Made by a program: the position numbers and the translations under genes
The notes under the pieces: model-generated
Database searches by the model: none
What the model was told of the DNA's origin: nothing
What the model saw: only the letters and a program-made list of their open reading frames with translations
In this document: in pieces, positions 1 through 32,000 of the stretch
Position numbering within the stretch: position 1 is the stretch's first letter
Layout: each line of letters starts with the position of its first letter
Origin: Fluviicoccus keumensis
GTDB taxonomy: Bacteria; Pseudomonadota; Gammaproteobacteria; Pseudomonadales; Moraxellaceae
DNA length: 32,000 nt
Reading direction: 5' to 3'
NCBI RefSeq assembly: GCF_004217445.1
Contig: NZ_SHKX01000013.1
Location: 451,031-483,030 of the forward strand

Positions 1-620
1 TGGGTTCCGACGGCACACTGGATGCCGGCGGGCTCAGCCTGTTCCTGGCCGATGTTTTCGAGAAGAAGCCGGGAGCCGGCCTCAAGGTCGGCTTCACCGC
101 CCGGCTGGTGCCGAAGGAATTCACCATCAAGGCGCGCGCCAACGTTACCGGGCGCGAACTGACGCTGCTCAACGCCTGGCTGTTCCGGGACGGCCTGAAG
201 CTGGCGCTGGGCAACCGCCTCACCGCCCGCCAGCTGGATGCCGTGATCAGCCCGGGCAACCGCCTCACCGCCGCCGCCGTGCGCGGCGTCATGGATTACG
301 ACACCGGCTTCGTCAGCTTCCGCAATTTCGCGGCGGAAGGACTGGCCGATAGCGACGGCACGGTCACCGATGCGTTGTTCACCGGTTCTTTCGACCTGAA
401 CCGGTTGTTCGTGCGCTGGGATGTCAGCGCACGGCTCTCGGCGACGCGGTCGCAGCAACTGCTGAAAGCCGCGCCATCGCTGGCGGCGCTGCTGGATGCC
501 GACGGACGCCTGCCCTTCCGCTTCAAGGTGGAAGGCCCGATGGACAAGCCACGGGTTTTGGCGGGCGCCATGGTCGCGCCGCCGGTCGGAACCCCGGTGG
601 CGGTCATTGGCGATCATTAG
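1..620 (+). CDS. AsmA-family protein, C-terminal part (5' end lies outside the window)
   Basis: Frame 3 is open from the window edge to TAG 618-620; the tracked start at 108 is only an internal GTG. Codons are GC3-rich. The C-terminal block LPFRFKVEGPMDKPRV resembles the conserved end of AsmA-like C-terminal domains (motif recalled, not searched). Confidence 0.5.
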   Translation, partial: GSDGTLDAGGLSLFLADVFEKKPGAGLKVGFTARLVPKEFTIKARANVTGRELTLLNAWLFRDGLKLALGNRLTARQLDAVISPGNRLTAAAVRGVMDYDTGFVSFRNFAAEGLADSDGTVTDALFTGSFDLNRLFVRWDVSARLSATRSQQLLKAAPSLAALLDADGRLPFRFKVEGPMDKPRVLAGAMVAPPVGTPVAVIGDH

Positions 621-700
621 CGGACTGGTCATAATGCCGCCTGCCCGAAAGACGGCCGCGCTATAGGCTCCGGATAGGCCATGACAACAAAAAGAAGAAT

Positions 701-2536
701 ATGCTGAAAACGTCCAGGCTACTGCATACCCGCCACCGAGCCCTCCGGCTGCTGATGCTGGCGCTCTGCTGCGCCTGCGTCTGTCACGCCGCCCTGGCGG
801 GAACACTGGTGGTCGACCCGGCCGCGCCGCGACTCACCCCCGGTCATCACCTCGATTATCTGGCCGACCCCGGTCGCAGCCTCAGTCCGTCCGAGGTCGG
901 CCGTCGCACGGACTGGCAGCCGGTGCGCGGCGAAACGGCCAATTTCGGTTACAGTCACAGCGCCCTGTGGCTGCGCGCCAAGCTGCTGAACCCTTCGCCG
1001 CACCCGCAAAACCGCCTGCTGGAAATCGGTTATCCGGTGCTGGACAAGCTGCAGATCTGGGCGCAACCCTCGGCCGGACCGTCGCAGGCCTGGCTGCTGG
1101 GCGACAAGTTGCCCTTCGCCACCCGCCCCATCCTGCACCGGCATTTCCTGGTGCCGCTCACCCTGCCCGCCAACGGCAGCGTCGACCTGCTGATCCGTGT
1201 CGAAACCGGCAGCAGCGTGCAGGTGCCGGTCAACCTGTGGCAACCCGATGCCTTCCGCCAGCATGACGAACAGACCGGCCTCATCCTCGGCATGTATTTC
1301 GGCATCATGCTCAGCATGCTGCTCTACAACAGCTTCCTCTGCTTCTCCCTGCGCGAGCGCCAGTACGCGTGGTACGTCGGTTATGTCGCCGCCATCACCG
1401 TCTTCCTGGCCAGCCTGGACGGCCTCAGCTTCCAGTACCTGTGGCCGAACGCCACTATCTGGAACGACCGGGTGATCGTGTTCAGCCTGGCGCTGACGCT
1501 GTTCTTCGGGGCCCTGTTCGCCGGCAGTTTCCTGCACATCGAACGCGCCGGACGCGGCATCCGGCTGGCCATGCGGCTGACGCTGGCGGGCAGCCTGGCC
1601 AGTGCGGCGGCGGCCTTCCTGACGCACTACACCATTTCCATCCATCTGGTGGAAGGCTGCGCCATCGTCTGCATCCCGGTCATCTTCAGTTTCGCCGTCT
1701 ATCGCGCCTGGCAGGGCTACAAACCCGCCCGTTTCTACATCGCCGCCTGGTCTTTCGTGCTGTTCAGCGGCATCGTGCTGGCGCTGGACAAATACGGCCT
1801 GATCGCGCATTCGGCGCTCACGGTGGTGGCGGTGCCGATCGGTTCGTCCATGCAGATACTGCTGCTGTCCTTCGCGCTAGCCGACCGGGTACAGCAGGAA
1901 CGCCGCCGCCGCGAGGACGCCCGTATCGACATGCTGCGGATGCAACAGGAAGCCAATACCGCCCTGGAACTGCGGGTGCAGGCGCGCACCGTGGAATTGA
2001 TGGAGGCCAACATCCGCCTGCAGGAGCTGACCATCACCGATGCGCTTACGGGGGCTCACAACCGGCGGCACTTTGACGAAGTCCTGCGGCAGGAAGTCAA
2101 GCGGGCCTTGCGCAGCGGCGACCATCTGGGACTGCTGATCATCGACGCCGACCACTTCAAGCGCATCAACGACACCTGGGGCCACCCGACCGGCGACGCC
2201 TGCCTGCAGGCCATTGCCCGGGTATTGCAGGGAGAGATACACCGGGAATGCGACACGGTGGCGCGGTTTGGCGGCGAGGAATTCTGCCTGGTGCTGCCCT
2301 CCACCGACGGCGACGGGGTGGCGCATGTGGCCGAAAAACTGCGGGCCACGCTGGAACAAACCCTGATCCCGGGTCCGCAAGGCCCGATACGCATCACGGT
2401 CAGCATCGGGGCGGTCAGCGTGGTGCCGGAAGATACCGATGACGACGTGCGCATGCTGGCGACCGCCGATGCCGCCCTCTATCTGGCCAAGCAGGACGGC
2501 CGCAACCGCGTCAGTGTGCGGCGCAGCCTGGACTGA
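701..2536 (+). CDS. Diguanylate cyclase with 7TMR-DISM extracellular and 7TM sensor module and a C-terminal GGDEF domain
   Basis: 611 aa. There is an N-terminal signal peptide (LLMLALCCACVCHAALA). The block LWLRAKLLNPS...LLEIGYPVLDKLQIW is typical of 7TMR-DISMED2. Seven hydrophobic segments follow, then a coiled-coil linker and a GGDEF domain with active site RFGGEEF and an intact RxxD I-site (RECD) five residues upstream. Confidence 0.9.
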   Translation: MLKTSRLLHTRHRALRLLMLALCCACVCHAALAGTLVVDPAAPRLTPGHHLDYLADPGRSLSPSEVGRRTDWQPVRGETANFGYSHSALWLRAKLLNPSPHPQNRLLEIGYPVLDKLQIWAQPSAGPSQAWLLGDKLPFATRPILHRHFLVPLTLPANGSVDLLIRVETGSSVQVPVNLWQPDAFRQHDEQTGLILGMYFGIMLSMLLYNSFLCFSLRERQYAWYVGYVAAITVFLASLDGLSFQYLWPNATIWNDRVIVFSLALTLFFGALFAGSFLHIERAGRGIRLAMRLTLAGSLASAAAAFLTHYTISIHLVEGCAIVCIPVIFSFAVYRAWQGYKPARFYIAAWSFVLFSGIVLALDKYGLIAHSALTVVAVPIGSSMQILLLSFALADRVQQERRRREDARIDMLRMQQEANTALELRVQARTVELMEANIRLQELTITDALTGAHNRRHFDEVLRQEVKRALRSGDHLGLLIIDADHFKRINDTWGHPTGDACLQAIARVLQGEIHRECDTVARFGGEEFCLVLPSTDGDGVAHVAEKLRATLEQTLIPGPQGPIRITVSIGAVSVVPEDTDDDVRMLATADAALYLAKQDGRNRVSVRRSLD

Positions 2537-2683
2537 ACAAAAACCGACTTTTTCCGCTATACAATGCCATCCGTCAAGGAAACAGCGTCAACTGTCAGAT
2601 AAACGGCGGGCGTTGTCCGGCAACGGCTTCCGGACCGATTGACTCCCGGGACCGCATCCACTGTCAGTCCGGTCATGGCCTGT

Positions 2684-2709
2684 GCAGGTTTTAACCACTA
2701 TAAACCTGC
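2684..2709. promoter_or_regulatory. Perfect 8-bp inverted repeat GCAGGTTT-N10-AAACCTGC upstream of the START-like gene
   Basis: Read directly: gcaggttt at 2684-2691 and aaacctgc at 2702-2709, about 90 bp upstream of the ATG at 2796. Function unknown (operator or hairpin). Confidence 0.3.
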
Positions 2710-2795
2710 GCGACATCACAACAAAGAATGAGAACGCCCTCACATTTTCGGCTTCGGCCGGTGCGGGCCTTCCGCCACGCATGGAGTCACCGCGC

Positions 2796-3521
2796 ATGAA
2801 GTCACGCCTGTTTGCCCTCGGTCTGATCTTGGCCGTCCTGATGCCAACCCTCCCCGCTTTCGCCAACGGCGACGACGACCTCGACGAACTGCGCACGCCG
2901 CTGGGCAACGAATGGCGGCTGACCCGCCACGACCAGCGCCGCAACATCAAGACCTGGTCGCGGCTGGAAGACGGCAAGCGCTATCGCTCGTTCAAGGTGG
3001 AAGCGGAACTGGAAGGCACGGTCGACTCGTTGGCGCACGTGTTGCTGGATTTCGAGAACTACACCAAGTGGTTTTGGGAAACCCGGGAATCGAAGCTGGT
3101 GAAGCAGGTCTCACCCACCGAATTCATTGTCTACATGGTGCATAACGCCCCGGCCGGATTGCCCGACCGCGACACCGTGCTGCGCGGCGTGCTGGAACCG
3201 CAGACCCGCACCAAGCCCTTTGTGATGCTGCGAGTGACCGCCGCGCCGGACTACATGCCGCAGAAGCGCGGTCTGGTGCGCATGCCCGCCGAGGAAATCA
3301 CCGTCAAGTTCTCGCCGGTGGCGCCAAACAAGATCCATGTGGAAGCCGAGGGTTATTTCGACGCGGGCGGCACCGTCCCCGCCTGGGCGGCCAACTTCGT
3401 GCAGCGCAGCGCGCCCTACAGCGTCATCCTCGGCATGCAGCGGATGATGGGCCAGGACCGCTACATGCTGGCGAAGAGCCCGTTGCCCTTCACCGTTTAC
3501 GGCTGGTCGAACTACAACTGA
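2796..3521 (+). CDS. Exported START/SRPBCC-fold (lipid-binding-like) protein
   Basis: I chose the ATG at 2796 because MKSRLFALGLILAVLMPTLPAFA is a clean signal peptide; the tracked GTG at 2682 adds a non-signal extension. The body (FKVEAELEG..SLAHVLLDFENYTKWFWETRESKLV...GTVPAWAANFV) resembles START-domain proteins by recalled pattern. Confidence 0.6.
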   Translation: MKSRLFALGLILAVLMPTLPAFANGDDDLDELRTPLGNEWRLTRHDQRRNIKTWSRLEDGKRYRSFKVEAELEGTVDSLAHVLLDFENYTKWFWETRESKLVKQVSPTEFIVYMVHNAPAGLPDRDTVLRGVLEPQTRTKPFVMLRVTAAPDYMPQKRGLVRMPAEEITVKFSPVAPNKIHVEAEGYFDAGGTVPAWAANFVQRSAPYSVILGMQRMMGQDRYMLAKSPLPFTVYGWSNYN

Positions 3522-3527
3522 CCGCTT

Positions 3528-5034
<1,507 letters not shown>

Positions 5035-5047
5035 GATTCACCCGCAG

Positions 5048-6193
5048 TCAGCGTGACGGGGCCAGTTGCTCGTAACCGCCCGCCACCGTCGCAATACATC
5101 CGGCCAGTTCCAGCTCCAGGAGCAGGCCGGCCATGGTGGCGGCATCATACCCGCTCTGTTCCACCAGCGCATCAAAGGACTGCACCTGCCAGCCCAGCAC
5201 CGTCAGCACGGCGCGGGCGCGCTCGTCCAGCGGCAGGTCCAGCGGCGGCGGTGCAGCCTGCACCCGGCCCGAGCCGGAGGCCGCCTGCGCCAGTTTCGGC
5301 CCCACATCCTCCAGCAACTGCACCGGCTCGTCCACCAGCCGCGCGCCGTCGCGAATCAGCGCGTGGCAGCCCTTCACCTGCGGATTGTGGATGGAGCCGG
5401 GAATGGCCCAGACCTCGCGGTTCTGTTCCAGCGCCTGGCGGGCGGTAATCAGCGTGCCGCTTTGCAGCGCCGCCTCCACCACCAGCACGCCCAGGCTGAG
5501 ACCGCTGATGACGCGGTTGCGGCGCGGGAAGTGGTATTGCAGCGGCGCGGTCTGCGGCAGGAACTCGCTGACCAGCACGCCGTCCCGCGCCACGATCGAC
5601 TCCGCCAGCGCCGCATGCGCGCGCGGGTAGAGATCGCACAAGCCCGAACCCAGCACCGCCACGGTGATGCCGTCCGCCTGCACCGCCGCCTGATGCGCGG
5701 CGGCGTCAATACCCGCCGCCAGACCGCTGGTGATGCCCAGCCCCTGCCGCGCCAGCTCGCCGGCGAATTCGCGCGCCGTCGCCAGCCCGTTCTGGCTGGG
5801 GCGGCGGCTGCCCACCATCGCCACCTGCGGCCACGACAAATGGCCCGCCTCGCCACGGCAGAACAGCAACGGCGGCGGGTCGGCGATTTCACGCAACAAG
5901 GGGGGATAGGCCGTATCGGCCAAGGTCAGCACGGTAATGCCGTGCCGTTCAATCAGCTGCAGCGCGCGCTCGACATCGGAACGGACCACGCGGTCATCGC
6001 CGCCGCGCCACTGCTCCAGCGCCCGCACCCGCGCGGCGGACAGGCCCGCCTGCCGCCACAACGCCGGATCGGCCTGCAACAACACCGCCGGGTTATCGGC
6101 CACGCGCCACAATTTGAGGAAGGCGGTATGCGACTGTTCCAGCAATCGCCACAACAACAGCCAGGACTCCCGCCCGGCAAAACCTGTATCCAT
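5048..6193 (-). CDS. dprA: DNA-processing protein A (Smf)
   Basis: 381 aa. The Rossmann-like DprA core is VAMVGSRRPSQNGLATAREFAGELARQGLGITSGLAAGIDAAAHQAAV ... NRVISGLSLGVLVVEA, followed by a C-terminal winged-helix-like tail. Classical position opposite def-fmt. Confidence 0.9.
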   Translation of the reverse strand: MDTGFAGRESWLLLWRLLEQSHTAFLKLWRVADNPAVLLQADPALWRQAGLSAARVRALEQWRGGDDRVVRSDVERALQLIERHGITVLTLADTAYPPLLREIADPPPLLFCRGEAGHLSWPQVAMVGSRRPSQNGLATAREFAGELARQGLGITSGLAAGIDAAAHQAAVQADGITVAVLGSGLCDLYPRAHAALAESIVARDGVLVSEFLPQTAPLQYHFPRRNRVISGLSLGVLVVEAALQSGTLITARQALEQNREVWAIPGSIHNPQVKGCHALIRDGARLVDEPVQLLEDVGPKLAQAASGSGRVQAAPPPLDLPLDERARAVLTVLGWQVQSFDALVEQSGYDAATMAGLLLELELAGCIATVAGGYEQLAPSR

Positions 6194-6229
6194 AACATCC
6201 CTGCACGCCGTCCCGGCGTTTTCCGGCCG

Positions 6230-6258
6230 AAAAAAAGGGCTGTCTATCCAGACAGCCC
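6230..6258 (-). terminator. Rho-independent terminator after the LysM gene (minus strand)
   Basis: Perfect 9-bp stem GGGCTGTCT (6237-6245) / AGACAGCCC (6250-6258) with a 4-nt loop. On the minus strand it is followed by a run of 7 T (plus-strand A 6230-6236). A second 7-bp hairpin AAACGGT/ACCGTTT lies at 6261-6277. Confidence 0.75.
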
Positions 6259-6292
6259 GAAAACGGTAAAACCGTTTGAAAGGGTTGGAGCC

Positions 6293-7390
6293 TTAGTCGC
6301 CGCTGACCGGAGGACGGATCTCGTCGCCCTGTTTCACCACGGTCGAGGCTTTCAGCACAATGGCGTAGCTGACCTTGTTGAAGGTGCGGAACACCATCGC
6401 CAGACCGGAACGCTCGGAAGGCAGCTGCACCAGTTCATCCTTGGTGCGGTCGCGCACAACGCCCCCGTGCTGGTAAACCGCGAAGGTGTGTCCTTGAACC
6501 ACGCCGTCGCGCTCGCCGCGGTTAACGACGATGATGCTGTTCAGACCGCCGGAACCCAGCGAGTTCATGACCTGCAGGATGCGGCCGGGCTTCACGTTCT
6601 CGGGGTTGGTCGGGTGGAAAACCGGGGTCACCGGCATGGCTTCGCTCAGCAGCAGGCGATCCTCGATACGAACTTCCTGGGTGGTGCGGGCCACGGAGAG
6701 GGTGCCGACATCGCCCTGCACAGCCGTGATGCTGCCGGCGCCGATGTCCATGGCTTCGATGCCCAGGATTTCCTGGGTGTCCGGATCCAGATAGAGATTG
6801 CCGCGGCGGTATACGCCATAGTTGTCGCCAACCGCCAATCCCTTGCCGCGCGCATAAACCTGTTCGCCGGCGCCGGCGATGATGCGGTGACCCAGACCGG
6901 CCAGCACATAGGGAGCGCGTTCGAAGTCTTCCGGCCCGACCACGCGGCTGCCGGACAGGAAGGCGCGGATGGCCTGCAGCGGCACGGCGGGAATGGCCAC
7001 GCTCATCGGTTCGGAACGGATTTGCGGCAACAGCTTGCCGGAGTCGCCGTCAACACGGCCGGTCGCCTTGTTGGTCAGGCGCTGCGCCACATCCGCGCAC
7101 CCGCCGCCGGTATCCACCGCGACCACGTTACGGTCCTGGATACGGCACAGCACCAGCTTGTCGCCGGGATAGATCAGGTGGGGATTGCGCACCTGCGGGT
7201 TCACTTCCCAGATTTCCGGCCAGCGCCACGGATCCTTCAGGTATCGGTTGGAAATGTCCCACAGGGTGTCGCCCTTCTGGACCGTGTAGCGCTCAGGCGC
7301 CGTGTCCTTGACATCGACAGGCTTGGGGCTGGCAGCCATGGCGCTACCGGCCAGCAGGCCGGCAACGAGTAATAGAACCGGTTTTTTCAT
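6293..7390 (-). CDS. LysM peptidoglycan-binding protein, TsaP-like by position
   Basis: I prefer the ATG at 7390 (MKKPVLLLVAGLLAGSAMA signal peptide) over the TTG at 7396. LysM motif: YTVQKGDTLWDISNRYLKDPWRWPEIWEVNPQVRNPHLIYPGDKL. It occupies the slot between dprA and def where Pseudomonas/Neisseria carry the LysM protein TsaP (recalled synteny). Confidence 0.8.
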   Translation of the reverse strand: MKKPVLLLVAGLLAGSAMAASPKPVDVKDTAPERYTVQKGDTLWDISNRYLKDPWRWPEIWEVNPQVRNPHLIYPGDKLVLCRIQDRNVVAVDTGGGCADVAQRLTNKATGRVDGDSGKLLPQIRSEPMSVAIPAVPLQAIRAFLSGSRVVGPEDFERAPYVLAGLGHRIIAGAGEQVYARGKGLAVGDNYGVYRRGNLYLDPDTQEILGIEAMDIGAGSITAVQGDVGTLSVARTTQEVRIEDRLLLSEAMPVTPVFHPTNPENVKPGRILQVMNSLGSGGLNSIIVVNRGERDGVVQGHTFAVYQHGGVVRDRTKDELVQLPSERSGLAMVFRTFNKVSYAIVLKASTVVKQGDEIRPPVSGD

Positions 7391-7553
7391 TATCAATTCC
7401 CTTCTTGGCGGGACTTATGGTCGCAAGGAGTCAAGGCCGCTATAATAAGCAACAATCCGTCCTTACTCTTTACGGCCTAATAGACGCACTTTTACAACAT
7501 GCTCAAGTGCTTATCAAGCATTGTTGTGATTTAACGGCAGGTGGTTGGCAAAT

Positions 7554-8060
7554 ATGGCAAAGCTTCCGATACTCCATTTCCCCGATCCGCGATTGCGAAC
7601 CCGGGCCAAACCCGTGTCCGTGGTGGATGATAACATCCGCCAGCTTGCCGAAGATATGCTCGAAACGATGTATGACGCACCGGGCATCGGCTTGGCGGCA
7701 ACCCAGGTGAACCAGCACATCCGCCTGCTGGTGCTGGACATCAGCGAGGACAAGAGCGCGCCGATGGTGTTCATCAATCCCGTCATCACCCCGCTGACGC
7801 AGGACTGCGTGCCTTATGAAGAAGGCTGCCTGTCCGTGCCCGGCTCCTACGACGAAGTGCAGCGCCCGGCCCGCATCCGCGTCGAGGCGCTGGACCGCAA
7901 CGGCAAGCCCTTCACCCTGGAAACCGACGGCCTGCTGGCGGTGTGCCTGCAGCACGAAGTCGACCATCTCGACGGCAAGCTCTTTGTCGATTACCTGTCG
8001 CCGCTGAAACGCCAGCGCATCAAGACCAAGCTTGAAAAACTGCAAAAGCAACGCGCCTAG
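7554..8060 (+). CDS. def: Peptide deformylase
   Basis: All three PDF motifs are present: [16 protein letters not shown] and [10 protein letters not shown] prefer the ATG at 7554 ([15 protein letters not shown]) over the tracked TTG at 7545. Confidence 0.95.
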
Positions 8061-8092
8061 GCGCACCGAATTCCAAAGGAGAGGTTTGTTTC

Positions 8093-9058
8093 TTGTCCAG
8101 TCCCAGTAGTCCGTTACGCATCGTCTTCGCCGGTACGCCGGTTTTCGCGGCCGAATCGCTGCGCGCCCTGTTGCAGAACGGTCATGACGTCGTTGCCGTC
8201 TACACCCAGCCCGACCGCCCCACCGGTCGCGGCCGCAAGGTGGAATCCGGCCCGGTGAAGGAGCTGGCCATCGACCGCCAGTTACCGGTTTACCAGCCGC
8301 TCTCGCTGCGCGACCCCGCCGCCCAGGCCGAACTGGCCGAGCTGCAACCCGACCTGATGGTGGTGGCCGCCTATGGCCTGATCCTGCCGCAGGCGGTGCT
8401 GGACATTCCCCGCCTCGGCTGCATCAACGTGCACGGCTCGCTGCTGCCGCGCTGGCGCGGCGCAGCGCCCATCCAGCGCGCCATCCTGGCCGGAGACCGC
8501 GAGACCGGCATCACCATCATGCAGATGGACGCCGGACTGGACACTGGCGACATGCTCTACAAGCTGACCTGTCCCATTTCCGGCCACGACACCTCGGCCA
8601 GCCTGCACGACCGGCTGGCGCTGCTGGGCGGCGATGCGCTGCTGCACGTGGTCGACGCGCTGGAAAACGGCGAAATCCTGACCCCGGAACCGCAGGACAG
8701 CGCACAGGCCACCTATGCCGCCAAACTGGTGAAGGAAGAAGGCCTGGTCAACTGGTCGCTGCCCGCCATCGAGGTGGTGCGCGCCATCCGCGCCTATAAC
8801 CCGTGGCCGGTGGCCTATACCCTGCTGCAGGGCCAGGCCGTGCGCCTGTGGTCGGCGCGGGTGATCGAGGAAACCACCACCGCTCCCGCCGGGATGATCG
8901 TGCAGGCCGACCGCAAGGGTCTGCGCGTGGCGGCGGGCAACAGCACCGTTGTCGCCATCGATACCCTGCAACTGCCCAACGGCAAGGCCCTGGGCTATGC
9001 CGACGTGCTGAACGCCCGCCGCGAGCTGCTGCAGCCCGGCGTGGTGCTCGGCGCATGA
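8093..9058 (+). CDS. fmt: Methionyl-tRNA formyltransferase
   Basis: 321 aa. Motifs are IVFAGTPVFAA and INVHGSLLPRWRGAAPIQRAI, plus the C-terminal Fmt domain. TTG start at 8093 lies about 10 nt after a strong SD (AAGGAGAGG, 8077-8085). Immediately downstream of def. Confidence 0.93.
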   Translation: MSSPSSPLRIVFAGTPVFAAESLRALLQNGHDVVAVYTQPDRPTGRGRKVESGPVKELAIDRQLPVYQPLSLRDPAAQAELAELQPDLMVVAAYGLILPQAVLDIPRLGCINVHGSLLPRWRGAAPIQRAILAGDRETGITIMQMDAGLDTGDMLYKLTCPISGHDTSASLHDRLALLGGDALLHVVDALENGEILTPEPQDSAQATYAAKLVKEEGLVNWSLPAIEVVRAIRAYNPWPVAYTLLQGQAVRLWSARVIEETTTAPAGMIVQADRKGLRVAAGNSTVVAIDTLQLPNGKALGYADVLNARRELLQPGVVLGA

Positions 9059-10356
9059 AGAAACTCTCCACCCGCGCCCTGGCCGCCAAGGCGCTGGCCC
9101 CGGTGCTGGCGGGCAAGTCCTCGCTGGGGGCCACCCTGCCGCCCGCCCAGCAGGCCTGCCTGCCGCGCGACCGTCCCCTGTTGCAGAACCTGGTGCTGGG
9201 CTGCACCCGCGAATGGGTATATCTGGAAGCGCTGCTGCGGCCGCTGCTGCAACAGCCGGTGAAGGACAAGGCGGTGCTGGCGCTGCTGGGTCTGGGACTC
9301 TATCAACTGCTGCGCACCCGCATTCCGCCGCACGCCGCCATCGGTGAAACCGTGGAAGCCGCCAAGGAACTGGGCTTCGCCCGCGCCGCCGGGTTGATCA
9401 ATGCGCTGCTGCGCCGCTTCCTGCGCGAACAACAGGACCTGCTGGTGGCCGGGGTCGGCTTTGAACATGCGCATCCGGGCTGGCTGAAGAAACGCCTGGA
9501 AAAAGACTGGCCGGACCACGCCGCCGCCATCCTCGCCGCCAACAACGAGCCCGCGCCGCTGACCCTGCGTGTCAACCGCCGCCGCCTGACCCGCAACGAT
9601 TATCTGGTGAAGCTGAAGGAAGCCGGGATCAGCGCCGAACCCAGTGCGCTGTCGCCGGAAGGCATCCGCCTGCACGAACTGCACGATGTCACCGCCCTGC
9701 CCGGTTATGCCGAGGGCGAGTTCTCGGTGCAGGATGAATCGGCGCAGCTGGCCGCCGGTCTGCTGGCCCCGGCCGCCGGATCGGTGGTGCTGGACGCCTG
9801 CGCCGCGCCGGGCGGCAAGACCGCGCACCTGCTGGAAACCGCCGACCCGCAACAGCTGTGGGCCATCGACAGCGACGCCGGACGGCTGGAACGCGTGCGC
9901 GATAACCTGCGCCGCCTGCAACTGGATCATCCGGCGCTGACCCTGCTGGCCGCCGACGCCGCCGACCCCGACGCCTGGGCGGGCGACACCGTGTTCGACG
10001 CCATCCTGCTGGACGCGCCATGCACCGGCACCGGAGTCATCCGCCGTCACCCCGACATCAAGCTGCTGCGCAAACCCGACGACATCGGCCGGACGGTGGA
10101 CTTGCAGGCGAAAATCCTGCGGGCGCTGTGGACGCGGCTGAAGCCCGGCGGCCGCCTGCTGTACGCCACCTGCTCGGTGATCCGCGCCGAGAATGAAAAC
10201 CAGATCGGGCATTTCCTGAAGGAAACGCCCGATGCGCGGGAAGTGACGATTGACGCCGTCTGGGGACTGGAACGGCCGCACGGACGGCAGATCCTGCCCA
10301 CTATTGGCGGCGGCGACGGTTTCTTTTATGCGTTGCTGGAGAAGACTTCAGCCTAG
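9055..10356 (+). CDS. rsmB: 16S rRNA (cytosine967-C5)-methyltransferase
   Basis: The start ATG 9055 overlaps the fmt stop (ATGA). There is an N-terminal NusB-like region, the SAM motif DACAAPGGKT, and catalytic blocks PCTGTGVIRRHPD and YATCS. The tracked start 8803 is a shadow extension inside fmt. Confidence 0.9.
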   Translation: MKKLSTRALAAKALAPVLAGKSSLGATLPPAQQACLPRDRPLLQNLVLGCTREWVYLEALLRPLLQQPVKDKAVLALLGLGLYQLLRTRIPPHAAIGETVEAAKELGFARAAGLINALLRRFLREQQDLLVAGVGFEHAHPGWLKKRLEKDWPDHAAAILAANNEPAPLTLRVNRRRLTRNDYLVKLKEAGISAEPSALSPEGIRLHELHDVTALPGYAEGEFSVQDESAQLAAGLLAPAAGSVVLDACAAPGGKTAHLLETADPQQLWAIDSDAGRLERVRDNLRRLQLDHPALTLLAADAADPDAWAGDTVFDAILLDAPCTGTGVIRRHPDIKLLRKPDDIGRTVDLQAKILRALWTRLKPGGRLLYATCSVIRAENENQIGHFLKETPDAREVTIDAVWGLERPHGRQILPTIGGGDGFFYALLEKTSA

Positions 10357-10361
10357 ACCTT

Positions 10362-10382
10362 CCCTCCTGTGCAACAGGGGGG
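10362..10382 (+). other. C-run/G-run hairpin just after the rsmB stop
   Basis: CCCTCCTGT (10362-10370), loop GCA, ACAGGGGGG (10374-10382). This gives 9 pairs if one T:G (U:G in RNA) is allowed. A 6-bp hairpin CGATGC/GCATCG follows at 10383-10398. Confidence 0.4.
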
Positions 10383-10480
10383 CGATGCGCAGGCATCGGG
10401 GGGTTGCTCCCGCCGGACACACCCTCCGCCACAGTCACCATGCTCAGCCTACCGCTGTTACCCCCCAGCCCTGCGGGCAG

Positions 10481-10502
10481 CCCCCCTGCCGGGCAGGGGG
10501 GG
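10481..10502. terminator. GC-rich palindrome between convergent rsmB and Anbu genes (possible bidirectional terminator)
   Basis: CCCCCCTGCC (10481-10490) is the reverse complement of GGCAGGGGGG (10492-10501). It lies 12 bp from the Anbu stop. There are no flanking T-runs, so the terminator function is inferred only from position. Confidence 0.4.
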
Positions 10503-10513
10503 CGTAACCGCAC

Positions 10514-11236
10514 CTAGACCCAATACTCCTCCGGCGGCGGCGGCATGCTCGCCATCGCCTGCTTCAAGCCTTCCGACCACTGCGTGCGGATCATCGCCCA
10601 ATAGGGATCATCGTCATACAACCGCCGACCGGTCGGCAGCCGCAGCGAGTCATGGCGATAGACCAGCAGGTCCAGCGGCGTGCCCACCGACAAATTACTG
10701 CGAATGGTCGAATCGAAGGAAATCAGCGCGCAGCGCAAGGCCTTTTCCAGCGACAGCTGGTAGTTCAGCGCCCGGTCCAGAATCGGCTTGCCGTACTTGC
10801 TTTCGCCGATCTGGAAATAGGGCGTGTCCTCGGTCGCGGCGATGAAGTTGCCCTGCGGATAGATGTTGTAGAGCTGCGGCGCTTCACCGGCAATCTGGCC
10901 GCTGAGCAGGAAGGAACAGGAAAAATCGCGGTCGATATCATCGTGCGCCAGCACCTCGCGCAGGGTCTTGCCCACCAGCCGCGCCGCCTCGAACATGGTC
11001 GGCACGTTGTCCAGATGCAGGCCGTCGTCGCTGTTGATGCGCTGGCGCAGCAGCGTCACCACCGACTGCGAGGTCGCCAGGTTGCCCGCGCTTTGCAGGA
11101 CAATGAGGCGCTCGCCGTCAATGCCGAAACGGTGCAGCTTGCGGAATACCGCGATATGGTCAACCCCGGCGTTGGTGCGGGAGTCGCTGACACAGACCAG
11201 TCCTTCGGCCAGACGCATGGCGACACAGTAAGTCAT
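10514..11236 (-). CDS. Anbu-type proteasome-like Ntn-hydrolase (proteasome-type protease, COG3484-like)
   Basis: I chose the ATG at 11236 so the protein begins M-TYCVAMRLAEGLVCVSDSRTNAG. That gives Thr directly after Met, Asp at mature position 17 and Lys at 32, matching the proteasome beta-type T1/D17/K33 pattern. About 240 aa. It is the last gene of the ATP-grasp/alpha-E operon, the context described for Anbu. Confidence 0.8.
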   Translation of the reverse strand: MTYCVAMRLAEGLVCVSDSRTNAGVDHIAVFRKLHRFGIDGERLIVLQSAGNLATSQSVVTLLRQRINSDDGLHLDNVPTMFEAARLVGKTLREVLAHDDIDRDFSCSFLLSGQIAGEAPQLYNIYPQGNFIAATEDTPYFQIGESKYGKPILDRALNYQLSLEKALRCALISFDSTIRSNLSVGTPLDLLVYRHDSLRLPTGRRLYDDDPYWAMIRTQWSEGLKQAMASMPPPPEEYWV

Positions 11237-11263
11237 TTGCTTGTCTCGTGAGTGAATCGGGTT

Positions 11264-11285
11264 CCCTCCCCGCCTGCGGGGAGGG
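11264..11285 (-). other. 22-bp palindrome in the 53-bp alpha-E/Anbu intergenic spacer
   Basis: CCCTCCCCGC (11264-11273), CT, GCGGGGAGGG (11276-11285): perfect 10-bp arms. It lies inside the operon transcript. Confidence 0.5.
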
Positions 11286-11289
11286 TTCA

Positions 11290-12027
11290 TTACATGGCGA
11301 AGGCATCCGCCAGCCGGTAGGTCATCTGCTGCAGCTGCGCCTGCGCCTCGCGCAGCGCCGCCTGGTCGGGACTAGCCAGCGCCGGATGGCGGCAGGCCTC
11401 GACCAGCCGTCCGGCCATGGCCTGCACTTGGCCCCAGGTCTCGGGGTTGAGGGCGGTCAGGTCGCGGATCAGCGCCTGCACCAGCACGGCCGGGTCTTCC
11501 GGCGGGGTCACCGACAGCGCCAGTTGCCGCAGCCAGTTGTCCAGGCCTTCCACGGTTTGCCCCAGCCGGATGAAGCGCAAGGCATCCATCGAGCCGAGCG
11601 TGTCCACTTCCTGCTGGATGACGGCCAGCCGCTCCGTGGCCAGACGGTACAGCGCCTGGTTTTCGGTCAGGGTGCGCAGGCGCGGCAGCTGCGCCTGCCA
11701 GTCCAGCCACAGGCTGTTCACCGCCAGCCACAGCTCGCCGCTGATGCAGGCACGGGTGCCCTGGGCGTCGCCGCGCATCGACTGCAGGCCGACGGTCAGG
11801 CTGGAGGGATTGCCCTCGGCGATGAAGAATTCAGCCACGCCTTCCGGGCTGAAGGTTTCGTATTGCTGGTAGAAGGACGCCCAGGCGCCGGTCAGGCTCA
11901 GGGGCAGCCCCAGTCGTTCGGTCGAGGCCGACGACAGGCAGTCCAGCAACAGGGCGGACAACGTGCGGCTGCGGGACAGGTAACGCCCCAGCCAGTACAG
12001 GTCGGCCGCCGATGACAATAAAAGCAT
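11290..12027 (-). CDS. Alpha-E domain protein (DUF403-like)
   Basis: The N-terminus [27 protein letters not shown] matches the recalled alpha-E start pattern (..LYWxGRYxER...). It is all-helical and sits directly downstream of the circularly permuted ATP-grasp gene. At 245 aa it is shorter than the roughly 300 aa I recall for this family. Confidence 0.7.
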
Positions 12028-12045
12028 GAACTCTCTCCTCGGGAA

Positions 12046-13503
12046 TCAGTCGGCCAGTACCCAGGTATCCTTGGTGCCCCCGCCCTGCGAGGAATTCACC
12101 ACCAGCGAGCCCGCCTTCAGCGCCACCCGCGTCAGGCCGCCCGGCACCAGCCGCACCGTGTCCTTGCCCGCCAGCACGAAGGGCCGCAGGTCGATGTGGC
12201 GCGGCGCAATGCCCGCGCCGACAAAGGTGGGGCAGGTCGACAGCGCCAGCGTCGGCTGGGCGATGTAGGCTTCCGGCTTCGCCTTCAGCCGGGCTCGGAA
12301 ATCTTCCAGCTCGGCCTTGGTGGCGGCGGGACCGATCAGCATGCCGTAACCGCCCGAACCCTGCGCTTCCTTCACCACCAGTTGTGGCAGGTTGGCCAGC
12401 ACATGACTGAGATCGGCGGGCTTGCGGCACTGCCAGGTCGGCACGTTCTGCAGCACCGGCTCCTCGCTCAGGTAGAAGCGGATCATGTCCGGCACGAAGG
12501 GATAGACCGACTTGTCGTCGGCGACGCCGGTGCCGACCGCGTTGCCGAGGATGACGTTGCCGGCGCGATAGGCGGCCATCAGCCCCGGCACGCCCAGCAT
12601 CGAATCCGGACGGAAGGCCAGCGGGTCGAGGAAGGCGTCATCCAGGCGGCGGTAGATCACATCGACGCGCTTCAGGCCGTCGATGGTCTTCATGTAGACG
12701 GTATCGTCATAGACCACCAGATCGCCGCCGCCCACCAGCGGCACGCCCATTTCCCGCGCCAGGAAGGCGTGTTCGAAATAGGCGCTGTTGAAGCGACCCG
12801 GCGTCAGGATGACGATGGTCGGGTTTTCCACCCGGCTCGATTCCGTCAGCGTCTGCTTCAGCAGCGCGGGATAATGGTCAATCGGCAGCACCCGGTTTTC
12901 CGCCAGCATGCCGGGGAACAGCCGCTCGGTCATGGCGCGGTTTTCCAGCATGTACGACACCCCGGACGGCGTGCGCAGGTTGTCCTCCAGCACGTAGTAG
13001 GTGCCGTCGCTGTGGCGGACGATATCCACGCCGGAGATTTGCGCGTAGATGCGGTTCGGCAGGTCCAGCCCCTGCATCGCCGGCTGGAAATGCTCGTTGC
13101 CGAGGATGAATTCCGGCGGCACAATGCCCGCCTTGAGGATGCGCTGGTCGTGGTAGATGTCATGCAGGAAGGCGTTCAGCGCCCGCACCCGCTGCTCGCA
13201 GCCCTTCGCCATCAGCTTCCATTCGGCGTGGGGAATGACGCGCGGCATGATGTCATAGGGAATCAGGCGCTCGGTACCCGCGCTTTCGCCATAGACAGTG
13301 AAGGTGATGCCTTCCTGGCGGAACACCGCCTCGGACTGCTGGCGACAGCGCAGCAGGTTCTCCAGCGGGGTGCGGTTCAGCCACTCGCCCACCCGACGGT
13401 AATGCGGCCGCAGTTCGTTGCCGACCGCCATTTCGTCATAGTGTTCCGGGTTGGGAAAATAGCCATAATCGTGTTCGTTGCTGGCAAGGTTTTGGCAGGC
13501 CAT
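12046..13503 (-). CDS. Circularly permuted type-2 ATP-grasp protein (DUF404/DUF407-like amidoligase)
   Basis: I chose the ATG at 13503 (MACQNLASNEHDYGYFPNPEHYDEM), which has a GGGAGA SD about 8 nt upstream. This gives 485 aa (1,458 nt including the stop codon), typical for the family. Conserved-looking blocks are YVLEDNLRTPSGVSYMLENR and VVKEAQGSGGYGMLIGP. The tracked start 13632 is an unsupported extension. Confidence 0.8.
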   Translation of the reverse strand: MACQNLASNEHDYGYFPNPEHYDEMAVGNELRPHYRRVGEWLNRTPLENLLRCRQQSEAVFRQEGITFTVYGESAGTERLIPYDIMPRVIPHAEWKLMAKGCEQRVRALNAFLHDIYHDQRILKAGIVPPEFILGNEHFQPAMQGLDLPNRIYAQISGVDIVRHSDGTYYVLEDNLRTPSGVSYMLENRAMTERLFPGMLAENRVLPIDHYPALLKQTLTESSRVENPTIVILTPGRFNSAYFEHAFLAREMGVPLVGGGDLVVYDDTVYMKTIDGLKRVDVIYRRLDDAFLDPLAFRPDSMLGVPGLMAAYRAGNVILGNAVGTGVADDKSVYPFVPDMIRFYLSEEPVLQNVPTWQCRKPADLSHVLANLPQLVVKEAQGSGGYGMLIGPAATKAELEDFRARLKAKPEAYIAQPTLALSTCPTFVGAGIAPRHIDLRPFVLAGKDTVRLVPGGLTRVALKAGSLVVNSSQGGGTKDTWVLAD

Positions 13504-13546
13504 GATGACATCTCCCGGTAGAATCTGTGTTATAGACTCAATACGT

Positions 13547-13562
13547 TGCAAAAGCTTTGCCA
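13547..13562 (-). promoter_or_regulatory. Sigma-54 (RpoN) -24/-12 type promoter facing the ATP-grasp operon
   Basis: The minus strand reads cTTGGCAAAGCTTTTGCAAc. The consensus is TGGCAC-N5-TTGCW; TGGCA and TTGCA are present with the exact GG-to-GC spacing (12 nt). The predicted start is near 13536, about 33 nt before the ATG at 13503. Confidence 0.5.
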
Positions 13563-13676
13563 AGAATTCCGGCACTGAATCGAAATACCGCGCCCCGATC
13601 CGGTGCACGCTGACCGGCGGCAGGCCCGCCAAATCCGTACAAAACGTAGTGCTATGCGAACCGCAGGACCCCTGAC

Positions 13677-15701
13677 ATGAACATGCTGCTGTCTGACGCC
13701 CCCGACCTCCCGGCCTTCCGCGCCATCACTCCCGAGCTGGTGACCCCCGCCATTGACACCCTGCTGGCGGAGAACCGCGCAGCCATAGCCGCCCTGGCGG
13801 CGCAGGATGCACCGGACTGGGGCAGCCTGCCCGGCAAGCTGGAAATCCTGGAAGACCGACTGAGCAAGGCCTGGGCGCTGGTCAGCCATCTCAACGCCGT
13901 CACCAACAGCCCGGCCTGGCGCGAGGCCTACAACAACAACCTGCCGAAGATTTCCGCCTACTACACCGAACTGGGCCAGAACGCGGCGTTGTACGGCAGT
14001 TATGAAAGACTAGCCCAAAGCCCGGCGTTCGCCGGATTCAGCGCCGCGCAGCGACAAACGGTCAGCAACGCCCTGCGCGATTTCCGCCTGAGCGGCGTGG
14101 CCCTGCCGGAAGCGCAGAAGCAGCGCTTCGCCGCCATCGAGGAACGGCTGTCGGCGCTGAGCTCGAAATTCGCCGACAACCTGCTGGACGCCACCCAAGC
14201 CTGGCAACGGCCGCTGGCCGAAGCGGAACTGGCAGGCATTCCCGACAGCCACCGCGCGCTGCTGGCGCAGCTGGCCGAACAGCGCGGCCACGAGGGCTGG
14301 ATGGCGACGCTGGACTTTCCCGCCTACCTGGCGGTGATGATGCACGCCGACACCCGCGAGCTGCGGCAGACGGTCTACCGCGCCTATGTCACCCGCGCCT
14401 CCGACCAGGGGGACAAACCCGAATTCGACAACTCGGCGCTGATGGCGGAAATTCTGGAACTGCGCCACGAACAGGCGCAACTGCTGGGCTACGCCAGCTA
14501 TGCCGAACTGTCGCTGGTGCCGAAGATGGCGGAATCGGTGGACAAGGTGATGGCCTTCCTGCACGAACTGGCCGACCGCGCCCGTCCCGCCGCCGAACGC
14601 GACCTGGCCGAACTGAAGACCTTCGCCGCCGCCGAACTGGGCATCACCGACCTGCAGCCGTGGGACACCACCTACGTCGCGGAAAAGCTGAAACAGCAGA
14701 AGCTGAACCTGTCGCAGGAAGCGCTGCGGCCCTACTTCCCCGCACCGGTGGTGATCGCCGGGCTGTTCAGCATCGCCGAGACCCTGTTCGGCGTCAGCAT
14801 CACCGAAGCGGAAGCCGAGGTCTGGGCCGACGGCGTCACCTACTACGAGATCCGCGAGCACGGGGAGCTGATTGCCGGTTTCTACCTGGACCCCTACGCC
14901 CGCGCCAACAAGCGTGGCGGCGCGTGGATGGCCAACTGCCGCTCGCGCCGCCGCCTGGCGGACGGCTCGCTGCAACTGCCCGTCGCCTTCCTCACCTGCA
15001 ACTTCAACCCCCCGGTGGACGGCAAGCCCGCGCTGCTGACCCACGACGAAGTCACCACCCTGTTCCACGAATTCGGCCACGGCATCCACCACATGCTGAC
15101 CGAGGTCGACATCAGCGCCGTCGGCGGCATCCACGGCGTGGCCTGGGACGCCGTGGAACTGCCCAGCCAGTTCCTGGAACACTGGTGCGCCGAAAGCGAG
15201 GGCCTGGCGCGGATGACGAAACACATCGAGACCGGCGCGCCGCTGCCCGACGACCTGCTGCACAGCCTGCTGGCCGCGAAGAATTTCCAGTCCGGCCTGA
15301 TGACGCTGCGCCAGCTGGAATTCGCGCTGTTCGACCTGCGCATCCACCGTCAGTCGCCGCTCAGCGCCGTGGGCATCCAGCGCGAACTGGACGCGGTGCG
15401 CGCGCAGGTCAACCTGTTGCCGCCGCCGTCGTGGAACCGGTTCCAGCACAGCTTCAGCCACATCTTCGCGGGCGGCTACGCGGCGGGGTACTACAGCTAC
15501 AAGTGGGCGGAAGTGCTGTCCACCGACGCCTTCTCGCGCTTCGAGGAAGAAGGCATCTTCAACCCGGAAACCGGCCGCAGCTTCCGCCGCGAGATTCTCG
15601 CCAAGGGCGGCAGCCAACCGGCGCTGGAGCTGTTTGTCGCCTTCCGCGGCCGCGAACCGAAGATTGACGCGCTGCTGCGCCACACGGGGCTGACGGCATG
15701 A
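13677..15701 (+). CDS. prlC: Oligopeptidase A (M3 family zinc metallopeptidase)
   Basis: 674 aa. Zinc motif LFHEFGHGIHHML is present, along with the M3 C-terminal blocks (FSHIFAGGYAAGYYSYKWAEVL). It is followed by yheV, as in enterobacteria. Confidence 0.93.
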   Translation: MNMLLSDAPDLPAFRAITPELVTPAIDTLLAENRAAIAALAAQDAPDWGSLPGKLEILEDRLSKAWALVSHLNAVTNSPAWREAYNNNLPKISAYYTELGQNAALYGSYERLAQSPAFAGFSAAQRQTVSNALRDFRLSGVALPEAQKQRFAAIEERLSALSSKFADNLLDATQAWQRPLAEAELAGIPDSHRALLAQLAEQRGHEGWMATLDFPAYLAVMMHADTRELRQTVYRAYVTRASDQGDKPEFDNSALMAEILELRHEQAQLLGYASYAELSLVPKMAESVDKVMAFLHELADRARPAAERDLAELKTFAAAELGITDLQPWDTTYVAEKLKQQKLNLSQEALRPYFPAPVVIAGLFSIAETLFGVSITEAEAEVWADGVTYYEIREHGELIAGFYLDPYARANKRGGAWMANCRSRRRLADGSLQLPVAFLTCNFNPPVDGKPALLTHDEVTTLFHEFGHGIHHMLTEVDISAVGGIHGVAWDAVELPSQFLEHWCAESEGLARMTKHIETGAPLPDDLLHSLLAAKNFQSGLMTLRQLEFALFDLRIHRQSPLSAVGIQRELDAVRAQVNLLPPPSWNRFQHSFSHIFAGGYAAGYYSYKWAEVLSTDAFSRFEEEGIFNPETGRSFRREILAKGGSQPALELFVAFRGREPKIDALLRHTGLTA

Positions 15702-15901
15702 GCGTGAAGCGGCGGTTCATCGCGGGGGCGAAGTGTCCCCGCTGTGAGAAGACAGATGTGATCCGCTCGTGTGTATCGGCGGAGCGGGAGTGGATGGAAT
15801 GCGTGAGTTGCGGCTACGAGGAGGAACGGCCGACGGAGGTGACGCCGGTGGAGGAACACAAGGATGAGGGGACGGGGGTGGTGGTTTTCAAGACGAAATG
15901 A
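15698..15901 (+). CDS. yheV: YheV-family zinc-ribbon protein
   Basis: 67 aa. Start RRFIAGAKCPRCEKTD ... ECVSCGYEE gives two CxxC pairs. Its ATG overlaps the prlC stop (ATGA at 15698-15701). The pairing with prlC is conserved. Confidence 0.8.
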   Translation: MSVKRRFIAGAKCPRCEKTDVIRSCVSAEREWMECVSCGYEEERPTEVTPVEEHKDEGTGVVVFKTK

Positions 15902-16028
15902 CGGCGGACGGTGCACGCGGGCGCTTGGGGCGTGACGCCTCGCCGCGCTACACTGTAAAGATCCCCGTGGCTGCCTTTAGGGCGGCGGCCTCGAATCATG
16001 CCGCGCAACCTGCTCAGGAAAAACACTC

Positions 16029-17213
16029 ATGAACCCCGGACTCCCGCGCCGATTCCCCGCCCTGCGTCTGGGGCTGGTCTGCCTGACGTTGCTCTGGTCG
16101 ATCCCGTCCCTCGCCACGCCTTACGAAGACTTGATCAGCACCTCGCGCGAGCAGGTGCAGGGTGAGGATTTTGTGGAGGCCCTGACCAGCGCCAAGGAGG
16201 CGGCGCGGCTGGAGCCGAGCGATTACCGGAGCCCGTATTATATGGCGATGGCCTATCTGGGACTGTCGCGCTTTGACGAGGCGGAAGCCAGCGCGATCCA
16301 GGCGCTGGCCTTGGCGGACGCGACGCTGCGGCCCTCGATCGAAAAACTGGCGGCCACCATCAAGGCTCGGCGCCTGGCTGTGACCAGCGCACAAGAAGCC
16401 GATGCCGCGCTGGCCGACGGCCTGAACGGCAAGGCCGCGCGTCTTTATGAAAATGCCTGGAATGCCGAGCACCTGAACGCCGAGGCCGCTCTGAAAGCCG
16501 CCGACCTGTACACGACGCGGCTGAACCAGCCGGTGGACGCCGCGCGGGTGCTGCGCCAGATCCGCAGCACGCTGCCCGGATCGCCGGAAGCGGAGAAAGC
16601 CCGGACAGCGCTGGCGCAACAGGCGGAAACCTTGCAGAAAATTGCCCTGGCCCGGGTGGCCGCCGCCAAGAACGGGCCCTGCGACAAGGCGCTGGTACAT
16701 CTGGATCTGGCCGAAGGGGCCGACCCGACGCTGGAAACCATCTATCAGCAACGCATGACCTGCATCACCACCCTCGCCCAGTTGCGGCACAACCTGAAAG
16801 GCATGGCCCGCCTGAACCTGGCCACCCCCGACGCCCTGCTGGCGCTGAAAGGCATCGGCGGCTGGATGAAAAAAGCCGAAGTGAAGCTGTTCATGGCAGA
16901 CCTGATCGGGCAGACCCAGGCCGACGAACTGGCCCAGCGCCTGGATGAACGCGAGGCGGCCCAAGAGGCCGCACAGGCCAAATACCGCAATGAACTGGCC
17001 GCCTGGGAACAGCAGGACCGGGAGGCACGGGATACCTATACCCGCAAGCTGGCCGAAAAAGACGTCTGCCTGGCGGCTTGCCGCAAGAAATACACCGGCC
17101 TGTTCGGCAATGCGCAAAAACTGCTGGAATGCGAAACCGGCTGCAACGCGGAAGCCGCGCGCTTCGCCCCCAAGGACATCGCCAAGCCCGCCGCACCGGC
17201 CAATCCGGATTAA
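16029..17213 (+). CDS. Exported TPR-like repeat protein with a Cys-containing C-terminal region, function unknown
   Basis: Signal peptide LRLGLVCLTLLWSIPSLATP. TPR-like helices are present (EDFVEALTSAKEAARLEPSDYRSPYYMAMAYLGLSRFDEAEASAIQAL). Codons are GC3-rich on this strand and a canonical terminator follows. The antisense ORF 16014-17267 is Arg/Gly-rich shadow. Confidence 0.75.
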   Translation: MNPGLPRRFPALRLGLVCLTLLWSIPSLATPYEDLISTSREQVQGEDFVEALTSAKEAARLEPSDYRSPYYMAMAYLGLSRFDEAEASAIQALALADATLRPSIEKLAATIKARRLAVTSAQEADAALADGLNGKAARLYENAWNAEHLNAEAALKAADLYTTRLNQPVDAARVLRQIRSTLPGSPEAEKARTALAQQAETLQKIALARVAAAKNGPCDKALVHLDLAEGADPTLETIYQQRMTCITTLAQLRHNLKGMARLNLATPDALLALKGIGGWMKKAEVKLFMADLIGQTQADELAQRLDEREAAQEAAQAKYRNELAAWEQQDREARDTYTRKLAEKDVCLAACRKKYTGLFGNAQKLLECETGCNAEAARFAPKDIAKPAAPANPD

Positions 17214-17223
17214 GCGAACCGAC

Positions 17224-17250
17224 GCCCGGGGTTGACCCGGGCTTTTTTTT
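17224..17250 (+). terminator. Rho-independent terminator
   Basis: Stem GCCCGGG (17224-17230) / CCCGGGC (17236-17242), loop GTTGA, then T8 (17243-17250). It starts 11 bp after the TPR gene stop. Confidence 0.85.
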
Positions 17251-17254
17251 CGCC

Positions 17255-17280
17255 TATTTTGTATCAATCACTACAAAATA
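17255..17280. promoter_or_regulatory. Putative TetR operator: 9-bp perfect inverted repeat TATTTTGTA-N8-TACAAAATA
   Basis: Read directly at 17255-17263 and 17272-17280. It is the only AT-rich patch locally, ends 13 bp before the TetR ATG (17294), and probably overlaps the -10 region. Confidence 0.6.
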
Positions 17281-17293
17281 CCCGGCCACCGCC

Positions 17294-17896
17294 ATGCCCC
17301 GTCCCCGCCTGCAAGCCGACAGCGACCTGCTCAGCCAGTCGATGCAACTTTTCTGGCGGAAAGGCTACGCCAACACCGCCCTGCGCGACCTGGAAGAAGC
17401 CCTGGGCCTAAAGGCGCCCGCCCTCTACCACCGCTTCGGCAACAAGGACGGCCTGTTCCGCGCCACGCTGGAACACTATCTGGAACGCATCGTCGGCCGC
17501 CGCATCAGCCGCTACCTGGAAGACCCGGACGCCCTGCACGGCCTGCGCCGATTCTTCGAGACCACCTACGACTACCTCGACGCCGACCACCCGCCGCTGG
17601 CCTGTCTGATGGTCAACACCGCCGCCGAATTCGGCGCCCGCGACCCGGCGGTGCAGACCATCCTGCAACGCAGCCACGCCCGCCTGCGCGCCGCCTTCCT
17701 CGCCAATCTGGCCCGCCTGCGCGATAGCGGCCGCCTGCGCCCGGACACCCACCTGGACGACCTCGCCGACACCCTCTACCTCTGCCTGCAGGGGTTGCTG
17801 GTGGGCAGCAAGGCCGACCCCGACAAGGCCCGCCTCGACCGTCAGGTGGGCCTGATCCTCGCACTGTTGCCCCTTGTTCCCGCCACCCCGGAGTAA
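17294..17896 (+). CDS. TetR/AcrR-family transcriptional regulator
   Basis: The start ATG 17294 gives a 200-aa protein. N-terminal HTH: LLSQSMQLFWRKGYANTALRDLEEALGLKAPALYHRFGNKDGLF. The tracked start 17078 crosses the terminator and operator, so I rejected it. Confidence 0.88.
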   Translation: MPRPRLQADSDLLSQSMQLFWRKGYANTALRDLEEALGLKAPALYHRFGNKDGLFRATLEHYLERIVGRRISRYLEDPDALHGLRRFFETTYDYLDADHPPLACLMVNTAAEFGARDPAVQTILQRSHARLRAAFLANLARLRDSGRLRPDTHLDDLADTLYLCLQGLLVGSKADPDKARLDRQVGLILALLPLVPATPE

Positions 17897-17901
17897 CCCC
17901 C

Positions 17902-18804
17902 ATGGAATTCCTGCGCACTCCCGATGAACGCTTCGCCAACCTCCCCGGCTACCCCTTCGCCCCGCACTACGTCCAAGTGGACGACAGCGAAGGCGGCAGC
18001 CTGCGCATGCACTATCTGGACGAAGGCCCCGCCGGTGCGCCGGTGGTGCTGATGCTGCACGGCGAACCGTCGTGGAGCTACCTGTACCGCAAGATGATCC
18101 CGATTGTCACCGCCGCCGGTTACCGCGTGATCGCGCCGGACCTGATCGGTTTCGGCAAGTCGGACAAGCCAACGCAGCGCACGGACTACACCTACCAGCG
18201 CCATGTCGACTGGGTGCGCTCGCTGCTGCGGCAACTGGCATTGAAGGACATGACGCTGGTGTGCCAGGACTGGGGCGGGCTGATCGGCCTGCGGCTGGCG
18301 GGGGAACATCCGGACTGGTTTGCGCGGGTGGTGGCGGCCAACACCATGCTGCCCACCGGTGACCACCATCCCGGCGAGGCCTTCCTGAAGTGGCAGGCTT
18401 TCTCGCAGAAGACGCCGGTATTCGGCGTTGGCTTCATTGTGATGGGCGGCTGCGCCACGCCGATGGCCCCGGAAGTGATCGCCGCCTATGACGCCCCCTT
18501 CCCCGACGAAAGCTACAAGGAGGGCGCGCGCCAGTTCCCGCTGCTGGTGCCGGTGACGCCGGAGGACCCCGCCGCGCCCGCCAATCGCGCTGCGTGGGAA
18601 ACGCTGATGAAGTTCGACAAGCCCTTCCTCTGCGCCTTCAGCGACAAGGACCCGATCACCGCCAAGGCCGCGCCGGTGCTGCAAAAGCTGATTCCGGGCT
18701 GCGCCGGTCAGCCGCATACCACCATCGAGAATGGCGGGCACTTCCTGCAGGAAGATCAGGGAGAGAAGCTGGCGGAAGTCGTGGTGGCATTCATCCGCGG
18801 TTGA
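17902..18804 (+). CDS. Haloalkane dehalogenase, DhlA-like (HLD-I alpha/beta hydrolase)
   Basis: The N-terminus EFLRTPDERFANLPGYPFAPHYV...LRMHYLDEG...LMLHGEPSWSYLYRKMIPIVTAAGYRVIAPDLIGFGKSDKP closely follows my memory of Xanthobacter DhlA. Nucleophile-Trp pair QDWGG, acid candidate SDKDP and His in NGGHFLQED are present. Confidence 0.85.
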   Translation: MEFLRTPDERFANLPGYPFAPHYVQVDDSEGGSLRMHYLDEGPAGAPVVLMLHGEPSWSYLYRKMIPIVTAAGYRVIAPDLIGFGKSDKPTQRTDYTYQRHVDWVRSLLRQLALKDMTLVCQDWGGLIGLRLAGEHPDWFARVVAANTMLPTGDHHPGEAFLKWQAFSQKTPVFGVGFIVMGGCATPMAPEVIAAYDAPFPDESYKEGARQFPLLVPVTPEDPAAPANRAAWETLMKFDKPFLCAFSDKDPITAKAAPVLQKLIPGCAGQPHTTIENGGHFLQEDQGEKLAEVVVAFIRG

Positions 18805-18906
18805 AGATCAGCGGCCGGACCGACAGGAATGTCGGCTGGCCGCTGTAACAAAACAGTTCGACCAGCATCAAACCATTATCCTTCACCCACCCCGCGAGGA
18901 ATTCCC

Positions 18907-19440
18907 ATGCGCCTGCAACCCGGCCAAGCCGCGCCTGCCTTCACCGTCACCGATTTCACCGGCGTCTCCCGCAGCCTGAGCGACTATCGCGGCCGGAAAG
19001 TGCTGCTGTCCTTCTACCGCTATGCCTCCTGCCCGTTCTGCAACCTGCGCATCCATCAGCTGCGGCAGCAGGCGGCGGTCTGGGAAGCGAAGGGGCTGGT
19101 GATGCTGGCGGTGTTCCAGTCGCCCGCCGCCTCGATCCTGGAATACAGCGCCGGGGAAACGGTCGAGTTCCCGATCATTCCCGATCCGGAGATGACACTG
19201 TACAAGACCTATGGCGTGGAGAGTTCATGGCTGGCCTTCGCCAAGTCCGGCCTGCGCGCCGCCGATATCGCCAAGGCGACGGCAAAGGGTTTCCTGCCCG
19301 GCAAGGTGGAAGGCGACATGAACCGCGTACCCGCCGACTTCCTGATTGATGAAGCGGGCATCATCCGTACCGCCTTCTATGGCAAGGATATCGGCGACCA
19401 TCTGGCTACGGCGGCCGTGGAGGCCTTCATCGCGGGCTAG
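18907..19440 (+). CDS. Peroxiredoxin-like (AhpC/TSA / redoxin family) protein with CPFC motif
   Basis: Start ATG 18907 lies 8 nt after [22 protein letters not shown]...[20 protein letters not shown] is the typical thioredoxin-fold start. 177 aa. Confidence 0.8.
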
Positions 19441-19871
19441 TCCGGCGCAATCGCCGCCGCCTGCATGGCGGCGGCGATGAGGTCCATGTCCGCCGCGCTG
19501 ATTTCCAGCAACCCGAAGCGGAAGGCATAACCCCAATTCTTCTTCCCCGCCGTCAGCTCCAGACGCGCCAGCAGCGGCAGGATCGACGCCTGTCCCACCG
19601 CCAGCCAATCGACATCGCGGCGGAACGGCACAAAACCGCCGCCCATGTCGAAGGGATAAGGCTCACCCGCACGCACCGCGCCCAAGGCGGTGAACGCCTG
19701 CAAGCGGTCCTTGCCGCCAAAGGTGACAGTGGGCGAGTAATAGACCACGCGGTCTCCCGGCCGCAACCGCCGTAGCGGCCCGGCCTTGCCATGGCAGACC
19801 TGCATGAAACCCTCCGCCCGGCCGCGCCGCACATGCTCCGCCGAGGCGACGGCAATCCACGATTTGTTCAT
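19437..19871 (-). CDS. EVE (PUA-like) domain protein
   Basis: 144 aa. [43 protein letters not shown] matches the recalled pattern of stand-alone EVE-domain proteins. Its stop overlaps the redoxin stop (CTAG at 19437-19440). Confidence 0.7.
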
Positions 19872-19950
19872 GACGATACTCCGGTGATTTGTCCGAAGTC
19901 AGGATGACAGGGCGTGCTGCCAGTTTTTGTCAGCAGGAGGCGGAAAGCGG

Positions 19951-20640
19951 TTACTGGGGGCGCAGTTGTTCCTGCCGCCGCCATTCATGCAGCAATTGCC
20001 GGCGGTGACGGGGATAACGATCGTCCAGGATCCGGACATCGTGCATGCGATCAACCCGGAAATGGCGGAAGGCCTGCCGTTGCTCACACCAGCCGGCCAG
20101 CATCCGCACCTGTTCGAAATACCCCAGCGCCACCGGCCATACCGTGCGCTGCGTGACCTCGCCCCGTGCATCACGGTAGCCGAAGGCCAGCTTGCGTTCA
20201 CTGCGCAGCGCTTGCCGGAGCAGCGTCAGCCGGCTGTCATCAGCATGATCGCCCCCGGTCGGCCCGACCAGCAACGCGGCGCTGTCCGGATCCTGGCGGC
20301 GCTCTTCCGGCAACACCGACAGGATGCGCGACAGGGCGCTGCGCGAGGCCGCCGCCAGCGCCGGATCGCCGTGCTGCGCCACCCAGCGCGACCCCAGAAC
20401 CAGGGCATCGATTTCCTCATCGCTGAACATCAGCGGCGGCAACAGGTAGCCGGGCAAGAGCAGGTAACCCACCCCGGCTTCGCCCTCGATGCGCGCGCCC
20501 TGACCCTGCAGGGTAGCGATATCCCGGTAGAGACTGCGCAGGCTGATGCCCAGTTCGGCGGCCAGTGTCGCGCCGCTGACCGGGTAGCGGTGGCGGCGCA
20601 GGATCTGCATCAGCTGCAGCAGGCGTTCGGTGCGGGTCAC
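19951..20640 (-). CDS. YafY-family transcriptional regulator (HTH + WYL domain)
   Basis: N-terminal HTH: TERLLQLMQILRRHRYPVSGATLAAELGISLRSLYRDIATLQGQGARIEGEAGVGY. The C-terminal WYL-like region is VWPVALGYFEQVRMLAGWCEQRQAFRHFRVDRM. Confidence 0.88.
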   Translation of the reverse strand: MTRTERLLQLMQILRRHRYPVSGATLAAELGISLRSLYRDIATLQGQGARIEGEAGVGYLLLPGYLLPPLMFSDEEIDALVLGSRWVAQHGDPALAAASRSALSRILSVLPEERRQDPDSAALLVGPTGGDHADDSRLTLLRQALRSERKLAFGYRDARGEVTQRTVWPVALGYFEQVRMLAGWCEQRQAFRHFRVDRMHDVRILDDRYPRHRRQLLHEWRRQEQLRPQ

Positions 20641-20644
20641 GGCG

Positions 20645-20980
20645 TCAGGCCTTGGGCGGCAGGGTGGCGGCGAAATCGAGTCCCAGTTTCATCCAGGCGC
20701 GCAGTTCGGACTCGCTTTCCAGCAGGTCGCCGCTGACCACCACCCAGCCTTTCATCGGCCGCCCGGTAAAATCGAATTCGCGCACGCCTTCGCGACCCAG
20801 GCATTCGGCGTAATGCACGGGACCGCAACGCACCATCAGTTCGTCCCCGATGAGGCCAAAGGCCATGTTGCCGTGCAACAGGTACGCCAGACCGCCGAAC
20901 ATGCGTTTGCGGTGCAGCGCGGACCAGTCGCCATAGACGCGGTAAATGCGATCAGCCAGTTCGGTATCGTAAGCCATCAT
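20645..20980 (-). CDS. TfoX/Sxy N-terminal domain family protein
   Basis: 111 aa. RKRMFGGLAYLLHGNMAFGLIGDELMVR is the recalled TfoX_N signature. It ends 4 bp upstream of the yafY-like gene. Confidence 0.75.
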   Translation of the reverse strand: MMAYDTELADRIYRVYGDWSALHRKRMFGGLAYLLHGNMAFGLIGDELMVRCGPVHYAECLGREGVREFDFTGRPMKGWVVVSGDLLESESELRAWMKLGLDFAATLPPKA

Positions 20981-21007
20981 GCCTCATCCGTTGCGTCAGC
21001 CGCACGG

Positions 21008-21478
21008 CTAGCACTTCACCACCGGCACGCAGATCTCACAACTGATCTCGCCGGTGACGGGATTGAAGGCCGCATCCGGCGGCACATATTCATAGGGCGG
21101 CGACCCGGCGTGGCGGTAGCCGCTGTCCGGCAGCCATGCCTCCAGCAACGCCTGCCACACCGCGCCGATCTGCGACGGCTTGCCCTGAAAACGGGTCACG
21201 GCGTACAAACCGCCCGGCAGCGTGGTCAGATGCGCGTTCTGCGTCGGGAAATAGCCCAGCGGCGCTTCCACCCCGGCGTCGTAACGGCACTGTTCCGGCG
21301 GCGTCACGCCAGGGTTGTCCAGACTGATGCCATACCGGCCCCGCCCCAGCAAACCTTCTTCGCGCAACCACTCGTACACCGTGTTGCGCCAGAACGGTTC
21401 GATGCCCGCACCATAAGGTCCGGTGTAGCGCAGGCAGGCGACGGTCACCGGTTTCCGCTCCTTCAGTTCGACGATCAT
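21008..21478 (-). CDS. GyrI-like small-molecule-binding domain protein
   Basis: I chose the ATG at 21478 (MIVELKERKPVTVACLRYTGPYG), preceded by a GGGAGA SD. The fold pattern is ..LPGGLYAVTRFQG....AVWQALLEAWLPDSGY. The tracked start 21517 adds 13 unsupported residues. Confidence 0.75.
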   Translation of the reverse strand: MIVELKERKPVTVACLRYTGPYGAGIEPFWRNTVYEWLREEGLLGRGRYGISLDNPGVTPPEQCRYDAGVEAPLGYFPTQNAHLTTLPGGLYAVTRFQGKPSQIGAVWQALLEAWLPDSGYRHAGSPPYEYVPPDAAFNPVTGEISCEICVPVVKC

Positions 21479-21602
21479 CAAATTCTCCCGACGAACGGCA
21501 GGTGTCGCCCCTTGCAACCCGGCCGTCGCAACCTCATAACCCCCTTCAATACCACAGCCCTACCGTCCGAGGAAGCGCCTGCCGACTGCAGGCCCGCCAT
21601 CC

Positions 21603-22721
21603 ATGAAAATTCGTCCTGTCCTGATCGTGTTCATCAGCCTGCTGGTGCTGTTGCACACCTATATCGGCCTGCGCCTGCTGCCGTGGCTGCCGCTGCCCGC
21701 GCAGGCGCTGGGCCTGCTGATGCTGGCGGCCTCCTGCCTGCTGATGCCGATGGTGCCGCGCTTCTGGCGCACCGACCACCCGCTGCTGATCTGGCTGTCG
21801 ACCCTGTCGATGGGCTTCTTCTCGTGGGTGCTGGTGCTGACCGTGATCCGCGACGCCGCGCTGGGGCTGGCCGGGCTGGCGATGCCGCTGCCCGAAGCCG
21901 TGGTGCGGGACAGCGCGCTGGCCGTGGCCGGACTGTCGGTGCTGGTGACGCTGCTGGGGCTGGTGTTCGCCCGCCGCACCGCCAAGGTGGTGGAGGTGGA
22001 CATTCCGGTCGCGGATTTGCCGCCGGGGCTGGACGGCTTCACCATCGTGCAGATCAGCGATATCCATGTCGGGCCGACCATCAAGGGCAATTACCTGGAA
22101 GCCATCGTAGCGCGGGTGAACAGCCTGGAAGCGGATGTGGTGGCGATTACCGGCGATCTGGTCGACGGCAGCGTCGAGGACCTGTCGGCGCACACGGCGT
22201 CGCTGGCGAACATCAACGCCCGCCACGGCACCTTCTTCGTTACCGGCAACCACGAGTACTACTCCGGCGCGCACGCCTGGGTGGTGGAGCTGCGGCGGCT
22301 GGGGGTGACCGTGCTGATCAACGAACATGTGGCGCTGGATCACGACGGCCATCCGGTCACGCTGGCCGGCGTCACCGACTATTCAGCCCACCTGTTTGAC
22401 GAGGCGCATCGCAGCGACCCGCACCGCGCGCTGGCGGGCGCGCCGGAACAGGGACCGAAACTGCTGCTGGCGCACCAGCCGCGCTCGGCGGCGGCGGCCG
22501 AGGCGGCGGGTTTTGATGTGCAACTGTCGGGGCATACCCACGGCGGGCAGTTCTGGCCGTGGAACCACTTCGTACCCTTGCAGCAACCGTTCGTGGCGGG
22601 GTTGAAACAGTTGGGCGGCCTGTGGGTGTACACCAGCCGCGGCACTGGCTACTGGGGGCCGCCGATGCGCTTCGGCGCGCCGTCGGAGATTACGCGCGTG
22701 CGGCTGCGGCGGGCAGTCTAG
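21603..22721 (+). CDS. Membrane-anchored metallophosphoesterase
   Basis: N-terminal hydrophobic helices are followed by calcineurin-like motifs SDIHVGP, TGDLVDG, GNHEYY and GHTHGGQ. Confidence 0.88.
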   Translation: MKIRPVLIVFISLLVLLHTYIGLRLLPWLPLPAQALGLLMLAASCLLMPMVPRFWRTDHPLLIWLSTLSMGFFSWVLVLTVIRDAALGLAGLAMPLPEAVVRDSALAVAGLSVLVTLLGLVFARRTAKVVEVDIPVADLPPGLDGFTIVQISDIHVGPTIKGNYLEAIVARVNSLEADVVAITGDLVDGSVEDLSAHTASLANINARHGTFFVTGNHEYYSGAHAWVVELRRLGVTVLINEHVALDHDGHPVTLAGVTDYSAHLFDEAHRSDPHRALAGAPEQGPKLLLAHQPRSAAAAEAAGFDVQLSGHTHGGQFWPWNHFVPLQQPFVAGLKQLGGLWVYTSRGTGYWGPPMRFGAPSEITRVRLRRAV

Positions 22722-22730
22722 CCGACGCGC

Positions 22731-23735
22731 TCATTCCGACTGTCGCCGCCGATAGCGCAGCGGCGACATGCCCGACCAGGACTTGAAGGCCCGGCTGAAC
22801 GCGCTCTGTTCGGCAAACCCCAGCAGCAGGGCGATCTCGGGCAACGCCAGCAACGGATTACGCAGGTAGTCCTTCGCCAGTTCATAGCGCAGGGAGTTGA
22901 GAACCTGCTTGTAGCGCAGCCCGCGTTCACGCAGTTGCCTGTACAGCGAGCGCTCGGAAATCCCAAGACGCTCCGCCACATACGCCAGCTCCGGCTGGCC
23001 GTCCTGCAATACCGACATGATCTGCTGCTGCAATGACTGCAGCAGGGCGTCACTGGTCGGTATGGATTTCAGCGCCGCTTCCGCCTGCTGTTCCAGCAAT
23101 TGCACCAGGAAGGGGTCATAACGGTTCAAGGACTGGTTCAGGCACCTGACCGGCAGGTGAATAGCCTGCCTGAGGGCGTTAAAGACCGGCGGCAACCCGA
23201 AAAAGGCTTCATACGGTGACGTATCCGGTGGCGGCGGATAGCGGAACTCCACCCGCGCCACCGGCTTCTCACAACCCTCCAGGAACTGGCATAGCAGCGT
23301 ATACAGCCCGGCCGCCAGAAGCTCGTCCACGACCAGTGTGGAGTCTCCGTGGTCCCAGGTCAGCACCACATCATCCCCTTCAACGGACACTGCAGACGGT
23401 GTCAGGTTGTGCAGCAGCGGCTCCAGCCGGTTGAAACGCATCAGGGCATGCATGGCCGTACCGGAATACATCGCCACATAACCGACCACACCGATGTGAT
23501 GAGGACGAATGCAGCGCCCGATTTCCAGCCCGAGCGCCGGCAAAACGCAGGACTCCCGAATCGCCTCGATAGCACGCCACCATTCCCGGAACGGAATGAT
23601 GCGCTGCGCCGCCAGATCCAGTAATTGCTGGCGCAACGCCGGCAACTCCAGTCCCTGCCGGCCCATGAAGTCCAGCAACAACGCAGCGGCGGTACCGGCG
23701 ACATACATGGCCGGGGGCTCACAAGGGTCAAACAT
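22731..23735 (-). CDS. AraC-family transcriptional regulator with N-terminal ligand-binding domain
   Basis: 334 aa. C-terminal double HTH: LAYVAERLGISERSLYRQLRERGLRYKQVLNSLRYELAKDYL ... IALLLGFAEQSAFSRAFKSWSGMSPLRYR. Confidence 0.88.
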   Translation of the reverse strand: MFDPCEPPAMYVAGTAAALLLDFMGRQGLELPALRQQLLDLAAQRIIPFREWWRAIEAIRESCVLPALGLEIGRCIRPHHIGVVGYVAMYSGTAMHALMRFNRLEPLLHNLTPSAVSVEGDDVVLTWDHGDSTLVVDELLAAGLYTLLCQFLEGCEKPVARVEFRYPPPPDTSPYEAFFGLPPVFNALRQAIHLPVRCLNQSLNRYDPFLVQLLEQQAEAALKSIPTSDALLQSLQQQIMSVLQDGQPELAYVAERLGISERSLYRQLRERGLRYKQVLNSLRYELAKDYLRNPLLALPEIALLLGFAEQSAFSRAFKSWSGMSPLRYRRRQSE

Positions 23736-23919
23736 GCGGCTATCTGTCTCCTCGTCTTAGGCGGCGGAAAATCCTTGATGTCACCGGAAACACTTGCTCC
23801 CGCATGGCGGGCGGCGATTATCCGGATATCGGGGTTGAGGAATCGTTTGCGCCGATCACGTCGCAACTACCGGCGTCCATCCAACAAATCATCGACAATC
23901 CCGGAAGCCCGGCAGGTCT

Positions 23920-23947
23920 GGTCAAGAAAGTGACGGTACGGTCAAGA
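23920..23947. promoter_or_regulatory. Direct repeat GGTCAAGA x2 with 20-bp register in the AraC / small-ORF divergent region
   Basis: ggtcaaga at 23920-23927 and 23940-23947 (read directly). This is about 80-100 bp upstream of the ATG at 24028. Confidence 0.3.
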
Positions 23948-24027
23948 CAGCCCGGAACGGCGGCGCGATCATGACCGGACGCCGGATTCCCCTCCGGCGG
24001 CGCCCCTCATCTGTCCGGAGGAACCCG

Positions 24028-24306
24028 ATGACCATCGCCCGTATCCGCCTGCTGCAAAATCTCTGTCGGTTCTGCCTCATCACCGCCATGCTGATGCTGC
24101 CGGGATTCCTGGTAGAGAATCTCTGCCTGAGCAACGGGATGGTGATGATCCTGATCGCAGCGCTGGCGGCCGGAGCCGTGCTGACGGTGGTGATCCGCCG
24201 CCTGCGCTGCCCGGTCTGCAGCCATATTTTTGTCGGCCGGGAACATGTCGTCCTCTTCACCGTGACCTGCTGCAATTGCGGGCGGCGGGCAGGTGATACC
24301 GCCTGA
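24028..24306 (+). CDS. Small membrane protein with C-terminal CxxC...CxxC, function unknown
   Basis: ATG 24028 lies 5 nt after GGAGGA. There are two hydrophobic segments, then RCPVCSHIF...VTCCNCGRR. The tracked start 23971 gives an Arg-rich extension with no SD. Confidence 0.55.
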   Translation: MTIARIRLLQNLCRFCLITAMLMLPGFLVENLCLSNGMVMILIAALAAGAVLTVVIRRLRCPVCSHIFVGREHVVLFTVTCCNCGRRAGDTA

Positions 24307-24312
24307 GCGGGC

Positions 24313-24693
24313 CTAAAGCGGCAACCGCGCCAACGCTGCCCGCAAGTGATCCCCCAGCGACGGCATCTCCGCCAGGTAATAGCTCAGGGAAGGGTGATAG
24401 GAGGATTCGGCGTGATGGCGAAGCTGGTCGATCGGGGCATCGCCGCGACCAAACCAGGCCAGCGCCGCCAACTCGGCGACCGCCGATGGCTGCAAACGCT
24501 GGAGGTAACGCAGCAAGGCGATACCGGCGGGAGACAGCCGGGCAACCATCTGCCGGTCAAACTGTTCATGGTCGATAAACAGGGGAAGGATATCGTGAGC
24601 GTCGGGAACCACAGGCGGTCCATGGCGCTCTTTCTCGTCAGCCAGGCGGCAAACCGCACTGACGTCGGACAACAAAAGGCTCATGAATTTCAT
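24313..24693 (-). CDS. DUF3775-like protein
   Basis: I chose the ATG at 24693 (MKFMSLLLSD...). The block VAELAALAWFGRGD fits my recollection of the DUF3775 signature (..LvALmWiGRGD). 126 aa. The family assignment is from memory only. Confidence 0.55.
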   Translation of the reverse strand: MKFMSLLLSDVSAVCRLADEKERHGPPVVPDAHDILPLFIDHEQFDRQMVARLSPAGIALLRYLQRLQPSAVAELAALAWFGRGDAPIDQLRHHAESSYHPSLSYYLAEMPSLGDHLRAALARLPL

Positions 24694-24987
24694 CCCCGCT
24701 TCCCTTCCCCCTGTCCGCCCCGGGCGGATTGTCCTCACCCCGCAAGGGTCTGACGCCCGCTCGGAAATGGAACACGGCTCGCCGGACTTCCGACAAAAGC
24801 CATACAAAATGCTGGTATTAATGATCCTCCCTCGGGATTAACGGCGTATTGACGGCCCCTGCCGATTTTTGACCAGGACTGCCATTCAGCCCAACTGCTT
24901 TGTAACGGCGGCCGGAGGAAGCGGAGGCAGCCGCCCCGGCGCTCGGTTACACTGTGCACCCGCTATCACTGAATCAAGGACGTAGCC

Positions 24988-25575
24988 GTGACGGACAACC
25001 TCTACGCACCGCCCAAAACCATCACCGCCATCGACGCCGGGCAAGATAACGCCCAAACCTTCTACGTCGTTTCACCGCGGAAACTGGCCATCCTGTTCTG
25101 GGGTACTTTCGGCAACTACGTGCTGTATCTGTTTTACAAGAACTGGGCCTTGCAGAAGCAGGCCACCGGCGCGGACATCATGCCGGTCATGCGCGGCCTC
25201 TTTTCGATTTTCTTCGTCCTCGACCTGTATCAGCTGGCCGACAAGCGGCTGACTGAAAAAGGCGAAACGCATCCCTGGGATATCCACAGCCTGGCGACCA
25301 AATACATTGTGCTGGTGATCGGCAAGAACGTGCTGGAACGGATCACGATCAGCCAACCCTTCCCGCAATTGCTGGCACTGGGGATGCTGTACGGGGTTTA
25401 CCGCACCCTCGCCCAAGCCCAGAACGGCCTGAACCTGGCTGCCGGTGATGCCGAAGGCACGTCCAACCATAAGCTGACCGCCGCCAATTACGTCTGGATT
25501 GTGCTGGGAGTGGCGCTATGGGTCATCGTCATCCTCGGCTTGCTCAGCATGGTCTGGCCCGGGTTACTGAAGTGA
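24988..25575 (+). CDS. Integral membrane protein, function unknown
   Basis: GTG start follows an AAGGAC SD-like sequence. 195 aa with several hydrophobic helices (e.g. YVWIVLGVALWVIVILGLLSMVW). Codons are GC3-biased. Confidence 0.6.
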   Translation: MTDNLYAPPKTITAIDAGQDNAQTFYVVSPRKLAILFWGTFGNYVLYLFYKNWALQKQATGADIMPVMRGLFSIFFVLDLYQLADKRLTEKGETHPWDIHSLATKYIVLVIGKNVLERITISQPFPQLLALGMLYGVYRTLAQAQNGLNLAAGDAEGTSNHKLTAANYVWIVLGVALWVIVILGLLSMVWPGLLK

Positions 25576-25616
25576 AACCCCGCCATACCGCAACGTCCTG
25601 ATATCACCGCTGGGTG

Positions 25617-26567
25617 TCAGGAAACCGGCCGGGGCTGAAACAAGACCCGCAGCCACTCCCGCAACAGGGCGGCGCGGTTGATCAGCAGGGAACCGAAAAT
25701 CAGCGAGCAGCCCGCCAGCTGCACGCCGCCCATGGTTTCCCCCAGCCAGGCCACCGCCAGCAGCGCCACCCACACCGGCTCCACCACCATGATCACCACG
25801 CCATGCGTATGGCCGGACAGGCTTTGCGCGTGCGTCTGCAACAGGAAGCGCATGGCGGTGCCGATCACGGCGCTGGCCGCGATCCAGCCGCCCATGGCCG
25901 GGGTGAAATGACCGAACACGGGCGTCCAGGCCTCGAAGGCCAGCGACAGGACGCCGGACACCAGGCCCACCATGGCCAGCACCACCGAGGTCAAGGCAAT
26001 GGCGGGCACGCCGGGAACGTGCTTGTGGCTGCCGTCCGGACGGCGATGCTGGCGGGCGTTGGCCGCCTGCATGTTCAAACGGAAAAACAGGGCGAACAGC
26101 ACGGCGGAGGTGACGTAGAACACCTGCCCCGCCTCGGGACGGAAACCGTGGCGCAGGGACAGCAGGCCGAGGCCCGCGGCCGCCACCGGCAGCGCAATCC
26201 ACGTACTGCGCGGCGGTCGCTCGCCGAAGAACAGCCGCCCCATCACCGGCACCAGCACTACGCCCAGACTGGTGAGGAACGCGCCCTCGCCGACGTGACT
26301 GCCGGTGAAGATGCCCATGACCCAACAGCTCATGGCCACCGCGAATACCAGTCCGACCCCGATGCTGCGGCGCAGGGCATGACGATCCAGACTGCGCAGG
26401 GTGCGGTGGCCGATGGCGGCCAGCAACGCCGACGCCAGCAGGAAGCGCAGGCACATGAACAGCAGCGGCGGCATCAGCAGCACCGCCTCGCGCGACATGA
26501 TCCAGCTGACGGCGGCCAGCAGGGTGACGCCGACGAGCATGAGGTCGGATTTGGCGGCGGGGGTCAT
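25617..26567 (-). CDS. DMT-superfamily (EamA-like) transporter
   Basis: I chose the ATG at 26567 (MTPAAKSDLMLVGVTLLAAVSWIMSRE). It is a polytopic membrane protein with two EamA-like halves. The tracked start 26693 adds a non-membrane extension. Confidence 0.8.
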   Translation of the reverse strand: MTPAAKSDLMLVGVTLLAAVSWIMSREAVLLMPPLLFMCLRFLLASALLAAIGHRTLRSLDRHALRRSIGVGLVFAVAMSCWVMGIFTGSHVGEGAFLTSLGVVLVPVMGRLFFGERPPRSTWIALPVAAAGLGLLSLRHGFRPEAGQVFYVTSAVLFALFFRLNMQAANARQHRRPDGSHKHVPGVPAIALTSVVLAMVGLVSGVLSLAFEAWTPVFGHFTPAMGGWIAASAVIGTAMRFLLQTHAQSLSGHTHGVVIMVVEPVWVALLAVAWLGETMGGVQLAGCSLIFGSLLINRAALLREWLRVLFQPRPVS

Positions 26568-26728
26568 GGGATAGGGCACCGGCACGGACGGGCTGCCATT
26601 GTGCGGTATCCGTGCGGGAAAATCATCGAGACGTTGGGAGGGGGGAGCCTGGCTTAGCCGGACAAACCGTACATTCAGCGATGAAGGGCGCACGCAGTGC
26701 GTCCCTACGGGATTGCCGGGAGTTGAAG

Positions 26729-26757
26729 TTGACCGGGTTGGCGGGGGCTGCTAGCGT
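26729..26757 (+). promoter_or_regulatory. Promoter-like TTGACC-N17-TAGCGT inside repeat copy 1
   Basis: TTGACC at 26729-26734 and TAGCGT at 26752-26757. The same arrangement is conserved in copy 2 (TTGACG 30239-30244, N18, TAGCTT 30263-30268). The -10 is weak, so this is a hypothesis only. Confidence 0.3.
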
Positions 26758-26786
26758 TGTTGCATTCCGTCCCATGGATTTAGTTC

Positions 26787-26904
26787 GCCTAACAAGGTGA
26801 GGCTTCCTGCCAAGCAGCTAATTTTAAAGGCAAATTATGGGGACTCATTCCTGTTTAGGCGAACGGTTTGATATGCGAACTCTGTCGCCGAAATATAGTT
26901 GGGC
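26787..26904 (+). other. attC site (long type, 118 bp), left-most in the array
   Basis: Inverse core GCCTAAC at 26787-26793 and core GTTGGGC at 26898-26904. It contains an internal imperfect inverted repeat TTCGCCTAACA / TGTTTAGGCGAA. I could not resolve the L boxes by hand. Confidence 0.6.
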
Positions 26905-27180
26905 ACCAAAATCGTGGATGTTGATGAAATAGCTCTGTTCGAAAATCTACTTGATTCGTTTGACAGACTTTACGATCAAGAATCGAGTGTTGTAGACATT
27001 TATGCGCTTCTGTTTGCCACAACCAAGGCACTACCTAATTCATCGTTTGCAGTACTCTTAAACACCACTACATCCGAACTTTTGAAAATTGTTCGATCTG
27101 GCTGCTCAGTCGAAGAGCAAAATAGCATTGTGCTTGATATTGTTCAGCCACTTCGCGAGGTAATCGCTGCTGTTGTTTAA
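26899..27180 (+). CDS. Cassette 1 ORF: small acidic helical protein, unknown function
   Basis: This is the only sizeable ORF in the 469-bp cassette (26899-27367) and shares the array's orientation. The start is uncertain (TTG 26899 inside the core, or GTG 26914) and there is no SD. I recognised no family. Confidence 0.45.
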   Translation: MGTKIVDVDEIALFENLLDSFDRLYDQESSVVDIYALLFATTKALPNSSFAVLLNTTTSELLKIVRSGCSVEEQNSIVLDIVQPLREVIAAVV

Positions 27181-27248
27181 GTTATTGAGGCGTGTGCTAT
27201 AGAGCTTTAAACTGACCCTAGTTGTCCAAAGCTTTTAGCGCTGCACTT

Positions 27249-27373
27249 GCCCAACTTTGCGCTCAAGTGGGATAACGCCCCAGCCACTTATGGGGCATTT
27301 TTTGATGGTTCTGAGGTACGTCTCAGATTTTATTTTGCTGTGGGGCGTTACCCCTTAGCGCCGGTAGTTAGGG
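27249..27373 (+). other. attC site of cassette 1 (125 bp)
   Basis: R'' is GCCCAAC at 27249-27255. L'' GCGCTCAAG (27259-27267) pairs with L' CTTAGCGC (27354-27361), leaving one bulged base. The stem continues GGG/CCC and TAACGCCCC (27273-27281) / GGGGCGTTA (27342-27350). Apical hairpin TCTGAG/CTCAGA is at 27310-27327. R' is GTTAGGG at 27367-27373. Confidence 0.8.
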
Positions 27374-27379
27374 CTAAAC

Positions 27380-27871
27380 ATGATCAAAGCCATCAGATTT
27401 GCAATATTTATTGGGGTTTCTATGAGCTCAAATGCAAATGAAATATTTATCCACTCTCACAATCCCACCTCCAATCGATTCGCCATACTAGAGGATAATG
27501 AAAGCATTGCTTTTCTTTATCTAACGGAAGTCGGAACTCAACGCCCCATCAAAGATGCCGTTGCCTACTCTCGCCATCCCCTCGCTCTGAAAGTCGATTG
27601 GGAAAAAATCAAAGAGAAGGGCGATACCCCGCCACTATCAAAAGATGTTGCAAGTTCAGAGGCAGTTATTGCAAACCCTTCAGAGGTTGAGTTTTCTTTT
27701 AAATGGTCATCTGATGGTAACGCCGTAGCATTACTCCGAAATGGAAAACCGATTGCATTTGCTTCAGCCTCAGAAAAATATGGCTTTTCTAAAGCCATAT
27801 CAAAGCCCAGCCCACTAGCAAACGCTTGGGATCAAGGGCTTTATGAAGTTACATTTGGAGAGCAGCCCTAA
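27380..27871 (+). CDS. Cassette 2 ORF: unknown protein, possibly DUF2251-like
   Basis: 163 aa, or 149 aa from the ATG at 27422. The pattern FAILEDNESIAFLYL ... KWSSDGNAVALLRNGKPIAF resembles my recollection of DUF2251 proteins (vFEDDGetGYfY ... Ws.dG.kaaLlinG). The stop TAA lies inside the attC inverse core. Confidence 0.6.
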   Translation: MIKAIRFAIFIGVSMSSNANEIFIHSHNPTSNRFAILEDNESIAFLYLTEVGTQRPIKDAVAYSRHPLALKVDWEKIKEKGDTPPLSKDVASSEAVIANPSEVEFSFKWSSDGNAVALLRNGKPIAFASASEKYGFSKAISKPSPLANAWDQGLYEVTFGEQP

Positions 27872-27945
27872 CTAGTGGTTCGTTCACATCGTTCGCTGCG
27901 CTCACTGGGACGGGCTAAAGCCCACTCCTTAAGCAACCGTTAGAG
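27865..27945 (+). other. attC site of cassette 2 (81 bp)
   Basis: Inverse core GCCCTAAC is at 27865-27872 and core GTTAGAG at 27939-27945. GGTTCGTT and AAGCAACC are partially complementary L-like boxes. Central hairpin GGGC-TAAA-GCCC is at 27912-27923. Confidence 0.75.
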
Positions 27946-27962
27946 CCAACAAGGAGGTTCAT

Positions 27963-28367
27963 ATGTATAGCGCAGGAAAAGAGGTTCTTGAGCAGGGCTT
28001 AAGCTTGTTCAGCCGGATCTTATTGGGCGTCGTCGCCGGCCTGTTTGGTGTTGGAATGATTTTTATGGGGCATGCGGCCAAGGCTCCTTGGTTCTTCTAT
28101 GTCTTTGGCTCGTTCTGTCTTTTTATTACGGTGGCTTGCATTACAACCGGAAAAGTCAGGGTCTTTTTTGGAAGGCTCATCGGAGCGCTGGTTTTCATGG
28201 CTGCGGCTTGGTATCTAGTCTCAGAGTTATCTTCCGGGCCGATCATTTCAGGCATGGACGCCGACCCATCCATTCTTAACGCGGCTAAGTTTTTCATACT
28301 GGCAGGCATACCTGGTCTGGGCTATGCGTTATTCGCGCGCTTCTCTCCAAGAGAATCGGATAAATGA
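27963..28367 (+). CDS. Cassette 3 ORF: small integral membrane protein (four hydrophobic segments), unknown function
   Basis: ATG lies 5 nt after a perfect AAGGAGG (27951-27957). 134 aa with four predicted TM helices. The attC follows immediately. Confidence 0.7.
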   Translation: MYSAGKEVLEQGLSLFSRILLGVVAGLFGVGMIFMGHAAKAPWFFYVFGSFCLFITVACITTGKVRVFFGRLIGALVFMAAAWYLVSELSSGPIISGMDADPSILNAAKFFILAGIPGLGYALFARFSPRESDK

Positions 28368-28375
28368 ACGAGTTG

Positions 28376-28440
28376 GCTCTAACCATTCGCGGCAGGTGCG
28401 GCGGTCCTGACGGGCCGCGAGCTGGGCTCATTCGTTAGGT
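28376..28440 (+). other. attC site of cassette 3 (65 bp, classical short type)
   Basis: GCTCTAAC-CATTCG...GCCGCGAGCTGGGCTCATTC-GTTAGGT. The layout closely parallels the aadA-type attC as I recall it (GTCTAACAATTCG...CTCAAGCGTTAGAT). Core GTTAGGT at 28434-28440 fits GTTRRRY. Confidence 0.8.
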
Positions 28441-28531
28441 ACGGACAGGAACGGAACTCACGAACAGCCCCGGAAAGCTCAGGCCTGCTTGGCTACTTCT
28501 GGTCCCTGCCCCAGTTTTTCATCTTCAAACC

Positions 28532-30061
28532 TTAGCCCCCGTCCAAGCTGTCAAACGCCCACCAGCATGAACCGCCGCCCCCAAACGTATGCCGTGTCTT
28601 CCGGTCAAAATGGAACTCGCCCTGACAGGCCCGCCCTCTTTCCAGCGCACCACGCAGTTCATCCCACTGCCCCAGCAAATCCTTGTTCTTCGCCCACTCG
28701 GGGGGATTCGCGTATTTGATCCGCAACTTGTACCGGAACGCATCTCCTTCCGTGTCATAGGGGTCATCATTGATCAGCTGCGCATCCACAATATCGACCG
28801 AAGCAACCCCCAAGGGCAGACAATCCGGGCGTTTGGGATCGACCGCGGTTGCATAGCCTGCCGTCAGCTCAAAGATATCGGCCTTTTGGCGCCGGCCATC
28901 TTCAAGCTGAATGTCTTGTCCAGCCCTCCTTTGCATCACCCCCAGGCGTTCAAGTAATTCGAGATAGGGTATCGTCTTGCGGGCAACCGGATCCCAGCCT
29001 GATCGCCCCTTGGACGGGAAAATGGCCACGGCGTAGTGGTCCGACTCGCCTTCAAACAGCGATTTGTCCACCGGCAAGTTTCCCCTGCCCGGCAGGGCCA
29101 GACAGGTACCGGGCCACTGACCAGCCTTGCCATGACCATGCATCTCCGCCAGCAGACGTCGAATTTCATCCACCGTCGGTGGTGCAAAGGCTTTCAGGGC
29201 CTCCATCTTGCGGATACGCAGGGCAGCCAGCCGCGACAGCATCGCTTCGTATTCGGCCCGGCCGCCATCCTTTTGCGTGGCATCCACATAAGCATCCTTG
29301 TAATCGCGGCTGTAAACCGTAGGGGCGCGACCACACGGCCCTTGCCCATCCCGGACCAAGTGCCGACACTCAACCCAGGATTTGTTTTGACGAACCAACT
29401 GAACCTTGAACATCTGCCCGGCACTGTTCTTTTCGATTTCCGGGAAAGCCGCCAGCAGCGCGGGATTTCTTACCCATGCGGATTCTGCTGATGTTGCATC
29501 CAGCCCGATCCGGGCCGTGACCTCGTAAAACGGCTGGCTTTGCCCTGCCTGACTGCCCGGCGGATGCGGAGTGATTTGATCGATGCCGAGGTAATGTGGC
29601 TGTCCGTATTCGAAACAGCTGGCATTGCGGTTCGGACCCGATTTCAGCCAGCCCGACTCAGACAGCCGGTAACGGATAGCCGGGCGACCGTTCAGGGTCA
29701 ATGTCAGTTTTTCCAGCAAACCGGCCTGGCTCAGTGCATCCAGTTTCCGCAATTGCTCCTGACGGGGAGCAGACTCCGGAGCATCGGTATAGAAATCCAT
29801 GGACCACGCCAACGGTTCACGGGTCTTCGTGCCCACATCCGGAGCAGGATAGGACGGCAGGGAAAGACACAACCGTTTTCCTTGCTCGCCCCCGGAATGC
29901 TGTTCCCAAAGGGCGCGGACTACAGGATCGAAATTGGCGGCCGTGGGTTGGTTTTCCTGCCAGTGGTTGTAGGCATACACGCCGGCTGTCAGTGTCAGAC
30001 CCAATCCGAGGACTGCCGCAACTGACGGGAAAATGCGACGTTTACTGAAATTTAAATGCAT
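28532..30061 (-). CDS. Exported / membrane-anchored Cys-containing protein of unknown function, reverse-oriented in the array
   Basis: 509 aa. The N-terminus KRR + IFPSVAAVLGLGLTLTAGVYAY is a signal peptide or signal anchor. There are eight Cys. An apparent two-fold internal repeat is anchored on CLxLP, L(D/E)xLxxxG(L/V)(L/M), (Y/F)xL(S/T)xxG(W/Y) and C(F/L)xxG. G+C (about 52-63% on sampled lines) is intermediate between the other cassettes and the host. Confidence 0.75.
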   Translation of the reverse strand: MHLNFSKRRIFPSVAAVLGLGLTLTAGVYAYNHWQENQPTAANFDPVVRALWEQHSGGEQGKRLCLSLPSYPAPDVGTKTREPLAWSMDFYTDAPESAPRQEQLRKLDALSQAGLLEKLTLTLNGRPAIRYRLSESGWLKSGPNRNASCFEYGQPHYLGIDQITPHPPGSQAGQSQPFYEVTARIGLDATSAESAWVRNPALLAAFPEIEKNSAGQMFKVQLVRQNKSWVECRHLVRDGQGPCGRAPTVYSRDYKDAYVDATQKDGGRAEYEAMLSRLAALRIRKMEALKAFAPPTVDEIRRLLAEMHGHGKAGQWPGTCLALPGRGNLPVDKSLFEGESDHYAVAIFPSKGRSGWDPVARKTIPYLELLERLGVMQRRAGQDIQLEDGRRQKADIFELTAGYATAVDPKRPDCLPLGVASVDIVDAQLINDDPYDTEGDAFRYKLRIKYANPPEWAKNKDLLGQWDELRGALERGRACQGEFHFDRKTRHTFGGGGSCWWAFDSLDGG

Positions 30062-30231
30062 GTGAAATCCGTTCTTATGATTTTCGGCAAGTCGGCTAGC
30101 GCGACCCTTGCGAATGTTATGGCTGTCCTAGGCAAACGACAAGCGTGGCCGTTTGGAAGATTTTCCCCTTGGAGGCTGTAGTCCCTTAGCCGGGGCGGAA
30201 TCAGAAATAGGGGCCAGTCCCCCTGTGTTTA

Positions 30232-30420
30232 GCTTAGGTTGACGGAGGGTGGCGCGCGCTGCTAGCTTTCAGGAACTTCATCCTATGGGTTTAGTTCGCC
30301 TAACAAGGTGAGGCTTCCTGACAAGCGGCTAATTTGAAAGGCAAATGACTCTGACTCATTGCTGTTTAGGCGAATGGATTGTTATGCAAACTCTGTCGCC
30401 GAAATATAGTTAGGCATCAA
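30232..30420 (+). repeat. Copy 2 of the ~190-bp module (promoter-like box + long attC)
   Basis: See copy 1: 30292-30420 matches 26781-26909 at 114/129 positions. Differences cluster in an 8-nt block (TATGGGGA versus GACTCTGA). Confidence 0.85.
30298..30415 (+). other. attC site (long type, 118 bp) closing the 2-kb unit
   Basis: Inverse core GCCTAAC (30298-30304) is perfectly complementary to core GTTAGGC (30409-30415). It has the same architecture as 26787-26904. Confidence 0.6.
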
Positions 30421-30432
30421 GGGAGACGAACA

Positions 30433-30801
30433 GTGCCGCAAACAGTCATTCCGCAACTACGCATCACAAACTCAGAACAAAGCCTTGGCTTCTATGTCAA
30501 CGGCCTCGGCTTCAAGATTGACTGGCAGCACCGATTCGGTCCCCGCTACCCGCTTTTTGTTCAACTCACGAGGCAAGGCCAAACGATCTTTCTGACAGAG
30601 CATATGGGCGACTGTGAAGTCGGAGGCGCCGTCTACTTCATCGTCCAAGATGCCGGACACACTTTGTCCGAGTTTGAGCAACATGGTGTCGTTGCCACCA
30701 ACCCACTGTCAAATACATCGTGGGGTACAAGCGAATTTCTGCTGACCGATCCGGACGGCAACCGTTTGCGCTTTGCCTCTGAACTTCAGCAACAAACATG
30801 A
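30433..30801 (+). CDS. Cassette ORF: glyoxalase / bleomycin-resistance (VOC) family protein
   Basis: GTG 30433 lies 6 nt after AAGGGAGA and inside the cassette; the tracked TTG 30379 would start inside the preceding attC. IPQLRITNSEQSLGFYVNGLGF ... LLTDPDGNRLRF fits the VOC/Ble-like pattern. 122 aa. Confidence 0.8.
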   Translation: MPQTVIPQLRITNSEQSLGFYVNGLGFKIDWQHRFGPRYPLFVQLTRQGQTIFLTEHMGDCEVGGAVYFIVQDAGHTLSEFEQHGVVATNPLSNTSWGTSEFLLTDPDGNRLRFASELQQQT

Positions 30802-30828
30802 CTCGCCAAGTCCCAGCGGTCACTTGCT

Positions 30829-30848
30829 GCCTAACCTGGGCGTTTTAG
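30829..30848 (+). other. Truncated attC remnant (inverse core only)
   Basis: CTTGCTGCCTAAC (30823-30835) is the reverse complement (12/13) of the cassette 5' end GTTAGGCATCAAG (30409-30421). Only about 25 bp remain before the next ORF, with a core-like GTTTTAG at 30842-30848. Confidence 0.5.
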
Positions 30849-30860
30849 AGGAGCCACATT

Positions 30861-31370
30861 TTGCTCGATCTTGATGATCCTCGTTGGTACGAGCTCAAAC
30901 ATGCTTATGGCACGGCTGCGGATATCCCTGCGTTGTTAAAACAACTCGCCGATCTACCGTCCTCCGAAAACGACAACGAGCCTTGGTTCTCCATCTGGAG
31001 CGCATTGGCGCATCAAGGCGACGTCTACACAGCTTCTTTCGCTGCCGTGCCACACGTAATAGAGGCGCTCGCCTCTGCCCCGTTAAAAGCCGATTTCTCC
31101 TATTTTCAATTTCCGGCCTGGGTTGAAGTCTGCCGCACCAAGAAGAGCGTTTCGGTTCCTGAAGACATTGCCCCAGCCTACTTTGAGTCCTTGTCTCGGC
31201 TGCCCTCGCTTGTGGGTGCAGCAGCCGCGCGCCCATGGGACGAAGGGTTTCTATGTTGCGCTCTTTCAGCGGTTGCCGCGGCGAAAGGGCAGCCCTCAGT
31301 TGCCGAAGCAGTGTTGGAGCTTTCGCCCGAGGTGGCCGGCGAGTTCATGGAGTGGTTCTATGAACGCTGA
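30861..31370 (+). CDS. Helical protein of unknown function (last ORF of the array)
   Basis: TTG start lies 7 nt after AGAGGAG (30847-30853). 169 aa. The N-terminal block DDPRWYELKHAYGTAADIPALLKQL recalls uncharacterised HEAT-like or immunity-like proteins, but I cannot name a family. Confidence 0.65.
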   Translation: MLDLDDPRWYELKHAYGTAADIPALLKQLADLPSSENDNEPWFSIWSALAHQGDVYTASFAAVPHVIEALASAPLKADFSYFQFPAWVEVCRTKKSVSVPEDIAPAYFESLSRLPSLVGAAAARPWDEGFLCCALSAVAAAKGQPSVAEAVLELSPEVAGEFMEWFYER

Positions 31371-31475
31371 AAAGCCCAATTCTACGTTATCGCCATAAAA
31401 CAACCGGAACCAATCGGGAGGGAATAGGCACCTGTCCCCAATTTTCCCCCGACGACCCTCCGCCCTGTCAGCAGC

Positions 31476-31493
31476 GTCGGGCTGAAGCCCGAC
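31476..31493. other. 7-bp perfect hairpin at the island / thiolase junction
   Basis: GTCGGGC-TGAA-GCCCGAC, 8 bp from the thiolase stop. There is no T-run on either strand. Confidence 0.35.
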
Positions 31494-31500
31494 CCACAGG

Positions 31501-32000
31501 CTACAACCGCTCAATCACCGTCGCCGTCGCCATCCCCTGCGCAATGCACATCGTCTGCAAGCCATAGCGCGCGCCCCGCCGCTCCATCTCCGCCAGCAGC
31601 TTCCCCATCAAAATCGCCCCCGTCGCCCCCAGCGGATGCCCGTGCGCAATCGCCCCGCCGTTCACATTCACCTTCTCCGCCGGAATTCCCAGCGCCTTCA
31701 TCCAGATCAACGGCACCGGCGCAAAGGCCTCGTTGATCTCAAACAGGTCGATATCCGCCAGCAACAAGCCCGCCTTTTTCACCGCCCGCTCCGTCGCCGG
31801 AATCACCTCCATCAGGGCCAGCGTCGGATCACCCGCCGCGCACACCCGCGCCAGAATCCGCGCCCGCGGCCGGAAACCGTCACGTTCCGCCGCCATCCGG
31901 TCGGCCACCAGCATCACCCCCGCCCCGTCGGCAATCTGCGACGCATTGCCCGCCGAAATCAGCCCCGAGCCCGGCCGGAACGGACGCGGCAGCGCCGCCA
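31501..32000 (-). CDS. Acetyl-CoA C-acyl/acetyltransferase (thiolase), C-terminal part; 5' end outside the window
   Basis: The frame stays open beyond the tracked GTG to the window edge (..SAGNASQIADGAGVMLVAD..). Thiolase C-terminal signatures NVNGGAIAHGHPLGATG and CIAQGMATATVIERL are present. Confidence 0.9.
   Translation of the reverse strand, partial: AALPRPFRPGSGLISAGNASQIADGAGVMLVADRMAAERDGFRPRARILARVCAAGDPTLALMEVIPATERAVKKAGLLLADIDLFEINEAFAPVPLIWMKALGIPAEKVNVNGGAIAHGHPLGATGAILMGKLLAEMERRGARYGLQTMCIAQGMATATVIERL

Follow-up and report, generated by a model that had tools for sequence, protein, structure and literature searches.

Each integron cassette was once a small circle, joined by the tyrosine recombinase IntI at the G|TT of a recombination site, so the start of a cassette can base-pair with the inverse core of the attC that belongs to it. 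In class 1 integrons, a truncated attC (59-be) welds two cassettes into one unit that can no longer be excised. CALINs, cassette arrays described in 2016 as two or more attC sites on one strand, spaced by less than 4 kb, with no intI nearby and no recognisable intI pseudogene, are typically small, with about 5 cassettes, heterogeneous attC sites and cargo mostly without database families (PMC4889954). As 2961 CALINs are on record in 21,105 genomes (bioRxiv 10.1101/2022.09.11.507474), another one in an environmental gammaproteobacterium is not surprising. Small CALINs that were never next to an integrase could have arisen by attG or secondary-site insertion, since IntI can insert cassettes at GWT sites of the genome, where they become joined to non-att DNA at G|TT (Loot et al., bioRxiv 10.1101/2022.09.11.507474).

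Here, we analysed a window of 32 kb from the chromosome of the freshwater bacterium Fluviicoccus keumensis, in which a foreign, lower-G+C stretch of 4.7 kb lies between two core genes. The block at 26725-31392 is very likely a chromosomal CALIN that was assembled from cassettes of mixed origin and is eroding, presumably without upkeep by an integrase. It shares with described CALINs the same-strand and heterogeneous attC sites, the absence of intI and of a recognisable intI pseudogene, the cargo mostly without database families and the small size. By contrast, two of its junctions lie on a repeated unit of 185 nt that is not attC-like, two of its attC sites have no interior, and one segment of 2 kb, whose gene runs in reverse, shows no cassette ancestry. 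The array type is already known and common, and the repeated junction unit could be the one feature that matters more.

The original prediction of a low-G+C block of ~4.7 kb, flanked by a DMT transporter gene and a thiolase gene and free of intI, agrees with what we observed. The G+C fraction was 0.44-0.59 over 26501-31500 and 0.66-0.69 on both sides within the window; an EamA/DMT gene (25617-26693, minus strand) lies to the left, and the C-terminus of a thiolase (minus strand, stop codon at 31501) to the right. A tblastn search with IntI1 and two chromosomal IntI proteins returned neither intI nor an intI remnant anywhere in the 32-kb window at E<=1e-3, and within the island only noise at E<=50. 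In the closest relative (92% amino acid identity in the DMT protein), the interval between the DMT and thiolase genes is filled by a different 3.8 kb, marking it as accessory DNA. Five cassettes from different sources (A, B, C, E and F) follow each other head to tail on the plus strand, interrupted between C and E by the 2-kb segment D, which carries a reverse-oriented gene for 509 amino acids. Cassettes A and E, which head the two halves, each follow directly on a copy of one ~185-nt repeat. The genes of the array would be expressed, if at all, from internal promoters or by read-through.

The first three cassettes have a conventional layout. Cassette A (26899..27367) contains an ORF at 26899/26914-27180 (93 aa) and attC site 2 (27249-27373), cassette B (27368..27939) an ORF at 27380-27871 (163 aa) and site 3 (27865-27945), and cassette C (27940..28434) an ORF at 27963-28367 (134 aa), a predicted membrane protein, and site 4 (28376-28440); none of the three products matched a family. 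Sites 2, 3 and 4 share the plus strand and are separated by 0.43-0.49 kb (0.6 and 0.5 kb from start to start), which places the run within the definition of a CALIN.

All five junction complementarities claimed in the original prediction were present at the coordinates given there, with matches between cassette start and next inverse core of 8/8, 9/9, 12/12 (cassette C), 6/7 (segment D, 28434 to 30298) and 12/13 (cassette E), and perfect complementary runs of 8, 9, 12 and 8 nt were found again by script. Lone matches of 8 to 9 nt are not rare, as a shuffled sequence is expected to contain 2.2 runs of >=8 nt; the 12-mer match is rare (0.008 expected), and the segment D link is not significant alone. 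When each link had to be followed by the next GTT 40-150 nt later, three consecutive perfect links (>=8 nt) arose in 2 of 2000 Markov shuffles, and such a chain was absent from every other 4.85-kb piece of the window.

The attC sites were assessed by folding and by profile searches. Site 2 forms a single long, imperfect hairpin with R''/R' at its base (z = -4.3; 0 of 200 shuffles), its L box GCT(C)AAG/CTTAGC carries the bulged base on the same arm as aadA1, and the complete attC architecture can be read along it (GCCCAAC-TTTG-CGCT(C)AAG...CTTAGCG-CCGGTA-GTTAGGG). Site 4 shows the attC architecture both in the model alignment and in the R-box-closed fold, whereas site 3 retains the cores and the bulged C with an L box mutated relative to a copy in Thalassolituus. 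Rfam contains no matching attC model, and three surrogate models were trained on 8-22 true attC sites; these are weak, just one site ranking first in each and the E-values being marginal. With model R1, site 4 (28377-28440) was the best match in the window on both strands (20.5 bits, E 0.004), and with model R3, site 2 was the top match of the whole window (14.4 bits, E 0.13). Site 3 was never significant, R1 giving a weak match of at most 8.3 bits at its exact coordinates. True attC sites outside the training set of R1 scored 19.2-19.7 (arr-3), 16.7 (dfrA27) and 11.8 bits (dfrA5), and the Competibacter attC of cassette F, also outside training, 21.3 bits; the score of site 4 lies within this range, which supports its identity as an attC. 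In 772 kb of control loci, the sole other match of at least 20 bits sits in another cassette array. Of the five heterogeneous attC sites first proposed (65, 81, 118, 118 and 125 bp), sites 2, 3 and 4 therefore stand and the two 118-bp sites, 1 and 5, do not: since these are the same repeat, the five become three attC sites and one repeated odd site.

Further evidence for cassette origin comes from relatives of B and F in other genomes. A homologue of cassette B is a cassette in Thalassolituus arrays (84% amino acid identity), where the DNA homology starts at TTAGGGC and stops at G|TTA, exactly at both crossovers, and the neighbours differ on both sides; another is a cassette in a complete Iodobacter integron (L082). 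Cassette F has 96% amino acid identity with the cassette that comes first in a complete integron of Candidatus Competibacter (L084), with homology spanning TGGGCGT to GCCCAA(T/C). The integrases beside these homologues of B and F match TIGR02249 with 478 and 479 bits (cut-off 265). These boundaries show, at the level of sequence, that B and F are separate mobile units that also occur in other surroundings, complete integrons among them, and together with the three attC sites they uphold the core of the original prediction, an integrase-less array of mixed-origin cassettes between core genes. With the sedentary chromosomal integrons of Iodobacter and Competibacter the array shares these two cassette families, the G|TT junction logic and the ORF-then-attC polarity, but it has neither intI nor a demonstrable attI beside an integrase, and its attC sites are not homogeneous. 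The Competibacter integron with the 96% identical protein belongs to a different order of bacteria.

The attC sites of the last two cassettes are reduced to remnants. Cassette E (30410..30836) contains a glyoxalase-superfamily gene (30433-30801; Pfam Glyoxalase_7, E 3e-20), and its attC consists of R'' GCCTAAC alone (30829-30835), which, as the alignment with the Competibacter integron reveals, directly abuts the start of cassette F. Cassette F (30837..31386) contains an ORF at 30861-31370 (169 aa, no family), and in its attC (31374-31392), R'' GCCCAAT (31374-31380) and R' GTTATCG (31386-31392) are separated only by TCTAC, ~47 nt of interior being missing relative to the Competibacter copy. 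The remnants of E and F had been overlooked when the right end of the array was first placed at 31450; their recognition moves this end to ~31386, set by the degraded attC of cassette F. Fused cassettes of class 1 integrons display the same welding through loss of most of an attC as the E/F junction, whereas here everything between R'' and R' is deleted, and at two consecutive attC sites. These deletions would fuse the genes of E and F into an unexcisable pair.

Among the attC sites of the five cassettes, those of A and C thus look intact, that of B has a mutated L box, and those of E and F have lost their interior; from this comparison with intact copies elsewhere, we conclude that the array is decaying. 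Judged by this decay alone, no integrase would now maintain the array, which would be eroding. The locus offers a clean worked example of array ageing, with intact, point-mutated and interior-deleted attC sites side by side, each of them dated by comparison with an intact version of that cassette from a different genome.

The array might nevertheless not be orphaned at all, as an integrase encoded elsewhere in the F. keumensis genome could still act on it in trans, the locus being either a detached part of an active integron or a set of insertions at a secondary chromosomal site. We take this as a real possibility, although not the favoured one. About half of all CALINs sit in genomes that encode IntI (PMC4889954), the insertion of cassettes by IntI at GWT genome sites (bioRxiv 10.1101/2022.09.11.507474) provides a route, the array is joined on its right to probable chromosomal DNA at a G|TT, and the same REP-like landmark adjoins another array in a congeneric MAG. 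However, of the five cassette attC sites, three carry damage that should be selected against if recombination mattered, and there is no intI within 26.7 kb on one side.

The ~185-nt repeat is the only part of the array that is unexplained. Copy 1 (26725..26909, plus strand) is a non-canonical junction element ending at the crossover G|TT (26898|26899), and copy 2 (30236-30420, plus strand) lies within segment D. The original prediction had taken sites 1 (26787-26904) and 5 (30298-30415) for independent imperfect palindromes, but they are two copies of one direct repeat, 84% identical over 174 nt, which starts ~62 nt upstream of their "inverse core". Both carry end cores (GCCTAAC ... GTTGGGC / GTTAGGC), and in copy 1 GTTGGGCA is complementary to the R'' of cassette A at 8 of 8 positions. 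Neither site folds end to end; an internal hairpin was found instead (26783-26864 in copy 1, GTTCGCCTAAC...GTTTAGGCGAAC), R'' pairs with an internal GTTTAGGC, and L boxes, a single R-box-closed hairpin and an attC fold of the bottom strand are all absent. Enforcing the R boxes in copy 1 yielded a fold of only -1.8 kcal/mol, where the minimum free energy is -9.6, and copy 2 gave only a four-branch fold. The attC models found no significant match in either, with 9.4 bits (E 2) for site 5 and no full-length match for site 1. The 3' ends of both sites are real cassette junctions despite failing every attC test. Most simply, the repeat would be the 3' end of a "D-type" cassette that is present twice and includes an aberrant attC-like site, copy 1 being a truncated remnant of such a cassette beside the chromosome.

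A more consequential reading, which we advance tentatively and consider unlikely, is that the repeat is not an attC and may let cassettes enter as double-stranded DNA, in the manner of an attI (or attG), and carry an outward promoter of its own. IntI supplied in trans would then have recombined both copies at one and the same G|TT, giving two different mini-arrays, unit1-A-B-C and unit2-E-F. Such use is consistent with the lack of an attC fold, the failure in the attC models and the fact that homology between the copies stops at the crossover, after which different cassettes follow. It also differs from attG insertion, where ordinary genome positions with only a GWT consensus are hit, as here both insertions would have hit one long repeat at an identical position. 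The 3' end of the repeat, GTCGCCGAAATATAG|TTRGGC, resembles GTCGCCCTAAAACAAAG|TTAGGC of attI1 (GTCGCC...AAA..AG|TTAGGC in common). Like attI1, the attI of the Competibacter integron and a metagenomic attI family (L064-L079), the repeat has putative inverted half-sites around the G|TT at its 3' end, here GCCGAA-N6-TTRGGC, where the three real attI regions that we examined have CTAA-N7-TTRGGC at the crossover. Core-like GTTAGGCGAA motifs recur within the repeat, with GTTTAGGCGAA and TTCGCCTAAC upstream of its half-sites; attI sites share such upstream motifs, and the metagenomic family, which was found with the hairpin arms of the repeat, has 6-7 of them between a degraded intI and variable first cassettes. 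In addition, a conserved TTGACC/G-17/18-TAGCGT/TAGCTT points toward the cassettes, and the length of the repeat is close to that of a spacer from intI to the crossover.

Several observations speak against this function. Neither copy adjoins an intI or a remnant of one; the left neighbours are a REP-like element and the DMT gene (copy 1) and ORF509 (copy 2), not the position of an attI. An attI is normally single, whereas the repeat is present twice and once inside the array, and its putative half-sites are spaced by 6 nt, one base shorter than the 7 of the real attI sites examined. The promoter-like hexamers fail a consensus scan, the stretch that resembles attI1 is short and may be a chance match, and our searches found no homologue of the repeat beside an intI. 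Should the repeat turn out to be an integrase-independent entry site, this would have consequences for the origin of CALINs without integrase remnants; on this reading, the array would have been seeded at a portable "landing pad" and not left behind by loss of an integrase.

Segment D (28435..30409) comprises ORF509 (28532-30061, minus strand; 509 aa without a family match, its N-terminus forming a hydrophobic anchor), a terminator-like hairpin (30207-30226) and repeat copy 2. Only five homologues of ORF509 were found, and none of the three others whose context was examined lies in a cassette array. As ORF509 has no cassette-borne relatives among these, the status of segment D as a cassette is doubtful, and if it is not one, the locus could be two short arrays. 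Segment D might have entered as a separate insertion module, ORF509 with its flanking repeats, to both of which cassettes were added later, which we regard as improbable. In two unrelated genomes, genes of the ORF509 family likewise lie between direct repeats, here of ~140-190 nt (92-94% identical in L062, 75-79% in L060), and the repeats of F. keumensis, with cassettes A-C subtracted, are ~1975 nt apart, near the ~1760 nt of L062. The intermediate G+C fraction of the segment (0.57-0.59) and the match of just 6/7 between its start and the presumed R'' point the same way. But the repeats that flank these genes elsewhere have unrelated sequences, the F. keumensis repeat ends precisely at the IntI crossover, and the sequences right of the two repeat blocks are not significantly similar (P about 0.1), so a recombination half-site fits better than a simple duplication. 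The two ideas may be combined, the repeat being a free-standing, promoter-bearing entry site unlinked to an integrase, two copies of which bracket an ORF509-type insertion module; we put this forward as a candidate of low probability.

That the palindromes are chance or host REP-type repeats in an ordinary genomic island is highly improbable: GTT/AAC complementarities of 8 to 9 nt are individually common and a REP-like element does sit at the left edge, but the chain of links, the strand-specific attC-model matches and the exact-boundary homology of B and F with cassettes in arrays and complete integrons speak against it, the last effectively refuting any non-integron island.

Beyond the right end of the array, the spacer up to the thiolase stop codon (31387..31500) has no cassette features, contains a hairpin (GTCGGGCTGAAGCCCGAC) and is probably chromosomal DNA, its similarity to the equivalent spacer of L003 being weak and non-significant. 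The left boundary is formed by the REP-like chromosomal element E (GTAGGGACGCACTGCGTGCGCCCTTC..., 26640..26712, minus strand), whose GTAGGG end faces the array; the DMT-thiolase interval and this nearby landmark are recurrent entry points for foreign DNA in Fluviicoccus. The element occurs once in the window (0 expected by chance), and its sole other copy among 79 loci (L004, 3546-3615) also adjoins a cassette array, upstream of the DMT orthologue.

The locus at 26725-31392 is a genuine CALIN, a well-known kind of element (definition and statistics in PMC4889954), with a repeated junction unit as a modest twist. That interpretation, put forward in the original prediction, was upheld by a chain of junction complementarities, by attC-like sites 2 and 4, by cassettes B and F, which are shared with complete integrons, and by the lack of any IntI remnant beside the repeats. 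The window comes from the chromosome of Fluviicoccus keumensis (Moraxellaceae). The low-G+C block was confirmed by G+C windows and gene calls, with values of 0.44-0.59 across 26501-31500 and ~0.62-0.71 in the host, and two minus-strand genes border it: one for an EamA/DMT transporter on the left (25617-26693) and, on the right, one for a thiolase, of which the C-terminal part is included (stop at 31501). Elsewhere the window has typical core genes, namely those for dprA, rsmB, oligopeptidase A and a GGDEF protein, and it lacks tRNA genes. The only other recorded copy of this DNA is fragmented into short Logan contigs, with breaks at the repeat copies. Upstream of the DMT gene, a further G+C dip to 0.58-0.62 at 23001-25500 may be another accessory patch; a 195-aa ORF in it (24988-25575) matched no Pfam family and adjoins an AraC-type regulator.

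In integrons generally, IntI excises cassettes as circles and inserts them at the G↓TT of attI, attC or secondary sites (secondary-site insertion in bioRxiv 10.1101/2022.09.11.507474), and its substrate is the folded bottom strand of attC. Every junction complementarity quoted in the original prediction was found in the sequence at its position, and a script returned perfect runs of 8 nt for 26898/27248, 9 nt for 27367/27864, 12 nt for 27939/28372 and 8 nt for 30409/30828, the last extending to 12/13. Single runs are weak evidence one by one: a shuffled island is expected to yield 2.2 runs of at least 8 nt (2.5-kb search range), and only the 12-mer is rare alone (0.008 expected). The 6/7 link that spans the 2-kb segment D (28435-30409) is not significant. 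The improbable feature is the arrangement of the links, not the individual matches, as a chain of three consecutive links, with each inverse core followed at 40-150 nt by the next partnered GTT, arose in 2 of 2000 shuffles and was absent from every other piece of the window. The junction rule is symmetric and was rejected as a guide to strand, so the orientation of the array was taken from the arm bearing the bulged base, ORF polarity and strand-specific model hits.

The status of the five palindromes proposed as attC was judged on structure, home-made covariance models and the occurrence of the same cassettes elsewhere, the last being the strongest of the three lines; Rfam gave no family at the gathering threshold or E<=10 and apparently lacks a usable attC model. 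The bottom strand of site 2 (27249-27373) forms a single long imperfect hairpin closed by R''/R' (z-score -4.3, no shuffle as good), the same fold as the true attC of aadA1, arr-3, dfrA5, aacA4 and blaVIM-2 extracted from class 1 integrons, and its L box, GCT(C)AAG/CTTAGC, carries the bulged base on the same arm as that of aadA1, GTT(C)AAG/CTTAAC. Site 4 (28376-28440) folds at -10.1 kcal/mol with the R box closed and at -10.6 without, and site 3 (27865-27945) folds poorly. The covariance models R1-R3 are insensitive, and with their rough E-values R1, trained on eight class 1 attC sites, placed its top hit in the whole window, both strands, on site 4 (28377-28440, 20.5 bits, E 0.004), with a sub-threshold hit falling exactly on site 3. 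True attC held out of training scored 11.8-19.7 bits with R1, two complete chromosomal integrons yielded 5 and >8 sites, all on the array strand, and the sole other hit of at least 20 bits in 772 kb of unrelated loci sits in another cassette array. A second model, R2, brought no gain over R1, and R3, built from 22 sites of four sources, gave its highest score in the window to site 2 (27249-27374; 14.4 bits, a rough E of 0.13). The hits of the models fall on the expected coordinates and strand, and none of the 26 kb of core DNA scores higher. Site 2 stands as attC on its fold and R3, site 4 on R1 and site 3 as one with a decayed L box, while sites 1 (26787-26904) and 5 (30298-30415) do not. The variable centre of site 2 (27277-27337) holds two terminator-like hairpins (27277-27296 and 27310-27327), each followed by a T run, and these may stop read-through from cassette A.

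The cassettes bear the junction signature of IntI excision and insertion, and two of them are in circulation between distantly related bacteria. Cassette B (27368-27939) encodes a protein 84% identical to a Thalassolituus protein and is carried by two different Thalassolituus-type contigs, where the DNA homology begins with TTAGGGC right after G↓TT and stops at the next G↓TTA, and where the upstream attC and the downstream cassette are different in each. In a complete Iodobacter integron, the last cassette but one is a more distant homologue of B. Cassette F (30837-31386) belongs to a large, taxonomically scattered protein family (1851 hits), and its protein shares 96% identity with the one encoded by the first cassette in a complete Candidatus Competibacter integron; the Iodobacter and Competibacter integrases match the integron-integrase model TIGR02249 with 478-479 bits. 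An integrase-less five-cassette array in Thalassolituus sp. ST750PaO-4 (L080, 7990-11000) includes a B homologue together with a TIR-domain (CAP12-PCTIR) cassette and a DUF7668 cassette, and the G of the G↓TT preceding its B cassette is mutated to A.

Comparisons with cassettes elsewhere also showed that the array is eroding. In site 3, both arms of the L box (GTTCGT/TTAAG) are changed relative to the canonical GTT(C)AA/TTAAC of Thalassolituus, which explains its poor fold and low model score. The attC of cassette E (30410-30836) is left with only R'' GCCTAAC (30829-30835), abutting the start of F, TGGGCGT, when set against the Competibacter cassette. Of the attC of F there remain R'' GCCCAAT, in which AAC has become AAT, a five-base stretch and R' GTTATCG (31386-31392), and ~47 nt of its interior are missing; given this reduced attC, the array ends near 31386 and not at 31450 as first proposed, and the last 110 nt up to the thiolase gene hold no cassette features. 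The array would have either detached from an integron or been laid down at a secondary site, would now be losing its recombination sites without a cognate integrase, and its genes, of which one is of the glyoxalase superfamily, one codes for a small membrane protein and the others are of unknown function, may be becoming fixed chromosomal genes.

The two supposed 118-bp attC sites, 1 and 5, are two copies of one ~185-nt direct repeat (26725-26909 and 30236-30420) with 84% identity over 174 nt, including perfectly matching blocks of 31 and 23 nt. The repeat begins ~62 nt before the supposed inverse core and ends a few bases past G↓TT. The junctions at its 3' end are real, with 8/8 matches to the R'' of cassette A (26899-27367) and 12/13 to that of E. 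The repeat body is not an attC: its R'' pairs with an internal GTTTAGGCGAAC to give an 82-nt hairpin followed by ~34 unpaired bases up to the crossover; with closure of the R box enforced, copy 1 is 8 kcal/mol less stable and copy 2 adopts a four-branch fold; and no attC model gives a significant hit. Exact scans with the 21-mers GTTCGCCTAACAAGGTGAGGC in the genome collection and CTCTGTCGCCGAAATATAGTT in metagenomes found zero occurrences. A gapped scan with the hairpin arms returned 16 loci, 13 of them from one attI family, otherwise non-homologous to the repeat; as the arms are fixed by the query, these loci are a lead and not evidence of homology.

A short ORF of 22-31 codons in the repeat was rejected, as 5/5 inter-copy differences in the shared frame are non-synonymous, and an intrinsic terminator was rejected because no T run follows the hairpin. 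A consensus sigma-70 scan found no promoter in the repeat, the pair TTGACC-17-TAGCGT falling under threshold. Both copies (26727-26758 and 30239-30270) keep TTGACC/TTGACG and TAGCGT/TAGCTT at 17/18 nt, aimed at the cassettes, and both keep an 8-codon mini-ORF, ATG G[AG]T TTA GTT CGC CTA ACA AGG TGA, that overlaps a hairpin arm.

We rank first, and consider on balance probable, the reading that the repeat forms the 3' end, aberrant attC included, of a 'D-type' cassette present twice, copy 1 then being a remnant truncated next to the chromosome. This reading needs no new concept and agrees with the repeat ending at the crossover, with the missing integrase and with copy 2 lying within the array. 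Ranked below it is an attI-like duplex site, suggested by the 3' end GTCGCCGAAATATAG↓TTRGGC, which resembles attI1 (GTCGCCCTAAAACAAAG↓TTAGGC), by inverted half-sites around the crossover as in three real attI regions sharing CTAA-N7-TTRGGC, by the recurrence of core-like GTTAGGCGAA motifs in the repeat, and by the metagenome hairpin-arm scan having landed on an attI family in which 6-7 such motifs separate a degraded intI from variable first cassettes. However, neither copy has an integrase or a remnant of one beside it, two copies exist, and the half-sites lie one base too close together. The attI family itself (metagenome contigs L064-L069, L071, L073-L077 and L079) carries GTTAGRYGAA 6-7 times in both orientations; its first cassette differs per contig, starting at ...AAATACATG↓TTRRRY, and the neighbouring intI, with N-terminus MDQRPRKLLDQTRE..., is truncated or frameshifted. 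Another metagenome contig, the 10-kb L070, has the same 70-nt hairpin, TTCGCCTAAC...GTTTAGGCGAA, at both ends (101-170 and 10072-10141), inverted.

Lower than the aberrant attC also stands the possibility that the repeats bracket an ORF509 module. In its favour, direct repeats of ~140-190 nt, but of unrelated sequence, enclose members of the ORF509 gene family in two unrelated genomes. Against it, the flanks right of the two cassette blocks, with the cassettes conceptually removed, are not significantly similar (P about 0.1), so that extension of the repeat past the crossover was rejected and the repeat stops at the recombination point. ORF509 (28532-30061, reverse strand), which encodes a 509-aa protein identical to EV700_2625 of Fluviicoccus keumensis, was rejected as a recombinase or a member of a known family, having no Pfam match and a hydrophobic N-terminus, and none of its homologues in the contexts examined lies in a cassette array. 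In a Candidatus Accumulibacter MAG (L062), repeats at 1041-1226 and 2802-2942 bracket an ORF509-family gene that separates two peptidase-U32 genes, with an SCP2 gene after them; in a metagenome contig from JGI (L060), repeats at 4112-4253 and 7610-7750 surround a tandem pair of such genes. The repeats of both loci contain a hairpin. These arrangements suggest that the ORF509 gene family may move via some repeat-generating insertion process.

The DMT-thiolase interval is a hotspot with alternative cargo. An invariant, host-like interval was excluded by the closest genome compared, Fluviicoccus MAG SMAG_U1459 (L003; DMT 92% aa identity), in which the same DMT-thiolase neighbourhood holds a different 3.8 kb (6150-10000) with a reverse-strand gene and one for an 888-aa SMC/AAA-type ATPase (SMC_N/AAA_23/AAA_15), a possible defence gene, but no cassette of the window and no attC hit. 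In a congeneric MAG, E19_maxbin.123 (L004), an integrase-less array of at least three cassettes (1-3620) lies ~2 kb upstream of the DMT orthologue, adjoining an IS256-family transposase at the contig end; its attC sites lie at about 1424-1495, 2373-2459 and 3030-3119, with a degenerate last site at 3493-3546, and one cassette codes for a DMP19-like protein. The content of the two MAGs therefore marks the region as one that foreign DNA has entered repeatedly in the genus. A ~70-nt REP-like palindromic element, GTAGGGRCGCA..GC.TGCGCCCTTC..., unique in the window (26640-26712, minus strand) and occurring once among 79 loci (L004, 3546-3615), lies in both genomes between the DMT gene and the cassette array, which it abuts with its GTAGGG end.

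Follow-up and report, generated by a model that had tools for sequence, protein, structure and literature searches.

The window analysed here is a 32-kb stretch of Fluviicoccus keumensis DNA in which a 4.7-kb island of low GC content lies between eamA and a thiolase gene. The ORF upstream of the island (25617-26693) was considered as a candidate integron integrase gene (intI) and rejected; it encodes an EamA transporter. The island carries two cassette arrays on the forward strand. Array 1 (26899-28440) holds three cassettes, with forward-strand ORFs at 26914-27180, 27380-27871 and 27963-28367 that have no match in Pfam, NCBIfam or PADLOC, and with forward-strand attC sites at 27249-27373, 27866-27945 and 28377-28440. 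The first attC has an L box paired at 8/8 positions with one extrahelical base and is 89-92% identical to attC sites of the array in a related contig (L097). The other two are weaker in the L-box test (5/7 and 6/8, respectively), and the second of the three has an 84%-identical counterpart in L097. With three attC sites in array 1 and no intI within the 32-kb window, the island falls under the definition of a CALIN (Cury et al, 2016). Array 2 (30410-31370) consists of a VOC/glyoxalase cassette and a 169-aa ORF (30861-31370). The VOC/glyoxalase ORF most likely starts at a GTG (30433-30801, RBS GGGAGA) and matches Pfam Glyoxalase_7 (3.3e-20); the attC that follows it is atypical, and none is recognizable after the last ORF of array 2. 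Between array 1 and the sequences that precede array 2 lies a 509-aa orphan gene on the reverse strand (28532-30061). It has no match in Pfam, NCBIfam or PADLOC and only four homologs among 5.8 billion proteins, none of them in an integron context, and assignments as a transposase, a group II intron protein or a defence gene were dropped on these grounds.

At the left boundary of each array lies one copy of a repeated module. A repeat search of the window returned a direct two-copy repeat at 26736-26909 and 30247-30420, 174 nt long, 84% identical without gaps and with a spacing of 3511 nt, in agreement with the duplication reported in a first-pass annotation of this DNA. Chance is excluded as its source (copy 2 against the version of copy 1 in contig L001, blastn E = 1e-43). 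In a MAFFT alignment the module core (~26776-26908) is almost the same in both copies, at ~88% identity, and the upstream ~50 nt are far weaker. The stretch from the former intI start codon to the core is 86% identical and the intI stub upstream of it 75%, which bears out the annotation's remark that the upstream part is less conserved. All of the elements that it named are found in both copies. A promoter-like box on the forward strand is directed into the cassette array (TTGACC-N17-TAGCGT at 26729-26757 in copy 1; TTGACG-N18-TAGCTT at 30239-30268 in copy 2). It is followed by an inverse core GCCTAAC (26787-26793; 30298-30304), by an imperfect inverted repeat (in copy 1 with arms at 26783-26797 and 26850-26864 that are 87% complementary), by an inner core GTTTAGGC (26853-26860; 30364-30371) and by an outer core (GTTGGGC at 26898-26904; GTTAGGC at 30409-30415) that, as had been proposed, is the start of the next cassette.

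The module was found in seven public contigs (75-81% identical, measured on full-length copies), and in each of them it adjoins intI. In five of the seven the gene is intact and its start codon lies inside the module; in the other two, both from Fluviicoccus MAGs, intI is decayed. The copy on a Fluviicoccus sp. MAG contig (L009), the third after those of the window, is 80% identical over 191 nt and lies directly against a 330-aa ORF that scores 452.8 bits on the 'integron integrase' model TIGR02249 (cutoff 265) and whose ATG falls within the module. At the loci of integrases with 91%, 85%, 84% and 75% identity to the L009 protein, the module is placed likewise in every case, and the four proteins of this range (P0001-P0004) contain both PF13495 and PF00589. 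In the two decayed loci the module borders an intI with an internal deletion (L102/L103) and one that is almost fully deleted (L104). Counting two copies in the window and seven in public contigs, the module has intI or what remains of it on its left, always in one register, at 9/9 occurrences, and the right flank alone differs; in L009 and L096/L095 the contig ends at the module or within it. An nhmmer search over all loci detected no copy within an array in any locus examined.

The module was absent from 72,556 plasmids by blastn, an exact scan for the stem-pair pattern gave no match in genome contigs, and an exact scan with a 20-mer of the module gave none in metagenome contigs. The 18-mer TGTCGCCGAAATATAGTT had 11 matches in genome contigs, about the number expected by chance, of which one is real (L009). 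Among 80 metagenome loci with IntI 49-66% identical, no module was detected at the nucleotide level except in L046 (IntI 58% identical), where a weak match is correctly placed. In the 32-kb window, no intI was found beyond the stubs (tblastn best E = 0.75), and no F. keumensis protein was found among the best 120 IntI homologs. The adjacent divergent intI of an integron platform is thus present in the relatives and missing from the window. Because the ~270-aa 'lysozyme family' gene that flanks intI in all relatives was also not found in the window, the island is not at the usual locus.

The left end of each copy is what is left of intI. In copy 1 the reverse strand of 26709-26761 aligns with the first codons of five intact intI genes (L009, L094, L095, L096 and L097), with homology beginning at ~26709-26710, and the start-codon position (26759-26761) now reads GTT where it was CAT. 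In copy 2 the stub spans 30231-30272 on the reverse strand (~14 codons), homology to the intact relatives begins at ~30231, the start codon (30270-30272) is now CAG, and the ribosome-binding region is degraded. Since only ~14-17 decayed codons of intI remain per copy, the window copies are remnants and not complete integrons. The weakly conserved ~50 bp at the upstream side of the module are the beginning of a decayed intI ORF that runs on the opposite strand, essentially the outcome that the first-pass annotation had itself set against its reading.

To the right of the former start codon, 26762-26904 (forward strand) is homologous to the region between intI and the first cassette, comprising the intI promoter/5′UTR region and attI. 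It is 80-81% identical to the counterparts in L009 and L094, where intI is intact (nhmmer E = 2.4e-54), and 30273-30415 is its equivalent in copy 2 (nhmmer E = 1.4e-51). A candidate remnant of the intI promoter, recognized by consensus match only, lies on the reverse strand at 26821-26848 in copy 1 (ATGAGT-N16-TAAAAT); at the same position the relatives have TTGAGT-N16-TAGAAT (L009, L094) or TTGCCT-N16-TAAGAT (L097), and the weakened -35 is common to both window copies. A LexA box in this region was considered and dropped as not convincing, the motif CTGT-N8-ACNG being found with one mismatch in only 3/7 copies, upstream of the -35.

In all seven full-length copies homology stops at GTTRR and is followed by six unrelated cassette sequences (six arrays), with an RBS and an ATG downstream of the junction in L094 and L097. 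Because different cassettes follow this point, the GTTRR end is the attI crossover. The distance from the intI ATG to the crossover is 137 nt (L009, L094, L104) or 148 nt (L097, L102), compared with 136 nt in class 1 integrons. The last 28 nt of copy 2 match the end of attI1 at 18/28 aligned positions (GTCGCC..AAA..GTTAG), a score reached by 1/2000 shuffles. The module therefore ends as attI does, in a site next to intI that closes with GTTRRRY and at which the first cassette starts. Judged by sequence, it is an attI site, with predicted recombination activity. The simple site occupies 26884-26904 on the forward strand of copy 1 (GTCGCCGAAATATA-GTTGGGC, crossover between G26898 and T26899) and 30395-30415 on that of copy 2 (crossover between G30409 and T30410).

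Upstream of the simple site lies the box that had been described as a defective inner core partnering the inverse core. In copy 1 it reads GTTTAGGCGAAC (26853-26864, forward strand) and doubles as the right arm of the inverted repeat (26783-26797/26850-26864); in copy 2 it occupies 30364-30375. Counted from its TAG, the consensus GTTTAGGCGAA stands 42 nt before the crossover G in 8/8 sequences measured, and TAGRCGAA is found at this invariant 42 nt even in L046, whose IntI is 58% identical. The pattern TCGCCKAAM occurs six times in the window, every time within the two modules. No cassette junction occurs at the box, and the next 45 nt are conserved in all copies. The earlier description thus stands in that this is a second, related integrase-type box, but it would be an accessory box, putatively bound by IntI, and not a cassette junction.

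The promoter-like box TTGAC(C/G)-N17/18-TAnnnT lies at the same place in 9/9 copies, over intI codons 2-11. The pattern TTGACS-N17/18-TAKNNT occurs three times in the 32-kb window, compared with 0.08 expected. Its -35 box coincides with intI codons 10-12 (CGT CAA CCC), in which all synonymous sites are identical in the five intact genes; the neighbouring codons vary. Conservation of the box could in part come from coding constraint (Arg-Gln-Pro) in the intact genes, a constraint from which only the two intI-less window copies are free. Most simply, the box would be the integron's own cassette promoter (Pc). The annotation's view of it as a conserved, outward-facing promoter that plausibly drives the cassettes is retained, although a generic sigma-70 promoter scan did not call it and its -10 hexamer matches the sigma-70 consensus at 3/6 positions in both window copies (3-4/6 across copies). 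The companion claim, that the array lacks a Pc, would then fall away; the module itself carries the Pc-like box of the platform.

Taken together, these results make it very probable that the two copies are tandem, residual, integrase-less integron platforms of a Fluviicoccus-type chromosomal integron clade. What the sequences show directly is homology, a place next to intI that does not shift, the site at which the cassettes begin, and a window that lacks the gene. From left to right on the forward strand, each platform would comprise ~14-17 decayed codons of a divergently transcribed intI, a rightward promoter overlapping these codons (TTGACS-N17/18-TAnnnT, likely Pc), the start codon, ribosome-binding site and promoter region that intI once used, and attI, in which the accessory box GTTTAGGCGAA is followed after 42 nt by the crossover G of GTCGCCGAAATATA-G|TTRGGC. 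The remainder of intI would have been deleted, and it is because of this deletion that the island consists of two tandem integrase-less remnants: stub 1 with three cassettes, the 509-aa gene, and stub 2 with two cassettes. The stubs may still supply the promoter that transcribes otherwise promoterless cassettes, and they could serve as docking sites for an integrase acting in trans; the arrays themselves would be frozen in the absence of integrase. Loss of the integrase gene leaving the front end behind is an ordinary kind of decay, in an integron clade of Fluviicoccus that is undescribed.

We infer the history of the duplication with the same reserve as promoter activity and the binding of IntI to its boxes. 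The end points of the two stubs are ~11 nt apart, a closeness that two independent deletions do not explain well and that hints at a common truncated ancestor or some other mechanism. An alternative that we regard as unlikely is that copy 2, instead of deriving from a second and independent integron, is the 3′ recombination site of an 'attI-type' cassette with the order attC (28377-28440), 509-aa gene, intI stub/attI. Segment 28441-30409 has the geometry of a delta-attI-type cassette, in a single occurrence: the attC R′ at 28434-28440 is followed by the 509-aa gene and then by copy 2. Copy 2, in direct orientation, comes directly behind a canonical array end, which gives the segment a G|TT site at either limit (28434 and 30409); recombination between attC and attI could then excise or move it. 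Two arrangements have been reported to be recombination-proficient, namely attI copies of 14-244 nt inside arrays and a gene with a complete attI1 on either side (PMC12901181), and the nearness of the stub ends would also fit. However, the copies are 14% diverged, and their mutual identity of 86% compares with 80-81% between copy 1 and L009/L094. Within the stub, copy 2 resembles L009 more than it does copy 1. Because the window copies are hardly closer to each other than to other genomes, two separate platforms fit as well. Moreover, the 509-aa homologs are never integron-linked, and no in-array copy was seen in the other genomes.

A bolder form of this idea, to which we give a low probability, holds that, once the integrase is gone, selection maintains the stub/attI module as an independent promoter and docking site, and that the module is itself also a mobile element, stub 2 and the 509-aa gene forming an 'attI-type mega-cassette'. 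Here the attC-like inverted repeat (GCCTAAC ... GTTTAGGC / GTTRGGC) would let a trans-acting integrase see a cassette end, and the near-identical truncations of the stubs would arise from integrase-mediated cutting near GTTGAC and not from random deletion.

Returning to the residual platforms, we weighed against them the reading of the first-pass annotation, according to which the module is a mobile cassette without an ORF, in which a promoter is joined to an unusually long attC (R″ GCCTAAC ... R′ GTTRGGC) and which was inserted twice into an array without Pc. Promoter-active ORF-less cassettes are documented (PMC6557892; bioRxiv 10.1101/2023.11.21.568050), the promoter-like box is conserved, and an R″/R′ pair does exist: GCCTAAC is complementary to GTTGGGC at 6/7 and to GTTAGGC at 7/7 positions. 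Such a pair is also a trait of the R and L boxes of attI and is by itself insufficient to define an attC. As Rfam holds no IntegronFinder attC model and gave no attC hit anywhere in the window, bona fide sites included, attC status was judged by an explicit L-box test, a structural proxy; a heuristic harvest of attC sites aligned poorly owing to their variable length and gave false positives in coding DNA. In the L-box test the attC of cassette 1 and three of the four L097 sites tested reach 7/7-8/8 with a single bulged base and the fourth 7/8, while the window sites of cassettes 2 and 3 score only 5/7 and 6/8. In contrast, the outer pair of the module scored 0.5 (copy 1) and 1.5 (copy 2), 74% of shuffles were as good for the copy 1 pair, and its minimum-energy fold is multibranched with three to four hairpins. 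The inner pair (GCCTAAC/GTTTAGGC) has a bulge within the R box, and its L boxes pair at only 7/9 and 5/7 positions. The L″/L′ box with one long imperfect hairpin that marks an attC is therefore missing from the outer pair. Nor do the flanks differ on both sides as they do for an attC: the left end runs into intI codons, in fixed register at 9/9 occurrences, and in the seven other contigs the module keeps its place against intI or its remnant and is never inside an array. These observations leave both the long attC and the ORF-less cassette very improbable, the module belonging to the integron platform.

Just as little credence can be given to the further suggestion that the module encodes a small RNA or a structured cis-regulatory leader, for which the TTGAC box would be the promoter and the 82-nt inverted repeat would form the stem. 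The promoter-like box is indeed followed by a long imperfect hairpin, copy 1 folds with z = -2.35, and L094 carries one compensatory change in a short internal hairpin (GCAAGGC-N6-GCCTTGC). However, that hairpin is degraded in both window copies, copy 2 folds with z = -0.8 to -1.1 only, and the long stem is invariant rather than covarying, with changes in L094, L097 and L102 that break pairs. RNAalifold gave a covariation term of +0.29 on seven sequences, i.e. none, which also leaves unsupported the small stem (TAATTT/AAATTA) said to be kept. Rfam returned no relevant match on the whole window at the gathering threshold or on the island at E <= 10. Finally, short-read assemblies do break at a 31-nt identical block (L001), but a recent segmental duplication or an assembly artefact is barely credible given that the copies differ at ~14-16% of positions and by an indel, lost their start codons by different mutations (GTT versus CAG), have entirely different sequence on both sides, and are separated by an interval that recurs without any difference in Logan contig L001, assembled independently from run SRR8552833.

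An apparent 'long attC/promoter cassette' is thus an ordinary object that can now be recognized. Nine aligned copies, with a fixed 42-nt accessory box and an attI1-like simple site, define the attI/promoter region of the Fluviicoccus-type clade and provide a candidate Pc and attI for a clade ~53% identical to IntI1. Within this one genus the integrase has been lost recurrently with the promoter/attI module retained, namely in the window (two stubs), in L102 and in L104.

One of the closest known systems is the attI1/Pc/PintI1 region of class 1 integrons (NZ_CP098430.1, L093). Both have a divergent intI, a spacer of ~136-137 nt and an end at a G|TTRRRY crossover; both place a cassette promoter, putative here, inside intI or at its 5′ end, reading outward and opposed by the intI promoter; and both have an attI simple site (L-like GTCGCC..AAA plus R box GTTRRRY) with accessory integrase-type boxes upstream. 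Over its full length, the L009 integrase shares 53% identity with IntI1. The candidate Pc lies over intI codons 2-11 here, whereas in L093 TGGACA-N17-TAAGCT, which we take to be a weak Pc variant, lies ~90-120 nt inside intI1. Nucleotide similarity is confined to the last ~25 nt, there is no convincing LexA box in the module copies, and the integrase gene is gone in the window. Furthermore, attI1 is described with an L box CCCTAAA, an R box, DR1 and DR2 (PMC12901181), whereas the module has a single GTTTAGGCGAA box 42 nt upstream, with an inverted partner 60 nt further, and not DR1/DR2.

ORF-less cassettes with promoter activity resemble the module as non-coding array DNA that may supply a promoter to what lies downstream, but they are attC-bounded and mobile between arrays, whereas the module is not attC-bounded and is part of the platform. 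[quoted passage not shown] Delta-attI-type sites are recombination-proficient (Gonzales Machuca et al, 2026, PMC12901181), and attI1-ORF-attI1 arrangements have been ascribed to Partridge et al (2009), as reported in PMC12901181. Those sites are mostly fragments of 14-18 nt, with one of 244 nt and one complete 65-bp attI1, and belong to clinical mobile integrons with a functional intI (PMC12901181). In contrast, the internal copy described here comprises the complete intergenic region of ~140 nt together with an intI stub, differs from the first copy by 14% and lies in a chromosomal island that has no integrase, and the gene that it encloses is reversed and 1.5 kb long.

Also close are CALIN and degenerate chromosomal integrons, with which the island shares a short attC array, the lack of a neighbouring intI and a sedentary chromosomal context. 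Loss of the integrase from a once-complete integron has been advanced to explain CALIN (Cury et al, 2016, PMC4889954; Nemergut et al, 2008, PMC2426708). However, intI pseudogenes were found near only 15/279 CALIN (5%), and attI could not be searched for in that survey, the site being unknown for most integrons (Cury et al, 2016, PMC4889954). Arrays without an integrase are generally classed as CALIN whose origin is not known, since attI has been established for only a minority of chromosomal integrons. Here, by contrast, there are two tandem stubs, each too short for protein profiles, and the origin is directly traceable, since the attI/promoter region and a 14-17-codon stub survive. Residual attI homology can thus trace a CALIN back to an integrase deletion that left ~15 codons of intI behind.

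A repeat search of the window recovered one direct repeat with two members, at 26736-26909 and 30247-30420 (174 nt, ungapped identity 84%, spacing 3511 nt), and a MAFFT alignment that included the flanks showed a near-identical core from ~26776 to 26908, a much weaker left ~50 nt and no similarity past either end. Both approaches thus find the duplicated ~190-bp module (copy 1, 26722-26910; copy 2, 30232-30420) described in the first-pass annotation, and every element listed there is present in both copies: a rightward promoter-like box (TTGACC-N17-TAGCGT at 26729-26757; TTGACG-N18-TAGCTT at 30239-30268), GCCTAAC (from 26787 and from 30298), GTTTAGGC (from 26853 and from 30364), an imperfect inverted repeat (copy 1 arms at 26783-26797 and 26850-26864) and GTTRGGC (GTTGGGC at 26898-26904; GTTAGGC at 30409-30415). 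A pattern scan of the window also located six TCGCCKAAM 9-mers, all of them within the modules, each of which has three.

No blastn match to the module was found in plasmids, and two exact-pattern scans with its sequence found no matches. An 18-mer of the most conserved block matched 11 genome contigs, about the number expected by chance; one of these, a 1.4-kb contig from a Fluviicoccus sp. MAG (L009), carries the module at 80% identity over 191 nt. In L009 the module adjoins a divergently oriented 330-aa ORF, the ATG of which falls within the module. The ORF encodes an integron integrase (TIGR02249, 452.8 bits, cutoff 265) that shares 53% identity with IntI1 along its entire length. The closest homologs of this integrase (91%, 85%, 84% and 75% identical) were traced to four contigs (L094-L097), and each of these has the module at the matching position beside an intact intI. 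Two further Fluviicoccus MAG loci were found via a ~270-aa 'lysozyme family' gene downstream of intI: in L102/L103 the module adjoins an intI that has lost an internal stretch, so that residues 1-106 run directly into 291-328, and in L104 an intI cut down to about 30 recognisable codons. In all related loci, intI is directly followed by the gene for this conserved ~270-aa protein (N-terminus MPTxKLTPALRADYLRLFQTCRI; L094 1932-2744, L096 1117-1308, L097 11027-11335, L102 10001-10816, L104 10001-10819, L009 1170-1402); the protein is labelled 'lysozyme family protein' by JGI, lacks a Pfam match and has thousands of homologs, one in Pseudomonas alcaligenes.

The copies were compared in a nine-sequence alignment that included both window copies. 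Copy 1 from 26709 matches intI codons about 1-17 and copy 2 from 30231 matches codons about 1-14, the start codon having been lost by different changes (CAT to GTT in copy 1, CAT to CAG in copy 2), and the ~137 nt after this stub correspond to the intI-attI intergenic region. The left ~50 nt are thus the 5′ end of a decayed intI ORF, essentially a possibility that the annotation had itself raised. Homology ends at GTTRR in every full-length copy with six unrelated sequences beyond, and we therefore place the attI crossover at G26898|T26899 and G30409|T30410; the outer GTTRGGC is where the next cassette starts, as the annotation had read it, and in L094 and L097 the sequence past GTTRR opens with an RBS and ATG. 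The crossover lies 137 nt from the intI ATG in L009, L094 and L104; in L097 and L102 this distance is 148 nt, and in a class 1 integron used as a reference it is 136 nt. The simple site of the module, GTCGCCGAAATATA-GTTRGGC, resembles the end of attI1, which reads GTCGCCCTAAAACAAA-GTTAGAT; copy 2 matches it at 18/28 positions, equalled by 1/2000 shuffles. In attI1 an L box CCCTAAA is followed by an R box GTTRRRY (PMC12901181). Short-read contigs stop at or inside the module (L009 exactly at GTTAG, L095 and L096 within it), and the Logan contig L001 ends at a 31-nt block common to both window copies; in metagenome assemblies, contig ends of this sort can point to the attI site of an integron.

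An accessory box, GTTTAGGCGAA(C), had been taken for a defective inner core. The box is indeed conserved, its TAGRCGAA core preceding the crossover G by exactly 42 nt in 8/8 sequences measured, but it is no cassette junction, because the following 45 nt are conserved in all copies. Among the eight is the metagenome locus L046, with an IntI of only 58% identity and an attI region that cannot otherwise be aligned. Since attI1 has four IntI1-binding sites, we read this box and the TCGCCKAAM 9-mers, by analogy, as putative integrase-binding boxes.

The promoter-like box noted in both module copies proved to be general: a rightward TTGAC box with a 17-18 nt spacer and a -10 hexamer TAnnnT is present in 9/9 copies, and the pattern was observed three times in 32 kb where 0.08 were expected. 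A generic sigma-70 scan leaves it uncalled in the window because the -10 hexamer there fits only 3/6 positions. The whole box overlies intI codons 2-11 and its -35 element codons 10-12, which read CGT CAA CCC in five intact genes with zero synonymous changes, whereas neighbouring conserved residues do vary synonymously; this is mild evidence for constraint at the DNA level. Since cassette promoters of integrons lie within or beside intI (PMC4889954, PMC12901181), the box is most simply read as the cassette promoter (Pc) of this family, and its position and conservation suggest that it would drive the cassettes. The minus strand carries a good leftward sigma-70 match, placed alike in several copies (TTGAGT-N16-TAGAAT in L009 and L094; TTGCCT-N16-TAAGAT in L097), that, by consensus match alone, is likely the intI promoter. 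Both orphaned window copies have a weakened form of it (ATGAGT-N16-TAAAAT in copy 1, ATGAGT-N16-TCAAAT in copy 2). A short hairpin occupies the would-be intI 5′UTR in L009 (GCAAGGC-N6-GCCTTGC), L094 (one compensatory change, GCAAGGA/TCCTTGC), L095 and L104, and may regulate intI expression. L097 and L102 carry another hairpin, CCGG-N6-CCGG, in its place, and the window equivalents (26792-26815 and 30303-30326) are degraded to about 3 bp.

The window is chromosomal, and HemF, oligopeptidase A, DprA and the 509-aa protein encoded in it match Fluviicoccus keumensis proteins exactly. From ~26700 to 31450, between an EamA transporter gene and a thiolase gene (both minus strand), G+C drops to 44-59% versus about 65% for the genome here. 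This segment opens with module copy 1, after which come three small ORFs, every one with an attC behind it (27249-27373, 27866-27945 and 28377-28440), and a reversed 509-aa gene (28532-30061, minus strand); module copy 2 is next, and a glyoxalase/VOC ORF and then a 169-aa ORF (30861-31370) complete the segment. A tblastn search of the whole window revealed no integrase gene (best E = 0.75), and the 120 best IntI homologs included none from F. keumensis. The cassette-1 attC (27249-27373) belongs to a ~125-nt family (R'' GCCCAAC, L box GCGCT(C)AAG/CTTAGCGC, R' GTTAGGG) with members at L097 5576-5698, 7633-7767 and 8684-8794 and at L102 4083-4125 and 7480-7561. These attCs are 73-98% identical and lie in arrays beside related integrases in other contigs, and the cassettes therefore come from the pool of the same integron clade. 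The L102 array, in the MAG with the internally deleted intI, also holds an IS110-family transposase (DEDD_Tnp_IS110 and Transposase_20; 6336-7370), possibly of the attC-targeting IS1111 type. In the second window array, the site behind the VOC ORF (30778-30851) is atypical, with a possible R'' TCTGAAC, then GCCTAAC-CTGGGC-GTTTTAG, the core of which is off consensus; no recognisable attC was found at 31371-31500, past the last ORF and ahead of the thiolase terminator hairpin, and the distal end looks truncated or decayed. The 509-aa orphan protein has a signal-peptide-like N-terminus and no Pfam, NCBIfam or PADLOC match, and a search of 5.8 billion proteins returned just four homologs, 33-42% identical to it; a second ~505-aa orphan gene precedes the homolog in 3/4 loci, and in a Candidatus Accumulibacter MAG (L100) the homolog lies between two peptidase U32 genes.

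Array 1 closes with a normal attC, followed by the 509-aa gene and then stub 2. For the presence of two copies, we prefer two separate integrase-less platforms in tandem. The remaining reading has stub 2 close off, on the downstream side, an unusual 'attI-type' cassette, for which there is precedent in the recombination-proficient in-array attI fragments of class 1/2 integrons (14-244 nt, even attI1-gene-attI1; PMC12901181). The copies do not reflect a recent duplication or an assembly artefact, since their intergenic parts are 86% identical, barely above the 81% and 80% of copy 1 to L009 and L094, and the stub of copy 2 shares 86% identity with that of L009 as against 75% with that of copy 1. 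The inter-copy interval is reproduced in an assembly made independently from run SRR8552833 (L001), which breaks only at the common 31-mer. The ends of the two stubs differ by only about 11 nt (26709 versus the equivalent of about 26720), for which a common truncated ancestor is the simplest guess. The lysozyme-family gene that usually neighbours intI was not found in the window, so the island has been relocated or has suffered a larger deletion. Left of both stubs are a 9-mer, CTTAGCCGG (26653-26661 and 30188-30196), and then a G+C-rich hairpin (GGGCGCAC-GCA-GTGCGTCCC at 26688-26707; AGGGG-CCAGT-CCCCT at 30209-30224), at differing distances to the stub and with nothing alike in relatives; they may reflect chance, or a trace of common ancestry of both truncation junctions.

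Three other identities for the module had been put forward. As a long attC it fails: the outer GCCTAAC/GTTRGGC pair lacks an L''/L' box (scores 0.5 and 1.5, with 74% of shuffles equalling the copy-1 pair) and gives a multibranched fold, while the inner pair has a bulge within the R box and weak L pairing. For comparison, just inside the R box of the cassette-1 attC and of 3/4 tested L097 attCs is an L''/L' box that pairs at 7/7-8/8 and carries a single extrahelical base; the remaining L097 attC reaches 7/8, and the attCs of window cassettes 2 and 3 score lower (5/7 and 6/8). Nor is it an ORF-less cassette, its left flank always being intI and no fetched locus holding it inside an array. A small RNA can be set aside, as Rfam was empty even at E <= 10 and RNAalifold on seven copies found no covariation (term +0.29; the long stem invariant or broken, not compensated), single-sequence fold z-scores being -0.8 to -2.35.

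The finding is real and its explanation clean and ordinary. A literature search found no mention of Fluviicoccus together with integrons. The advance is a modest one: nine copies define the attI/Pc/PintI region for a Fluviicoccus-type clade not described before, repeated loss of the integrase with the module retained is seen within the genus, and one genome has two stubs in tandem. Position and conservation suggest that these stubs could be used in trans. Cury et al. reported intI pseudogenes near only 15/279 CALIN, attC clusters lacking an integron integrase, and could not look for attI, because the attI of most integrons is not established (PMC4889954). Set against these systems, the island is in kind a degenerate integron, or a CALIN by their definition.

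Follow-up and report, generated by a model that had tools for sequence, protein, structure and literature searches.

A candidate reverse-oriented gene cassette for a predicted exported two-module protein in a CALIN of Fluviicoccus keumensis

The attC site of an integron gene cassette is built as R''-L''...L'-R', an imperfect palindrome of 57-141 nt with extrahelical bases. Cassettes typically carry a promoterless ORF in array orientation, which is not a defining trait, and reverse-oriented, self-promoted cassettes, such as toxin-antitoxin (TA) cassettes, exist in chromosomal integrons. Clusters of attC sites without an integron-integrase have been described as CALIN, with a mean of 5 attC sites (Cury et al., 2016; PMC4889954). 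In the same report, the largest known cassettes are about 2 kb long, ORF-less cassettes are allowed and some cassettes carry their own promoters (PMC4889954).

An integron-type array in the Fluviicoccus keumensis chromosome, flanked by genes for an EamA transporter and a thiolase, shares several features with these CALIN cassettes. Its attC-bounded, co-oriented units share a strand at spacings below 4 kb, with about five sites, no nearby intI and products of unknown function, and homology to class 1 integron attC is seen in two of the sites. It differs in that one unit equals or approaches the largest quoted size (~2 kb) and carries a reversed gene, and in that the candidate 3' site of this unit is a repeated 183-nt module whose inner core (GTTTAGGC) is non-canonical. 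Like reverse-oriented TA cassettes, the unit has a gene antisense to the array, which would require its own promoter; unlike them, it encodes a single 509-aa, predicted exported protein, with no two-gene module and no match to a TA or defence family. The reading that we favour, with a probability of roughly 60%, is that the unit is an integron-type gene cassette in a five-unit CALIN, encoding an exported two-module protein with a presumed non-enzymatic role.

The array and its attC sites

The array is a CALIN: attC sites 3 and 4 are recognized by homology, three further sites (26783-26864, 27270-27353 and 30294-30375) are attC-like, and there is no intI in the window, that is, in the whole 32-kb stretch of DNA that was analysed. 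The assignment to CALIN follows from this lack of an integrase. A tblastn search with IntI1 over the window, 0.5 kb of which lies downstream of the array, returned nothing below E=4, and no recombinase was found among ten upstream ORFs scanned against Pfam. A scan of the window placed YYTAAC...GTTAGR pairs in the array only, where stop codons overlap or abut R'' boxes. The G+C content falls from 65% to about 50% on entering the array (65.3% in the upstream chromosome vs. 49.7% in the array without the unit at 28435). The neighbouring units measure ~0.43-0.59 kb and contain one small ORF each, in array orientation; one of them encodes a glyoxalase/bleomycin-resistance-fold protein.

For site 3 (27866-27945), the alignment is with a class 1 integron on a P. 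aeruginosa plasmid, at the attC of its first cassette, adjoining intI1. Site 4 (CTCTAAC...GTTAGGT; 28377..28440, + strand), the attC of the preceding cassette, is ~83% identical over ~60 nt to the attC of a blaOXA-10-family cassette of class 1 integrons, and the likeness stops at GTTAG. Together, the two sites show 83-86% identity over 60-78 nt to class 1 attC, ending at the core sites, which bears out the original prediction of an integron-type cassette array. A two-ended PWM trained on the attC ends of class 1 integrons recovers both sites, but not the 183-nt module; site 4 scored 22.5, above the null maximum of 19.5, and site 3 was likewise above the null.

Extent and boundaries of the 1.9-kb unit

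The 5' end of the unit matches the G/TTRRRY crossover of the preceding attC, GTTAGGT occupying 28434-28440, and the boundary falls between 28434 and 28435. The unit is 1.86-1.98 kb long and its G+C content is 57.5% (58.2% in the ORF), which agrees with earlier statements that it is about four times longer than its neighbours (~0.43-0.59 kb) and intermediate in composition between the remainder of the array and the chromosome. The boundary complementarity of 6/7 was also reproduced (GTTAGGT at 28434 against GCCTAAC at 30298).

At the 3' boundary lies an attC-like copy of the module (30238..30420, + strand), with 83.6% identity over 183 nt to 26728-26909. The latter copy (26728..26909, + strand), previously described as an ORF-less module, is situated at the chromosome/array junction and adjoins the EamA gene. 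The parts of the second copy, all on the + strand, are an R'' box GCCTAAC (30298-30304), an inner GTTTAGGC (30364-30371) and an outer R' box GTTAGGC (30409-30415). Its inverted-repeat arms (30294-30308 and 30361-30375) are 15 nt long and 87% complementary, with a fold z of -2.1; those of the first copy (26783-26797 and 26850-26864) are also 87% complementary, with a fold z of -3.5. Both copies open with G/TTGAC (26728 and 30238). As a candidate 3' attC, the second copy combines the canonical GCCTAAC with the non-canonical inner core, and it was missed by the class-1-trained PWM (9.9 vs. a null mean of 15.8). It is plausible that this copy is an attC and would act as the 3' recombination site. 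Searches for other copies of the module gave zero matches in genome, metagenome, plasmid and viral contig collections.

Inside these limits, the gene is flanked by 97 nt downstream of its stop codon (28435..28531, - strand), in which there is no T-tract terminator or terminator-like site and the DNA folds no better than shuffles (z 0.22). The region upstream of the gene (30062..30237, - strand) contains a weak promoter-like site and a G+C hairpin at 30207-30226. An imperfect inverted repeat, CCTAGGCAAAC...GTTTAGCTTAGG (30127-30240, + strand), could be a degenerate attC of the block; the bottom-strand MFE structure of the region pairs both ends of this repeat, with an energy not below that of shuffles (z 0.31).

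The short similar strings said to bracket the block were located exactly at 28435-28445 and 30234-30246. Their interpretation as a target-duplication-like signature was not supported, as their score was reached by 22.5% of shuffles (p ~0.23). TTAGGT has only two + strand copies in the window, the second lying 3-4 nt before the module homology starts. The bracket is more readily explained as one half, TTRRRY, of an attC core site. Because 30238-30420, its 3' part, duplicates the module at 26728-26909, the unit consists of a 1.8-kb block followed by a module copy. The proposal that the block had been joined to a module copy is upheld as a description of the unit, and is not supported with respect to the bracket as a mark of insertion.

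Under the favoured reading, the cassette would start at the 28434/28435 crossover and end in the attC-like module, and its gene, probably acquired horizontally, would have become part of a cassette once or been fused to an ORF-less cassette. A horizontal origin is suggested by the intermediate G+C content and by homologous genes in three loci (L004, L008 and L012) that are G+C-poor relative to their flanks. A real, though minor, possibility is that the unit comprises two cassettes, a 1.8-kb one (28435 to ~30233-30238) with the reverse gene and a degenerate attC at 30127-30240, and an ORF-less 183-nt mini-cassette, so that both TTAGGT copies would be TTRRRY halves of successive crossover sites. 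The occurrence of TTAGGT at these two places only in 32 kb, the start of homology to the first module copy at 30238, just past the second TTAGGT, and the shared G/TTGAC opening are all consistent with such a division. The bottom-strand MFE structure of 30115-30250 also pairs CCTAGGCAAACGACAAG with CTGTGTTTAGCTTAGG in a bulged, imperfect and attC-like terminal inverted repeat, and ORF-less cassettes are known (PMC4889954). However, the folding energy of 30115-30250 matches that of shuffles, the second TTAGGT follows a C where G is canonical, GGCAAAC as the putative R'' is a poor fit to the consensus and the candidate at 30127-30240 lies outside the top PWM candidates.

Insertion of a 1.8-kb foreign block into an ORF-less module copy by a non-integron route, with an 11-nt target (TTAGGT..ACGGA) duplicated or reused, appears unlikely. 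The bracketing strings are indeed in place, the G+C content of the block (58%) is unlike that of both array and chromosome, and elsewhere the homologous gene occurs as a lone G+C-poor insertion, with direct repeats of 100-185 nt around the inserted segment in L004, L002/L003 and L011. Against these points, 22.5% of shuffles attain the 11/13 match (2-nt gap), six of the bracket bases are expected of an attC core and TGACGGA is the module's own (the first copy has TTGACCGG). Further, transposase, integrase and terminal inverted repeats are all absent from the block, and no empty site was found in genome, metagenome, plasmid or viral contig collections (excluding the F. keumensis genome). It is most improbable that the region is unrelated to integrons, with terminators or REP-like elements as inverted repeats and an ordinary genomic islet as the low-G+C stretch. 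Such a view draws on the missing integrase, on sites 3 and 4, whose folding does not surpass that of shuffles (z 0.18 and -1.37), and on a module unlike class 1 attC ends by the PWM. It is opposed by the two sites with 83-86% identity to class 1 inter-cassette attC up to the core sites, by the stop codons at R'' boxes and by the single, co-oriented ORFs of the neighbouring units; with attC homology in two of them, the inverted repeats were rejected as mere terminators. Rfam gave no match in the whole window at the gathering threshold, and none at E<=1 in 30050-30450.

The reverse gene and its predicted product

The unit contains one credible gene (28532..30061, - strand, ATG start; EV700_2625), annotated as a hypothetical protein of Fluviicoccus keumensis, and its 509-aa product is identical to NCBI protein P0001. 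Inner + strand ORFs are antisense shadows without support, and the possibility that the ORF itself is spurious was rejected on the conservation of its family. As originally noted, this only ORF runs against the + strand array, and the unit thus departs from the cassette trait of a promoterless, Pc-driven ORF oriented with the array. A gene opposed to the array would therefore make no use of an upstream cassette promoter, and its transcription would have to start within 30062-30237. As to the promoter expected in 30062-30297, a scan found no consensus sigma-70 promoter in that interval, which offers only a weak TTGTCG-17-TAACAT (30142-30114, - strand).

Codons 1-31 (29969..30061, - strand) form a predicted export signal or membrane anchor, in which MHLNFSKRR precedes a hydrophobic stretch and a potential cleavage site, VYA/Y. 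In this N-terminus, KRR is followed by ~21 hydrophobic residues, with the only Kyte-Doolittle 19-residue window of the protein above 1.6. Across 48 family members, the N-terminus is a signal peptide, a lipobox or an anchor, which, together with hydropathy, upholds the predicted signal peptide or anchor. The protein is probably Sec-exported, either remaining signal-anchored or being cleaved and periplasmic.

An AlphaFold2 model (pLDDT 89, pTM 0.84) places a helix at residues 10-36, followed by two modules. The N-terminal module (codons 61-231; 29369..29881, - strand) contains C65...C149, a helix at 98-112, a beta-hairpin at 116-133 and then a beta-sheet. The C-terminal module (codons 316-505; 28547..29116, - strand) contains C320...C414, a terminal hairpin with C479/C499 and a near-invariant GSCWWAFDS. 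The linker between them (codons 232-296; 29174..29368, - strand) is poorly conserved and partly helical; in the model, pLDDT is low at residues 240-260 and long helices span 252-290, and the alignment has gaps. The count of eight cysteines (65, 149, 232, 243, 320, 414, 479 and 499) was correct; six are conserved in 42-47 of the 48 family members, and Cys 232 and 243 in the linker are not conserved. The protein would thus comprise two homologous alpha/beta modules of ~170 residues each, separated by a helical linker, with one conserved cysteine pair per module and a third in the C-terminal hairpin, all presumably disulfide-bonded.

An internal duplication had been proposed from motif pairs in the two halves. 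It is borne out at the profile level, where hhalign aligned the two modules over 150 columns (Prob 97.2%, E 3.4e-11) and the earlier motif pairs fall in aligned columns. It is not seen in a single-sequence Smith-Waterman self-alignment, which was at chance (z 0.46; 145 of 500 shuffles reached the score). The order of secondary-structure elements is identical in both halves of the confident model.

Each module resembles the PadR/HxlR winged helix in its succession of helix and beta-hairpin (LRKLDALSQAGLLEK - hairpin - YRLSESGW). The resemblance is limited in that the wHTH is only partial and all matches are non-significant: Foldseek local superpositions on PadR and QsrR covered 33-48 residues (27-36% identity, rmsd 0.7-5.7, E > 0.2), and a weak PadR match was found in three of the 48 family members (best E 0.18), the 509-aa protein itself having no Pfam match. 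DNA binding is implausible because the protein is predicted to be exported and its cysteines paired, and a DNA-binding wHTH regulator was rejected on this export and on the partial wHTH match. A modelled helix packed on a curved antiparallel sheet also recalls the alpha+beta roll of cystatin-like and NTF2-like domains, for which Foldseek matches were weak (target-normalised TM-score 0.42-0.47, E 0.09-0.9, rmsd ~8 A); these folds differ in showing no sequence signal. The positions conserved throughout the family are nearly all W, Y, F, L, G, P or C, with no catalytic-looking set. Given such columns and no curated-family match, our best inference is that the protein acts non-enzymatically in the cell envelope, as a binding or structural component.

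The protein family, its loci and their significance

The protein had been called an ORFan. An exhaustive HMM search overturned this, yielding 182 cluster representatives, 72 of them at E<=1e-30; a word-index search found five relatives, and its repetition with a 48-member profile returned the same five. The relatives are mostly in Rhodocyclales-like Betaproteobacteria. The accompanying statement that no family could be recognized was confirmed, the protein having no match in Pfam, NCBIfam, PADLOC or PHROGs. Neither the single sequence nor the 48-member profile matched PDB sequences, and Foldseek searches of PDB and BFVD with models of pLDDT 69 and 89 gave nothing at E<=1e-3. A Pfam scan of 50 longer homologues for fusion partners returned only RTX repeats (3), DnaJ (2) and Sel1 (1).

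Neither attC core-site pairs nor IntI were detected at any of 17 other homologue loci. The family is therefore not generally cassette-borne, and its homologues largely conform to the chromosomal, non-integron contexts that had been named beforehand as speaking against the first interpretation. Cassette status looks like a particularity of the F. keumensis copy, a one-off capture. In four of ten independent contexts with adequate flanks, the segment carrying the gene is bracketed by direct repeats of 100-185 nt (72-84% identity), which are copies of the local target: a gene end, an intergenic hairpin or a glutathione S-transferase (GST)-like coding fragment. In L002, L003 and L005, the homologue has a ~505-aa gene upstream, which matched nothing in Pfam and is no paralogue. 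A far-reaching and rather improbable proposition combines two claims, that the family is an undescribed extracytoplasmic domain (a ~170-residue tandem module of winged-helix-like helix-hairpin plus beta-sheet, disulfide-locked, in a fold without a solved relative) and that the gene itself is mobile. If the gene is mobile, the direct repeats could reflect an undescribed insertion mechanism that does not involve an integron integrase.

For integron biology, the unit offers, in an environmental CALIN, a reversed and presumably self-expressed cassette that reaches the size limit. A large reversed cassette is unusual and not unprecedented, and neither this nor the annotation of the family overturns current understanding. 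The closeness of neighbouring attC sites in the CALIN to those of clinical class 1 cassettes, including the blaOXA-10 family, ties an environmental freshwater bacterium to the pool of recombination sites used by clinical cassettes. With regard to annotation, a rare exported family of ~180 clusters has been delimited, which has a confident predicted structure with no curated family or solved structural relative, and could be considered for a new domain entry as well as for experiments.

Reverse gene and its protein family

The window comes from the chromosome of Fluviicoccus keumensis. The unit that starts at 28435 carries one gene, on the reverse strand (28532-30061), and NCBI lists its 509-aa product, at full identity, as 'hypothetical protein EV700_2625'. 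The sequence bore out the description in the original prediction: the ORF with its ATG start, the eight cysteines and the basic and hydrophobic N-terminal segment. Plus-strand ORFs across 28532-30061 were rejected as genes, being antisense shadows. The G+C content is 58.2% in the ORF, 57.5% in the unit, 49.7% in the remaining low-G+C stretch and 65.3% in the 26.7 kb of upstream chromosome. Depending on the choice of 3' core site, the unit measures 1.86-1.98 kb; its neighbours in the array measure 0.43-0.59 kb. Between the region upstream of the reverse gene and a 183-nt attC-like module lies a G+C hairpin (AGGGGCCAGTCCCCT, 30207-30226) that has a T-rich tail on each strand and could insulate the promoter region of the gene against array transcription.

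The protein had been taken for an ORFan, a claim contradicted by database searches. A word-index search returned only four relatives (33-42% identity), and an exhaustive HMM search of 1.84 billion representatives returned 182 at E<=1e-3 and 72 at E<=1e-30; the family is rare, not orphan. That it belongs to no recognised family held, with no significant match in Pfam, NCBIfam, PADLOC, PHROGs or PDB sequences. Foldseek of the protein model against PDB and BFVD likewise gave no match at E<=1e-3. The recognition helix and wing of PadR/HxlR regulators superpose on the helix-plus-hairpin of each half, and the sheet is weakly related to cystatin- or NTF2-like rolls; both likenesses are local and non-significant. 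PadR was matched at E 0.18 in three family members, and Sel1, RTX or DnaJ segments occur occasionally in longer relatives. Among 48 aligned members, C65, C149, C320, C414, C479 and C499 are retained in 42-47, but conservation does not extend to C232 and C243. The residues that hardly vary across the family are W, Y, F, L, G, P, C and one Asp, from which we infer a structural or binding protein, not an enzyme.

At the N-terminus, family members have a classical signal peptide, a lipoprotein-type signal or, as in the 509-aa protein, a basic stretch followed by a hydrophobic run of about 21 residues, from which the protein body is predicted to lie outside the cytoplasm. The proposed internal duplication was at chance in single-sequence self-alignment of the halves (z 0.46) but stood at the profile level, where the halves matched with 97.2% probability (E 3.4e-11, 150 columns) and exactly the motifs originally listed were paired. 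Helices and strands follow the same order in both halves of an AlphaFold2 model built from the 48-sequence alignment (pLDDT 89, pTM 0.84). The internal duplication is real, and the exported family to which the protein belongs is rare and uncharacterised.

Genomic contexts of the family

Across 17 further loci, the neighbours of the homologues are unrelated, and include ubiU/ubiV-like U32 peptidase genes, a sigma-54 activator and a flavodoxin, a beta-CASP nuclease, CoA-transferase and thiolase genes, and a GerE-family regulator. Because neither an IntI-like sequence nor an attC core pair was present in any of the 17, the family is not, as a rule, carried in cassettes, and the Fluviicoccus copy has the look of a one-time capture. 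In three homologue loci (L004, L008 and L012) the family gene has a lower G+C content than its flanks, suggesting that horizontal acquisition has occurred repeatedly. In one lineage, a conserved gene of about 505 aa lies directly before the family gene on the same strand (L002 8425-9957, L003 350-1882, L005 98-1609). Its product, another N-terminally anchored protein, has no Pfam match and no homology to the family, and might be a functional partner. The window lacks this gene.

Of 10 independent contexts whose flanks were adequate, 4 have the family-gene segment between direct repeats of 100-185 nt (72-84% identity) that show no relation between loci. In L004 (1041-1226 and 2802-2942) the repeat is the ubiU-ubiV-like intergenic region, with a long palindrome; in L002 (8112-8257 and 11610-11757; the same in L003) it begins within the 3' end of a NosD-like gene and takes in a terminator-like hairpin, the loop of which is inverted in one copy relative to the other; and in L011 (6808-6911 and 9760-9863) it is a GST-like coding fragment. 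In the window they are the two module copies (26728-26909 and 30238-30420). The metagenomic contig of L002 carries a second repeat pair (14755-14841 and 17297-17394; 75-88% identity, 2.5 kb apart), which encloses four small genes, among them an HNH-domain gene; a short-chain dehydrogenase gene contains one of the two copies in its 3' part.

Module copies and boundaries of the unit

The 5' boundary of the unit, G28434|T28435, is firm. Its 3' part, 30238-30420, is a second copy (83.6% identity over 183 nt) of 26728-26909, which lies at the chromosome/array junction. The module combines a canonical GCCTAAC with 15-nt arms of 87% complementarity, an inner core GTTTAGGC and, 45 nt beyond, an outer GTTAGGC/GTTGGGC directly upstream of the ribosome-binding site and start of the next cassette. 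Its bottom-strand DNA fold beats shuffles (z -3.5 for copy 1, -2.1 for copy 2). Since the module was not recognised by a two-ended position weight matrix trained on 12 class 1 attC sites (score 9.9), and no relatives were found in plasmids, the genome collection, metagenomes or viral contigs, its sequence makes it only a plausible attC. A public short-read assembly with the identical gene (Logan contig SRR8552833_861, 3540 nt) stops at each end within one of the two module copies, which is what would be seen if assembly were interrupted by the 183-nt repeat.

The original prediction saw the block 5' of module copy 2 as bracketed by similar 11-nt strings. These are present (28435-28445 and 30234-30246), but as an insertion signature they are weak: in local alignment of the left junction against 30062-30297, 22.5% of dinucleotide shuffles reached their score. 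Further, the TTRRRY half of an attC core accounts for 6 of the 11 bases, and the TGACGGA portion is the module's own sequence, copy 1 reading TTGACCGG. A transposon-like target duplication around the block is thus unlikely, and insertion of the block into a module copy is possible. A live rival is that of two cassettes, the block with a degenerate attC and then an ORF-less mini-cassette. It is retained because TTAGGT occurs only twice on the plus strand of the window, the second time 3-4 nt ahead of the start of module homology and preceded by an imperfect inverted repeat (30127-30240) whose ends pair in the bottom-strand MFE, although this pairing has no energy advantage over shuffles (z 0.31).

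The array and its likeness to class 1 integrons

The low-G+C stretch (about 26.7-31.45 kb) is flanked by an EamA-family transporter gene (25617-26693, reverse strand) and a thiolase-like ORF (from 31501, reverse strand). It holds small, single, co-oriented ORFs, one encoding a glyoxalase/bleomycin-resistance-fold protein, with an imperfect inverted repeat with YYTAAC...GTTRRR ends after each. After the glyoxalase-fold ORF, a stump (GCCTAAC-CTGGGC-GTTTTAGAGG, 30829-30850) in the expected attC position suggests a deleted or degenerate site. The last cassette-like ORF (30861-31377, 169 aa) has no Pfam match and shows 77% DNA identity to a hypothetical gene among DNA methyltransferase and helicase genes on a plasmid of Nitrogeniibacter aestuarii (Rhodocyclales); no attC-like site was seen between it and the thiolase gene. 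IntI1 gave no tblastn match in the window, and the ten upstream ORFs scanned are ordinary metabolic or regulatory genes. As Cury et al. (PMC4889954) define the term, the array is a CALIN (cluster of attC sites lacking integron-integrase); they report a mean of five attC sites in CALINs, a size of about 2 kb for the largest known cassettes, and cassettes that may lack an ORF or carry their own promoters.

Two sites show 83-86% identity to attC sites of clinical class 1 integron cassettes. That at 27866-27945 aligns with a site on the P. aeruginosa plasmid CP080283, between the first and second cassettes of a class 1 integron and adjoining intI1, and with a similar site on pPUV-3; the first CP080283 cassette, which bears the matching attC, is hypothetical. 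The site at the left boundary of the unit (28377-28440) shows about 83% identity to the attC following blaOXA-10-family genes (OXA-101, OXA-19 and OXA-932) in class 1 integrons. The likeness ends at GTTAG, exactly the crossover point, after which the plasmids continue with the start of the 3'-conserved segment or the next cassette. The matrix scored the left-boundary site 22.5 and the other 22.0, against a maximum of 15.8 +/- 1.7 (extreme 19.5) in block-shuffled windows. A crude core-pair pattern (YYTAAC, 40-140 nt, GTTAGR) matched the window inside the array only, and also matched the known attC sites of control integrons. The integron reading is thus supported as regards the array and the unit's 5' boundary and is plausible for its 3' site, and the likeness of attC sites in an environmental chromosomal array to those of clinical cassettes could bear on the origin of those cassettes or of their recombination sites.
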